Assembly (NCBI GenBank): GCA_964389995.1
Contig: CAYMGN010000002.1
Coordinates: forward strand, 1 to 33,368
Length of the DNA stretch: 33,368 nucleotides
Reading direction: 5' to 3'
DNA from: an uncultured Candidatus Peribacteria bacterium
GTDB lineage: Bacteria > Patescibacteriota > Gracilibacteria > UBA1369 > LOWO2-01-FULL-3
Every line of letters begins with the position of its first letter. Position 1 is the stretch's first letter. Both the position numbers and the translations under genes were made by a program. Shown here piece by piece: positions 1 through 33,368 of the stretch. The notes below the pieces were generated by a model that worked only from the letters and a program-made list of their open reading frames with translations, did no database searches and was not told the origin of the DNA.

Positions 1-39
1 GTGCTTGCTTGAAGGCGCTGTCAGGAAGGAGATTTTTTA

Positions 40-714
40 GTGCTCGGAGATTGCGTAAGATCCCTTTGGAGGATTGGGAAAAATTTGCTGAGCTCTGTGG
101 GCAGGTGTTTAGGGATGCGGATGAAATGGATGATGCGGTTGACGCTGGAAAATGCTTTGAAAAATCGATCAATATCTGATCTCCTGAATGAAATTGAGCT
201 GCATATGCCTGGAAGTGCTTTCTCCGAGACTAAGAAACTCAATGAAGATCAAAAATCAGAGATGTCCTTGAGTACAAGAATGGACTTTATCAAAAAAATA
301 CAACTCGGTTTTTGGATGCTACTGATGCTTCCGAAGGCGATGGTCAATGTGATTTCTAGCGGGGGGCCTCCAAGTGAAAATTTGCCTAAAAATATGGGGA
401 TAGTGCATTGCATCCTCGATATTCTGGAAAGAAAAAGGGGACGGCTCCCTACGTCACTGGCAAAGCACTCAAGAGCAATCAATCGCCTGAAAAAAGATTA
501 TTTTGAATATCTCTATGCGCCCACAATAAAAAGAGCGGTGCCAACGCCGGAAGGTTTGGAATCACAGAATCTCGATTGGATAAAATTAGATAACTCTTTT
601 TGCTCTCGCTATTTGAGGGGTCATGTGCCGAAGCAATTTCAAAGTTTTCCGGGGTGGGAGTTTCATTATTTAGAGATCGAGGGCAGGGCGAGGGAGGCAA
701 GATTAGTGATTTAG
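40..714 (+). CDS. hypothetical protein; its 3' end overlaps the next ORF in another frame
   Basis: 224-codon ORF. The GTG start at 40 lies 8 nt after GGAAGGAG (23-31), one of the few good SD boxes in the window. An in-frame TGA at 10-12 closes the frame upstream. No motif recognised. Confidence 0.4.
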   Translation: MLGDCVRSLWRIGKNLLSSVGRCLGMRMKWMMRLTLENALKNRSISDLLNEIELHMPGSAFSETKKLNEDQKSEMSLSTRMDFIKKIQLGFWMLLMLPKAMVNVISSGGPPSENLPKNMGIVHCILDILERKRGRLPTSLAKHSRAINRLKKDYFEYLYAPTIKRAVPTPEGLESQNLDWIKLDNSFCSRYLRGHVPKQFQSFPGWEFHYLEIEGRAREARLVI

Positions 715-1310
715 AAGCGGATCTATCGAGAGCAAGTTTTAAAAATTGCCGTTTTACTAATATGAATTGGGAAAGGGTTGAATTGGATGGTGCGAGTTTT
801 GAAAATTGTGATTTAAGTAGAGATCGGTTTTACTGTAATCAATTAAAGGAGACTAGAATTGTGGATTCTGTCTTAAATTTTCGTAAAATTGGGGGGCCGG
901 ATTTTAGAGATAGCTCGATTATTAATTGCAAAATAGTAACAAATGTGATGGAGATGTTGGCTTTTAGTGGTGGGCATTTCTTAAATACTGATGTCGCTTT
1001 TTACGGAGAAGATAATCGCTGTGTATGGGTAAAATTTGTGGATGGTGCGATAATAGAAAATGCAAAATTCGCTAGAGGTGAAGGTAAAGATGAAAAAAAT
1101 GATCTGAACTTTTATAAACTTGAATTTTTAGGAGTTGAGCTGAGGGGGCCTCTTACTATCAAAGGGGTAATAATCGTGGGCTTGCACTTCAATAATCCGA
1201 TTTTTAATGAGGAAGGTTATCTGGATTTTGTTGATTGTGTAAATCTAGGTGCGACGACATTTGAGAATATGCCTTTTGACAGGATTAGGTGGAGGTCGAG
1301 AGGAGATTAG
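600..1310 (+). CDS. pentapeptide-repeat protein (start uncertain)
   Basis: Translation shows consecutive A(D/N)LXX-type pentads: ADLSR ASFKN CRFTN MNWER VELDG ASFEN CDLSR DRFYC. The repeats begin upstream of the first ATG (762), so the start must be the GTG at 651, the track start at 600, or a frameshift fusion with ORF 40-714. Confidence 0.6.
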   Translation: MLSLFEGSCAEAISKFSGVGVSLFRDRGQGEGGKISDLEADLSRASFKNCRFTNMNWERVELDGASFENCDLSRDRFYCNQLKETRIVDSVLNFRKIGGPDFRDSSIINCKIVTNVMEMLAFSGGHFLNTDVAFYGEDNRCVWVKFVDGAIIENAKFARGEGKDEKNDLNFYKLEFLGVELRGPLTIKGVIIVGLHFNNPIFNEEGYLDFVDCVNLGATTFENMPFDRIRWRSRGD

Positions 1311-1326
1311 ACTTTGATTAAAATAA

Positions 1327-1692
1327 TCAACCGATCAAGCCCTTCACCCGCTGTGCCAACTCTTTAGGAGGCATGTTCAGTTTGACATAGAATTCTTCGG
1401 CGCCGGCGGTGGGGGTCGCTTTTTTGAGTTCGGGGCTGCTGAAATTTGAGAGGATTATTACTTTTGCCTGGGGGAATTTTGCTTTTAAGTCAGTGATGAG
1501 GTCGAGGCCTGAGGTTTTGTTGTCGCCGAGATCAAGATCGAGGATAAATAGGCTTGGATCTTGATCATGGGAGAGATTTTTTACTTCTTCTACTTTTTGT
1601 AAGAGTATCACCTGGTCGGCGATGGTCTCGAGATGCTTTTTGTAGAGCTTTCCCAAGACTGTTTCGTCTTCTACTAAGAAAATTTTTGTCAT
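1327..1692 (-). CDS. single-domain response regulator (CheY/Spo0F-like receiver only)
   Basis: 121 aa. Starts IFLVEDE, has the phospho-acceptor context LFILDLDLGD, and has VIILSN plus a later K. There is no output domain. Its start shares base 1692 with the upstream regulator's stop (ATGA-type overlap). Confidence 0.85.
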   Translation of the reverse strand: MTKIFLVEDETVLGKLYKKHLETIADQVILLQKVEEVKNLSHDQDPSLFILDLDLGDNKTSGLDLITDLKAKFPQAKVIILSNFSSPELKKATPTAGAEEFYVKLNMPPKELAQRVKGLIG

Positions 1693-2378
1693 TATTTCTT
1701 TAATATATAGCCTTCTCCCCTAACTGTACGGATCCATTCTATCCCTTCTGACTCGAGCACTCCCCTTAGCGACTGGACAGCTGACCTGAGGTTGCGATTT
1801 TTGGTCGAGGTTGAATGGTCTCCCCAATAATTCTCTATAAGGTAACTCTTTGTCAATAGGGTTTCCGGATTGTTGATAAATAAAGATAAGAGCCTTTTAT
1901 TTTTAGGGGTGAGAGACTTGAGGGGGTGATTTTTATAAAGGAATTGATTTTTTTTTGGCTCGTAGACGAGGCTGGAATAGCTAGTTTCTTGGCTTTTTGC
2001 TTGAGGTTTTGGTGCTCTGCCCCATCTTTTAACCCTAATGGAGAGCTCCCGAGCATTGTAGGGCTTGGATATATAGTCGTATGCACCTAATTCAAAAGCC
2101 CTTTCGAGATATTTGATCGAAGTACAACAGGTGACAAAAATTATCGGAATGTCTACGGATCTTTCTTTCATCTGTTTGCAAAGCTCCAAGCCGTCTAAAC
2201 TGTCTGCGCCAAGCATGATATCGATGAGGGCGATGTGATAATCTTTATTGAGTAGCTTACCCCAACTTTCCTCATAGTTCGTGGCAATCGATACGAAACA
2301 GTGGCTAAATGAGTCCTCAATAATTTTTTTCAAAGACTGGGCCACCAGGAGCTCGTCTTCGACGATTAATACGTTCAT
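1692..2378 (-). CDS. OmpR/PhoB-family response regulator (receiver + winged helix)
   Basis: Receiver motifs: NVLIVEDE, IALIDIMLG, IPIIFVT, DYISKP. The C-terminal winged-helix signature is LTPKNKRLLSLF...IRTVRGEGYIL. Confidence 0.9.
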   Translation of the reverse strand: MNVLIVEDELLVAQSLKKIIEDSFSHCFVSIATNYEESWGKLLNKDYHIALIDIMLGADSLDGLELCKQMKERSVDIPIIFVTCCTSIKYLERAFELGAYDYISKPYNARELSIRVKRWGRAPKPQAKSQETSYSSLVYEPKKNQFLYKNHPLKSLTPKNKRLLSLFINNPETLLTKSYLIENYWGDHSTSTKNRNLRSAVQSLRGVLESEGIEWIRTVRGEGYILKK

Positions 2379-2457
2379 TTATGAAAAATTTATGACAACT
2401 CTTTGGTATATTATTGATTTTGTTTTAATTTATAAAGGAGTGCGTTAGAATTCTGCC

Positions 2458-3015
2458 ATGATTGAAAATAAGGATCACCTGCAGCATTTTTTATTTAATA
2501 TTTTGACGATATTAAATTCTTACGTTGCTGATTTAGGAGATTCGGAGGATAAAGAGACAATCACTAACCTGATCCAAGCGGTAGTCTTGATAGTGGCTCA
2601 TGAGGATTTTTTGCTCGATAGAAAGACAAAAATCGTGGCTGAGGAGTTTCAGATCGGAGAATTACTAGAACTCTTAGTAGATATCTATGGCAAAGAATCT
2701 GTAAAAGTTAATTATGCCAATAAAGATCAAAAAATCAAAATCGGAAAGTATTATTTCTGGGAAGCCTTGAAACAGCTTGTGGCTTGCTTACTGCGCCATA
2801 ATGAAAGTATAGAAATAAAGTATAGCGATCATCAGCTGCATATTGCCGCAAAAGTACCTGAGTCCGCTATGAATACAGAGGCTGAGCTTTCTAAAATTCT
2901 CAAAACGAGCTTAGCTTTGGATATGACTTTTCAATGTTGTGTGGCTTTGACCATTTTCAAGAAAATTGCCAAAGGGCTGGAAGTGAAAAATGATAAAGTT
3001 GTCATTTTTTTGTAA
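2458..3015 (+). CDS. histidine-kinase-core-like protein with degenerate ATP-binding boxes (possible Spo0B/ChpT-like phosphotransferase or pseudokinase)
   Basis: 185 aa. A two-helix N-terminus carries His residues (DHLQHFLFNILTILNSY; ITNLIQAVVLIVAHEDF). It is followed by a CA-like layout (EFQIGELLELLVDIYG ... EALKQLVACLLRH ... IEIKYSDHQLHIAAKV ... VVIFL) but has no N, DxGxG or GxGxG boxes. Confidence 0.4.
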   Translation: MIENKDHLQHFLFNILTILNSYVADLGDSEDKETITNLIQAVVLIVAHEDFLLDRKTKIVAEEFQIGELLELLVDIYGKESVKVNYANKDQKIKIGKYYFWEALKQLVACLLRHNESIEIKYSDHQLHIAAKVPESAMNTEAELSKILKTSLALDMTFQCCVALTIFKKIAKGLEVKNDKVVIFL

Positions 3016-3025
3016 TACCTATATG

Positions 3026-3060
3026 TAAATAACTTTATTAGGATGTTGTAAAGTTATTTA
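3026..3060. promoter_or_regulatory. perfect 12-bp inverted repeat (TAAATAACTTTA-N11-TAAAGTTATTTA) just upstream of the soluble kinase gene
   Basis: Arms at 3026-3037 and 3049-3060 are exact reverse complements. The element lies in the 52-bp gap between genes 2458-3015 and 3068-3997. Confidence 0.35.
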
Positions 3061-3067
3061 TGATGAG

Positions 3068-3997
3068 ATGTTAGAATTGAATAAAACAACTGACCCTACT
3101 GAACTTTCGTCTGAAAGCAATGAATTTGTGCATGATCTGCGCAATTTGATGGGGCTGATACAGTTTGTGTTTAACGTGCATGGATCCGAACTTGATGGTG
3201 TGCCGAGACTTAAAGCCTTGAAAGAAAAATATGATGATATTTGTGATTTGATCAGGGAAACTAATGCGGGGCCGAGTTTGAGACTGGCGGCGCTGGCTAT
3301 TGTCCAAGAAGCAAATGTCATCTGCCACGAATTAGATGAAATCATGCTAGAAATAGTGGAAACAAGAGAAACTGATTTAAGAGGACATGAGATTGTAGTG
3401 AGATGTCTGAAGTATTTTAGAGAAACACTTGAGGCTTATAAGGATGAGAAAGAAAATGTGGCGGAGATAGCCTGCTCTTCTTTTCTTGAATGTTTTACCA
3501 AGTGTTTGAGAAACTACTTTGAGTATCAAGGTATCACGCTTTCTTTTCGAGATTTTACAGATGGAGAATTAACAACGATCTCGATGCCGGAGCTGGCATT
3601 GTTTAATATCATTTTAGAATTAGTGAGGAATGCTGCTGACTCTATCGAATTAGCGGAGATAGGTGACGGGATGGTGGAAATTGAGCTGAGAAGAGCTTCA
3701 GGGGATTTTGCTCTGCCTGGAGTGTCAGTTTTGATCAGAGACAATGGCCACGGGATCAGTAATGGCTTTGAAGACTATATTTTTAAACGAGGAGCTACCA
3801 CTAAATTAATGGGTACTGGTAAAGGCCTAGCAATGATCAGAGATATTCTCAATAAGTATGGAGGGCAAATTAGCTTGATCTCTAATTCACGACGGGGAGC
3901 TGTTTTTGAAATATTCTTTTTGCAACCAGATGACGTTGAAAATCTAATGACTGATTGTAACGAAGTGATGCTATCTATGATTGCTGAGGAGGAGTGA
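3068..3997 (+). CDS. cytoplasmic sensor histidine kinase (no transmembrane segments)
   Basis: H-box FVHDLRNLMGLI, N-box ILELVRNAADS, G1 IRDNGHGI, and G2 GTGKGLAMIRDILNKYGGQISL followed by GAVFEIFF. Confidence 0.85.
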   Translation: MLELNKTTDPTELSSESNEFVHDLRNLMGLIQFVFNVHGSELDGVPRLKALKEKYDDICDLIRETNAGPSLRLAALAIVQEANVICHELDEIMLEIVETRETDLRGHEIVVRCLKYFRETLEAYKDEKENVAEIACSSFLECFTKCLRNYFEYQGITLSFRDFTDGELTTISMPELALFNIILELVRNAADSIELAEIGDGMVEIELRRASGDFALPGVSVLIRDNGHGISNGFEDYIFKRGATTKLMGTGKGLAMIRDILNKYGGQISLISNSRRGAVFEIFFLQPDDVENLMTDCNEVMLSMIAEEE

Positions 3998-6107
3998 TTT
4001 TTTTTGGGAGGGTAATGATAAATACTGCTCCTTGGTGCTCATTGTCCTCGATGGAGATTTGGCCGCCGTGGGCCTCAATGATTTTTTTGCAGATGAAGAG
4101 CCCCATCCCGATGCCTTTGCCTTTGCCAATGCTAGAATTTCCGGTGGAAAATTTGTTAAAAATTTCGGTTTTTTCTTGGTCAGGGATCCCTCTACCATTG
4201 TCAATGATGCGGATTTCAAGATCTGAGGGAGTTTCAGTTAACTTGAGGGCGATTTTAGCGTGATTTTCCGGTGTGAATTTTGCGGCGTTGGTCAGGAGAT
4301 TGAGGCATACCTGGCGCATTTGGTCGAGATCGATGGATATTTCTCTAATGCTGATATCGGAATGAAAACTAAATGTAAGCCCTTTGCGCTGGGATTGGAG
4401 CTGAAAGCCGTGGAAGATTTTTTGGAAGAAAGCTTCCGGATTAACCGGACTGAGATGGAGATTGATTTTGTTGAGGTCATACTTTTCGACATCGAATAGC
4501 TTTTGGCTGAGATTTTTGAGGGCGTCGAGGGACTCAAGGACTGTTTGTAGTTCTGTTTGGACCTCGGATACGTGTTCGTGACTATCGATGATATCGATCA
4601 ATTGAAACAGCGCGATGCTAAGCGGAGTGCGAAATTCGTGTGAGGTAACGGCAATAAAATCGCTTTGTTGTTTGACCAGTTGTTCGATGTCCTTGATCTT
4701 ATTTTTTAATTCTTGAGTCTTTTGATTGATGATGTTCTTCATAATGTTGTTTTCTTGCTCGAGATTCTGCTTGATGAGGATATTCATCCAGGAAACTTCG
4801 AGATGAGTTTTGACTTTTTTGATTTCATCGATTTCTTCTAATGAATAAGCGGCGCCATCGGATTTTTCGCCGAGGAGAAATAGTCCGATCAACCTGTTTT
4901 CCGTAAAAAGTGGAGTGCAGATTTCGGCTTTGAGCATCTTCATTTTTACGGAGAGTATTTTTTTGAAGGGGTCTGAGAGTTTGAGATATTGGATTTCTTT
5001 CTTCACTAGTAATGGGGTTTTTGAGGTTTTGAGAATTTCAGTGAACTCGTCGTCTTTGTATTGGGGAATATTCATTTCTAGAGTTTGTTTGCGGACAGAA
5101 AAAATTTCGGCGCGGCTGAGATGGAGTTTTTGGATAAAGCTTTCTTCGATCAAGCTTTGGAGGGATTCGTAAGTCTTGCAGTGATAGGCGCGGATGCAGA
5201 CTTCGACCACAGTGTTTTTAAATTCTTGCACTCCCCTACCGGTAAACTTCGGTAAATTTTGAAAAATGATGTAAGTGAGGATAAGGGAAATGACACTGCT
5301 GACGATAAATGAGAGTCTTTCACTCAAAAAAGATTCGGTGAGGGAGATTAATAAAATTTCTGAGGCTAAAAATGCGGTGATGAGGATGAGGTACATCAAG
5401 GCGTTGAGAGCGAGTGTGGAAAACTCGAAAAAGCGGAATTTGCGGATAGCGATAAAGGTGGGGACGCTGAAAAATAACAGTGAGACCACTACTTCTGACT
5501 GGAGGATGAAAATGTTAAATAGAGGCAAAATCACGTTGATAACCATGGCAAAAATATAGAAGGCAAAAAATCCAGTTGCGGCCATGGAGATTTTTTTGCG
5601 ATCGATGCCTTGAGTTTTGATGATCTTGTAGATGGCAATGACGACGGCAATAGCGAGATGAATCAAAATATAAATACCATACAGAGGATGCATGGGACCT
5701 AAAATGTCAGCTACCCAAATGCCGTCTTCGATGATCTGTTCCTCCAAAACCAGAGGTGTAAAAGTGGTGAGGATGAAGAAAAGGGCGTAAAACAATAGCA
5801 GTGGATAGCTAAGCTTTTTGGGCCATTTGAAGGTTTTTTTGGGGAAGAAATAGAAGAATATAGGGACGCAGATGGGGATCAAGGTGGATAAACCATAGGC
5901 CAAGCGGCCAAAAACGAATGAAAGTTGGGGGTAGATGCCGGGCGTAAAAAGTGAAATGTAGAGTGAAAGTGCCCACAAAGAACCAAAGAGACAGAAAAAG
6001 AAAAAGGTCTGATTGCTTCTTTTTTTGTGATTGGCAGAGAGGGTGATGATCCCTAAGAGGAAACTGATCAGTGCGGAAATGCCAAACAGGATGGTTAGAT
6101 AGAGCAT
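3975..6107 (-). CDS. polytopic membrane sensor histidine kinase
   Basis: 710 aa. The N-terminal ~290 aa contain multiple hydrophobic helices, followed by a central GAF-like region. H-box VTSHEFRTPLSIA, N-box LLTNAAKF, G1 IIDNGRGIP, G2 GKGIGMGLFICKKIIEAHGGQISI. Its 3' end overlaps the convergent kinase gene by 23 bp (3975-3997). Confidence 0.9.
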   Translation of the reverse strand: MLYLTILFGISALISFLLGIITLSANHKKRSNQTFFFFCLFGSLWALSLYISLFTPGIYPQLSFVFGRLAYGLSTLIPICVPIFFYFFPKKTFKWPKKLSYPLLLFYALFFILTTFTPLVLEEQIIEDGIWVADILGPMHPLYGIYILIHLAIAVVIAIYKIIKTQGIDRKKISMAATGFFAFYIFAMVINVILPLFNIFILQSEVVVSLLFFSVPTFIAIRKFRFFEFSTLALNALMYLILITAFLASEILLISLTESFLSERLSFIVSSVISLILTYIIFQNLPKFTGRGVQEFKNTVVEVCIRAYHCKTYESLQSLIEESFIQKLHLSRAEIFSVRKQTLEMNIPQYKDDEFTEILKTSKTPLLVKKEIQYLKLSDPFKKILSVKMKMLKAEICTPLFTENRLIGLFLLGEKSDGAAYSLEEIDEIKKVKTHLEVSWMNILIKQNLEQENNIMKNIINQKTQELKNKIKDIEQLVKQQSDFIAVTSHEFRTPLSIALFQLIDIIDSHEHVSEVQTELQTVLESLDALKNLSQKLFDVEKYDLNKINLHLSPVNPEAFFQKIFHGFQLQSQRKGLTFSFHSDISIREISIDLDQMRQVCLNLLTNAAKFTPENHAKIALKLTETPSDLEIRIIDNGRGIPDQEKTEIFNKFSTGNSSIGKGKGIGMGLFICKKIIEAHGGQISIEDNEHQGAVFIITLPKKITPPQQS

Positions 6108-6114
6108 TGCTCAA

Positions 6115-6143
6115 AGAGTAGAGCGGGAGCGGCCGCTAGTCAA
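6115..6143 (-). promoter_or_regulatory. candidate internal promoter for the sensor kinase gene (TTGACT-N17-TACTCT); only 7 nt separate the -10 from the ATG
   Basis: On the minus strand, -35 TTGACT = 6138-6143, the spacer is 17 nt, and -10 TACTCT = 6115-6120. The start codon is at 6107-6105. This implies a leaderless or near-leaderless transcript. Confidence 0.3.
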
Positions 6144-6155
6144 TAGCGCTCAATC

Positions 6156-6176
6156 TATTTGTCACTATTTTGTCAC
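6156..6176 (-). repeat. tandem direct repeat GTGACAAAATA / GTGACAAATA (minus-strand sense) spanning the stop codon of the SET-fusion gene
   Basis: Plus-strand tatttgtcac (6156-6165) is directly followed by tattttgtcac (6166-6176). The repeat lies 13-33 nt upstream of the candidate -35 for the kinase gene. Confidence 0.6.
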
Positions 6177-7706
6177 TTCCTGAGGTTGTCGGCGAAATTT
6201 TTCCTTAGGTAAGCTGATGAGATCGGCAAAAGTTCTGAGTGAGCCGAGCATGATGGTGTAGTGTTCGCTGAGGGATCCGGGGACTTCGATGAGGCCTGCT
6301 CTCTTGACGATGTTTTGAAATCTGGATCCTTGCTCTGCTTCTCCGATGACGGCGAGGTTGTCCTTGATATCATCGGGGATGGAGTCCATGAAATTTTGCA
6401 ACATGATCGGGAGATAGCCTGTACGGCGGATTTTGGGACTGGTGATGGAGCAATTGTAGAGAAAAACTTGGCCATCGGGAGTGATATCGGGGCCTTGGTA
6501 GCTTTTTGAGGTGTCGATTCTTTCCTTAATGCTTTGATAAAATTGGTTGAAGTCTCGTTCGTACTGAGGATCTTGAGTGGCGGTATAGGCGTAGGGATGG
6601 CCCCATTCTTCGGAGTGGAAGGCTTCTCGTAAGGTGCGGACATTGCCAAAGCTAATGCCGAGGATTTCGGCTGTGTCTTGATCTCGGAGGAGAGTGACGA
6701 TTGCTTTGTCTAGGAATTTTTGTCTGAGCTTTTCGTGGGTTTTGTCCGGGTCCATTACGAGGACCATTGGCTCCTTACAGCAAGGGCAATCGGGAATCAT
6801 CGGCGAAAAATCGATTACCTCTATGGGGATGTCTTGTCCGCTATTGGCGTAAACGTCTTTTGCTGAGAAGCGCATTCCTTCTGGTTTTGTGCTGTCGCAA
6901 GGGGGGCAGGTGACGTAATTGAGCCAATCATTGCTAAAGGTGAGACGGAAAAAATCGGAGATTTCTCTGATTGCGCTTTCGTCCAGGGGTGAGTAGAGAG
7001 TTTCTATCCTTGCTTTGGGGATTGGTTTTTCTGCTGTTTGCTGGAGAGGATCGGTATCTTCCTTGATCCAGTTGAGAGTGTATGGGGCGTATTCTGAGCG
7101 GATATGCTCTGGCAAATCTCGATAGGCCGTTACTGTGCCTCGACAACGCGGAGAGCCACATTTGCAATCTTGCATCTGCCAGTTGCTGTTTTCGGACATG
7201 GCATAGTCCCAACAGATTTCTTCGCCGGGTTTGATTTCGCGTCTGGTGACGATGGCTACGGCATTATCTGGCAGTCCTGGGACACGGTAGCCATCGACTA
7301 AGCCGCAGTTGGGGTCGCAGGAATGATTGATTTGTTCTGCGAGGCCATGGTGGAGGGCGAAGCTGTCAGGGCCATTTTGTACTACCCGGTCTATGAGCCA
7401 GGTCCAGCCCAGGGATTGAATGTCTTCTGCTCTAAATGTTTGGCCGTACTGGGGATCAAAGGCGGCGATTAATTCTCCGGGGTTGATTTTTTCGTGGGCG
7501 AAGACGCCGATGCCTTTTTCTGGACTTTGTTTGATGGTAGCTTTGGGGTTATCGAGGGGGTGGGGGCGGTATTCGATGTGACTAGAGTTTAGCTGCATCA
7601 GTAAGCGTTGGCTGAGGAGAGCAGATAAATTCTTAGTTTCTTCATCGTTTCGCTCGGATGCGGATTCTGATGATCTTTCAACTTCGTAAGTTGTTTGTTC
7701 TTCCAT
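6165..7706 (-). CDS. SET-domain methyltransferase fused to a ~280-aa C-terminal GNAT-like domain carrying a four-Cys cluster
   Basis: SET signatures: GIGVFA, INHSCDPNC, EEICWDY, and the post-SET motif CKCGSPRCRG (residues ~57-192, nt ~7131-7538). The C-terminal part (nt ~6168-7004) has CPPC ... CPCC and a GNAT-like strand/helix pattern (VFLYNCSITSPKIRRTGYLPIMLQNF ... FQNIVKRAGLIEV). Confidence 0.8.
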   Translation of the reverse strand: MEEQTTYEVERSSESASERNDEETKNLSALLSQRLLMQLNSSHIEYRPHPLDNPKATIKQSPEKGIGVFAHEKINPGELIAAFDPQYGQTFRAEDIQSLGWTWLIDRVVQNGPDSFALHHGLAEQINHSCDPNCGLVDGYRVPGLPDNAVAIVTRREIKPGEEICWDYAMSENSNWQMQDCKCGSPRCRGTVTAYRDLPEHIRSEYAPYTLNWIKEDTDPLQQTAEKPIPKARIETLYSPLDESAIREISDFFRLTFSNDWLNYVTCPPCDSTKPEGMRFSAKDVYANSGQDIPIEVIDFSPMIPDCPCCKEPMVLVMDPDKTHEKLRQKFLDKAIVTLLRDQDTAEILGISFGNVRTLREAFHSEEWGHPYAYTATQDPQYERDFNQFYQSIKERIDTSKSYQGPDITPDGQVFLYNCSITSPKIRRTGYLPIMLQNFMDSIPDDIKDNLAVIGEAEQGSRFQNIVKRAGLIEVPGSLSEHYTIMLGSLRTFADLISLPKEKFRRQPQEVTK

Positions 7707-7717
7707 AATAAATTTGG

Positions 7718-8959
7718 TTAAGTGTATGCGATGATTTGTGGGGGCTCAATGGAGTTGAAATTGCTGCGCTGGCTGTGCATGTAGGCGCCGGCATTACGGA
7801 TGCGGAGTTTGTGTTTTTTGGGGTCAATGTTGCTGCTGAGAGTGACAATACCGAGATGGTCGCCGGAGTCACAGGTGGGGCCGTAAAGTTTGTAGGGAAT
7901 AGCAGGAGCCTCTTGTTGGCCATGAGCGTCTAAAACTTCGATGTTGTATTGCCATCCGTGGACGGCATAATCGCTAAACGAACCGAAGACTCCATCGGAG
8001 AGATAGAGGACTTCTTGTCCGTTTCTGGTTTCTTTTGCGAGGATGGGAACGATTAATTCGATGGAATTTGCTACTAGGGCTCGACCGAGTTCGATGATCA
8101 GCTTGTGGTCATTTCTAAGACCATCGGGCAGTCGTCGTTTGAGTTTTCTGAGCGATTGGTTAATCACTTGCATGTACTGACTTAGATCATAGTTTTCATG
8201 TTCGAAATAGCTGACAGGGATGCCGCCGCCGACGTTGATACTGCCTAAAGACGGCGATTTTTCTGCGACGTCGATGATTTTGTCGATGGCGCTGGAGTAG
8301 GTTTGTGGTGATGAATTTTGAGAGCCGGTGTGGACTGAGATCCCTGGGGTTAGCCCTTCGGAAGCAATATAACGAATCATTTTGACGACAGATTCTGGAG
8401 TAGCGCCGTATTTGCTGGAAAGATTGATCCCGGCGGCGGAATTGTTGGTGGCCATTCTGACTGCTATTTCCAGATTTCTGGCTGTGTCGTATGGAGAAAC
8501 AGCAGCGATGATTTTGTTAATTTCGGTTTGAGTTTGAGCGGTAAAATGGTCTACATCATAATCTTCGGAGGCGCGATGAATATCTTTGGCTTTTTTGATC
8601 GGGTGATTAAACAAGATCTTGGCTGCGGGGGCGAGCTTTCTGATGAGGTCAATCTCGCCAAGAGAGGCACAGTCAAAAGCGTCGATGCCTTCTTGATAAA
8701 GAGTTTGGACGATGAGCTCGAGAGGGTTGGCTTTGACGGCGTAGGCGACGAGTGCTCTTTCATCTTCGGGCAAGAATTGTTCCTTATAGAAACGTGCTGT
8801 TTGGCGGAGTTTGTTGAGATCGAGGAAGTAGAAAGGGTCTTCAGCGTTCATTACATCACTGTAAGCTTCCTGAATTGCTTGCTCGCGACCGATGCCCTCG
8901 AGTAATTCTGGGGATTGAGGGTCGTTTTGGAGTTGTGGTTGATAGTCCAATCTAGGCAT
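7718..8959 (-). CDS. fold-type III PLP-dependent ornithine/lysine decarboxylase (Orn/DAP/Arg decarboxylase family)
   Basis: PLP-lysine motif AYAVKAN, then FDCASLGEI, HTGSQ, NVGGGIPVSY and YGPTCDSGD. 413 aa. It lies 11 bp upstream of the SET-fusion gene on the same strand. Confidence 0.85.
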   Translation of the reverse strand: MPRLDYQPQLQNDPQSPELLEGIGREQAIQEAYSDVMNAEDPFYFLDLNKLRQTARFYKEQFLPEDERALVAYAVKANPLELIVQTLYQEGIDAFDCASLGEIDLIRKLAPAAKILFNHPIKKAKDIHRASEDYDVDHFTAQTQTEINKIIAAVSPYDTARNLEIAVRMATNNSAAGINLSSKYGATPESVVKMIRYIASEGLTPGISVHTGSQNSSPQTYSSAIDKIIDVAEKSPSLGSINVGGGIPVSYFEHENYDLSQYMQVINQSLRKLKRRLPDGLRNDHKLIIELGRALVANSIELIVPILAKETRNGQEVLYLSDGVFGSFSDYAVHGWQYNIEVLDAHGQQEAPAIPYKLYGPTCDSGDHLGIVTLSSNIDPKKHKLRIRNAGAYMHSQRSNFNSIEPPQIIAYT

Positions 8960-9000
8960 TCAATATTTTTTATTGATATGCCAAAAACACTAATCCCCCA

Positions 9001-9022
9001 ACTGTCGGAAAACTGTCGGAAA
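9001..9022 (-). repeat. perfect tandem 11-bp direct repeat (plus strand ACTGTCGGAAA x2; minus sense TTTCCGACAGT x2) upstream of the decarboxylase gene
   Basis: Copies at 9001-9011 and 9012-9022 are identical. They lie in the 73-bp gap between the regulator stop (9033) and the decarboxylase start (8959), abutting a weak -35 (TTGGGG, 8996-9001) with a -10 TATCAA (8973-8978) at 17-nt spacing. Confidence 0.7.
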
Positions 9023-9032
9023 ATCAGTGATT

Positions 9033-9722
9033 TTATTCTGGAAGATTGATCTGGTAGCCGACCCCATGTACGGATTGGATGGTTTTATATTCAAAATCGG
9101 AGTCGATTTTTTTTCTTAATCTTTTGATTGTAGAAGGAACGACATTTGAGTGATATCCAGGCTTTGATTTCCAGATTTTTTGGAGAATTTCTTCAGTGGG
9201 GACGGCGTTGCCATGTTGTTCGACCAGAAGTTGGAGGATTTTTGTTTCGCGATTCGAAAGAGTGATGTCTTTACCGGATCTAGTTACTTTATTTTGCTGC
9301 CAGTAAAAGGCGAAATCGCCGATTTTTTCTACTCTTTGGGCGATAGAATAGCGGCGGCTGATGGCATTGATACGAGCCAAAAGTTCGGAATCATTAAAAG
9401 GTTTTGTGAGGTAGTCATCTACGCCTTTATTTAAAAGATTGATTTTGATATCGACCTGACTGATACCGCTAAGGACGAGGATGGGTATATTGATATGCTT
9501 TTTACGGAGGTGGAGGACTAGATTATCTCCCGATCGGCCGAGTAAAATAAGATCCAGTAAAAGTATATCTACTTTAGGAAAATTTGGTTTTTTGATGACG
9601 TCTTCGACTGAGGAGTATTGATTGACTTGATGGCCATGACTTTTCAGGACCTTTTCGAGCCTTTCTGACTGAGACTGATCATCTTCTACTAGAAGTATTT
9701 TCACGATGTCATATTTTATCAA
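9033..9722 (-). CDS. OmpR/PhoB-family response regulator
   Basis: KILLVEDD, ILLLDLILLG, IPILVLSG, DDYLTKP, and the C-terminal winged helix LSNRETKILQLL ... IQSVHGVGYQI. The track start is the TTG at 9722. The GTG at 9704 (VKILLVEDD) is a more typical N-terminus. Confidence 0.9.
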   Translation of the reverse strand: MIKYDIVKILLVEDDQSQSERLEKVLKSHGHQVNQYSSVEDVIKKPNFPKVDILLLDLILLGRSGDNLVLHLRKKHINIPILVLSGISQVDIKINLLNKGVDDYLTKPFNDSELLARINAISRRYSIAQRVEKIGDFAFYWQQNKVTRSGKDITLSNRETKILQLLVEQHGNAVPTEEILQKIWKSKPGYHSNVVPSTIKRLRKKIDSDFEYKTIQSVHGVGYQINLPE

Positions 9723-9787
9723 ATAGAACCACTGGCGCTGCCCGGGCTGGACTGAGGTGGCTGAAAATTTTGTAACTGACTAGTTGT

Positions 9788-9816
9788 AGTGTATTTTACT
9801 GGTCTTTTGATGTCAA
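9788..9816 (-). promoter_or_regulatory. candidate sigma70-type promoter for the regulator-decarboxylase-SET-kinase block (TTGACA-N17-TACACT)
   Basis: On the minus strand, -35 TTGACA = 9811-9816, the spacer is 17 nt, and -10 TACACT = 9788-9793. Confidence 0.4.
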
Positions 9817-9864
9817 TTTTTTTCTAGAATATTGGTAAAGCCTTTCCAGAGCAGCTCCGAGGGG

Positions 9865-11646
9865 TCATTCCTCCTCCACATGCGCAATTTTCTTATGCAC
9901 ACGGGCTTTTTTGGCGTTTTCGATTAGGTCTTTGACCATGGTTTTGAGTTCTTGCATGAATTGGCCCGGTTTGTAGTGGCCGCGTTCGATGTCGCGGAGT
10001 TTTTTTTCCCATTTTCCGGTTAGTTCCGGGGATTTTAGGAGGTCGTTTTGGATGGTTTCGATGAGGTCGATGCCGGTTTGGGTCGGTTTGAGGGATTTGC
10101 GTTTTTTTTCGATGTAGTTGCGTTTAAATAAAGTCTCAATGATGCCGGCCCTGGTGGACGGTCTGCCAATGCCGTTTTCTTTCATGAGGTCGCGGAGTTC
10201 TTCGTTGTCGACGTGTTTGCCTGAGGTCTCCATGGCGCGGAGGAGGGTGGCCTCGGTGTAGGGTTTTGGTGGGGTGGTGTTTTTTTCTTGGAGGGAAGGT
10301 TTGTGGGGGCCTTTTTCACCTTTTTCGAAGTTGGGGAGAATCTTGTCTTTGCCGCCTTTTTTCTTTGGGAAGAGGACGCGCCAGGTGGGATTGAGGATTT
10401 GTTTGCCGCGGGCTTTAAATTTTAGTTTGGCGACTTTGCCTTCGACAGTGGTTTTGGCGATTTCGCAGTCGGGATAGAAAACACCGATAAAATGGCGGGC
10501 GACCAAGTCGTAAATGAGCTTTTGGTTTTGGTTGAGGCCTTTGGGATAATTGCCGGTGGGGATGATAGCGTGATGATCAGTGACTTTTTTGTCGTCGAAA
10601 GTTTTTTTGGATTTGCGGATTTTTTTGGAGAGGAGCGGGGTGATGAATTTTTCGTAGGGGGTGAGATTTTTGAGAATGCCCTTCACTTTTGGGTAGAGAT
10701 CAGTGGGTAAATAGGTGGTGTCGACACGAGGGTAGCTGGTGAGTTTTTTTTCGTAGAGGGATTGGATGATTTTGAGAGTTTGGTCGGCACTGAAGCCAAA
10801 TTTTTTGTTGGCGGCGACTTGTAAGGAAGTGAGATCAAAGAGTTTTGGCGGTGATTCCTTGCCCTTCTTCTTGGTAAATTTGATGATTTCAAATTGCTCG
10901 TCTTTGATTGCGGCGATGATCTCCCGGGATTTGGCTTGATCTTTAAATTTCTTTTTGGAGCAGGAAAAAATAGTCTCGCGGTACTCGGTCTTTAGTTCCC
11001 AGTATTTTTCCGGTTTGAAGTTTTCGATTTCTTTGTGGCGCTCGACGATCAGGGCGAGGGTGGGGGTTTGGACGCGGCCGATGGAGAGGACTTGTTTGTA
11101 GCCACCGTATTTTAGAGTGTAGAGGCGGGTGGCGTTGAGGCCGAGGAGCCAGTCCCCGATTGCACGGAGGCTGCCGGCGGCGTAGAGATTTTGAAATTCT
11201 TCGTTGGGACGCAATTTTTCGAAACCTTCCTTGATCGCTTCGTTGGTGAGAGAGGAGATCCAGAGCCTTTTGACTGGGGCTTTGCAGCCGGCTTTTTGCA
11301 AAACCCAGCGTTGGATTAATTCCCCTTCTTGCCCGGCATCACCACAGTTGATCACTTCTGCGGCTTTATTTACTAATTTTTTGATGACGGCAAATTGATC
11401 GGCGATACCGGAATTCTTTTTCAGCTTGATCCCAAAACGCTTAGGCATAATCGGGAGATGATGGATTTGCCAGCGCTTGAAATCTTGATTGTAATCGTGA
11501 GGCTCTTTGAGGGTGCAGAGATGGCCGTAAGTCCAGGTGACTTGGTAACCGTTTCCCTCAAAATATCCCTGTTTTTTGGTTTTTGCACCAAGGATCTGCG
11601 CGATTTCACGGGCGACACTTGGTTTTTCGGCGATGCATAGTTTCAT
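9865..11646 (-). CDS. topB: type IA DNA topoisomerase, topoisomerase III-like, without C-terminal zinc-finger domains
   Basis: Toprim start MKLCIAEKPSVA, then TWTYGHL and GDAGQEGELI. The catalytic Tyr context is LTSYPRVDTTYLP. 593 aa. Confidence 0.88.
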   Translation of the reverse strand: MKLCIAEKPSVAREIAQILGAKTKKQGYFEGNGYQVTWTYGHLCTLKEPHDYNQDFKRWQIHHLPIMPKRFGIKLKKNSGIADQFAVIKKLVNKAAEVINCGDAGQEGELIQRWVLQKAGCKAPVKRLWISSLTNEAIKEGFEKLRPNEEFQNLYAAGSLRAIGDWLLGLNATRLYTLKYGGYKQVLSIGRVQTPTLALIVERHKEIENFKPEKYWELKTEYRETIFSCSKKKFKDQAKSREIIAAIKDEQFEIIKFTKKKGKESPPKLFDLTSLQVAANKKFGFSADQTLKIIQSLYEKKLTSYPRVDTTYLPTDLYPKVKGILKNLTPYEKFITPLLSKKIRKSKKTFDDKKVTDHHAIIPTGNYPKGLNQNQKLIYDLVARHFIGVFYPDCEIAKTTVEGKVAKLKFKARGKQILNPTWRVLFPKKKGGKDKILPNFEKGEKGPHKPSLQEKNTTPPKPYTEATLLRAMETSGKHVDNEELRDLMKENGIGRPSTRAGIIETLFKRNYIEKKRKSLKPTQTGIDLIETIQNDLLKSPELTGKWEKKLRDIERGHYKPGQFMQELKTMVKDLIENAKKARVHKKIAHVEEE

Positions 11647-11654
11647 GGGTTCAC

Positions 11655-11683
11655 ATTCTACGATGAGGTTGGGGAAAAGACAA
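11655..11683 (-). promoter_or_regulatory. candidate promoter for topB (TTGTCT-N17-TAGAAT); only 8 nt separate the -10 from the ATG
   Basis: On the minus strand, -35 = 11678-11683 and -10 TAGAAT = 11655-11660. The start codon is at 11646-11644 and there is no SD box. Confidence 0.35.
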
Positions 11684-11761
11684 TTGACTTAGCAAAACAT
11701 TATTGAGAGTTGAGATCAGCTGTGTGATTAATTACAATTTTGTCATAACTAATTTAGCGAT

Positions 11762-12622
11762 ATGGCATGGAAAGTTTTGGGCTTGGGAGTGGCTACTTTG
11801 GACTATTTAGCTCTAATTCCTCACTATCCAAAGCCTGATGAGAAAATCCGCTGTAATGATGTGCTGACGCAAGGTGGGGGAAATTGCGCTAATACTTTAG
11901 TGGCACTTTCTAGATTAGGTGTAGAAACCACGATTATTTCATCTGTGGGAAGTGATCATGTCGGTGAGAAAATCAAGACTGACCTAGATAAAGAACGGGT
12001 GAACACGAGTTATATTGCTGTTAAAGGCTCGAATTCGCCATTTTCTTTTGTTGCGATTAGTGAAAATGATGGAAGCCGCACTATCTTTCATCGTGGAGGT
12101 CCGGAGTATGATTTAGATATTTTGCCTGATGAGATTGAAGTTATTTTGGAAGATTTTGATTGGCTGCACTTGGATGGACGTTTTGGTCTTAGTGCAATGA
12201 AGCTTGCAAAGTTAGCAAAAAAGATGGGAATGCGTATATCGGTGGAAGCAGAGCGAGTGGGACTGAATGCAGAGAATTTATTTAAATACGCGGATATAGT
12301 GTTTACAGCCAAGGATTTTCATCGAGATTATTTTGGAGACTTGAATTTGGTCAAACACTTAGATCGGATCATTGAACAAGGATCAAAAATTGCGATAGTG
12401 ACTTTAGGTAAAGAAGGGGCGCTAATGAAAACTGAGAAAAATGAATTCAAAATTGCAGCTGATAATGCGAAAGTAGTTGATACTACTGGCGCAGGAGATG
12501 TTTTTATTGGGGCTTTTATTTATGGATGCTTGAATCGTTGGAGCGAATTAAAGTGTCTGCAATTTGCGACAAAAGTAGCGTCTAAGAATTGTGAGGGGGT
12601 GGGGGGTAGATATTCTGTTTAA
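11762..12622 (+). CDS. PfkB-family carbohydrate kinase (ribokinase/ketohexokinase-like)
   Basis: N-terminal QGGGNCANT motif and the C-terminal PfkB signature VDTTGAGDVFIGAF. 286 aa. Confidence 0.85.
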   Translation: MAWKVLGLGVATLDYLALIPHYPKPDEKIRCNDVLTQGGGNCANTLVALSRLGVETTIISSVGSDHVGEKIKTDLDKERVNTSYIAVKGSNSPFSFVAISENDGSRTIFHRGGPEYDLDILPDEIEVILEDFDWLHLDGRFGLSAMKLAKLAKKMGMRISVEAERVGLNAENLFKYADIVFTAKDFHRDYFGDLNLVKHLDRIIEQGSKIAIVTLGKEGALMKTEKNEFKIAADNAKVVDTTGAGDVFIGAFIYGCLNRWSELKCLQFATKVASKNCEGVGGRYSV

Positions 12623-12710
12623 GAGTTTTTTGATAATTATCAACTAAATTTTAAATAATTATCAACTAGTACTTTTCTAATTATCAACTGTTTTTAGAAT
12701 AATTATCAAC
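12623..12710 (+). repeat. four tandem 22-bp units with an invariant 11-nt core TAATTATCAAC (exact 22-bp phasing)
   Basis: Cores end at 12644, 12666, 12688 and 12710. The other half of each unit is variable and T-rich. The array lies in the convergent gap between the PfkB kinase stop and the flotillin stop. Confidence 0.85.
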
Positions 12711-12758
12711 AAGCCTCCCAATTTCATTTTGATCATTTGGTCAAATCGACTGCTAAAA

Positions 12759-14165
12759 CTAGGCTTCAGTTTGCTGTGAATTGGCATCGGATTTTGAATC
12801 ACTTGCTTTGTTTGATTGCGATTGAGAGCGAGTGATCAGGTCTTTGACATCGATACCGAGGGTCTTGCGTAATCCCTCTAGCATACTGCCAAAACGGGCG
12901 CCGCTGTCAGCTGATGACATGAAGTCCATGAAGTTTTCCGGTTTTTGATCTCCGGTTTGGATGACCTTCATTTCAGCGTCTTCGTAGGCTTTGGCGATGG
13001 CGACTCCGACGTCTTTGTCTTTTTCGATGTATTTCTCGCCGAGTAGGGCCAAGAGACCTTCTTCAGCAAATTTGGAGAGGGCGATGGCCAGTTTTTCTTT
13101 GGCTTCGGCTTCGGCGAGACCTTTTTCGAGGATAGCCTTGGCTTCACCTTGACCGATGGCGGCGGCTTTTTCTCCCAGACCTTTACCAGCTAAGGATTCG
13201 GCTTCTCTCTGACCTTGTGCTTCGCGGATATTTGATTGCTTGATCCCTTCGGCTTCTTCAACCAGGGCTTCGGCTTCGATTCTTTTTTGCTCTACTTCCC
13301 TGACCTTGATCACGGCCATTTCTTTTTCGGTGGTGTTTTTCTTTTCTTCTTGAATGCTTTGGAGAGCTTTTTCTTCGGCGATACCGACTGTCTTTTTGCG
13401 GTCGGCATCACGAGCTTCGGTGGTTTCCTTGGCCACGATCTCTTCGATTTCCGCCTCCTTGCGAGCATTAATTTGAACGATCTTGGCTTCCTTTTCATTG
13501 ACGGCGACTTCTTCTTCGGACTTTCTTTTAATAAATGAGGAATGTTGGCGCATAATGGCAGAAATGATTTGCTCTTCACCATCGTCATCAGAGATATCCA
13601 TGAACTCGATATTGAGGACCTTCACGCCCCAAGCGGAAACTTGAGAACGCACTTCTTCTAAAAATGATTGTCCCAGGATGGAACGTTCGGTCATGATACC
13701 CTCGATCTCATTGGAAGCGAGGATTTTACGGACGGCACCACGGAGTACTTCGAGTAATTCGTTTTCGAGATCGGCAAAACTGGAGACACGTTGAGCGGCT
13801 TTGGCTGATTCACTAGCGTCAATCTGGAAAAAGGCGGTGACATCTACCTTGAAGGGCGCTTTTTTACTATCGTATGCGCGATATTTTTCTAAAGGGAGTT
13901 TAAAAATGGAAACGGGCATTTTTTTGACTTCGACACCGAAAAAAGGAATCCAAGAAGGAACTTTATAATAGACGTTTCCGACACTGGTGTCCTTACCATA
14001 GACCACGGATTCTTTGCGTCTTTGCACTACATGCACTTCATCGGGAGAAATAACTACCCGCCAAATGGCTGCTAGTATAAAAAGAATGACAAGAAAAGAC
14101 CCTCCGGCGATGGATAAAATAATTGTGAGTTCCATGGTAGATTGATAAGTTGGATAGAAAATCAA
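12759..14165 (-). CDS. SPFH/band-7 flotillin-like membrane scaffold protein
   Basis: N-terminal membrane helix (LTIILSIAGGSFLVILFILAAIW), an SPFH core, then a long E/A/K-rich coiled-coil (EAEALVEEAEGIKQ ... AEAEAKEKLA). The track start is a TTG. The ATG at 14135 (MELTII) is the more likely start. Confidence 0.85.
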   Translation of the reverse strand: MIFYPTYQSTMELTIILSIAGGSFLVILFILAAIWRVVISPDEVHVVQRRKESVVYGKDTSVGNVYYKVPSWIPFFGVEVKKMPVSIFKLPLEKYRAYDSKKAPFKVDVTAFFQIDASESAKAAQRVSSFADLENELLEVLRGAVRKILASNEIEGIMTERSILGQSFLEEVRSQVSAWGVKVLNIEFMDISDDDGEEQIISAIMRQHSSFIKRKSEEEVAVNEKEAKIVQINARKEAEIEEIVAKETTEARDADRKKTVGIAEEKALQSIQEEKKNTTEKEMAVIKVREVEQKRIEAEALVEEAEGIKQSNIREAQGQREAESLAGKGLGEKAAAIGQGEAKAILEKGLAEAEAKEKLAIALSKFAEEGLLALLGEKYIEKDKDVGVAIAKAYEDAEMKVIQTGDQKPENFMDFMSSADSGARFGSMLEGLRKTLGIDVKDLITRSQSQSNKASDSKSDANSQQTEA

Positions 14166-14192
14166 ACTTAAATTACGCCAAGAAACTGGATA

Positions 14193-15131
14193 TTGTCAAA
14201 TGCATTGACAACCGAAGCAGAAAATCTTAGGATTGTGTACTTTAAAAATCAAATGTCGGAAAATCCAAAAATAATTATCGACGTTGTCTGTGAGCATTGG
14301 GATATGCGGCCTGGGGCTGAACGTACTAGTGATCAAGCGGCAATCCAGATTGATGAGGAAGGAAATATTGTTACGATGAAGGCTGCAAGGGCTGAGAGCT
14401 CTGATGTGGCCAGCTTTCTCAATGCCCCTAGTGAAGGGCGGGAAATGATGGCGTTTGAGGAGTTGGAAGCAAGTCTGCAAAGAGAATATGCCGGGCGACG
14501 AGGAGTAGAAAAGCGGGGAATTGCTGCTCATGCAAAGCATTTTTGTTTGGAGTTGGGGTTGGCGGATGGCGATCGATTTGATTTGGAGCGACTGAGGGAT
14601 TTGCGGATTGTGGATCTGGGTTGTGGTGCTGAGCATCATGAGCGCAGTGGTGAAGCCAATTTTTATCCCTGGTTGGTGCGAGGGCTGCATTTATTGGGGG
14701 CCGATGTGACCGGGGTGGATCGTGTTTATCCGAAATTCGTTGATGGTGAGCCGGCGGTGGAGCAATGGGATTTTTTGCAGGCTGATTTGATGCAACCAGA
14801 TGCCATTGGTGCGATAGCGGATAACTCAGTGGATATCGTCAATGCGAGATTGTTAATCGGTTATGACGATCGATATTACACTTCCCCATCATTGAATAAC
14901 GGTTTTTGTCCCAACCTCGATAACAATTTATATCTGGACGCTGAGAGAATTATCTGCGAACACGTGTTGCGTATTTTAAAGCCGGAAGGTCTCTTTTTGA
15001 TCAACCATAAACATCTCTATCAAAAAGTTGGGGGGCCGCTTTTGTATTCATTGGAGATGATCAATGGGCATGGTTTGGCGAGGATAGAAAATATCCAGCA
15101 TGTGGATAAGTCTAGCGTGAATTTGGGGTGA
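14193..15131 (+). CDS. class I SAM-dependent methyltransferase-like protein with an uncharacterised ~120-aa N-terminal region
   Basis: Motif I IVDLGCGAEH, an acidic residue after strand 2 (VTGVDR), then DFLQADL and LRILKPEGLFLI. The track start is the TTG at 14193; an in-frame ATG lies at 14253. Confidence 0.65.
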   Translation: MSNALTTEAENLRIVYFKNQMSENPKIIIDVVCEHWDMRPGAERTSDQAAIQIDEEGNIVTMKAARAESSDVASFLNAPSEGREMMAFEELEASLQREYAGRRGVEKRGIAAHAKHFCLELGLADGDRFDLERLRDLRIVDLGCGAEHHERSGEANFYPWLVRGLHLLGADVTGVDRVYPKFVDGEPAVEQWDFLQADLMQPDAIGAIADNSVDIVNARLLIGYDDRYYTSPSLNNGFCPNLDNNLYLDAERIICEHVLRILKPEGLFLINHKHLYQKVGGPLLYSLEMINGHGLARIENIQHVDKSSVNLG

Positions 15132-15140
15132 TACTTAGTT

Positions 15141-15200
15141 AAATTCACGGTTTATTGACATAATGGCGTGAATTTGATATTATTCTGGGGTAAATTCACG
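15141..15200 (+). promoter_or_regulatory. near-consensus promoter (TTGACA-N17-TATTAT) bracketed by three copies of AAATTCACG (direct, inverted, direct)
   Basis: AAATTCACG at 15141-15149, CGTGAATTT at 15167-15175 and AAATTCACG at 15192-15200. The -35 TTGACA is at 15155-15160 and the -10 TATTAT at 15178-15183. The element sits immediately upstream of the Fic gene. Confidence 0.55.
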
Positions 15201-15201
15201 T

Positions 15202-16062
15202 TTGTTTATGTTAGAAAAAATCCAAGAATTAAAAGTAGAGTTTGAGAAATTGCGTCAGGGTAAAGAATCTTTGTTGCGATTGATTAGTGAAGCGGAGTTG
15301 CCGGAGAGTGTTTATAATTCTAATGCGATCGAAAACTCGACTTTGACGATCAAGGAAACGGAAAAAATCTTGATGGAATTGGAGGTTACGAGGAATGTTT
15401 CATTGAGAGAAGTTTTTGAGGCGAAAAATTTGGCGCGGGTGAGTGAATATATTGCAGAAAAGGCAAAAACTGAGGAGTTGGACTGCGAGCTGATCCTCTT
15501 GCTGCATAAAATGCTAATCACTAATATCGAGGACGAAATTGCCGGGAGATATCGAGAGACGGGAGAATACGTGAGAGTGGGGACCTACATTGAGCCGGCA
15601 CCGGAAAAGGTGGCAGGGATGATTGAGGGGGCGATTATTGAGTATCGCAGCGCTATTGATCAATCTTTCATCAAAAAAATTGCGCGTTTTCATTTAGAAT
15701 TTGAGCATATTCATCCTTTTTTGGATGGCAATGGGCGGATTGGGCGGATTTTGATTAATTTTCAATTATTGAGACTGGGGTTTCCGCCTTTGATCGTGAG
15801 AAATAAAGAAAAGCAGGACTACTATGATTGCTTTAAAGAATACGAAAAAAATGGTGCGACGAAGAGAATGGAAAAAATTTTGACCTTGGCACTTTTAGAG
15901 TCATTTCACAAGAGAATTGCCTATTTGAAGGGGCAAAAAATCATCAAGGTGAGTGAGTATGCAAAAAATGTCGAGCGCTCGCTGCCGGCTTTGCTCAATG
16001 CTGCCAAAAGACAGACGATAGCGGCTTTTAGGGAAAAGAATGTTTGGATGATTGGTGTTTAG
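15202..16062 (+). CDS. Fic-domain protein (AMPylase family) with an N-terminal inhibitory motif and a C-terminal HTH-like tail
   Basis: Fic motif HPFLDGNGRIGR at nt 15712-15747. Inhibitory-type motif SNAIEN, i.e. (S/T)xxxE(G/N), at nt 15319-15336. The C-terminus VSEYAKNVERSLPALLNAAKRQTIAAFREKNVWMI resembles excisionase/MerR-type HTH_17. The likely start is the ATG at 15208. Confidence 0.9.
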   Translation: MFMLEKIQELKVEFEKLRQGKESLLRLISEAELPESVYNSNAIENSTLTIKETEKILMELEVTRNVSLREVFEAKNLARVSEYIAEKAKTEELDCELILLLHKMLITNIEDEIAGRYRETGEYVRVGTYIEPAPEKVAGMIEGAIIEYRSAIDQSFIKKIARFHLEFEHIHPFLDGNGRIGRILINFQLLRLGFPPLIVRNKEKQDYYDCFKEYEKNGATKRMEKILTLALLESFHKRIAYLKGQKIIKVSEYAKNVERSLPALLNAAKRQTIAAFREKNVWMIGV

Positions 16063-16077
16063 CGTTATCAGTGTATA

Positions 16078-16728
16078 ATGTGGATAAAAACAATGGCTAT
16101 GAAAAAGTTTTTTATTTTAATTTCGTTGCTGAGTTTTGCGGCCTGTTCTGCCTCGAACAATGATTCCGAAAAGGTTGAGGATCTTGATCTACCTGAAGAA
16201 GAAGCGGTGGCTGCTCCGGAAGTTTCGCTGGAGATTGGTGAAGAAAAAGAGCAAAGCGATGTCCGGGAAGATGGTCCAGAGAGCTTGGAGGAAAGCTTTT
16301 ATGCGCTTCCTGATCAGTATTTTATGGCGCCGCTGACTGAGGAGGAGAGGCAAGAGGCGATTGTGGTTTTGGATCCGGACAACTATTATCTAGAGTTTCA
16401 GCCGCGGATGTGGGATGGGAGTGGGAGTTTTGCGATTTTTATTGATCCGGATGGAGACTATCTCTATGCCTTGGAGACCAAAGGGTGTGGGCCGATTTGT
16501 GAGCAGGAATTGTATTTTTTGCAGTGGATGGAGGGGAGTTTTGTGGATGTGACAGAGCAATACTTGCCGACGGAGTTGGATCTGAGTCCACCGGCGGCCG
16601 ATGCTGAGTTTGCGCCTTTGTTTGTGCTCCCGCAGTTTGGTACGCGGATTGAAGTGATCAATCAGTATGATCAGGAAGTTTTGGCGGAGCTGGTTTGGAC
16701 TGGAGGGAGGTTTAGTTTGGAACAATGA
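16078..16728 (+). CDS. acidic lipoprotein of unknown function
   Basis: Signal peptide plus lipobox MKKFFILISLLSFAAC. The likely start is the ATG at 16093 or 16099, because TATAAT at 16074-16079 overlaps the track start. The mature N-terminus is rich in D and E. Confidence 0.7.
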   Translation: MWIKTMAMKKFFILISLLSFAACSASNNDSEKVEDLDLPEEEAVAAPEVSLEIGEEKEQSDVREDGPESLEESFYALPDQYFMAPLTEEERQEAIVVLDPDNYYLEFQPRMWDGSGSFAIFIDPDGDYLYALETKGCGPICEQELYFLQWMEGSFVDVTEQYLPTELDLSPPAADAEFAPLFVLPQFGTRIEVINQYDQEVLAELVWTGGRFSLEQ

Positions 16729-17363
16729 ATAAATTTCTTAAAATAGTGAGTTCGGATTTACTTGAGCTTGGTGGGGGTGGGAGCGGTAGTTTGCTAGTTT
16801 TTGTGCCGGTGGCTTTGCTGTTATTGGTGATTTGTATTTATTTCGTTTTGATTGGGATGATGGCGAAAAATATTAAGGTCAAGACACTAAAAAGTGATCA
16901 ATGGAGGATTTTTAAGCAGTTGCGTCTGGCGGCTTTGGAGCAAAATCCCAGTTCTTTTGGGGAGAGTTTGGCGGAGGCGAGGCGGCTGAGTGATGGAGAA
17001 TGGCAAGCTAGAGCGCAAAAGTCGGTGGATGAGCAAGAAAGAGATACTTTGCTGGCATTTGCATCATGGGAGGCGGTGGGGATGATTTTTGTTTTTTTGA
17101 AGGAAGGGAGAAAAGTGGGGTCATTTGGTGGATTGTGGGTGAAAAAAGATTTTAGGCGCAAAGGAGTGGGCGAACAATTGGTAAAAAAAGCACTGGCTTG
17201 GCTCAAAGATGCCGGGGCGAAGGAAGTGACTTTTTGGAATAATGCGGAAAATGAGGCTTCGACTAGTCTCTATCAAAAATTAGGATTTCAGGAAACTGGC
17301 GACCAGAAGCCGCTCGATTCTGATCCCAGTAAGTTGATTAAATTGATGAGGAAGGAGATTTGA
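16725..17363 (+). CDS. GNAT-family N-acetyltransferase, possibly with an N-terminal membrane anchor
   Basis: Acetyl-CoA loop and helix: LWVKKDFRRKGVGEQLVKKALAWL ... SLYQKLGFQETG. The long form starts in an ATGA overlap with the lipoprotein stop and adds a hydrophobic helix (LLVFVPVALLLLVICIYFVLIG). An alternative start is the ATG at 16857. Confidence 0.8.
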   Translation: MNKFLKIVSSDLLELGGGGSGSLLVFVPVALLLLVICIYFVLIGMMAKNIKVKTLKSDQWRIFKQLRLAALEQNPSSFGESLAEARRLSDGEWQARAQKSVDEQERDTLLAFASWEAVGMIFVFLKEGRKVGSFGGLWVKKDFRRKGVGEQLVKKALAWLKDAGAKEVTFWNNAENEASTSLYQKLGFQETGDQKPLDSDPSKLIKLMRKEI

Positions 17364-17373
17364 GATAAAGGAT

Positions 17374-17796
17374 TTAATTACCTTCGACGTAGCTCTTAAA
17401 ATTATTAAGGATTGATTGCCAGCCTTGTTTTTGCATTTCTGCCGTGTTTTCTGTTTCGGCGTCGAAGGTTTCGATTATTTCTGTTTCGGAAGGGCTTTTT
17501 TCGATGAATGCTACTGCTACTTCGCGCTGGTCCTCCATCTTGTAGGCAATTAGCTTATGTTGCTCGACAGCGGTGTAGACTCCGGCAAAATCGAAGCCGA
17601 CGCTGCCATCCTTGGCTTCCATGCGAGAGAGAAACTTGCCACCGACTTTGAGGTCGTTTTCGGCCTTGGGCGTGTGCCAGTCTGGGGAGGCATTGTTCCA
17701 GTTCTTGATATCATCAGGGGTAGTCCAAGCTTGCCAGACTTTGGCAATTGGGGCTTGGATTAGAGCTTGGACGGTGATTTTTGCGGTTGGATTCAT
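17374..17796 (-). CDS. SRPBCC-superfamily protein (Aha1/START-like)
   Basis: 140 aa. The pattern ITVQALIQAPIAKVWQAWTTPDDIKNW ... GGKFLSRMEAKDGS.GFDFAGVY is typical of the AHSA1/SRPBCC family. Confidence 0.7.
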   Translation of the reverse strand: MNPTAKITVQALIQAPIAKVWQAWTTPDDIKNWNNASPDWHTPKAENDLKVGGKFLSRMEAKDGSVGFDFAGVYTAVEQHKLIAYKMEDQREVAVAFIEKSPSETEIIETFDAETENTAEMQKQGWQSILNNFKSYVEGN

Positions 17797-17894
17797 AATT
17801 TTTTTTAGCAGTTAGTTATTCCCAGTTTAGTGGAGTTTGCTTTTTGTGAGCAAGGGGAGATAAGATAAAAAATATAAAATGATAATATCGAAAA

Positions 17895-18704
17895 ATGCAA
17901 AAAGTGATTTTAATTACAGGGGCTTCATCGGGGATGGGCAAGGTGACGGCTGAGGATCTGATCAAGAAAGGACATATCGTTTACTGCGCGGCGCGAAAGG
18001 TTGAGGAGATGGCTGATTTGGAAGAATTAGGCGGCAAGGTGGTCAGGATGGACGTGACCAAAGAGGAGGACTTGCAGGCGGTGGTGGAGCAGATCTTAGA
18101 GGAAGAAAAATGTATTGATGTGCTTTGGAATAATGCCGGTTTTGGGCTCTATGGTCCGGTGGAAGAGATTCCGATGGAAAAAGTGCGTTATCAGTTTGAA
18201 GTAAATCTTTTTGGGCTGGGGCGTTTGACGCAATTGGTTTTGCCGCAGATGAGGAAACAAAAATCGGGGACGATTATCAATACTTCGTCGATGGGGGGCA
18301 AGATGTATACGCCGCTGGGGTCTTGGTATCATGCGACGAAACATGCCTTGGAGGGGTTTTCTGATTGTTTGCGTTTGGAATTAAAGGAGTTTGATATTGA
18401 CGTGGTGCTTTTGGAGCCGGGGTTGATTGATACCGGTTTCTTGGCTGGGGTGGAACAAAATTTTCCGCAAGAATCGCAGGAAGGACCATATAGTAGGATC
18501 GTAAAGGGGCTGATGGGCGGCGCTTTGGCGGAGACGAAAGGTTCTGATCCAAAAGTGATTTCAGAGACGGTGCAAAAGATTATTGAGAGCGATAGGCCGA
18601 AGACGAGGTATGTGGCGGGAAAGATGGCGAGGTCGTTGATGTGGGTGAGGAAATACCTGGGGGATAGGGTTTTTGATAAGTTGATTTTGAGTCGGATTAA
18701 GTAG
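17895..18704 (+). CDS. short-chain dehydrogenase/reductase (classical SDR)
   Basis: TGASSGMGK (TGxxxGxG), NNAG, and the catalytic YHATKHAL (YxxxK). Confidence 0.85.
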   Translation: MQKVILITGASSGMGKVTAEDLIKKGHIVYCAARKVEEMADLEELGGKVVRMDVTKEEDLQAVVEQILEEEKCIDVLWNNAGFGLYGPVEEIPMEKVRYQFEVNLFGLGRLTQLVLPQMRKQKSGTIINTSSMGGKMYTPLGSWYHATKHALEGFSDCLRLELKEFDIDVVLLEPGLIDTGFLAGVEQNFPQESQEGPYSRIVKGLMGGALAETKGSDPKVISETVQKIIESDRPKTRYVAGKMARSLMWVRKYLGDRVFDKLILSRIK

Positions 18705-18724
18705 TTGTATTTTAAAAAAATTTT

Positions 18725-19737
18725 ATGGAAATCGGCATAGATAGCTTCGCGGCGGTGCGGGCAGGGGAAGAAAATAGTGAGAAGGCGGGCGTGGATTCGG
18801 TGGCGGATTTGCTCGAAAGGGTGGAAAAGGCGGAGGAAGCGGGGTTGGATCTGTTTGGGATTGGGGAGCATCATCGGGAAGAGTATTTTGATTCGGCGCC
18901 GGCGGTGTTGTTGGGGGCGGCGGCGGCGAGGACAGAAAAAATTAAGCTGGTGAGTGCGGTGACGGTGCTGAGTGCTGCGGATCCGGTGCGGGTTTTTCAG
19001 CAGTTTGCGACGGTGGATTTGATTTCGCAGGGGCGGGCGGAAGTAGTGGCTGGAAGGGGTTCTTTTTCGGAAGCTTTTCCGCTTTTTGGTTTTAGTTTTG
19101 AGGACTATGATGAGCTTTTTGAAGAAAAATTGGAACTGCTCCTAAAAATCCGTAAGCAGAAAAAAATTAGCTGGGCGGGGAGATTTCGAGCACCGCTAGA
19201 TGAGCAGGAAATCTATCCGAGACCACTGCAAAATCCCCTACCGGTTTGGGTGGGAGTAGGTGGTACGCCAGAGTCATTCGTGAGAGCGGGACGGCTGGGA
19301 TTGCCTTTGATGATCGCGATTATCGGGGGGAGCCACGGCGATTTAAGCCGCTGGTGGATCTCTATAGAGCAACGGGGATGGAGGCTGGACATGATCCAAA
19401 AAAACTAAAAGTGGGGATGCACGCGATTGGATATCTTTCAGAAAATAAAGAAAAAGCGATGGACGAATTTTATCCCGGGCATGCCAAGGCTTTCAATAAA
19501 ATCGGACGCGAAAGAGGTTGGTCGCCGGTGACGAGGGCCAGTGTGGAGAGGCAGGCTGATGAGCATGGAGCATTCTTAATCGGTGATCCGCAAGAAGTGG
19601 CAGCAAAAATCAAGAGACATAGCGAGACGCTCGGTGGGTTGTCGCGGGTGACCTTTCAAATGGATACCGGTGGGTTGAGTCAGGAGCAGCTTTTGCGATC
19701 GATTGGGTTGATTGGGGAGGTGAAGGAGAGGCTTTAA
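18725..19737 (+). pseudogene. LLM-class (luciferase-like) flavin-dependent oxidoreductase split by a 1-nt frameshift in a G6 run
   Basis: ORFs 18725-19408 and 19246-19737 together form one ~337-aa LLM protein (GIGEHH ... [16 protein letters not shown] ... LMIAIIGG / [13 protein letters not shown] ... FQMD). The frames meet at GGGGGG (19325-19330). A seventh G would give [11 protein letters not shown]. Confidence 0.75.
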
Positions 19738-19770
19738 GACCTTCAACAACTGGAAAAACAGTTTTTTTTG

Positions 19771-19779
19771 TGTTATAAT
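19771..19779 (+). promoter_or_regulatory. extended -10 promoter element TGTTATAAT upstream of the MscS gene
   Basis: This is an exact TGnTATAAT match, 27 nt upstream of the TTG start at 19806. It is preceded by a weak hairpin plus T-run (19748-19769) after the LLM gene. Confidence 0.4.
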
Positions 19780-19805
19780 GGACAAATAAAATAAAAACAA
19801 AAACC

Positions 19806-20720
19806 TTGAACAAGCAAATCCTGAAGAAAATAGTGATCTTTTTGGGACTGGCGGCGGTGGCTGGGGGGCTTTATCTCCTTGACTACAACTATCCTGACGT
19901 GAGTTTGCAGAGGTGGTTTGAGACTATTTTGGCCTTTGCGATCCTTTATGGGAGTTATCAGTTGATTGAAGAGTTTTTTACTAAGAGTATCCATGATGCA
20001 AAAGCGCGGTATTCGATACGGAAAGTGCTTAGTTTTGTTTTTGTGTTGGTGGGGATTATGATTGTGGTGCGGATTTGGGCTTTGGATCCTCAGAGCTTGC
20101 TGCTGGCCTATGGTTTGGTTGGTGCGGGGGTGGCTGTGGCTTTGCAGGATGTTTTTAAAAATCTAGCGGGTGGGGTTTTTATCTTTCTCAATCGTGTCTA
20201 TACTGTTGGTGATCGGATTGAAGTGGATGGAAAGTTTGGGGATGTGATGGATGTCGGTTTGATGAATACCACTCTACTGGAAATCCGCAACTGGGTGGAT
20301 GGTGATCAGGCTACGGGGCGATTGACGATTATTCCTAATTCTTACTCTCTTTCGAAAGCAATCAACAACTATACCAAGGACCATAACTTTATGTGGGATG
20401 AGATCATGATACCAATTACCTATGACAGTAACTGGCCGAAGGCGATCAGTATCATCGAGGGCATTGTGGAAGAAGTGACCAGGGAAATCACCGAATACGC
20501 GGAAAAACAAATTGCTCATATCCGGGAGCGTTACTATCTCTCTAAGCGCAATGTGGAGCCCAATGTGTTTATCACGGCGACTGATAATTGGGTGAAGTTT
20601 GGGGTGCGTTTTATCACTCTTGTGCGGGAAAGGCGGCTGACCAGCAGTAAGATTTATCAAAAAATTGTGGAAGCTCTGGAGGCGGAGGCCGATATTAAAT
20701 TTGCTTCGGCGACGTTTTAG
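19806..20720 (+). CDS. MscS-family mechanosensitive ion channel
   Basis: Pore helix and beta-domain signature: GVAVALQDVFKNLAGGVFIFLNRVYTVGDRIEVDGKFGDVMDVGLMNTTLLE. There are three N-terminal hydrophobic helices. Confidence 0.85.
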   Translation: MNKQILKKIVIFLGLAAVAGGLYLLDYNYPDVSLQRWFETILAFAILYGSYQLIEEFFTKSIHDAKARYSIRKVLSFVFVLVGIMIVVRIWALDPQSLLLAYGLVGAGVAVALQDVFKNLAGGVFIFLNRVYTVGDRIEVDGKFGDVMDVGLMNTTLLEIRNWVDGDQATGRLTIIPNSYSLSKAINNYTKDHNFMWDEIMIPITYDSNWPKAISIIEGIVEEVTREITEYAEKQIAHIRERYYLSKRNVEPNVFITATDNWVKFGVRFITLVRERRLTSSKIYQKIVEALEAEADIKFASATF

Positions 20721-20822
20721 ATCGTGGGATTGCCGGAAATGTATGTGAAAATGGAGAAGAAGTAAGGTTTCGAGTCCGGAGGGAGTGATTAGGGGTTTTT
20801 GGTTTAGGGGTCAAGGAGGTTT

Positions 20823-20831
20823 TGCTATAAT
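20823..20831 (+). promoter_or_regulatory. extended -10 promoter element TGCTATAAT upstream of the SDR/glycosylation gene block
   Basis: This is an exact TGnTATAAT match, 27 nt upstream of the ATG at 20858, with no SD box in between. Confidence 0.4.
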
Positions 20832-20857
20832 CTACTCACTATCTAACCCTCAAAAAT

Positions 20858-21607
20858 ATGCAATTCAAAAATAAAGTGGCGATTGTGACCGGTGGTGGTC
20901 GCGGGATTGGGCGTGCTATTGCGCTGGATTTTGCTAAGCAAGGCGCTAAAGTAGTGGTGACGAGCGATAAGCTCGAGGAGTGTGAAGAAGTGTGTGCGGA
21001 GATCGAAAAGAAAAATGGTGAGAGTTTTGCGGTGGAATGTGATGTTTCTCAGGCGGCGCAGGTGGAGGAAATGGTCAATATGACCGTAGAACAATTTGGA
21101 CAGATCGATATAGTGGTGAATAATGCGGGAGTGGTGAGACAAAAAGCGCTGACGGAAACTACGGAAGAAGACTGGGATTTGACTCTCGATGTCAATCTCA
21201 AAGGGGTTTTTCTTTGTTGCAAGGCAGCGGCTCCTCATTTGATGAAGCAAAAGTCCGGCAAGATCCTTTCGATTGCGTCGATTGCTGGAGAAGTGGGATT
21301 TGTAAATACCGCAGCTTATTGTGCTTCTAAAGGTGGGATTATCAATCTCACGCGGGAATTAGCTTTGGAAATGGCGCCTCATGGTGTGAATGTAAATGCG
21401 ATCGCGCCTGGGATAATAGTGACGCAAATGACTAAGGAAATGCTGGAAGATGAGGCCACAAAAAAACAGTTGGTCGCCAATGTGCCGATGAGGCGCGTGG
21501 GAGAACCGGATGAGATTGCCACGGCCGCGAGCTTCCTCTGTAGTAAGGGGGCTAGTTATATCACCGGTCAAACTTTGGCAGTGGATGGTGGTTGGTTGGC
21601 GCAGTAA
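20858..21607 (+). CDS. FabG-like SDR (3-oxoacyl-ACP reductase family)
   Basis: [27 protein letters not shown] and a C-terminal [10 protein letters not shown]. Confidence 0.8.
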
Positions 21608-21623
21608 AACCTAATTATAAAGC

Positions 21624-23591
21624 TTGCTAAAACTGGATAAGAAAAACTGGCATCCTCTGGGGCTGATCGTGGTTATATTATTGGCTTACCTGCCTTTCTA
21701 TTTTGGAGGGATTTTAGGGGACCTCGGAGATCCGGTTACTCAATCTATCCCCAATAAGTTTCTGATAGTGCAATATTGGAAATCAGGGATTTTGCCGCTA
21801 TGGAATCCTTTTGTCTTTCTCGGATTTCCGCTTTTGGCGGATATGCAGGTGGGGGCTCTTTATCTGCCGGATCTGATTTTGTTTGCGATTTTTGAGCCTC
21901 TGCTGGCGCTGAACCTCTCGGTGCTCTTACACCTCTCGTTAGCCGCCACGGGCTTCTACTTCTTCCTCCAAACCAAGGTGCACAACCCCTGGGTGTCCGG
22001 GACTTTGAGTCTAATGATGGTGCTGACGGGGACCTATCTGAGCAAGCTGGTTTTTATCAATTATCTGGCGGTGATCGCTTATTTGCCTTGGGTGCTCTAC
22101 CTCTTGGCCAAAAAGAAGTCCTCTGTGGGCTGGCTGGCGGTGACCTTGATTTTGATGGTGCTGGCAGGCCATCCGGTAGCTTTGTTTTACTGCCTGATGA
22201 TCATCGCGATCTATGGTCTGATCAACTGCCCGCAAAAGTGGAAGCAGTTTGTGCCGGCTTTGCTGATTGCCCTGCTAAGTACCATGGTCCAACTACTCCC
22301 CTTTCTCAATCTGAAGGCCAGTTCGGTGAGGGACGCGCTCAGTTATGAGCAATTTGTGGAGGGTAGTCTCAGTTATCGTAGTTTGCTTTCCTTTATCGAT
22401 CCGGGGCAGTCGCTGGTGGTGGGGTCGGTGGACTTTTTTATTTACTTTGGGGCCGTGGCTTTTTTGCTCTTATGTTTGAGTTTTCCGTTGTTTGTTTGGA
22501 AATATGGTGAGTTTGAGAAAGCGGAAAAAAAGCTCTATTTCACCGGGATTTTACTCTTTGGCTTTGGGGTGCTGCTCAGTTTGGGCGGTAATTTTGCGCC
22601 CTTGGCTAAGCTGCTTTACCAATTGCCATTCTTTAATATCATTCGGGTGCCGGCGCGTTATATTTTAGTGGCGCATCTGGGGGCTGCGCTGGCATTGGCG
22701 ATCTTTTTGAAATATTGCTGGCGGGAAAAAGATAAGCTTACTAGTGGTCTACTGGCTCTGATACTGATTAATTCCTTGATCACGCCACATTTTCTCTTTG
22801 AAAAAACCAGTAGTGAAACCATTAGAGCCCAGTATCATGCGGAACCAAGTGAGATGCTTGAGGCGGCCAGTGGCGAGCAGTTGGGTTTGGAGACTGTGCC
22901 GCGCTATTTTCTCAGTAGTAGCGCTATCGTCCATCCCAATAGACATTTGCTCCATTTAATGCCCAGTCTGATCGGTTATAATCCGATGATTCTGAAGAAT
23001 TATCATCAAAAATTTCCGCTTTTGCCGGTGGGGACTTTTGAGGAAGAGGACTATTTTGAGCGTTATTATGAGGATTTTGAGCTGGTTGGTTTGGAGTATT
23101 TTTTCTTTCCCGATACGGAGAGTTTGGAGCGGATGGGATATGGTGAAAAAAGCGTGGTCAGTGATTTCTTGGTGGCGAAGGGTTGGGAAAAAGTTGCCAG
23201 TAAAAGGGCGGAAACTAGTGAAGAGCTGGGCTATGATCTCTGGCAAGCACCGGAAAGAAAAGAGTTTGCTTATTTCGTGGGGGAAGGGGAAGTGAGACAG
23301 ATCTCATTTAAACCGGGGCGGATCGAGTTGGAATTGTCAGTGGAGGCGGATGATCAGTTGATTGTGCGCCAGGCTTATCTAAAAGGGTGGAAATTAAGAG
23401 ATTTAGAGAATGGCGAGGAAATTGCGGCCGTGGAGTATCAAGGTTTGATTCAATCTTATGAGCTAGGATCAGGAGTAGAAAGAGTAGAGATAGTCTATAG
23501 TCCGCGAGAATTTTATTGGGGATTAGGCTTGTCTTTGTTGGGTTTGGCATCCCTTTTTGTTTGCTTCTGGTGGGAGAGAAAAGTATCTTAA
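21624..23591 (+). CDS. polytopic membrane protein, YfhO-like GT-C glycosyltransferase candidate
   Basis: 655 aa with more than 10 hydrophobic helices. The N-terminal loop QYWKSGILPLWNPFVFLGFPLLADMQVGALYLPD resembles the YfhO family signature. There is a large C-terminal soluble part and a final TM helix. TTG start. Confidence 0.5.
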   Translation: MLKLDKKNWHPLGLIVVILLAYLPFYFGGILGDLGDPVTQSIPNKFLIVQYWKSGILPLWNPFVFLGFPLLADMQVGALYLPDLILFAIFEPLLALNLSVLLHLSLAATGFYFFLQTKVHNPWVSGTLSLMMVLTGTYLSKLVFINYLAVIAYLPWVLYLLAKKKSSVGWLAVTLILMVLAGHPVALFYCLMIIAIYGLINCPQKWKQFVPALLIALLSTMVQLLPFLNLKASSVRDALSYEQFVEGSLSYRSLLSFIDPGQSLVVGSVDFFIYFGAVAFLLLCLSFPLFVWKYGEFEKAEKKLYFTGILLFGFGVLLSLGGNFAPLAKLLYQLPFFNIIRVPARYILVAHLGAALALAIFLKYCWREKDKLTSGLLALILINSLITPHFLFEKTSSETIRAQYHAEPSEMLEAASGEQLGLETVPRYFLSSSAIVHPNRHLLHLMPSLIGYNPMILKNYHQKFPLLPVGTFEEEDYFERYYEDFELVGLEYFFFPDTESLERMGYGEKSVVSDFLVAKGWEKVASKRAETSEELGYDLWQAPERKEFAYFVGEGEVRQISFKPGRIELELSVEADDQLIVRQAYLKGWKLRDLENGEEIAAVEYQGLIQSYELGSGVERVEIVYSPREFYWGLGLSLLGLASLFVCFWWERKVS

Positions 23592-23614
23592 GGAGGATTG
23601 TTTCGTGAATAAAT

Positions 23615-25780
23615 TTGATGGAGCTTTTTCACTTCTTTAATTTTTTGCTACTGAATTTAGTGGTTTTGGCCACGGCGGGATTGGTGACGGCAAAGTTTTA
23701 TCATTTTCAGAAGGAAAAAGTGAGCAGTTATTTGTTGGCTACTTTGCTTATTTTTTGGACTTTGATTATTTTGCTGCAGGTCAGTTTAGGGGCCTTTGGT
23801 GGATTGAATTATCTATCTTTGAGTTTATGGACCTATGGCATTTGTGGGTGGGTTTTCTGGCTTTGGCGTGAGGATTTAAATGCTTTGAGTAGTCAGTATA
23901 AAAAGCTGATCAAGTCGGAAAAATGGAGTAAGCAAGAAAAAATCACTGCGGGAGTATTATTTCTACCGATCGCCGCGCTGGTTTTGGTCAAGGCTTTTAA
24001 TGCCGCATTTCAGTTGCCACTGGAGTTTGATGCCATTGCTTACCATCTGCCTTTTGTGGCTGAGTGGTTGCAGACTGGGGATTTGATCACTCCTTACTAT
24101 AGTGCTTTTGCCGGGCCGATTGCTTATTATCCCAGTAATTATGAGCTTTTTGGTCTCTGGGCGATGCTTCCCTTTGCCAATGACTATTTTGCAAATTTGC
24201 TTAATTTTCCTTTATTGATCTTGTTGCCGTATTTGATTTTGAAGGTATTGGAAAACTTTAAGATTTCGCGGATTGTGGCCTTGGTAGTCAGTACCCTACC
24301 GCTCTACATGCCGGTGTTTGTGCGGCAGGTGGGGGTGCCTTTGGTGGATCTCTTTTTTGCGCTCTGTTTTGGGATGATGATTTATTTCTTGCAGGAGATT
24401 GATCGTAAGGAAGGTAAATCGCTGGCCGATTTTTTCTTTTTTGGACTGGCGGGAGGGCTGATGATCGGGACTAAGTATCTTGGGCTTGCTTATGCGGCGC
24501 CGCTAGTGATCTTAATTGCGATTTGGACTTTTTGGCGCTTTTGGGGGCGGAAAAATTTGATCTTTAGGCGGGCGACGGTGGTGATGAGTGGTTTTATCCT
24601 CAGTGGGGCTTATTTTTATTTGCGCAATTGGTTTGATAGTGGCAATCCCCTCTTTCCGGTTGAGGTTAGCTTTGGGGGGTGGACTGTGTTGGAGGGGTAT
24701 AGAGGGGCTGGAGTGAATGAAGTTTTAGGTAATACTTCGATCCTCGCTAATCTCGATAGTTGGGCGGATTTTAAGGAGAAGACTAAGTTTTTCTTTTATC
24801 GTACGGGGCCGTTTGGGCTCTTTAGTGTATTGATGCCGCTTGTGCTTTTGGGTACGGCGCTAATCTACTGGTTTCAAAAGAAAAAATCTGGGTTGAAGTC
24901 GATTGGATTATTGCTTTTACTCGCTTTGTTGAGCGCTTTCTATTTCTGGCTCTATTTGAAGGCTCCCTATGGCTACAAGGATTTCTTTGCAAATATTCGC
25001 TACGCCCTGCCACTTTTCTTACTTAATCTGGTGGCTTTGGGATATATCTTAAAATTGCTGCCTTGGTTAAAGTGGCCGTTTTATTTGGCGGCGGGGGTGC
25101 ATGTGCTCTATAGCTTGGTATTTTTGATTATCAATACTCCCGACCCGGTGCCCTATACTAATCATTTCTTTCTCGATTTTGGATTCTTGGGTGCATATAC
25201 TTTGGCGCTGATGGTGTTTTTGGTAGCTTTGGCGAGTGCTTTATTTTTACTTATTCGCTGTAAAAAAGATCATTTGTCGCTTTTGATGATGGCGATCTTT
25301 TTGGTTTCTGCGAGCGGATTTTTTTACTATTCGATTAGAGAAAGAGACCATTTGTGGCACTATTGGATCAAGCAATATTTTGCGGAGGATCAGCTACTGC
25401 TGGATATTAGTCAGGCGGCGGAATGGCTCAATGATAATGTCGGTGGCGATACGACTGTGGCTTTTAGTGGCTTTAATTTTCATTACTATTTTTTCGGGCC
25501 GTCCTTGGAGAATAATGTGAGTTACGTCAATATCAATGAATGTCTGGATTGTCGCTATGTAGATTACAAGGACTCAGCTGACTCAATTAGACGTGACCCG
25601 GACTTTAAAAATTGGCATAATAATCTGGCAGCAAAAAACAAAAGGTACCTGGTGCTCAATCCCAAAAGCACTCCGGGGCTGGAAATCGAGGAATATCAGT
25701 GGGCCGAGGCCAATCCCGATCTCTTTGAATTAGTGTTTAAAAGTAACGACGTCTATGTCTACAAAATTTCCGAAAATTAG
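23615..25780 (+). CDS. polytopic membrane protein, second GT-C-like (ArnT/PMT-like) glycosyltransferase candidate
   Basis: 721 aa with many TM helices. An acidic first-loop motif (LPLEFDAIAYHLPFV) and a C-terminal soluble domain are present. The call rests on topology and context, not on a strong motif. Confidence 0.45.
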   Translation: MMELFHFFNFLLLNLVVLATAGLVTAKFYHFQKEKVSSYLLATLLIFWTLIILLQVSLGAFGGLNYLSLSLWTYGICGWVFWLWREDLNALSSQYKKLIKSEKWSKQEKITAGVLFLPIAALVLVKAFNAAFQLPLEFDAIAYHLPFVAEWLQTGDLITPYYSAFAGPIAYYPSNYELFGLWAMLPFANDYFANLLNFPLLILLPYLILKVLENFKISRIVALVVSTLPLYMPVFVRQVGVPLVDLFFALCFGMMIYFLQEIDRKEGKSLADFFFFGLAGGLMIGTKYLGLAYAAPLVILIAIWTFWRFWGRKNLIFRRATVVMSGFILSGAYFYLRNWFDSGNPLFPVEVSFGGWTVLEGYRGAGVNEVLGNTSILANLDSWADFKEKTKFFFYRTGPFGLFSVLMPLVLLGTALIYWFQKKKSGLKSIGLLLLLALLSAFYFWLYLKAPYGYKDFFANIRYALPLFLLNLVALGYILKLLPWLKWPFYLAAGVHVLYSLVFLIINTPDPVPYTNHFFLDFGFLGAYTLALMVFLVALASALFLLIRCKKDHLSLLMMAIFLVSASGFFYYSIRERDHLWHYWIKQYFAEDQLLLDISQAAEWLNDNVGGDTTVAFSGFNFHYYFFGPSLENNVSYVNINECLDCRYVDYKDSADSIRRDPDFKNWHNNLAAKNKRYLVLNPKSTPGLEIEEYQWAEANPDLFELVFKSNDVYVYKISEN

Positions 25781-26930
25781 GAAACTGATCAAGGATTTTT
25801 GGCCCTTTATCAAGTATTGTATTGTCGGTGTTTCCGGGACGGTGATCGATATTGGGTCGCTCTATATTTTTGTGGAATACTTGGGGATAGAGGTGATTGT
25901 AGGGACGGTGATGTCTTTCTTGCTGGCGGTGACCAATAATTTTGTTTTGAATAAGAGCTGGACCTTTAAGAATAAATCGAGCAATTATCGCAAGCTCTAC
26001 ATTAAATTTTTCTTGGTTTCACTGGTGGGACTGGGGCTGACGGTGGCTTCGATGTATGTGTTGGTGGAGATCTTCTTGATTTGGTACATCCTGGCCAAGG
26101 CTTTGACTTCGCTGCTAGTCTTGACCTGGAATTTTTTGGCGAACAAGCTGTGGACTTTTAAGTTGCGGGAAAAAGCGCTGAAGATGCCGGACAAATTTCA
26201 GTATGAGCTCTCGGTGGTGATACCGGCCTATAATGAAGAAAAGCGCTTGGGTAAGACTTTAAAGCGGGTAGATAATTATCTGAGGGAGCAGGAGGAGAGT
26301 TATGAAATAATTGTGGTCAATGATGGCAGTAGTGATCAGACAGTAGAGCTGGTGAAAGAATTGAAGAAAGAAATGAAAAATCTGAAACTAGTGGATTTGA
26401 AAAAAAATCAGGGCAAGGGCTATGCGGTTAAAAAAGGTGTGGAATCAAGCTTGGGGAGATTGATCTTATTTACCGACGCCGATAATTCAACGCCGATAGA
26501 AGAATTGGGAAATTTAAAGCAGACATTGCGGAGTACAGAAGCAAAAGTGGCGATCGGTTCACGTTATCTAAAAAATAGTAATGTAAAAAGAAAGCAGCCA
26601 AGATATCGGATTGCGATGGGGCGAGTCGGCAATATGTTGATCAGACTTTTTTTGATCGATGATATCCGAGATACACAGTGTGGCTTCAAATTGTTTGAGC
26701 ATAAGGCGGCGCGGGAGATCTTTTATTTCCAAAAGGTGAGGCGTTTTGCTTTTGATATGGAGGCGCTGGTGGTGGCCAATAATTTAGGGTATCGGATCGT
26801 AGAAGTGCCGGTGAGTTGGATTAATTCGGAGGATAGCCGGGTGAGGCCGGTGCGGGATGCTTTGAGGACTTTGAGGGATTTGGTTTATATCAAGCTCAAT
26901 CTTTGGAGTGGGAGGTATTCTTCGGATTAG
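25755..26930 (+). CDS. GtrA-like domain fused to a GT2 polyprenyl-phosphate glycosyltransferase (DPM1/CsbB/GtrB-like)
   Basis: The N-terminal GtrA pattern is YCIVGVSGTVIDIGSLYIFVE ... NNFVLNKSWTF ... WNFLANKLWTF. The GT2 part has LSVVIPAYNEE, IIVVNDGSSDQT, GKGYAVKKG and LFTDADNS. It overlaps the upstream gene by 26 nt. Confidence 0.85.
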   Translation: MSTKFPKIRKLIKDFWPFIKYCIVGVSGTVIDIGSLYIFVEYLGIEVIVGTVMSFLLAVTNNFVLNKSWTFKNKSSNYRKLYIKFFLVSLVGLGLTVASMYVLVEIFLIWYILAKALTSLLVLTWNFLANKLWTFKLREKALKMPDKFQYELSVVIPAYNEEKRLGKTLKRVDNYLREQEESYEIIVVNDGSSDQTVELVKELKKEMKNLKLVDLKKNQGKGYAVKKGVESSLGRLILFTDADNSTPIEELGNLKQTLRSTEAKVAIGSRYLKNSNVKRKQPRYRIAMGRVGNMLIRLFLIDDIRDTQCGFKLFEHKAAREIFYFQKVRRFAFDMEALVVANNLGYRIVEVPVSWINSEDSRVRPVRDALRTLRDLVYIKLNLWSGRYSSD

Positions 26931-26986
26931 GATTTTATTTTCGAGTTTAGGGGCTGAATTTTTGGTGGTAGTGAAAAAATTGGCAC

Positions 26987-27015
26987 TTTACAAGAAAAAC
27001 TTAATTTGTTAAGAT
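26987..27015 (+). promoter_or_regulatory. candidate promoter TTTACA-N17-TAAGAT upstream of the SulP transporter gene
   Basis: The -35 is at 26987-26992 and the -10 at 27010-27015. Confidence 0.3.
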
Positions 27016-27040
27016 CTTCAAAATTTTAAAATAAAAAAAG

Positions 27041-28348
27041 GTGAGATGGGCAAAAAAAGCGAAAAATAATTTTTTGGTAAATGTGTTGGCTGGCTTTAGT
27101 GTAAGCTTTTTAGTTTTGAGTTTGGGGGCGGTTTTTGGGGTGATTTCGGGGCGTGGGGCCTTTATCGGGATGGTTTCGGCGGTGATTATGTCTTTGGTGA
27201 CGGCGATTTTGAGTGGGACGAAGCTCCAGGCGACCTCTCCTACCGGCCCGATGACAGCGACGTTAGTGGCGGTGATGGCGCAGGGTGAGACGACGATGAT
27301 AGAAGGTTTTAGCAGTGCGCAATTTATAAATTTTAGTTTGATCTTTGCGGGGGTTTTGCTTTTGTTGGCGGGGATATTAAAGATCAATCGTTTGATTAAG
27401 TATGTGCCAAACATTGTGATTTCCGGGTTTATGACTGGTGTTGGTCTGCTGATTGCCTATAAGGAGATTAAGTTTATATTTGGGTTTGGTGGTGTAGAAG
27501 CCGTGGGAGGGCCATTGGAATCAAATTTGGTAGTGGTGATTTGTACTTTGATTATTGCTTTTATAGCTAGCCTCTACCTGCAAAAAGCCAGTCATCCTTA
27601 TTGGAAGTATCTGCCGCCGACTTTGCTGGTGATCATCTTGAGCAGCGTGGCGGTTTATGTTTGGGGAGTTAATGAAGTTGTAGAATTAGTCTCGATTGGA
27701 TCAGGTGATGGAGAGCAGTTTGCGTTAAAAAGTTTTCTTGCTGATCAAATACCACCTTTTATCAGTTTAGAGGTTATCTGGAAGGCTTTGCCACTGGCGC
27801 TGGAAATCGCCATTATCGCCTATCTAGATACCTTGATGACGGCAATGGTGATAGAAAGAATGACGAAAGAAAAAGCGGATCATCGCAAAGATCTCTATGC
27901 CCAAGGTTTGGCCACGGGAATTATTGGTTTGATCGGTGGGATCCCCGGAGCTCAGTCTACTGTGCCCTCGGTGATGCTAATTAATGAAGGTGCCACTAAG
28001 AGGATTGCGGCGATCTCAGTGGGGGTATTTACTTTATTGGGCTTGGTGGTTTTGAGGGATTTGATTGGTTTGATCCCGCAGGCGGTGTTTATCGGGGTGG
28101 TGATCAAGATTGCCTATGATGTTTCCGATCCCCTACCGTTTTTGCTTTTTTGGAAAAAGAAGGGAGTGAGTTTGGGACAAATTGTTTTTCTCACGGGGAT
28201 TATCCTCACTACGATTTTTTGGAGTCTCAATGTGGCGGTGATAGGTTCGACTGTGATCTATCTCTTATGGCCAAAGATAAGCGGAAAACCACTGATAAAA
28301 GATCTAAAATTAGAGACGCAATCAGAGGGGACTTTGGACGAAATGTAG
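27041..28348 (+). CDS. SulP-family anion transporter (no STAS domain)
   Basis: LAGFSVSFLVLSLGAVFGVISG ... GTKLQATSPTGPMTA is characteristic of the Sulfate_transp core. About 11 hydrophobic helices. GTG start; the N-terminus is uncertain. Confidence 0.7.
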   Translation: MRWAKKAKNNFLVNVLAGFSVSFLVLSLGAVFGVISGRGAFIGMVSAVIMSLVTAILSGTKLQATSPTGPMTATLVAVMAQGETTMIEGFSSAQFINFSLIFAGVLLLLAGILKINRLIKYVPNIVISGFMTGVGLLIAYKEIKFIFGFGGVEAVGGPLESNLVVVICTLIIAFIASLYLQKASHPYWKYLPPTLLVIILSSVAVYVWGVNEVVELVSIGSGDGEQFALKSFLADQIPPFISLEVIWKALPLALEIAIIAYLDTLMTAMVIERMTKEKADHRKDLYAQGLATGIIGLIGGIPGAQSTVPSVMLINEGATKRIAAISVGVFTLLGLVVLRDLIGLIPQAVFIGVVIKIAYDVSDPLPFLLFWKKKGVSLGQIVFLTGIILTTIFWSLNVAVIGSTVIYLLWPKISGKPLIKDLKLETQSEGTLDEM

Positions 28349-28852
28349 TTAATTTTGTTCGGCTTTGAGTTCGGCAACTTGTTTCTTTACTTTTTCTTTG
28401 AGCTTTTCTTTGTGGGCAAGGAGTTTTGACTTGATGAATTCGTCGGAGGTGCCGAGGATTTGGGCGGCGAGGATGGCGGCGTTGAGGCTGGCGTTGATGG
28501 CTACGGAGGCGACGGGTACGCCATTGGGCATTTGGACGATGGAGAGGAGGGAGTCGATACCTTGGATGGAATTACTGGATTTTACGGGCACTCCTACTAC
28601 AGGTAAGACAGTGTGGGAAGCAATCATGCCAGGGAGATGAGCGGCGCCACCGGCACCGGCGATAATCACTTTGAGGCCTTTATCGAGAGCGCTTTGGCCG
28701 TATTGAGACATGCGATCAGGGGTGCGGTGAGCGGATACGATATCGATTTCGTAAGGGATTTCGAATTCTTTGAGAAAATCAGCGGCGGGTTGCATGACTG
28801 GCAGATCGGACTTACTGCCCATGATAATGCCGACTAGTGGTTTATTATTCAT
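28349..28852 (-). CDS. purE: N5-carboxyaminoimidazole ribonucleotide mutase
   Basis: [36 protein letters not shown] and LPVVGVPV. Its stop codon abuts the convergent SulP stop with 0 nt between them. Confidence 0.92.
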
Positions 28853-29969
28853 CTCCGGTAATGGTTAGAGTATTTTTTATTAGGTTAGCAATTTCCACGC
28901 CTTTTTGAAAGTCGTCCTCGAGGATCACGGCGTGGCCCATCTTGCGGTGGGGGCGGACGGTGTTTTTGTTGTAGAAGGTGAAGTGGATTTGGGGGTGGCC
29001 GAGGATTTTTTCTAGTCCTTGGTAGACGACCTGGCCGTGAGCATTGGTGTCAGCGATCAGATTGACCAGGAGGGAGTGAGAAAATTGCTTGATGGGCATC
29101 AGGGGCAATCCGAGGGCAATGCGCAGCAGTTGTTGGTATTGGGAGACATTGTAGGCAAAGACAGTGTGATGTCCGGAATTATGAACGCGGGGAGAGACTT
29201 CGTTGAGGAGGATTTTGCCGGATTTGGTGAGGAAGAGTTCGACGGCGTAGACTCCCTCGTAATTGAGGGTTTCACCGATTTTTTGGGTGATGTCGATGGC
29301 AGATTGAGCTTGGCTATCGCTAATCTGGGCGGGGGCGAGCATGTAGTCGAGGAGATTGGCTTCGGTAAAGGCCATTTCCGTGGGGTGATAGGCTTGAAAG
29401 TCGCCGTCGAGAGTGCGGCAGGCGACTACGGACAATTCTTTTTCTATTTCAACGCGGTCTTCGAGGAGGCTATCGCCGGGGAGAAAATTGGCGGGCATTT
29501 CATTCGCTTGGAGGACCTTGACACCTTGGCCGTCGTAGCCGCCGGTGCGGAGTTTTTGGACTAGAGGTTTATCGCTGGTGAAAGTTTTTAATTGATCGGC
29601 AGAAAGGATCTGAAAATCAGGGCCGGGAAGACCTTTTTCACTGAAAAATTGACGTTGTTTGGCTTTATCTTGGATGATCTCGAGGGTTTGAGGATCGGGG
29701 ATCACTTTTTTGCCGTTCTCTTTTAATTCTTGGAGGGCTTGAGCATTGACTAATTCAATTTCGGCAACGAGATAATCGCAGTCGGACGCAAAATCGAGAA
29801 CGGTTTGGTAATCAGTAAAATCCCCTACCGTCAGTCCACTAAAAGTAGAGCAGGTGCAATGAGGATTAGGGTCGAGGACCTTGACATTGATCGGAAAATC
29901 GTTAGCGGCCTTATGCAAGAGATAACCGAGTTGTCCACCACCGAGGATACCAAGAGTTGTCGAATGCAT
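28845..29969 (-). CDS. purK: N5-carboxyaminoimidazole ribonucleotide synthase (ATP-grasp)
   Basis: [10 protein letters not shown] at the N-terminus, an ATP-grasp core ([15 protein letters not shown] ... [24 protein letters not shown]), and an 8-nt overlap with purE. Confidence 0.9.
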
Positions 29970-29974
29970 AGCGT

Positions 29975-30580
29975 TTAATTAAAGATAGCGGGACCAAAAA
30001 AGTACCAAAACTGCCGGAGGATAAGAGTAATCGCTGCTAAGTACCAGAGGAAAAGGAAGAAGTATTGGTAATTCCACATCACTTGAGCGACGGATTTTGT
30101 TTTGGATCCGAGAGAGATATTGCCAGTGCTAAAGGCATGGAGGAGGGTGTAGTAAAAAAGCGGTGCGGTGATAGTCCAAACAACCATACAGTTAGGACAG
30201 AGGGCCCCGATAACGTAGATACTCTGATACATCAACCAATGAACAAAAGAAATCGCAAAGAGGATACCGAGATAAAATCCGATCCAATACCAGCGCTTAA
30301 ACTTGGCGCCGGCAAAGAGAGCCATACCAATGGTAACAACAATAGCGAAGCCAAAAATACCAATCAATGGATTGGGGAAGCCAAAGACCGAGGCTTGAGG
30401 AGTGGACATCACCGAACCACAACTGATCAAAGGGTTGAGATCGCAATTGGGGATGTAGTTACTATCCATGAGGGTCTTCACTTTTTCGAGAGTGAGGAGA
30501 AATGCCATAACAAAGCCAATGGCGCCAAAAATAGTGACGAAATAAGGAAATCTTTTGAGGAATTTTTTTTGGTAGTCCAT
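29975..30580 (-). CDS. vitamin K epoxide reductase (VKOR) family membrane oxidoreductase
   Basis: Loop cysteine pair CDLNPLISC followed by SVFGFPNPLIG, and a membrane CxxC motif (LCPNCMVVW). Four or five TM helices. Only 5 nt upstream of purK. Confidence 0.8.
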   Translation of the reverse strand: MDYQKKFLKRFPYFVTIFGAIGFVMAFLLTLEKVKTLMDSNYIPNCDLNPLISCGSVMSTPQASVFGFPNPLIGIFGFAIVVTIGMALFAGAKFKRWYWIGFYLGILFAISFVHWLMYQSIYVIGALCPNCMVVWTITAPLFYYTLLHAFSTGNISLGSKTKSVAQVMWNYQYFFLFLWYLAAITLILRQFWYFFGPAIFN

Positions 30581-30636
30581 GGTGTTTTTTAAGTGGGATT
30601 TAATTTTATCGGTTGGGGCTGGATTTGTAAAGATGG

Positions 30637-31293
30637 CTATTGATGGCGCTGGAGGATGATGATGTCGGGGTGGGGGCGGCTTAAGTGGAGATTTAATTTG
30701 TGGGCGAGGTGGGTGAGAGTTTTTGGGGTGTAGAAGGCGACGTGGGTGAGGTCGTTTTTGTAATGCCAGGTGGAGAACTCGATTTCCGGGGTGAGGATTT
30801 TGGTCATGAGGGCGAGGGAGGCGCCGGTTTTGAGGAGACTGACGAGGAGTTTGAGTTCTCTGAGGGGATGATGGAGATGCTCGAGGACTTCGGTGGCGGT
30901 GATGAAGTCGTAGGTTAGATGGGAGAATTGAGGGTTGGGGTGGTAGAAAGGGTCATGGAGGGTGACGGTGTAGCCGGCTTCGGTGAGTAGTTGGGCGAGA
31001 GCGGGCATAGGACCGCAGCCAAAATCAAGTACTTGGGCGGGTGGCGGAGCGAGTTTGGTGATGTGCGGGATGATGCGAGAAAGAAATCGACGGTAGCCGG
31101 GGTCTTGAGGGTTGTTTTGGTGGAGGTCGTAGCGAGATTTTTCTTCTTCTCTAGAGGGATGGAATTTTTTAGGGACAAAGACAAGGTGACATTGGTGGCA
31201 TTGGCGGTAGGAGCGCTTAGTATCTTGGTGAAAAGGTGAGGTCTTTTTGCTTTGGCAGAGGAGACAGGGTTGCGATTGGAATTGATCGGGCAA
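30637..31293 (-). CDS. class I SAM-dependent methyltransferase with an N-terminal four-Cys zinc ribbon
   Basis: CLLCQS ... CHQCHLVF, then motif I VLDFGCGPMP and TATEVLEHL. TTG start. A perfect TATAAT (minus strand, 31317-31322) lies 23 nt upstream. Confidence 0.75.
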   Translation of the reverse strand: MPDQFQSQPCLLCQSKKTSPFHQDTKRSYRQCHQCHLVFVPKKFHPSREEEKSRYDLHQNNPQDPGYRRFLSRIIPHITKLAPPPAQVLDFGCGPMPALAQLLTEAGYTVTLHDPFYHPNPQFSHLTYDFITATEVLEHLHHPLRELKLLVSLLKTGASLALMTKILTPEIEFSTWHYKNDLTHVAFYTPKTLTHLAHKLNLHLSRPHPDIIILQRHQ

Positions 31294-31334
31294 GGTTTTT
31301 CTTTAGATTTAGTCCGATTATAGAGTTCTTTCGG

Positions 31335-31363
31335 ATAAAGAAAAAGGCCCCGGATGGGACCTT
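31335..31363 (-). terminator. rho-independent terminator after the Cys-pair protein gene
   Basis: The minus-strand RNA forms AAGGUCCC-AUCC-GGGGCCUU (an 8-bp stem with one G-U pair and a 4-nt loop, 31344-31363) followed by UUUCUUUAU. Confidence 0.55.
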
Positions 31364-31392
31364 CTTCATAGTACCACTGTTGTTGATCTTTA

Positions 31393-32295
31393 TTAGAGGC
31401 CAGAACCTTCATAACGATCGTAGTTGAGGATTGCTTCACAGGCTTCTTGGTCACCGGTAGCACAGTCGTTCATGGTTTCTAGGAAGTTTTCGTAGCGGTC
31501 ACAGGATTCTTGATCCTTTTGTTCTAAACATCTGCTAGCCCATGAACTATGGAGAGCATAGGCTTCACTATATGAGTATTGTGAATTAATATGGTCGAGA
31601 GCGGTTCTTTCGAATTCACAATCATAAATGTCAGTACCACGATAGAGGTCGAGACATTCATTGTAGGCTGTTACCCAGCTATCATAATCTTCTGAAGTGA
31701 ACTCTCTTTGACCGAGGACGTTAGTAGCATCAAAAGTGATTTGATTGATAGTGTTATCAAAAGTCTCATAAAGTGCTAATTCTTTTTCAATATTATTTTT
31801 TTGGGTATTTTCCATCTCAGCAAAACCGAGTTCATCGAGTTTTAACTCAGCGGAGTCGATAATAAAGTCGTATTTATCACAGTCTTTACCACCGTCTCTA
31901 CCACATTGGGTTTTACGAGAATTGATAGCTTCTCTGAGGTCTTCGAGGTTTTCTTGACCATCACGAGAGATTTGAGATCTGAGACTGTCACGACTCTCGG
32001 CAAGATCGGTCGCACTATCACCACAGTCTCTTAGAGGGTTTGTGGAGGAAGAGAGACAATCATTATGTGACTCCTCTGCTGCTTCATATTCTGCGAGGAG
32101 AGTAGTGTATTGGTCAGGAATGGTTGTAATTTGAGTACTGTTTGTACCAGAACCGCCATCGGAAACAGTACGACTAACGCTACCCTGTAAATCCTCTTCT
32201 TGATTGAGCAGGAGAACCGCGGCAACGATAGCAGCTAAGGCAACGACTCCAAATACATACCACTTTACATTTTGATTGCTACTTTTATTTTTCAT
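31393..32295 (-). CDS. exported or membrane-anchored acidic protein with five paired cysteines; function unknown
   Basis: N-terminal signal anchor WYVFGVVALAAIVAAVLLL. Ten Cys fall into five C-x7-11-C pairs (CLSSSTNPLRDC, CGRDGGKDC, CLDLYRGTDIYDC, CLEQKDQESC, CATGDQEAC). A TATAAT -10 (minus strand, 32328-32333) lies upstream. Confidence 0.55.
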   Translation of the reverse strand: MKNKSSNQNVKWYVFGVVALAAIVAAVLLLNQEEDLQGSVSRTVSDGGSGTNSTQITTIPDQYTTLLAEYEAAEESHNDCLSSSTNPLRDCGDSATDLAESRDSLRSQISRDGQENLEDLREAINSRKTQCGRDGGKDCDKYDFIIDSAELKLDELGFAEMENTQKNNIEKELALYETFDNTINQITFDATNVLGQREFTSEDYDSWVTAYNECLDLYRGTDIYDCEFERTALDHINSQYSYSEAYALHSSWASRCLEQKDQESCDRYENFLETMNDCATGDQEACEAILNYDRYEGSGL

Positions 32296-32333
32296 TTTTG
32301 TTTTGGTTAAAAATGTAGCTAACTATAATTATA

Positions 32334-33368
32334 CTATAACTTTTTATCTTTGTCAATTTGCCCCTGGGTGCTTTGGCTGATCTGTTTGGTTTCATTGATG
32401 CGGTCAAAGAGGGATTTTTCTTCTTCGATATCGTCCTCGCGAGAAAACAAACCACGGATGGCGTTTTTGAGCTTTTGGATTTTGCGCTTGTCTATGGATT
32501 TTGCGCGGATCAGTTTGACCACTTGATTGTCGGGGTCACGCTTGAGGAGGCGGTCACAGATGTCGATTACTTCCTTATACTTGCGCTCTTTCATCCACAT
32601 GGCGATCAGTTCGATCACCACGGCTTCTTCCTCCTTGCCGATAGTGGAAGGGCGTTTTTTTTCTTCGTCGGTGAGCACCAGATAGGACATCCGTTTTTGG
32701 GAGAGGTAGATAACCATGGCAAAACCGAGGATGACGATGACAAAGGCGTAATCGAGACGTTGAAATTGGAGACTGGAGTTGAAGGCCGCGTGCATGAGCA
32801 TGGCAACAAAGAGGCCCCAGAGGGTGACTGTCCATTTGAAGCTCAGTTTGGATTTGAGGAAGGAGTGTTTCTTGCCGGACCACTTGTCGAGCTCGAGGAT
32901 GGGGCGGCCAAATTGTCCGATGGCGTAGTAGTAGCCGACAATACCGGAAAAAAGCATATGGCCGGCCGTGGTGAGGAGGGAGCGGAGGACAAAGGCGGAG
33001 TAGAGATTGGCGAGCTCGCCGGTGCGCATGATCATGGAAAAGTAGAGGGCGTTTTCGGTGAAGGCGAAGCCGAGGGCAGCGGCGAGGATGAGCATGACGG
33101 CTTGATTGACGGAGCGGATTTCTACTTTGAACCAGCGGAGATTGAGGAGGGCGAGAAATTTAGTGAGTTCTTCGAGGATACCGACGAGGATAAAAGTGTA
33201 GACGTAGCCGATTTGAGTATTTTCGATGTTTTCTTGGACCAGCTGGTAGATGTTAAATTCGGGGTGGGAGAGCCAGAAATACTGGAGACCGAGGATGGGC
33301 AGGACAGAGAGCATACCGAAAAAGAAGGCGTTTTTGACGTCGCGAGGGTTCTTAGTGTTTTTGCGAAA
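32334..33368 (-). CDS. PrsW-family intramembrane metalloprotease with a C-terminal cytoplasmic tail; the 5' end may lie beyond the window
   Basis: Motifs GILEELTKFLAL (EExxK) and LMHAAFNSSL (HxxxN) occur within multiple TM helices. The reading frame stays open from the track ATG (33314) to the window edge (33368). Confidence 0.75.
   Translation of the reverse strand, partial: FRKNTKNPRDVKNAFFFGMLSVLPILGLQYFWLSHPEFNIYQLVQENIENTQIGYVYTFILVGILEELTKFLALLNLRWFKVEIRSVNQAVMLILAAALGFAFTENALYFSMIMRTGELANLYSAFVLRSLLTTAGHMLFSGIVGYYYAIGQFGRPILELDKWSGKKHSFLKSKLSFKWTVTLWGLFVAMLMHAAFNSSLQFQRLDYAFVIVILGFAMVIYLSQKRMSYLVLTDEEKKRPSTIGKEEEAVVIELIAMWMKERKYKEVIDICDRLLKRDPDNQVVKLIRAKSIDKRKIQKLKNAIRGLFSREDDIEEEKSLFDRINETKQISQSTQGQIDKDKKL

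What the first reader, a model, noticed from the sequence alone, without database searches (positions are those of the whole stretch)
3975..9816. A two-component system is split by a decarboxylase + SET-fusion gene pair in one co-directional block
On the minus strand the order is OmpR-type regulator (9722-9033), fold-type III ornithine/lysine decarboxylase (8959-7718), SET/GNAT-like fusion (7706-6165), then polytopic sensor kinase (6107-3975). The gaps are only 73, 11 and 57 bp.

Regulator and kinase genes are normally adjacent. Here they bracket an amine-forming enzyme and an amine-modifying enzyme, which suggests one regulated functional unit.

Hypothesis (inference): cadaverine or putrescine made by the decarboxylase mimics a lysine side chain. 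It could therefore be N-methylated by the SET domain and N-acylated by the GNAT-like domain, giving a signal-controlled modified polyamine. I do not know of a described pathway with this architecture. The alternative is that the fusion modifies protein lysines and the linkage to the decarboxylase is only regulatory.
Basis: partly seen in the sequence, partly recalled or inferred. Interest (0 to 1): 0.72.

Follow-up and report, generated by a model that had tools for sequence, protein, structure and literature searches.

The report
Sensor-linked operon for tailored diamines
A candidate-phyla (Patescibacteria) bacterium carries a conserved operon in which a lysine/ornithine decarboxylase, a fusion of a SET methyltransferase with a previously undescribed acetyltransferase-like domain, and a membrane sensor kinase travel together behind a conserved regulator-binding site, which points to regulated synthesis of an acylated, methylated diamine that may be a signal; no enzyme activity has been tested.

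Summary
The four minus-strand genes, their domains and the 73, 11 and 57 bp gaps are all as described.

**Conservation.** The arrangement recurs in about 14 independent Patescibacteria-type loci, although the proteins are only 27-56% identical.

**What the core is.** The constant core is not "regulator ... kinase". It is a Lys/Orn-type fold-III decarboxylase, then a ~300-aa domain X, then a 7TM-GAF-like histidine kinase.
- X matches no Pfam or NCBIfam model. Its AlphaFold model is GNAT-fold, close to amine and polyamine N-acetyltransferases.
- The SET domain is an add-on found in one subclade, in either domain order.

**Fusions of X family-wide.** X is fused to:
- SET or to Rossmann-type methyltransferases;
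- decarboxylases of at least two unrelated folds;
- decarboxylase, X and SET together in single ~940-aa proteins.

This argues for one small-molecule pathway: amino acid to diamine to N-acyl, N-methyl diamine. It argues against protein-lysine modification.

**Regulation.** A tandem 11-bp-spaced repeat (TTTTCCGACAG x2) lies about 42 nt upstream of the decarboxylase start. It is conserved in five other loci and looks like an OmpR-type operator.

**Open questions.** I cannot tell whether the product is a self-made signal read by the kinase or a regulated metabolite. No chemistry has been tested. SET methylation of a free small molecule has one precedent, BurB.

The parts
9788..9816 (-). Promoter-like site (TTGACA-17-TACACT) upstream of the regulator gene
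   Evidence: 10 of 12 matches, the best-scoring site in the 9.7-kb region scanned. This is a consensus match only.
9033..9722 (-). OmpR/PhoB-family response regulator RR1. The true start is probably the GTG at 9704.
   Evidence: Pfam Response_reg 74 bits and Trans_reg_C 69 bits. Sequence read. Orthologues flank the operator in L003 and L012 and lie divergent from it in L010, L093 and L098.
9000..9022 (-). Tandem direct repeat TTTTCCGACAG x2 with an 11-bp period, ending 42 nt upstream of the decarboxylase ATG. Putative OmpR-type operator.
   Evidence: The pattern CGAC-N7-CGACRR occurs once in the window (0.13 expected). It also occurs exactly once in each of L001-L004 and L012, always just upstream of the decarboxylase gene.
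7718..8959 (-). Fold-type III PLP decarboxylase of the Lys/Orn (ODC/LDC) group
   Evidence: Pfam. PDB 2plj 129 bits and 5gjm 122 bits, against at most 76 bits for DAP decarboxylases. The PLP-Lys, HxGS, GGG, ExGR, DGxxGSF, CDSxD and GAY motifs are conserved in 13 X-linked decarboxylases.
7119..7568 (-). SET methyltransferase domain with post-SET Cys cluster (aa 47-196 of the fusion)
   Evidence: Pfam SET 48.4 bits, cutoff 22.4. NHSCDPNC, WDY and CxCGSxxCxG are invariant in 8 orthologues. Best PDB sequence hits are MLL1 and ASH1L; the hit to BurB is weak.
6168..7070 (-). Domain X (aa 213-513): an undescribed GNAT-fold domain with an inserted Cys4 zinc-ribbon-like motif (CPPC...CPCC, about 6777-6908)
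   Evidence: No profile hit. AF2 pLDDT 88.7. Foldseek PDB: all top hits are GNAT, with E 2e-5 and probability 1.0. There are 250 representative clusters in 1.84 billion proteins. A motif-A-like WNCxxxxPxxRGxG lies at strand 201-210 / helix 219-230.
6158..6177 (-). Second 11-bp-period tandem repeat (AGTGACAAA x2), spanning the fusion's stop codon and upstream of the kinase gene. Significance uncertain.
   Evidence: Not seen at the same place in related loci.
3975..6107 (-). Sensor histidine kinase. About 9 hydrophobic segments with very short loops (aa 1-286, including HisKA_7TM), a GAF-like middle region (about aa 300-470), HisKA with H-box HEFRTPL, then HATPase_c.
   Evidence: Pfam. Hydropathy. 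Weak GAF hits, and Pfam GAF in distant homologues. Orthologues lie directly downstream of X in 12 independent loci.
3068..3997 (+). Convergent HATPase_c protein, overlapping the kinase 3' end by 23 nt. Part of a conserved accessory signalling set.
   Evidence: Pfam HATPase_c 51 bits. A similar convergent HATPase gene is present in L004.
2458..3015 (+). 185-aa protein with only a faint His_kinase hit, conserved next to RR2
   Evidence: Homologue in L003. Genes of similar size sit at the same place in L002, L004 and L098.
2377..2398 (-). Third 11-bp-period tandem repeat (TTGTCATAAAT / TTTTCATAAAT) between the divergent RR2 and the 185-aa gene
   Evidence: It resembles the TTTTCATAA x2 repeat upstream of the decarboxylase in L010 and a TGACA x2 repeat at the same junction in L003.
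1692..2378 (-). Second OmpR-family regulator RR2
   Evidence: Pfam. Orthologues at 39-46% identity lie convergent after the kinase in L001, L003 and L004.
1327..1692 (-). Single-domain receiver (REC) protein
   Evidence: Pfam. Orthologues lie after the kinase in L001, L003, L004, L010, L092 and L098.

Best explanation
The block is a conserved Patescibacteria operon that makes a tailored diamine under two-component control.

**Proposed pathway**
1. The fold-III decarboxylase converts lysine or ornithine to cadaverine or putrescine. The enzyme type is shown; the substrate is inferred.
2. The GNAT-fold X domain N-acylates one amine. The fold is shown; activity and acyl donor are inferred.
3. The fused SET domain N-methylates the other, lysine-like amine with SAM. 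This step is inferred.

The order of steps is open. SET could act on free lysine before decarboxylation, or on N-acyl-cadaverine, which is chemically a decarboxylated peptidyl-lysine.

**Proposed regulation**
- The 7TM-GAF-like kinase gene sits in the same operon.
- The operon is preceded by a conserved tandem-repeat operator of the kind OmpR/PhoB regulators bind.
- Kinase to regulator signalling would therefore set the level of both the enzymes and the kinase itself, forming an autoregulatory loop. The operator's conservation is shown; the binding protein and the sign of regulation are inferred.

The kinase is a dedicated partner of the enzymes. It senses either their product or a cue that demands it.
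For: **Synteny.** Decarboxylase-(SET)X-kinase recurs in:
- L001, L003, L004 and L012, with SET;
- L010, L096 and L098, with X alone;
- L093, L095 and L011, as decarboxylase-X at contig ends;
- L092 and L099, as X-kinase.

**Reverse test.** Two kinase homologues chosen only by kinase similarity (32-34% identity) both lie directly downstream of X.

**Specificity.** Among 79 generic SET-gene loci, none has an adjacent decarboxylase or X.

**Fusions.** Of 49 long X-family proteins:
- 21 carry SET;
- about 10 carry class-I methyltransferase domains;
- 4 carry fold-III decarboxylase;
- 4-7 carry fold-I OKR_DC_1, and 2 also hit Pyridoxal_deC;
- P0137 and P0151 are decarboxylase + X + SET in one chain.

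Both domain orders exist, SET-X and X-SET.

**Non-homologous replacement.** In L008 the decarboxylase is a different fold.

**Independent SET link.** A Lys/Orn-oxygenase-SET fusion lies beside a decarboxylase, a deoxyhypusine-synthase-like gene and an arginase-family gene.

**Active sites look intact.** Decarboxylase catalytic and distal-amine-binding motifs are conserved. SET catalytic motifs are intact. X is GNAT-fold and nearest to amine and polyamine N-acetyltransferases.

**Operator.** It is conserved in 6 loci at a constant position.

**Precedent.** BurB, a SET-domain enzyme, methylates free methionine (PMC12542666).
Against: - No biochemical or expression data exist. Substrate, acyl donor and methylation state are unknown.
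- The X domain gives no sequence-level GNAT match. Its fold neighbours also include protein N-terminal acetyltransferases and tRNA acetyltransferases.
- Two loci (L005, L006) have X-SET + kinase without an adjacent decarboxylase; L006 has ATP-grasp ligases there instead.
- L008 has decarboxylase + X-SET without a kinase.
- No exporter or importer is encoded in the block.
- The window has two OmpR regulators, so which one binds the operator, and which one pairs with the kinase, is unresolved.
- Context sampling covers roughly 15 loci out of about 250 family clusters.
Confidence: 0.65

Rival explanations
1. Autoinducer circuit, a sharper version of the best explanation. The acyl-methyl-diamine is a self-produced signal. 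The co-transcribed 7TM-GAF kinase is its receptor, and the operator closes a positive feedback loop, as in quorum-sensing operons.
For: - The enzyme-kinase adjacency is more constant than the kinase-regulator adjacency.
- The kinase has about 9 membrane segments with almost no loops, which suits an intramembrane or amphiphilic ligand.
- The operator is conserved and occurs once per locus.
- A distant 7TM-GAF homologue (L100) lies immediately after an acyl-CoA ligase and an alpha-oxoamine synthase of the BioF/Kbl/CqsA family. This is the layout of CqsA/CqsS.
Against: - No ligand data exist.
- No exporter is encoded.
- A cationic short-acyl product would not cross membranes freely.
- L100 is a single example and could be lipid synthesis.
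- The GAF-like cytoplasmic domain could equally sense an internal metabolite.
- L008-type clusters have the enzymes without a kinase.
Confidence: 0.3
2. Regulated polyamine homeostasis or stress protection. The two-component system senses an envelope, pH or osmotic cue and switches on diamine synthesis. Acylation and methylation neutralise, store or retarget the diamine, in the manner of SpeG or of compatible-solute pathways.
For: - X is structurally closest to spermine/polyamine and arylalkylamine N-acetyltransferases.
- The nearest solved decarboxylases are housekeeping Lys/Orn decarboxylases.
- One relative comes from a saline-lake MAG (L012).
- A mechanosensitive-channel gene and a sulfate permease gene lie nearby in the window and in L001/L006.
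Against: - It does not explain why the kinase gene is locked to the enzyme genes while regulator positions vary.
- It does not explain why methyltransferases of two folds are repeatedly fused to X.
- A quaternary or secondary amine cation is a poor compatible solute.
Confidence: 0.25
3. Protein-modification reading. SET and X are a lysine methyltransferase / acetyltransferase pair acting on proteins, for example signalling proteins, nucleoid proteins or host proteins. The decarboxylase would be linked only by regulation.
For: - All characterised SET enzymes except BurB methylate protein lysines, and the best PDB sequence hits are histone methyltransferases.
- X's fold neighbours include NatD, Naa60 and GCN5.
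Against: - X is covalently fused to decarboxylases of several folds and forms decarboxylase-X-SET single chains.
- SET is replaced by small-molecule-type Rossmann methyltransferases.
- SET is absent from many otherwise identical operons.
- Generic SET genes show no such neighbourhood.
Confidence: 0.08
4. The decarboxylase is an ordinary LysA (diaminopimelate decarboxylase) serving lysine synthesis, and its neighbours are coincidental.
For: The top NCBIfam model by score is lysA.
Against: - That score of 154 is about half the lysA cutoff of 298.
- Lys/Orn decarboxylases score much higher than DAP decarboxylases in PDB.
- The ODC-type DGxxGSF and CDSxD motifs are conserved.
- Gene order is conserved across about 14 loci.
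Confidence: 0.02

Closest known systems
CqsA/CqsS (Vibrio) and LqsA/LqsR/LqsS (Legionella) alpha-hydroxyketone quorum sensing
   Same: A PLP-dependent signal-synthase gene sits next to a polytopic membrane histidine kinase that reads the product. The regulator's position is variable or distant. Acyl-CoA and SAM feed the chemistry (my own knowledge). A distant homologue of this kinase family lies behind an alpha-oxoamine synthase that partly matches the CqsA model.
   Different: There is no homology between the synthases: here a fold-III decarboxylase + GNAT-like + SET, there a fold-I alpha-oxoamine synthase. The predicted product is an amide/amine, not a hydroxyketone. Receptor function is untested.
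Diamine-tailoring steps of hydroxamate siderophore pathways (DesA-DesB-DesC of desferrioxamine; the putrebactin, bisucaberin and alcaligin analogues)
   Same: Decarboxylase makes cadaverine or putrescine, one amine is modified, and a GNAT-type enzyme N-acylates it, all from clustered genes (my own knowledge). A Lys/Orn N-oxygenase-SET fusion exists among this SET's relatives.
   Different: There is no N-monooxygenase and no IucA/IucC-type synthetase here. Methylation takes the place of hydroxylation. The decarboxylase fold differs. The cluster is embedded in a two-component system rather than being iron-regulated.
BurB, the SET-domain methionine S-methyltransferase of Burkholderia (PDB 9l4t; PMC12542666)
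   Same: A bacterial SET-domain enzyme that methylates a free small molecule within a biosynthetic pathway.
   Different: Similarity is weak and partial (30 bits over aa 128-202). BurB performs S-methylation of methionine. It is a stand-alone 180-aa protein with no GNAT-like partner.
SpeG / SSAT and the insect arylalkylamine, polyamine and spermine N-acetyltransferases (e.g. PDB 5yag, 4fd6, 5k9n)
   Same: GNAT fold. These are among the nearest structural neighbours of X and acylate primary amines of polyamines.
   Different: There is no detectable sequence similarity. X is about 100 residues larger, with a Cys4 insertion and its own motifs (FFRxxFxN, HDPxxT, EWxNPxxY). The acyl donor is unknown.
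agrBDCA and comQXPA type operons of Gram-positive bacteria
   Same: Signal-maturation genes and a polytopic histidine kinase share one autoregulated operon, and regulator-binding direct repeats sit at the promoter (my own knowledge).
   Different: Those signals are ribosomal peptides. No precursor-peptide gene is seen here.
PhoB/OmpR-type operators (pho boxes)
   Same: Two direct repeats with an 11-bp period placed just upstream of, or overlapping, the -35 position (my own knowledge).
   Different: The half-site sequence (TTTTCCGACAG) is unrelated to the pho box. Binding has not been tested.

Membership tests
OmpR/PhoB-family response regulator (9033-9722) | N-terminal receiver domain plus C-terminal winged-helix Trans_reg_C domain | tested here: met
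   Pfam 74.1 and 68.8 bits, both above cutoff. No NCBIfam equivalog cutoff is reached, so there is no named orthologue.
Class I sensor histidine kinase with HisKA_7TM sensor (3975-6107) | HisKA_7TM membrane region, H-box dimerisation domain and HATPase_c | tested here: met
   HisKA_7TM 36 bits (cutoff 28.6) and HATPase_c 97 bits. HisKA at 24.1 bits is just under its 26.9 cutoff, but the H-box HEFRTPL is present. About 9 hydrophobic segments.
Fold-type III basic amino acid decarboxylase, ODC/LDC group | PLP-lysine, HxGS, GGG, ExGR, catalytic Cys-Asp (CDSxD) and DGxxGSF distal-amine-binding motifs | tested here: met
   Both Pfam domains score above cutoff. All motifs are present and conserved in 13 homologues. 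Best solved relatives are Lys/Orn decarboxylases. The functional meaning of the motifs comes from my knowledge of ODC structures.
LysA (diaminopimelate decarboxylase) equivalog | Score at or above the TIGR01048 trusted cutoff | tested here: not met
   154 bits against a cutoff of 297.9. DAP decarboxylase structures score at most 76 bits, against 129 for Lys/Orn decarboxylase.
SET-domain methyltransferase | SET fold with the NHSxxPN SAM-binding motif, catalytic Tyr in ELxxDY/WDY, and a post-SET Cys cluster | tested here: met
   Pfam SET 48.4 bits, cutoff 22.4. N127-H128-S129-C130, Y168 and C181/C183/C188 are invariant.
SET-domain protein lysine methyltransferase (functional class) | Methylates the epsilon-amine of a protein lysine | not testable with these tools
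GNAT superfamily (domain X) | Sequence match to a GNAT profile | tested here: not met
   No Pfam, NCBIfam or PDB sequence hit for 14 family members at E up to 10.
GNAT superfamily (domain X) | GNAT fold, with a beta4 / loop / alpha3 acyl-CoA pyrophosphate-binding motif (Q/RxxGxG/A) | tested here: met
   Foldseek gives 49 PDB hits with E<=1e-3; the listed top hits are all GNAT-fold, with TM (target-normalised) up to 0.65. PxxRxxG follows strand 201-210 and precedes helix 219-230. CoA binding itself is untested.
BurB-type small-molecule SET methyltransferase | Full-length similarity to BurB | tested here: not met
   Only 30 bits over 75 residues, weaker than the match to MLL1 at 43.6 bits.
CqsA/CqsS-type quorum sensing | Alpha-oxoamine-synthase-family autoinducer synthase adjacent to its sensor kinase | tested here: not met
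   The window holds no Aminotran_1_2 gene. Only the layout is analogous. An AOS + kinase pair exists at the distant homologue L100.
NIS hydroxamate siderophore cluster (DesABCD-like) | N-monooxygenase and IucA/IucC synthetase genes beside the decarboxylase and acyltransferase genes | tested here: not met
   Neither family is found in the window's ORFs.

The most novel reading that the evidence does not exclude
Domain X and the SET domain, together with the decarboxylase, make a new class of bacterial signal: an N-acyl, N'-methylated cadaverine or putrescine. The co-transcribed 7TM-GAF kinase reads it, and the signal feeds back through the CCGACA operator. This would be the first autoinducer-type circuit described in Patescibacteria (CPR). 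It would also be the first SET-domain enzyme that N-methylates a free amine.
Probability: 0.3. Interest if true: 0.88.

Novelty: new variant of a known kind. Interest (0 to 1): 0.72.

Why it matters
- **A new enzyme family.** X is a sizeable GNAT-fold family with no profile in Pfam or NCBIfam: about 250 clusters at 50% identity. Its recurrent fusions define a three-step amine pathway of decarboxylation, acylation and methylation that I could not find described.
- **A wider role for SET domains.** The pathway would move SET domains, the textbook histone-lysine methyltransferases, into small-molecule amine chemistry. The only precedent is S-methylation by BurB.
- **A testable circuit in unculturable bacteria.** Patescibacteria are uncultured, reduced-genome, largely symbiotic bacteria, and I know of no described signalling molecules from them. 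Here the enzymes, receptor kinase, regulators and operator all sit within 8.5 kb. That gives a compact system for heterologous expression and for asking how these cells sense themselves or their hosts.

Tried and rejected
1. **Broad X-domain profile in the word-indexed protein search (A2).** It returned only 6 hits and cost one of three searches.
2. **Genome-collection scan with the full-length alignment.** The patterns came from the SET motifs, so 79 of 80 loci were generic SET genes. These served only as a negative control for neighbourhood, plus one true relative (L012). The window's own genome was not returned.
3. **Locus scans with broad X alignments.** The narrower alignment A5 gave 5 loci.
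4. **Full-length AlphaFold model of SET-X.** pLDDT was 71 and pTM 0.55, with the SET half poorly modelled, so it says nothing about domain packing and was not used.
5. **Sequence searches of X against PDB and Pfam.** Only noise came back (APH(2''), zinc ribbons).
6. **Rfam scan of the window.** It found no riboswitch or other RNA.
7. **Literature searches.** I searched for SET + GNAT + decarboxylase, for SET + polyamine and for HisKA_7TM. No description of this system turned up, and HisKA_7TM appears only in census papers.
8. **LysA reading.** Rejected.
9. **The 6158-6177 repeat upstream of the kinase as a conserved second operator.** It is not conserved in relatives.

Full report
**1. Observation**

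The gaps are 73, 11 and 57 bp.

Pfam assigns the following:
- Regulator: Response_reg + Trans_reg_C.
- Second gene: Orn_Arg_deC_N + Orn_DAP_Arg_deC.
- Fusion: SET at aa 65-168.
- Kinase: HisKA_7TM + HisKA + HATPase_c.

The C-terminal 300 residues of the fusion, called domain X below, match nothing in Pfam or NCBIfam, nor any PDB sequence.

The regulator most likely starts at the in-frame GTG at 9704, giving MKILLVEDD. A promoter-like TTGACA-17-TACACT lies at 9816-9788. No convincing terminator separates the four genes. Rfam finds nothing in the window.

**2. The decarboxylase**

It is not LysA. The lysA model scores 154 bits against a cutoff of 298. The best solved relatives are the Vibrio vulnificus and Selenomonas Lys/Orn decarboxylases at 129 and 122 bits, followed by eukaryotic ODCs. 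DAP decarboxylases reach at most 76 bits.

The following motifs are present and conserved in 13 decarboxylases linked to domain X:
- the PLP lysine (AVKANP);
- HTGSQ, GGG and ExGR;
- the ODC-type DGxxGSF and CDSxD motifs;
- GAY.

From ODC structures (my own knowledge), the two Asp residues hold the substrate's distal ammonium group. The enzyme should therefore act on a basic amino acid and release a diamine.

**3. The fusion protein**

The SET half keeps every catalytic signature. NHSCDPNC, the WDY tyrosine and the post-SET CxCGSxxCxG cluster are invariant in eight orthologues.

Domain X was modelled from a 14-sequence alignment, giving pLDDT 88.7 and pTM 0.86. Foldseek against the PDB returned 49 hits at E<=1e-3, and the listed top hits are all GNAT-fold proteins. 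They include:
- insect arylalkylamine, spermine and polyamine N-acetyltransferases;
- the Ebony amine-condensing domain;
- TacT;
- TmcA and NAT10;
- protein N-terminal acetyltransferases.

A PxxRxxG loop between strand 201-210 and helix 219-230 corresponds to the GNAT CoA-binding motif A. The window's X also carries a Cys4 insertion (CPPC...CPCC), which is present in some relatives and absent in others.

**4. Conservation of the arrangement**

The fusion has few relatives: 27 hits in 5.8 billion proteins. The genomic contexts of those relatives and of X-family members are as follows.

| Locus | Source / protein | Arrangement |
|---|---|---|
| L001 (L002: same protein on a second contig) | Candidatus Altimarinota MAG | REC - decarboxylase - SET-X - 7TM kinase |
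| L003 | | decarboxylase - SET-X - kinase |
| L004 | | decarboxylase - SET-X - kinase |
| L012 | Patescibacteria MAG | regulator ... decarboxylase - SET-X - kinase |
| L010 | | regulator (divergent) - decarboxylase - X alone - kinase |
| L096 | | decarboxylase - X - kinase |
| L093, L095, L011 | | decarboxylase - X at contig ends |
| L092 | | X - X - kinase |
| L005, L006 (L007: same protein on a second contig) | | X-SET (reversed domain order) - 7TM kinase - REC, no adjacent decarboxylase; L006 has two ATP-grasp ligases there |

Two controls support specificity:
- **Reverse test.** Kinase homologues picked only by similarity to the sensor half (32-34% identity, annotated Candidatus Peregrinibacteria) again lie right behind X. 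L098 reads decarboxylase - X - kinase - REC, and L099 reads X - kinase.
- **Negative control.** In 79 loci holding generic bacterial SET genes, none has an adjacent X or decarboxylase.

The constant element is therefore decarboxylase / X / kinase. SET is an add-on, and the regulator's position varies.

A second signalling set in the window is also conserved next to the kinase in L001, L003, L004, L010, L092 and L098. It comprises REC 1327-1692, OmpR-type RR2 1692-2378, a 185-aa protein at 2458-3015 and a HATPase protein at 3068-3997.

**5. The X family and its fusions**

A profile search of 1.84 billion representative proteins finds 250 clusters. Most are stand-alone proteins of 270-350 aa. 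Among the 49 longest of the top 150:
- 21 carry SET.
- About 10 carry Rossmann-type methyltransferase domains (Methyltransf_11/25/12/31, UbiE-like). P0145 is X + Methyltransf_25.
- 4 carry the fold-III decarboxylase (P0107, P0064, P0119).
- 4-7 carry the unrelated fold-I OKR_DC_1 decarboxylase (P0150).
- 2 hit Pyridoxal_deC; in P0151, the one checked, the hit falls inside the OKR_DC_1 region.
- P0137 and P0151 (~940 aa) combine OKR_DC_1 + X + SET in a single chain.

In L008 a fold-I decarboxylase gene abuts an OKR_DC_1_C-X-SET gene.

Two different methyltransferase folds, and decarboxylases of at least two unrelated folds, have thus been joined to X repeatedly. That is hard to explain unless the three activities act in succession on one small molecule.

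Independent support comes from another relative of this SET domain. It is fused to a Lys/Orn N-oxygenase and lies beside a fold-III decarboxylase, a deoxyhypusine-synthase-like gene, an arginase-family gene and an EamA transporter. Together these form a polyamine cluster.

SET methylation of a free metabolite has one published precedent. BurB methylates free methionine (PMC12542666). The window's SET is only weakly similar to it.

**6. Regulation**

The 73-bp gap holds a perfect tandem repeat, TTTTCCGACAG x2, with an 11-bp period at 9022-9000. It ends 42 nt before the decarboxylase ATG.

The same repeat, (A/T)4-C-CGAC-A/G-A/G x2, occupies the same position in L001, L003, L004 and L012, and one copy is visible in L096. 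The pattern CGAC-N7-CGACRR occurs exactly once in the window, against 0.13 expected. It also occurs exactly once in each of those loci, always just upstream of the decarboxylase gene. L010 has a different 11-bp tandem repeat (TTTTCATAA x2) at that place.

Tandem direct repeats one helical turn apart are the typical binding sites of OmpR/PhoB regulators (my own knowledge). RR1 orthologues flank this operator in the window, L003 and L012, and lie divergent from it in L010, L093 and L098.

I infer that decarboxylase - SET-X - kinase is a regulator-dependent transcription unit. Because it includes the kinase gene, the circuit would be autoregulatory. Binding, the sign of regulation and the identity of the regulator are all untested.

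**7. The kinase**

It has about nine hydrophobic segments with minimal loops, followed by a region with faint GAF similarity. Distant homologues carry Pfam GAF domains at that position. An HEFRTPL H-box and a full ATPase domain follow. There is no sizeable extracytoplasmic domain, so sensing must occur within the membrane or in the cytoplasm.

One distant homologue (L100) lies immediately downstream of a fatty-acyl-CoA ligase and an alpha-oxoamine synthase of the BioF/Kbl/SPT/CqsA family. That is the layout of the CqsA/CqsS autoinducer system. It is a single case and is suggestive only.

**8. Interpretation**

Best supported (confidence about 0.65): a two-component-controlled operon for a tailored diamine.
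1. Lys or Orn is decarboxylated.
2. One amine is acylated by X.
3. The other amine is methylated by SET.

Two reaction orders are chemically sensible, and I cannot choose between them:
- SET acts on free lysine first. The product remains cationic, so it still suits the decarboxylase's acidic pocket.
- SET acts last, on N-acyl-cadaverine, which mimics a peptidyl-lysine side chain.

The physiological role is also open:
- a self-made signal read by the kinase (about 0.3);
- a stress or homeostasis metabolite (about 0.25).

The protein-modification alternative (about 0.08) is disfavoured by the fusions. The LysA alternative (about 0.02) is disfavoured by sequence.

**9. Novelty**

All the folds are known. 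So are the general ideas of a decarboxylase-acyltransferase amine pathway (DesA-C) and of an operon pairing a signal synthase with a kinase (Cqs, Lqs, agr, com).

The following appear to be new. I found them neither in the libraries searched (Pfam 2025, NCBIfam 2026) nor in the literature held:
- the X family itself;
- the decarboxylase-X-methyltransferase triad;
- a SET domain recruited to it;
- its fixed coupling to a 7TM-GAF kinase with a conserved operator in Patescibacteria.

I rate it a new variant of a known kind, with interest 0.72.

Noticed in passing
window 1-33368: GC skew on the + strand is strongly positive almost everywhere: 0.10 to 0.48 in 1-kb windows, with a single window at -0.01. 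It holds whatever the gene orientation, and the cumulative skew rises monotonically. That is unusually strong and uniform for 33 kb.
   Followed up: no
L100:2924-8229: A distant HisKA_7TM-GAF kinase (23% identical to the window's) lies 1 nt after an alpha-oxoamine synthase (BioF/Kbl/SPT/CqsA family) and a FadD-like acyl-CoA ligase. The layout is CqsA/CqsS-like, in an unrelated MAG.
   Followed up: partly
L097:7829-15785: A Lys/Orn N-oxygenase-SET fusion protein (P0020) lies near a fold-III decarboxylase, a deoxyhypusine-synthase-like gene, an arginase-family gene and an EamA transporter. This is a different polyamine cluster that also uses a SET domain.
   Followed up: partly
window 2377-2398 and 6158-6177: Two further perfect or near-perfect tandem repeats with an 11-bp period. 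TTGTCATAAAT/TTTTCATAAAT abuts the RR2 start in the RR2/185-aa divergent region. AGTGACAAA x2 spans the SET-X stop codon upstream of the kinase gene. The first resembles repeats in L010 and L003; the second is not conserved.
   Followed up: partly
window 1327-3997: A second signalling gene set (REC, OmpR-type RR2, a 185-aa protein with a faint His_kinase hit, and a soluble HATPase protein overlapping the kinase 3' end by 23 nt) is conserved beside the operon in several relatives. This suggests a multi-component phosphorelay rather than a simple pair.
   Followed up: partly
L092:18-1631; proteins P0031, P0033, P0036, P0060: Domain X occurs as tandem duplicates, either as two adjacent genes or as ~600-aa proteins with 2-3 X matches and no Pfam hit where scanned (P0031, P0033, P0060).
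   Followed up: no
proteins P0021, P0027, P0011 (relatives of the SET domain): Other architectures of this SET subfamily: a classical GNAT + SET in the cyanobacterium Dapis, a cytidylyltransferase-like domain + SET, and a SET-SET tandem.
   Followed up: no
window 21624-25780: Two large adjacent ORFs (655 and 721 aa) have no Pfam match. They lie upstream of a GtrA/GT2 glycosyltransferase gene.
   Followed up: no
window 15202-17363: A Fic/DOC-family gene is followed by a 216-aa ORF with no Pfam match and then a classical GNAT acetyltransferase. This could be a toxin-antitoxin-like or AMPylation module.
   Followed up: no
window 27041-29969 vs L001:1365-4263: The sulfate permease - PurE - PurK gene string is syntenic between the window and the Altimarinota MAG contig that carries the related operon. 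This is consistent with a shared Patescibacteria ancestry.
   Followed up: no

Follow-up and report, generated by a model that had tools for sequence, protein, structure and literature searches.

SET domains have been studied almost exclusively as protein-lysine methyltransferases, and enzymes of the SET1/MLL, NSD, and ASH1L groups (7u5v, 2w5y, 4ynm) are eukaryotic chromatin enzymes that act on protein substrates. Small amines are acylated from acetyl-CoA by arylalkylamine N-acetyltransferases (aaNATs). In the hydroxamate siderophore systems, the DesA decarboxylase, the DesB N-hydroxylase, and the DesC acyltransferase work together, and the IucD/IucB enzymes follow the same logic. In the CqsA/CqsS, LuxM/LuxN, and agrBDCA systems, a polytopic membrane histidine kinase and its regulator are encoded in tight linkage with the enzyme genes. 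A SET enzyme that methylates a free amino acid, methionine, has been described in Burkholderia thailandensis (PMC12542666). This bacterial enzyme, BurB (PDB 9l4t/9l4v), consists of a SET domain standing alone and acts on a free metabolite within a pathway.

The locus described here lies in a stretch of 33,368 nucleotides that was analysed as a whole (the window). Its central gene encodes the protein P0001, in which a SET domain is fused to a second domain, named here X, and it is flanked by genes of an amino-acid decarboxylase and a membrane histidine kinase. As in the siderophore systems, lysine or ornithine would be decarboxylated, and the terminal amine would be modified and then N-acylated by a GNAT-like enzyme; one relative of the SET domain, P0021, is fused to a Lys/Orn N-monooxygenase. 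However, methylation replaces hydroxylation, so that a hydroxamate iron ligand would not form, and a synthetase and a siderophore transporter are absent from the cassette. The tight linkage of enzyme, kinase, and regulator genes is shared with CqsA/CqsS, LuxM/LuxN, and agrBDCA, although the enzymes themselves are unrelated, and the test for co-drift with the kinase was negative. In our literature searches, no published description of the SET-X fusion or of its cassette was found.

The SET-X fusion gene and its SET domain

The fusion gene occupies positions 6165..7706 on the minus strand, as do all other features listed below, and ends with a TAG stop codon (6165-6167). Its 513 codons are open under table 11, and in-frame TGA is absent. 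An alternative genetic code was considered and rejected: translation according to table 25 leaves the gene unchanged, and about ten genes terminate at TGA. The preliminary description had noted that its claim would fail if the fusion were an assembly or frameshift artefact. The SET-X order was found in seven independent assemblies at 31-54% identity, the table of homologues giving 33-54%; the reversed X-SET order occurs in three assemblies and X alone in one. Since independent homologues both keep and reverse the order of the domains, an artefact is ruled out and the fusion is genuine. The domains are joined by a linker (residues ~190-231; 7014..7139), which is partly helical and is predicted with low confidence at residues 222-226.

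The core of the SET domain covers residues 65-168 (7203..7514) and matches Pfam PF00856 with an E-value of 1.4e-12 (48.4 bits against a cut-off of 22.4 bits). The motifs GIGVFA (65-70), NHSCDPNC (127-134), EICWDY (163-168), and CKCGSPRC (181-188) are all in place, and Foldseek matched the fold with those of MLL1, NSD1, ASH1L, vSET, and BurB (E from 7e-9 to 4e-7, probability 1.0), in agreement with the complete SET/post-SET signature read earlier in the N-terminal half of the protein. An alignment of 11 homologues indicated that GxG (65-67), N127-N133, and E163-Y168 are kept. In the E-I-C-W166-D-Y168 motif, the catalytic Tyr is retained and Trp occupies the Phe/Tyr-switch position. The post-SET motif C181-x-C183-x4-C188 (7143..7166) together with C130 makes up the canonical post-SET zinc site, and these four cysteines are nearly invariant across the homologue alignment. 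Two more motifs, H-x-L-D-N-P-K (49-55) and D106-x-V-x-Q110, are specific to the clade of the window protein.

When comparing this domain with the histone enzymes, common GxG, NHSCxPN, ELx(F/Y)DY, and CxCx4C motifs can be noted; the differences are the Trp switch residue, the two clade-specific motifs, and the genomic context, which in the window is that of amine metabolism. BurB was matched by both structure and sequence searches, the sequence match (E 2.9e-6) being weaker than that of MLL1. It is a precedent for a SET enzyme that acts on a free metabolite; however, BurB is an unfused S-methyltransferase, whereas the window SET domain is part of a fusion and would be expected to methylate nitrogen. 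The window clade also differs from BurB in its Trp switch residue and its complete post-SET zinc motif.

The nearest relatives of the SET domain are also located among amine-pathway genes. P0021 is a fusion with a Lys/Orn N-monooxygenase; at locus L024, a fusion of this kind adjoins genes of an Orn/Arg decarboxylase, a deoxyhypusine-synthase-like protein, and arginase. A GNAT-SET fusion is found within a small-molecule cluster at L025, and at L007 an OKR decarboxylase gene is directly upstream of the SET relative. The SET relatives at these three loci have the Trp switch residue in common.

Domain X: a GNAT fold in a divergent family

For the C-terminal half of the protein, the preliminary description had proposed a GNAT-like order of elements. 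Domain X (residues 232-497; 6216..7013) is predicted by AlphaFold2 to have the order β1-α1-[insertion]-α2-β2-β3-β4-α3-β5-α4-β6-β7, and the model of the domain alone has a pLDDT of 91.2 and a pTM of 0.88. Each of the four segments singled out as GNAT-like coincides with an AlphaFold2 element, namely AIREISDFFRLTF with helix α1 (243-260), IVTLLRDQDTAEILGISFG with strands β2-β3 (335-358), VFLYNCSITSPKIRRTGYLPIMLQNF with β4, the loop, and α3 (413-442), and FQNIVKRAGLIEV with α4 and β6 (462-475). The best 50 Foldseek matches of X in the PDB are all GNAT-superfamily enzymes (probability 1.0), so that the check by structure prediction came out in favour of the fold. These matches include insect arylalkylamine/spermine N-acetyltransferases, NAT10/TmcA, Naa60, NatD, and puromycin NAT, and the target-normalised TM score between X and stand-alone GNAT chains is 0.5-0.6. 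The list is headed by small-amine/polyamine N-acetyltransferases (5yag, 6v3t, 4fd6), a ranking that, among GNAT enzymes, carries little information on the substrate. The aaNATs at the top (mosquito aaNAT5b/spermine NAT 5yag, Tribolium 6v3t, and Drosophila dopamine NAT; E ~2e-5) have the same order of strands and helices as X; however, identity is only 10-13%, and X has a zinc-ribbon-like insertion of 59 residues that separates α1 from α2, as well as additional helices in the stretch from β3 to β4.

The GNAT assignment stands for the fold and does not extend to a match with any Pfam or NCBIfam GNAT sequence model. Neither Pfam nor NCBIfam has a model that matches the C-terminal ~270 aa, and no match to a Pfam GNAT family (clan CL0257) appears up to E = 1. 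A sequence search of the C-terminal half against the PDB returned nothing meaningful, and homologue searches with this half alone and with the alignment A2 gave nothing useful; nor was the hhalign comparison of the X profile with one true GNAT, that of the GNAT-SET protein P0022, significant. Among 82 relatives, weak Pfam GNAT matches were found in only 13, seven of them to Acetyltransf_7 (best E 1.8e-4) and six to Acetyltransf_1 (best E 2.1e-5). Judged by sequence, X is therefore a new, divergent family and not a recognisable GNAT member.

The β4-α3 loop P424-K-I-R427-R-T-G430-Y-L (6411..6437) corresponds to motif A of GNAT enzymes (Q/R-x-x-G-x-G/A); in the window protein the motif reads R427-R-T-G430-Y-L, the final G/A being missing. 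In 121 X-family domains, R occupies position 427 in 92 cases and Q in 13, and G428 was found in 71, G430 in 58, N418 in 109, and E456 in 108. The conserved N418-C419 on β4 and E456 on β5 are located near this loop.

The insertion between α1 and α2 (residues 261-319; 6750..6926) carries a zinc-ribbon-like Cys4 site formed by C267-x2-C270 (CPPC, 267-270) and C307-x2-C310 (CPCC, 307-310); C309 of the latter is not conserved. The four-cysteine insertion noticed earlier is real: in the 121 domains the cysteines are present or absent together, with all four in 52, none in 63, and a partial set in 6. Weak Zn_ribbon Pfam matches were detected in eight relatives. The insertion, a putative metal site, behaves like a structural zinc ribbon and is located where GNATs bind the acceptor. 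X may be described as an unannotated GNAT-fold family, with ~150 clusters in the representative library, that has an optional zinc ribbon in the acceptor-binding region.

The operon and the conservation of the cassette

The SET-X gene belongs to a co-directional block in the order OmpR-type regulator, decarboxylase, SET-X, and 7TM histidine kinase, inside which no convincing terminators were found. The response regulator gene (9033..9722) is at the head of the block, and a promoter-like site (9816-9788) is ahead of it. The next gene (7718..8959), 11 nt from the SET-X start, encodes a fold-III PLP decarboxylase of 413 aa, the sole enzyme of this type in the genome. It matches PF02784 (Orn_Arg_deC_N, E 1.6e-34) and PF00278 (Orn_DAP_Arg_deC, E 3.5e-9) and, at 154 bits, falls short of the 297.9 bits required by the lysA equivalog model. 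Its nearest solved relatives are bacterial lysine/ornithine decarboxylases (2plj, E 2.4e-36; 5gjm, E 4e-34), with diaminopimelate decarboxylases ranking below them, and from these relatives only we infer a substrate of the lysine/ornithine type. The genome also encodes SAM synthetase. Downstream, 57 nt after SET-X, is the gene of a histidine kinase of 710 aa with a HisKA_7TM membrane sensor according to Pfam (3975..6107).

A perfect tandem 11-bp repeat, TTTTCCGACAG x2 (9001..9022), is present upstream of the decarboxylase gene and is a candidate site of the OmpR-type regulator. Comparable 11-bp-phased CGAC(A) repeats precede the decarboxylase in L001, L003, and L006. Another tandem repeat, the imperfect pair GTGACAAAATA / GTGACAAATAG (6156..6176), spans the SET-X stop codon and lies upstream of the kinase start.

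The order decarboxylase-(SET)X-kinase was found in the window and in nine other loci (L001, L003, L005, L006, L009, L014, L015, L017, and L019), and a gene of a class-I methyltransferase takes the place of SET at L022 and L023. In 40 long relatives, the fusion partners of X are SET (12), class-I methyltransferases (~9), and fold-III decarboxylase (4), and one relative, P0164, is a triple fusion in which an OKR-type decarboxylase, X, and SET are joined. Two unrelated methyltransferase folds pair with X by fusion or adjacency. Amino-acid decarboxylases from several Pfam families likewise recur as fusion partners or neighbours of X. At L004 two ATP-grasp genes are present in place of a decarboxylase, and at L021 none is nearby, so the amine may have a source other than a dedicated decarboxylase.

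A 7TM histidine kinase follows X in 16 of the 17 loci with readable downstream sequence, among them distant versions with an X-X tandem or X alone. In related loci the orthology of the kinase extends along the whole protein (E from 1e-51 to 1e-197). No kinase is present at L007 and at the loci of the L024 and L025 relatives. This conserved link with a sensor kinase was not mentioned in the preliminary description. The cassette is patchy and occurs in two of the 401 genomes of the phylum. The abstract of a paper on a Haloferax quorum-sensing two-component system reveals no evident link to the cassette (PMC13464002).

Proposed function and alternative readings

Given this context, we are inclined to regard P0001 as a bifunctional enzyme that tailors a small amine and not as a protein modifier. 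With a lysine/ornithine decarboxylase on one side and a membrane sensor kinase on the other, a small diamine is a likelier target than a protein. The joint reading that we cautiously favour is that a diamine produced by the decarboxylase is N-methylated by SET and N-acylated by X, and that the operon is connected to a two-component system of its own. The co-transcribed decarboxylase would convert lysine or ornithine to cadaverine or putrescine, which resemble the lysine side chain. SET, whose SAM-binding and catalytic motifs are intact, would methylate one amino group with S-adenosylmethionine, and X, as a divergent GNAT-fold acyltransferase, would move an acyl group (probably acetyl) from acyl-CoA onto an amino group; the loop equivalent to motif A is present. 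Methylation and acylation may proceed in either order, and the end product would be an N-methylated, N-acylated diamine. Because the enzyme genes lie in a dedicated two-component block and 11-bp repeats precede the decarboxylase, production is probably controlled by, or fed back to, the sensor system. The earlier idea of a dual amine-modifying enzyme thus survives, while its protein-lysine target gives way, since the fusions and neighbourhoods favour a small-molecule amine pathway. If true, a Trp-switch SET clade in diamine metabolism would widen SET chemistry beyond the single BurB precedent, and the decarboxylase-(methyltransferase)-X-kinase module gives direct experimental access to what may be a new polyamine-derived metabolite of bacteria that are not culturable alone.

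The small-amine reading can be extended, without contradiction, to a signal synthase with its receptor, a possibility to which we give distinctly less credence: the N-methyl-N-acyl diamine, diffusible or membrane-active, would be the cognate ligand of the adjacent 7TM kinase in an autoinducer-like circuit resembling CqsA/CqsS, LuxM/LuxN, and the agr and com operons. The near-constant presence of a kinase after X, even in distant versions, its full-length orthology, and the position of the enzyme genes between regulator and kinase in one block without convincing terminators argue for such a circuit; the 11-bp tandem repeats of several loci fit OmpR-type autoregulation, interchangeable methyltransferases look like signal diversification, and the patchy distribution resembles that of an accessory module. 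However, a kinase that merely regulates the operon explains the adjacency equally, and some relatives, at L007 and L024/L025, have none. The cassette has no conserved exporter, and a trimethylated product would be unable to cross the membrane by diffusion. The co-drift test on ten loci is also unsupportive of ligand-receptor pairing, with a Spearman rho of 0.16 between the identities of X and of the membrane (sensor) half of the kinase against 0.18 for the catalytic core, although at 25-35% identity this test is weak. We therefore put forward only tentatively a self-contained chemical signalling circuit in Peregrinibacteria-type candidate-phyla-radiation bacteria, in which the decarboxylase and SET-X would make a new N-methylated, N-acylated diamine, the 7TM kinase would sense it, and the OmpR-type regulator with the tandem repeats of 11 bp would close the autoregulatory loop on the operon. 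If true, the Trp-switch SET clade would consist of dedicated small-molecule amine N-methyltransferases, and different signal ‘dialects’ would arise when the methyltransferase is swapped or dropped (SET, class I, or none). The cassette may also lead to a ligand of the HisKA_7TM sensor class; to our knowledge, no ligand of this class is known, and two papers that refer to the class name none.

Two further readings appear improbable. According to one, P0001 modifies proteins, with SET methylating and X acetylating lysines or N-termini of a protein such as the kinase, the regulator, or one located at the surface or directed at the host. Histone lysine methyltransferases match the SET domain best in sequence as well as in fold (MLL1, E 2e-10), which leaves room for a protein substrate; the GNAT matches of X include the protein N-terminal acetyltransferases Naa60 and NatD and the bacterial toxin 7byy, and constant kinase adjacency would suit a modifier of signalling proteins. 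However, protein modification leaves unexplained the fusion and adjacency to decarboxylases of several Pfam families, with one triple fusion, as well as the polyamine-gene neighbourhoods of the SET relatives and the replacement of SET by class-I methyltransferases. According to the other, equally doubtful, X, despite its GNAT fold, does not transfer acyl groups from acyl-CoA to nitrogen. It might instead work as a synthase of the LuxI/FeeM kind that uses acyl-ACP, as a transferase dependent on aminoacyl-tRNA, or as a decarboxylating GNAT, or it might bind a ligand without catalytic activity. The missing GNAT sequence-model match and the incomplete motif A of the window protein are consistent with this, as is the family-specific character of the most conserved residues of X (F257, E367-W368, Y374, R384, N418-C419, and E456). 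On the other hand, neither LuxI (PF00765) nor FeeM-type (PF21926) proteins are among the best 50 Foldseek matches or the 25 commonest of the 63 Pfam families hit by members of the X family, and the R/Q alternation at motif A together with the weak Acetyltransf_1 and Acetyltransf_7 matches favours an ordinary CoA site.

The SET-X gene and its SET domain

SET-X is encoded by an open frame of 513 aa at 6165–7706 on the minus strand, which ends with TAG and contains no in-frame TGA. Translation table 11 is appropriate, since about ten window genes use TGA as their stop codon and table 25 leaves the SET-X gene unaffected. Every motif quoted in the preliminary description was found in its place, and the fusion itself is genuine: the SET-X order occurs in seven proteins from independent assemblies (31–54% identity to P0001, the window protein), and the reverse order, X-SET, in three homologues. 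One further homologue carries X without a partner. A literature search turned up no published account of the fusion, of the family to which X belongs or of the cassette.

The SET/post-SET assignment of the N-terminal half was borne out by a Pfam match, by the motifs and by structure. Residues 65–168 match the SET model (E 1.4e-12; 48.4 bits, cut-off 22.4 bits), and the GxG, NHSCDPN, EICWDY and post-SET CxCx4C motifs are kept across all SET-bearing homologues. The full-length AlphaFold2 model (mean pLDDT 82.8) matches MLL1, NSD1, ASH1L, a viral SET protein and BurB, and a PDB sequence search agrees with these matches. BurB, a Burkholderia SET enzyme, methylates free methionine (PMC12542666). 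A metabolite-methylating SET enzyme is matched by both the model and the sequence search.

The canonical ELx[F/Y]DY motif has Phe or Tyr where P0001 has W166 (7209–7211, minus strand). This position is the Phe/Tyr "switch" of SET enzymes. It is Trp in every X-fused homologue and also in SET relatives tied to OKR-type decarboxylases, a Lys/Orn N-monooxygenase or a true GNAT (P0015, P0016, P0019, P0021, P0022); Phe or Tyr is found instead in the more distant SET relatives P0012, P0020 and P0026. Trp at the switch may be a signature of SET enzymes acting on small-molecule amines. P0015 contains a degenerate X and is preceded by an OKR decarboxylase gene. P0021, a Lys/Orn N-monooxygenase–SET fusion, has an Orn/Arg decarboxylase, a deoxyhypusine-synthase-like gene, an arginase-family gene and an EamA transporter as neighbours. 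The GNAT–SET fusion P0022, from a Dapis cyanobacterium, belongs to a small-molecule cluster that also contains an aminotransferase, methyltransferases and a group-II decarboxylase.

Domain X and its cysteine tetrad

Residues ~222–513 of P0001 gave no sequence match in Pfam, NCBIfam or PDB. The C-terminal domain X (residues ~232–497), modelled alone, scored pLDDT 91.2 and pTM 0.88; its elements run in the order β1-α1-[insertion]-α2-β2-β3-β4-α3-β5-α4-β6-β7. The best 50 Foldseek matches of this model in the PDB all belong to the GNAT superfamily (E 1.7e-5 to 6e-4, probability 1.0); insect arylalkylamine and spermine N-acetyltransferases come first, then NAT10/TmcA, Naa60, NatD and puromycin N-acetyltransferase. 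The predicted structure thus upholds the GNAT-like C-terminal fold proposed earlier, and the four segments on which that proposal was built correspond to α1; β2-β3; β4 with the following loop and α3; and α4-β6.

Weak Pfam matches to Acetyltransf_7 and Acetyltransf_1 were obtained for 7 (best E 1.8e-4) and 6 (best E 2.1e-5) of the 82 stand-alone relatives, respectively. Given that the model has the GNAT fold, while GNAT sequence models match weakly or not at all, X is, on its predicted structure, a divergent, unannotated GNAT-fold family. A full-library search revealed 152 X-related clusters. Of 121 aligned X domains, 92 have R and 13 have Q as the first residue of the GNAT motif A equivalent, and the two glycines after it occur in 71 and 58, respectively; F257, W368, Y374, N418 and E456 are conserved at about 90%.

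The four-cysteine insertion noted in the preliminary description was also recovered. It comprises 59 residues in the α1–α2 interval, a region that helps GNATs bind the acceptor. The conserved tetrad consists of C267, C270, C307 and C310; C309 is not conserved across the family. The same 121 domains have all four cysteines (52), none (63) or a partial set (6), and in the Cys-less domains the positions are taken by Tyr/Phe, a variable residue, His and Thr, respectively. Zinc-ribbon Pfam models are weakly matched by eight relatives. This covariation is consistent with a structural zinc site. In the X-X tandem proteins (P0043, P0049, P0058, P0067, P0087, and at locus L020), the N-terminal copy has the four cysteines and is otherwise degenerate, and the C-terminal copy has none. 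They resemble tandem GNATs with one inactive half.

Partners of X and the probable substrate

The gene upstream of SET-X, separated by 11 nt, encodes a fold-III PLP decarboxylase, the only one in this genome (1.39 Mb, 92% complete), which also encodes a SAM synthetase. Its nearest solved relatives are the Vibrio (E 2.4e-36) and Selenomonas (4e-34) lysine/ornithine decarboxylases; eukaryotic ODCs and diaminopimelate decarboxylases rank behind them, and the score against the lysA equivalog model is under the cut-off.

Partners of X were counted in 40 long X-containing proteins. SET is present in 12, class-I (Rossmann-fold) methyltransferase domains in about nine and a fold-III Orn/DAP/Arg decarboxylase in four; the remainder include the X-X tandems. 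One, P0164 (943 aa, representative library), unites an OKR-type decarboxylase, X and SET in a single polypeptide. Its split counterpart lies at 7001–8668 of locus L007, where the decarboxylase gene overlaps an X-like–SET gene; no kinase is found near the latter.

The preliminary description envisaged a dual amine-modifying enzyme built on a lysine methyltransferase. The SET and GNAT folds of this idea stand, and the protein-lysine target fits poorly with the decarboxylase fusions and adjacency. Protein modification is hard to reconcile with the interchange of two unrelated methyltransferase folds beside X, with the several kinds of amino-acid decarboxylase fused or adjacent to it, or with a decarboxylase, X and SET in one protein, all of which fit a short small-amine pathway. 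The likely target is therefore a diamine derived from the decarboxylase reaction rather than a protein lysine. From the gene context, the decarboxylase would produce cadaverine or putrescine, which SET would N-methylate and X would N-acylate.

The linked kinase and candidate regulatory sites

The gene downstream of SET-X encodes a kinase of 710 aa whose sensor is of the HisKA_7TM type. The order decarboxylase–(SET)X–7TM histidine kinase is shared by the window and loci L001, L003, L005, L006, L009, L014, L015, L017 and L019. Two ATP-grasp genes replace the decarboxylase in L004, and a class-I methyltransferase is a separate gene beside X in L022 and L023. The kinase also immediately follows X in L020, L021, L013 and the tail of L016; in all, it is present in 16 of the 17 loci having readable downstream sequence. 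The named genomes with matches are Peribacteria, Peregrinibacteria, "Altimarinota" and Patescibacteria MAGs, and within the window organism's phylum X occurs in just 2 of the 401 genomes sampled.

As synteny, the X–kinase link is solid. The kinase could regulate the operon, the pathway product could exert feedback, or the SET-X cassette and the kinase could form a synthase–receptor pair. The last idea was addressed by correlating pairwise identities between cassette proteins across 10 loci. X identity correlated with neither the membrane half (rho 0.16) nor the catalytic core (rho 0.18) of the kinase, which lends the pair no support, the test being weak because the identities are 25–35%. Decarboxylase identity correlated more strongly with the membrane half (rho 0.78) than with the core (0.49); this pattern may be due to chance with so few loci.

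An OmpR-type regulator gene, preceded by a 10/12 promoter-like site, is the first in the block, and no convincing terminator was found within the block. Just upstream of the decarboxylase gene, a perfect 11-bp tandem repeat (TTTTCCGACAG x2; 9001–9022, minus strand) was found. L001, L003 and L006 have 11-bp-phased CGAC(A) repeats in the equivalent place, and L005 and L014 have different 11-bp tandems upstream of their decarboxylase genes. These repeats are candidate sites for the OmpR-type regulator. An imperfect tandem repeat, GTGACAAAATA / GTGACAAATAG (6156–6176, minus strand), spans the SET-X stop codon; after it, shortly before the kinase start, comes TTGACT-N17-TACTCT, a putative element that could serve as an internal promoter.

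A second signalling cluster (1327–3997) comprises a 121-aa ORF (1327–1692), an OmpR-type regulator, a 185-aa protein without a Pfam match and a soluble histidine kinase. Added to the SET-X block, this cluster makes a dense two-component set for a 1.4-Mb genome. Upstream of a Fic/DOC-family gene (15202–16062) are an SPFH/Band-7 gene and a gene for a 312-aa protein without a Pfam match. The strand asymmetry of the window is unusually strong: whatever the gene orientation, all but one of the 33 1-kb windows have a positive GC skew (about 0.1 to 0.47), the exception being 13001–14000 with −0.01.

Follow-up and report, generated by a model that had tools for sequence, protein, structure and literature searches.

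A four-unit, 22-bp-phased direct-repeat array between two convergent genes of an uncultured Candidatus Peribacteria bacterium: a possible transcription-related docking element

Tandem direct repeats with periods close to 22 bp are known from several protein-binding DNA elements. The classical 22-bp iterons are those of pPS10, R6K and the lactococcal theta plasmids, the right end of Tn7 carries four 22-bp TnsB sites, and the sites of OmpR/PhoB-family regulators follow one another contiguously at 20-22 bp, as in ompF F1-F3, ompC C1-C3 and the tandem pho boxes. Phased direct repeats are also the geometry of type Ib/II plasmid centromeres (R1 parC, pSK41 parC), whereas the parS sites of chromosomes are palindromic and not built of direct repeats; LytTR sites are 9-bp direct repeats with a 12-13-bp spacer. 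A related arrangement with a shorter word is found at ori2 of Vibrio cholerae, where six regularly spaced head-to-tail 12-mers serve RctB (PMC6212839). Here we describe an array of this general kind from the genome of an uncultured Candidatus Peribacteria bacterium (1.39 Mb in 154 contigs, 91.7% complete), located in a stretch of 33,368 nucleotides that was analysed as a whole and is referred to below as the window.

The array occupies positions 12623..12710 on the plus strand and consists of four 22-bp units, each made of an 11-nt variable, T-rich spacer followed by an invariant 11-nt core, TAATTATCAAC, which reads GTTGATAATTA on the minus strand. The four plus-strand cores start at 12634, 12656, 12678 and 12700 (12634..12644, 12656..12666, 12678..12688 and 12700..12710), with start-to-start distances of 22, 22 and 22; together with its flank, the fourth copy gives a minus-strand reading that starts TGTTGATA. 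Core 1 and its left flank form a perfect 14-bp palindrome, TTGATAATTATCAA (12630..12643); around this centre, an imperfect palindrome of 38 bp (12618-12655, 80% complementary) takes in the stop codon of the pfkB gene on the left. Tandem Repeats Finder (TRF) called the repeat at 12627-12710, with a period of 22, 3.8 copies and 73% matches. With up to one mismatch, the core matches the window at 8 places, where 0.71 would be expected, and the largest count in 100 dinucleotide-preserving shuffles of the window was 3; as 8 matches were never reached by the shuffles, a chance origin is excluded. The four same-orientation cores at 22-bp phase described in the original prediction are thus borne out by the sequence positions, by TRF and by the shuffles, and so are its variable T-rich half-units, in which 10 of 11 columns vary and 52% of the bases are T.

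On its left, the array is flanked by a gene for a PfkB-family sugar/nucleoside kinase (11762..12622, plus strand), and on its right by a gene for an SPFH/Band 7 (flotillin-like) protein (12759..14165, minus strand). As the former ends at 12622 and the latter at 12759 on the opposite strand, the 136-bp gap between them is convergent and lies between two 3' ends, and the kinase and flotillin stop codons confirm the placement that had been proposed. Most of this gap is the 88-bp array itself. Among the 232 convergent gaps of the genome, which have a median length of 18 bp on rough open reading frame calls, it ranks 173rd. We found no mobile-element or plasmid genes in the window, and the flanking genes are ordinary chromosomal genes; dnaA is located on another contig (C19). 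The junction at which the array lies is a synteny break.

The distribution of differences within the array is uneven. An alignment of the four units shows no variation in any of the 11 core columns; the probability of 10 variable columns leaving an unbroken run of 11 invariant ones is P = 3.4e-4. Pairwise identity between spacers is 45%, against 38% expected from composition, so that the spacers appear near saturation; had the cores drifted at the spacer rate, the chance of finding 33 positions unaltered would be P ~5e-12. Although the spacers are scrambled, the 22-bp phase is still exact. Since recent slippage would leave identical spacers and an old neutral repeat would have damaged cores, we infer constraint on both core and spacing. 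The cores thus look constrained rather than freshly produced by slippage, and the array is real and non-random, and probably functional.

We found no second locus of this kind in the genome. A scan for 8-mers repeated three times at equal spacing, with which TRF agrees, identified the array as the sole non-coding phased-core array in 1.39 Mb, after nine other matches had been set aside by their spacing (multiples of three) and/or their low-complexity words, and no second core cluster was found on either strand of the whole genome with up to two mismatches. The exact core TAATTATCAAC occurs outside the array only at C9:9753, within a gene that we take, from a by-eye reading, to be quinolinate-synthase-like, and at C128:99. 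With up to one mismatch, there are 60 matches against 29 in a reversed-genome control, most of them coding. A regulon of single cores was considered and rejected, with the copies elsewhere rated as background-level and mostly coding. In intergenic DNA, the 10-mer TTGATAATTA is found 8 times against 2.3 expected, and 7 of the 8 belong to the array or to a pair of words on contig C128; a pair of the shorter word TTGATAAT on contig C25 sits within a gene for a protein of 1364 aa. The search for further arrays across the genome, put forward as a check of the original prediction, therefore returned none but a two-copy relative on C128, and with one locus and one such relative there is no family of arrays.

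The C128 pair reads TTTGATAATTA-AAGTACTTC-GTTGATAATTA, with the two words 20 bp apart and 9 nt between them, and precedes an ECF sigma factor gene by 120-150 bp, in sense orientation. It has the spacer word AGTACTT in common with units 2-3 of the array, to which it is 84% identical over ~42 nt (E 9.5e-4), and the two loci probably have a common origin. The contig may belong to another organism: no join between C128 and C2 was found by end overlap, and the sigma gene has no orthologue in 55 genomes of the family.

Outside the genome, the array was not recovered. With up to two mismatches allowed, none of the other 55 family genomes has the two-core pattern, the DNA of the region has no match in 40 relatives, and exact-protein look-ups gave no match. 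The orthologues of the flotillin gene in related genera (71-73% identical) and those of the topoisomerase III (topo III) gene (76-87%) have other neighbours and no array; none of the further flotillin homologues in public assemblies (68-75%) has a pfkB neighbour, and the core motif is absent from the one long gap read downstream of a public flotillin homologue. In a search of 5.8 billion proteins, identity to the PfkB protein peaks at 49%; the top flotillin homologue has 75%, JGI metagenome matches reach at most 31%, and no closer relative was found in any collection searched.

Such a distribution is also what a functionless tandem repeat could show, that is, a 22-bp slippage duplication tolerated in a convergent gap under low constraint. 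The array is lineage-specific, unique in its genome and not found in relatives, its junction is itself not conserved, it comes without a partner gene, and its TRF score is that of an ordinary imperfect repeat. We nevertheless consider this explanation unlikely: one half of each unit has taken all the substitutions (P = 3.4e-4), leaving perfect cores beside nearly random spacers, the phase is exact, the genome is compact, with its median convergent gap of 18 bp, and a related copy lies in the 5' region of a gene on another contig, C128.

What the cores might bind is suggested by their promoter-like content, which was at odds with the original description of the region as free of promoters. On the minus strand, GTTGATAATTA holds both TTGATA, a 5/6 match to the -35 consensus, and GATAAT, a 5/6 match to the -10 consensus that starts 2 nt after TTGATA and keeps the critical A2 and T6. 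Because of this 2-nt offset, any unit and the next one together make up a promoter of the sigma-70 type, with its hexamers 18 nt apart, and three such overlapping sigma-70-like matches (TTGATA-18-GATAAT, 10/12 each, two units each) are found at 12636..12709 on the minus strand, pointing at the 3' end of pfkB. One further match, TTGATA-18-AATAAT, lies on the plus strand (12630..12659) and points at the 3' end of the flotillin gene. In line with this, a promoter scan of a 700-bp region found 6 sites, 4 of them within the array, whereas shuffled sequence gave 1.6 +/- 1.2. In the C128 pair, the hexamers are arranged as TTGATA-16-GATAAT, which is the best promoter candidate upstream of its sigma gene. 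In this genome, TTGATA is a working -35 variant, given the promoters of the form TTGATA(ATTT)-17-TATAAT at C9:22954 and C35:2131, where TTGATAATTT-N13-TATAAT (TTGATA-17-TATAAT) lies 55-56 nt upstream of genes; promoters of the TTGACA and TTGACT types are also common. That both hexamers are carried by a single 8-mer, TTGATAAT, means that tandem duplication of a unit of ~21 bp generates promoters automatically.

Since the repeated word is a promoter-type motif, we read the locus, with moderate confidence, as a transcription-related docking array for RNA polymerase and/or a regulator and, as part of the same judgement, as a lineage-specific cis element that would be selectively maintained. According to this reading, the four recognition words GTTGATAATTA would be bound by protein, either RNA polymerase holoenzyme and/or a regulator with a footprint of ~11 bp; as the words are about two helical turns apart, the bound proteins would occupy roughly the same side of the helix, and cooperative binding would be possible. 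The docking zone would be the place where the pfkB and flotillin transcripts meet, and its output could consist of transcripts antisense to pfkB or of a held protein that blocks read-through. A docking element would also be the simplest reading that covers both the array and the C128 locus.

As a plain promoter, the array would be unusual in several respects. The nearest gene start in the sense of its minus-strand promoter-like sites, that of the topo III gene, is ~1 kb off, past the antisense pfkB gene, and close upstream of the topo III gene lies a separate motif that also occurs in the nearest relative. Furthermore, the cores have 11 invariant positions where 8 would be needed by both hexamers, the -10-like element is GATAAT, not TATAAT, and the spacer measures 18 nt, not 17. 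The 11 invariant positions, the 18-nt spacer, the ~1 kb of antisense gene and the separate topo III motif favour an antisense or roadblock effect, so that the output of the docking array would more likely be an effect of this kind at the convergent junction than gene expression.

Candidates for the regulator were sought among known families, with none identified. The window encodes two OmpR-type regulators (1692-2378 and 9033-9722), as well as proteins of unknown function at 14193-15131 and 16078-16728, and the neighbouring proteins of unknown function matched no DNA-binding family. LytTR sites were dismissed, as the genome holds no LytTR gene (PF04397), and so was a Fur box (7-1-7 or 19-bp GATAAT-hexamer), the 6-0-6 symmetry being present in copy 1 only. 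The genome has one Fur-family gene, whose own control region lacks the core word; the His-rich gene beside it is, on a by-eye reading, presumably a ZnuA-like zinc-uptake gene, and this neighbour suggests that the Fur-family gene is Zur.

The position of the array just downstream of both stop codons could alternatively point to a function at the RNA level, as a terminator hairpin or a repeated protein-binding motif in shared 3' UTRs. The palindrome of unit 1 can indeed pair with any other unit, for example in a perfect 11-nt stem between 12630-12640 and 12655-12665. However, fold z-scores are only -1.95 and -1.24, a terminator-like site was not found, Rfam gave no match at E <= 1, and RNA motifs do not need an exact 22-nt phase, all of which leaves an RNA element very doubtful.

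A role in replication was also proposed originally, with the array as a cluster of DnaA boxes, either origin-like or a titration site, which would be datA-like. The cores do contain four copies of TTATCAACT, which is 2 mismatches away from TTATCCACA, differing at positions 6 and 9 (2/9). Yet the octamer TTATCAAC is not special, as it occurs 96 times in the genome, and conserved bases continue 5' of the box (TAA), a feature not accounted for by DnaA. Moreover, in an alignment with its E. coli counterpart of DNA-bound structure, domain IV of the DnaA protein keeps R399, H434, T435 and H439, with D433N, so that a near-canonical box would be expected. Taken together, the two mismatches in nine positions, the abundance of TTATCAAC and the near-canonical domain IV lend this reading no support, and we regard it as barely credible. 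The suggested GC-skew check gave the same picture for the origin. In 1-kb bins, the skew, which is very strong in this genome, lies between +0.18 and +0.36 to the left of the array and between +0.13 and +0.48 to its right, except for -0.01 over the flotillin gene, and the cumulative skew over the 33 kb rises steadily from 0.29 to 8.52, with a dip of 0.01 over the flotillin gene. The array is thus at no skew extremum. A replication origin or terminus was rejected, as there is no skew switch at the array and skew switches are found on C8 only; dnaA, on C19, is likewise not at a skew switch.

A centromere-like partition site of the parS or parC type, also among the roles proposed, has in its favour that the array is a genome-unique set of phased direct repeats. 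However, the genome has no match to ParB_N, for which the controls matched, and no AAA_31 ParA-type ATPase, which was matched in 14 of 14 control genomes, and no small RHH or ParR-like gene adjoins the array. With ParB_N and AAA_31 not found in the genome, partition finds no support and is highly improbable.

The iteron analogy goes further. In addition to its four same-orientation 22-bp repeats, the array has an inverted half-repeat at one end, similar to a Rep operator, and it could be a relic or decoy of a Rep3-like iteron replicon, either the remnant of an integrated plasmid origin or a set of half-iterons that titrate or handcuff an initiator encoded elsewhere. The latter has a parallel in chromosome 2 of Vibrio cholerae, where an off-origin iteron cluster damps initiation (PMC6212839). 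Six iterons with the TTGATAATTA core and a period of 21-22 bp are found in Paraclostridium ghonii (NZ_JAUSWG010000017.1), one of the five loci returned by an exact-pattern scan of GTDB genomes; they (TGTCAYNTTGATAATTAAANN, 88% matches) lie directly upstream of a Rep3_N+Rep3_C gene, as in a textbook iteron replicon, and Rep3 genes with 21-22-bp iterons were detected in 5 of 200 other genomes of the order, including three of the same family. In these six same-order loci, each array shares a short locus with its rep gene, and the iterons are 86-100% identical over the unit, mostly 97-100%, the value of 86% coming from one array of longer span. In contrast to these iterons, in which the whole unit is conserved, the array conserves 11 of 22 positions only, and without an initiator its core should have decayed too; no rep gene adjoins it, the genome has no Rep3_N match even at E 0.1, and plasmid and phage records give only chance-level matches. 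A relic or decoy therefore appears improbable. Of the iteron resemblance originally noted, the four head-to-tail 22-bp units stand, while conservation of the full unit and a Rep3 gene are wanting. Considering the half-unit conservation, the kinase and flotillin neighbours and the lack of Rep3_N matches in the genome and of mobile genes in the window, the array is, as judged from sequence comparison, iteron-like in geometry and not a member of the family, and the analogy is apt in architecture only.

The same geometry would fit a solitary transposon end of the Tn7/Mu type, or another recombination site, with a terminal TGT and four subterminal transposase sites. The minus strand reads TGTTGATAATTA, its outermost unit beginning with TGTTGATA, followed by three more copies of GTTGATAATTA at 22 bp, and C128 carries 2-3 sites oriented as those of the opposite end would be. 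The right arm of a V. cholerae Tn7-like element, which came up in a text search for the core, resembles the array: the right-arm primer of Tn6677/VchCAST contains TGTTGATAC...TGATAATTAC...TTGATAATTATCAC, with sites ~20 bp apart (10.1101/2022.05.30.494051). The synteny break at the junction would also fit an insertion. Against this, the rve matches of the genome are open frames of 186-284 aa on IS-like contigs without the motif, none of them TnsB-sized; TniQ has no match in the genome, and TniB has one that lacks specificity, as it is seen in 14 of 14 control genomes too. There is no inverted partner array in the genome, there are 93 occurrences of TGTTGATA by itself, the would-be 5-bp flanks (CGAAG vs AGCCT) are unlike and give no target duplication, and ordinary chromosomal genes, with no mobile cargo, lie on both sides. 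We consider a transposon end very unlikely.

If the array is indeed a docking site, it would offer a rare handle on regulation or chromosome organisation in an uncultured lineage with a small genome; to our knowledge, almost no cis-elements or binding proteins have been described for such lineages. More speculatively, and in our view with little likelihood, it could be a roadblock insulator between convergent genes, or a set of half-iterons titrating the initiator of an invading Rep3-type plasmid, perhaps as part of a wider 22-bp-phased class. An insulator would stop read-through where the genome leaves almost no room for terminators, and a half-iteron decoy would amount to a form of plasmid interference. 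As the element is known from one metagenome-assembled genome, its practical value is limited.

Compared with the systems introduced above, the array combines features of several. 1) Rep3 iterons share with it at least four head-to-tail 21-22-bp repeats, an inverted half-repeat at the end and a high AT content, but the array is chromosomal and far from any skew switch. 2) RctB sites share the short core of 11-12 nt, the variable spacers and the regular head-to-tail spacing, and provide a precedent for initiator sites away from the origin; they differ in that, for the array, no RctB or Rep initiator was found, the core lacks GATC, there is no second replicon and the locus is single. 3) Tn7-like arms share the terminal TGT, the 3-4 same-orientation sites at ~20-22 bp and the word TGATAATTA. 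4) OmpR/PhoB sites share the 3-4 same-orientation units with one conserved half and one weaker, A/T-rich half; however, their arrays lie just upstream of the promoter of an annotated gene, whereas the array lies between two 3' ends, and its invariant core of 11 nt is longer than the 6-7-nt OmpR/PhoB half-site. 5) Two Parabacteroides loci (L011 and L014), which were among the five returned by an exact-pattern scan of 596 Gb of GTDB sequence, carry 22-bp-phased palindromic units with GTTGATAATTATC. Their cores are palindromic and occur in an unrelated lineage, whereas the array is a single locus of direct repeats, and the likeness between the cores themselves is a product of the search pattern. 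What the Parabacteroides loci and the array have in common is the exact 22-bp phase, a conserved core of ~10-16 nt, drifting DNA in between and an intergenic position in a housekeeping region, a geometry that suggests a recurring, unexplained class of elements.

In the organism's own assembly (G000), dnaA lies at C19:6173-7657 in surroundings of uniformly positive GC skew, so the origin is not adjacent to dnaA in this assembly. On contig C8, a block of ∼9 kb (12-20.5 kb, within a region of ∼9-21 kb) carries inverted skew (about -0.3) between positive-skew flanks, which suggests that the block was inverted or inserted, or that the contig is a chimeric join. Contig C2 runs on past the right end of the window (about 33.4-34.3 kb), and its final ∼50 nt are found again at the termini of C51, C91, C119, C83 and C96 and also within C37, a sign of a multicopy element at which the assembly breaks; at the other end, C2:1-50 overlaps C141 at its beginning, in reverse complement.

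In the window, a 16-nt word, AAGTCAATTGTCTTTT (11678-11693), immediately precedes the topoisomerase III gene; it is conserved at this place in G000 and in its nearest available relative (L042, G044:C164) and is a candidate promoter or operator. Also in the window, a luciferase-like monooxygenase is encoded in two overlapping frames, 18725-19408 and 19246-19737, which cover positions 8-202 and 196-309 of the Pfam profile, respectively; the split is probably a frameshift, which would mark the gene as a pseudogene unless it is an assembly error. Elsewhere in the genome (C25:47-6829 and C125:2302-2480), a CRISPR array with the 36-nt repeat GTTTGATTGCTCTTGGAAGTAGAAGAATGGTTAAAAC and a period of ∼70 bp is accompanied by three short ORFs, similar in size to cas2, cas1 and cas4, and by a 1364-aa ORF that has the size of an effector. 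At C78:1403-4017, a gene for a Fur-family regulator, probably Zur, has on one side a divergently transcribed gene for a His-rich protein and on the other one for a ZnuA-like binding protein (read by eye) with a long His/Asp/Glu-rich repeat, in what appears to be a zinc-uptake locus.

Contig C128 of the same assembly has a two-copy version of the core of the window array (L006:62-120), upstream of a set of three genes (L006:231-1461). Read by eye, these encode an ECF-type sigma factor, which at 132 aa is possibly truncated, a membrane protein whose gene overlaps, and a periplasmic, proline-rich protein of LTXXQ/Spy-like type. As no orthologue of the sigma gene was found in 55 family genomes, C128 may have been recently acquired or mis-binned.

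Among the loci from the pattern scan of GTDB genomes, two in Parabacteroides carry palindromic units in 22-bp phase within housekeeping intergenic DNA: GTTGATAATTATCAAC in Parabacteroides chinchillae, upstream of prmA (L011:3796-3885), and TTGCCGAYATATRTCGGCAA in Parabacteroides sp. PH5-46, between SIR2 and FKBP genes (L014:884-965).

Bins from the bacterial order to which the window organism belongs have genes for Rep3-family initiators, on the short contigs G150:C26, G200:C106, G062:C87 (two genes), G058:C142 and G070:C73 (loci L044, L045, L046, L050, L047 and L048). Each locus has a tandem array of its own, with units of 21-22 bp in 2-5.5 copies at 86-100% identity (mostly 97-100%), and these contigs are candidate plasmids of this small-genome lineage.

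The scan also returned a 47.7-kb contig of Paraclostridium ghonii (NZ_JAUSWG010000017.1), on which six iterons, TGTCAYNTTGATAATTAAANN, with a period of 21-22 bp (L013:1783-1923), precede an inverted GGTGTCAT...ATGACACC and lie directly upstream of an initiator gene with Rep3_N and Rep3_C domains (L013:1996-3099). This contig is a classical iteron replicon, and its Rep3 iterons and the window array have the core word in common.
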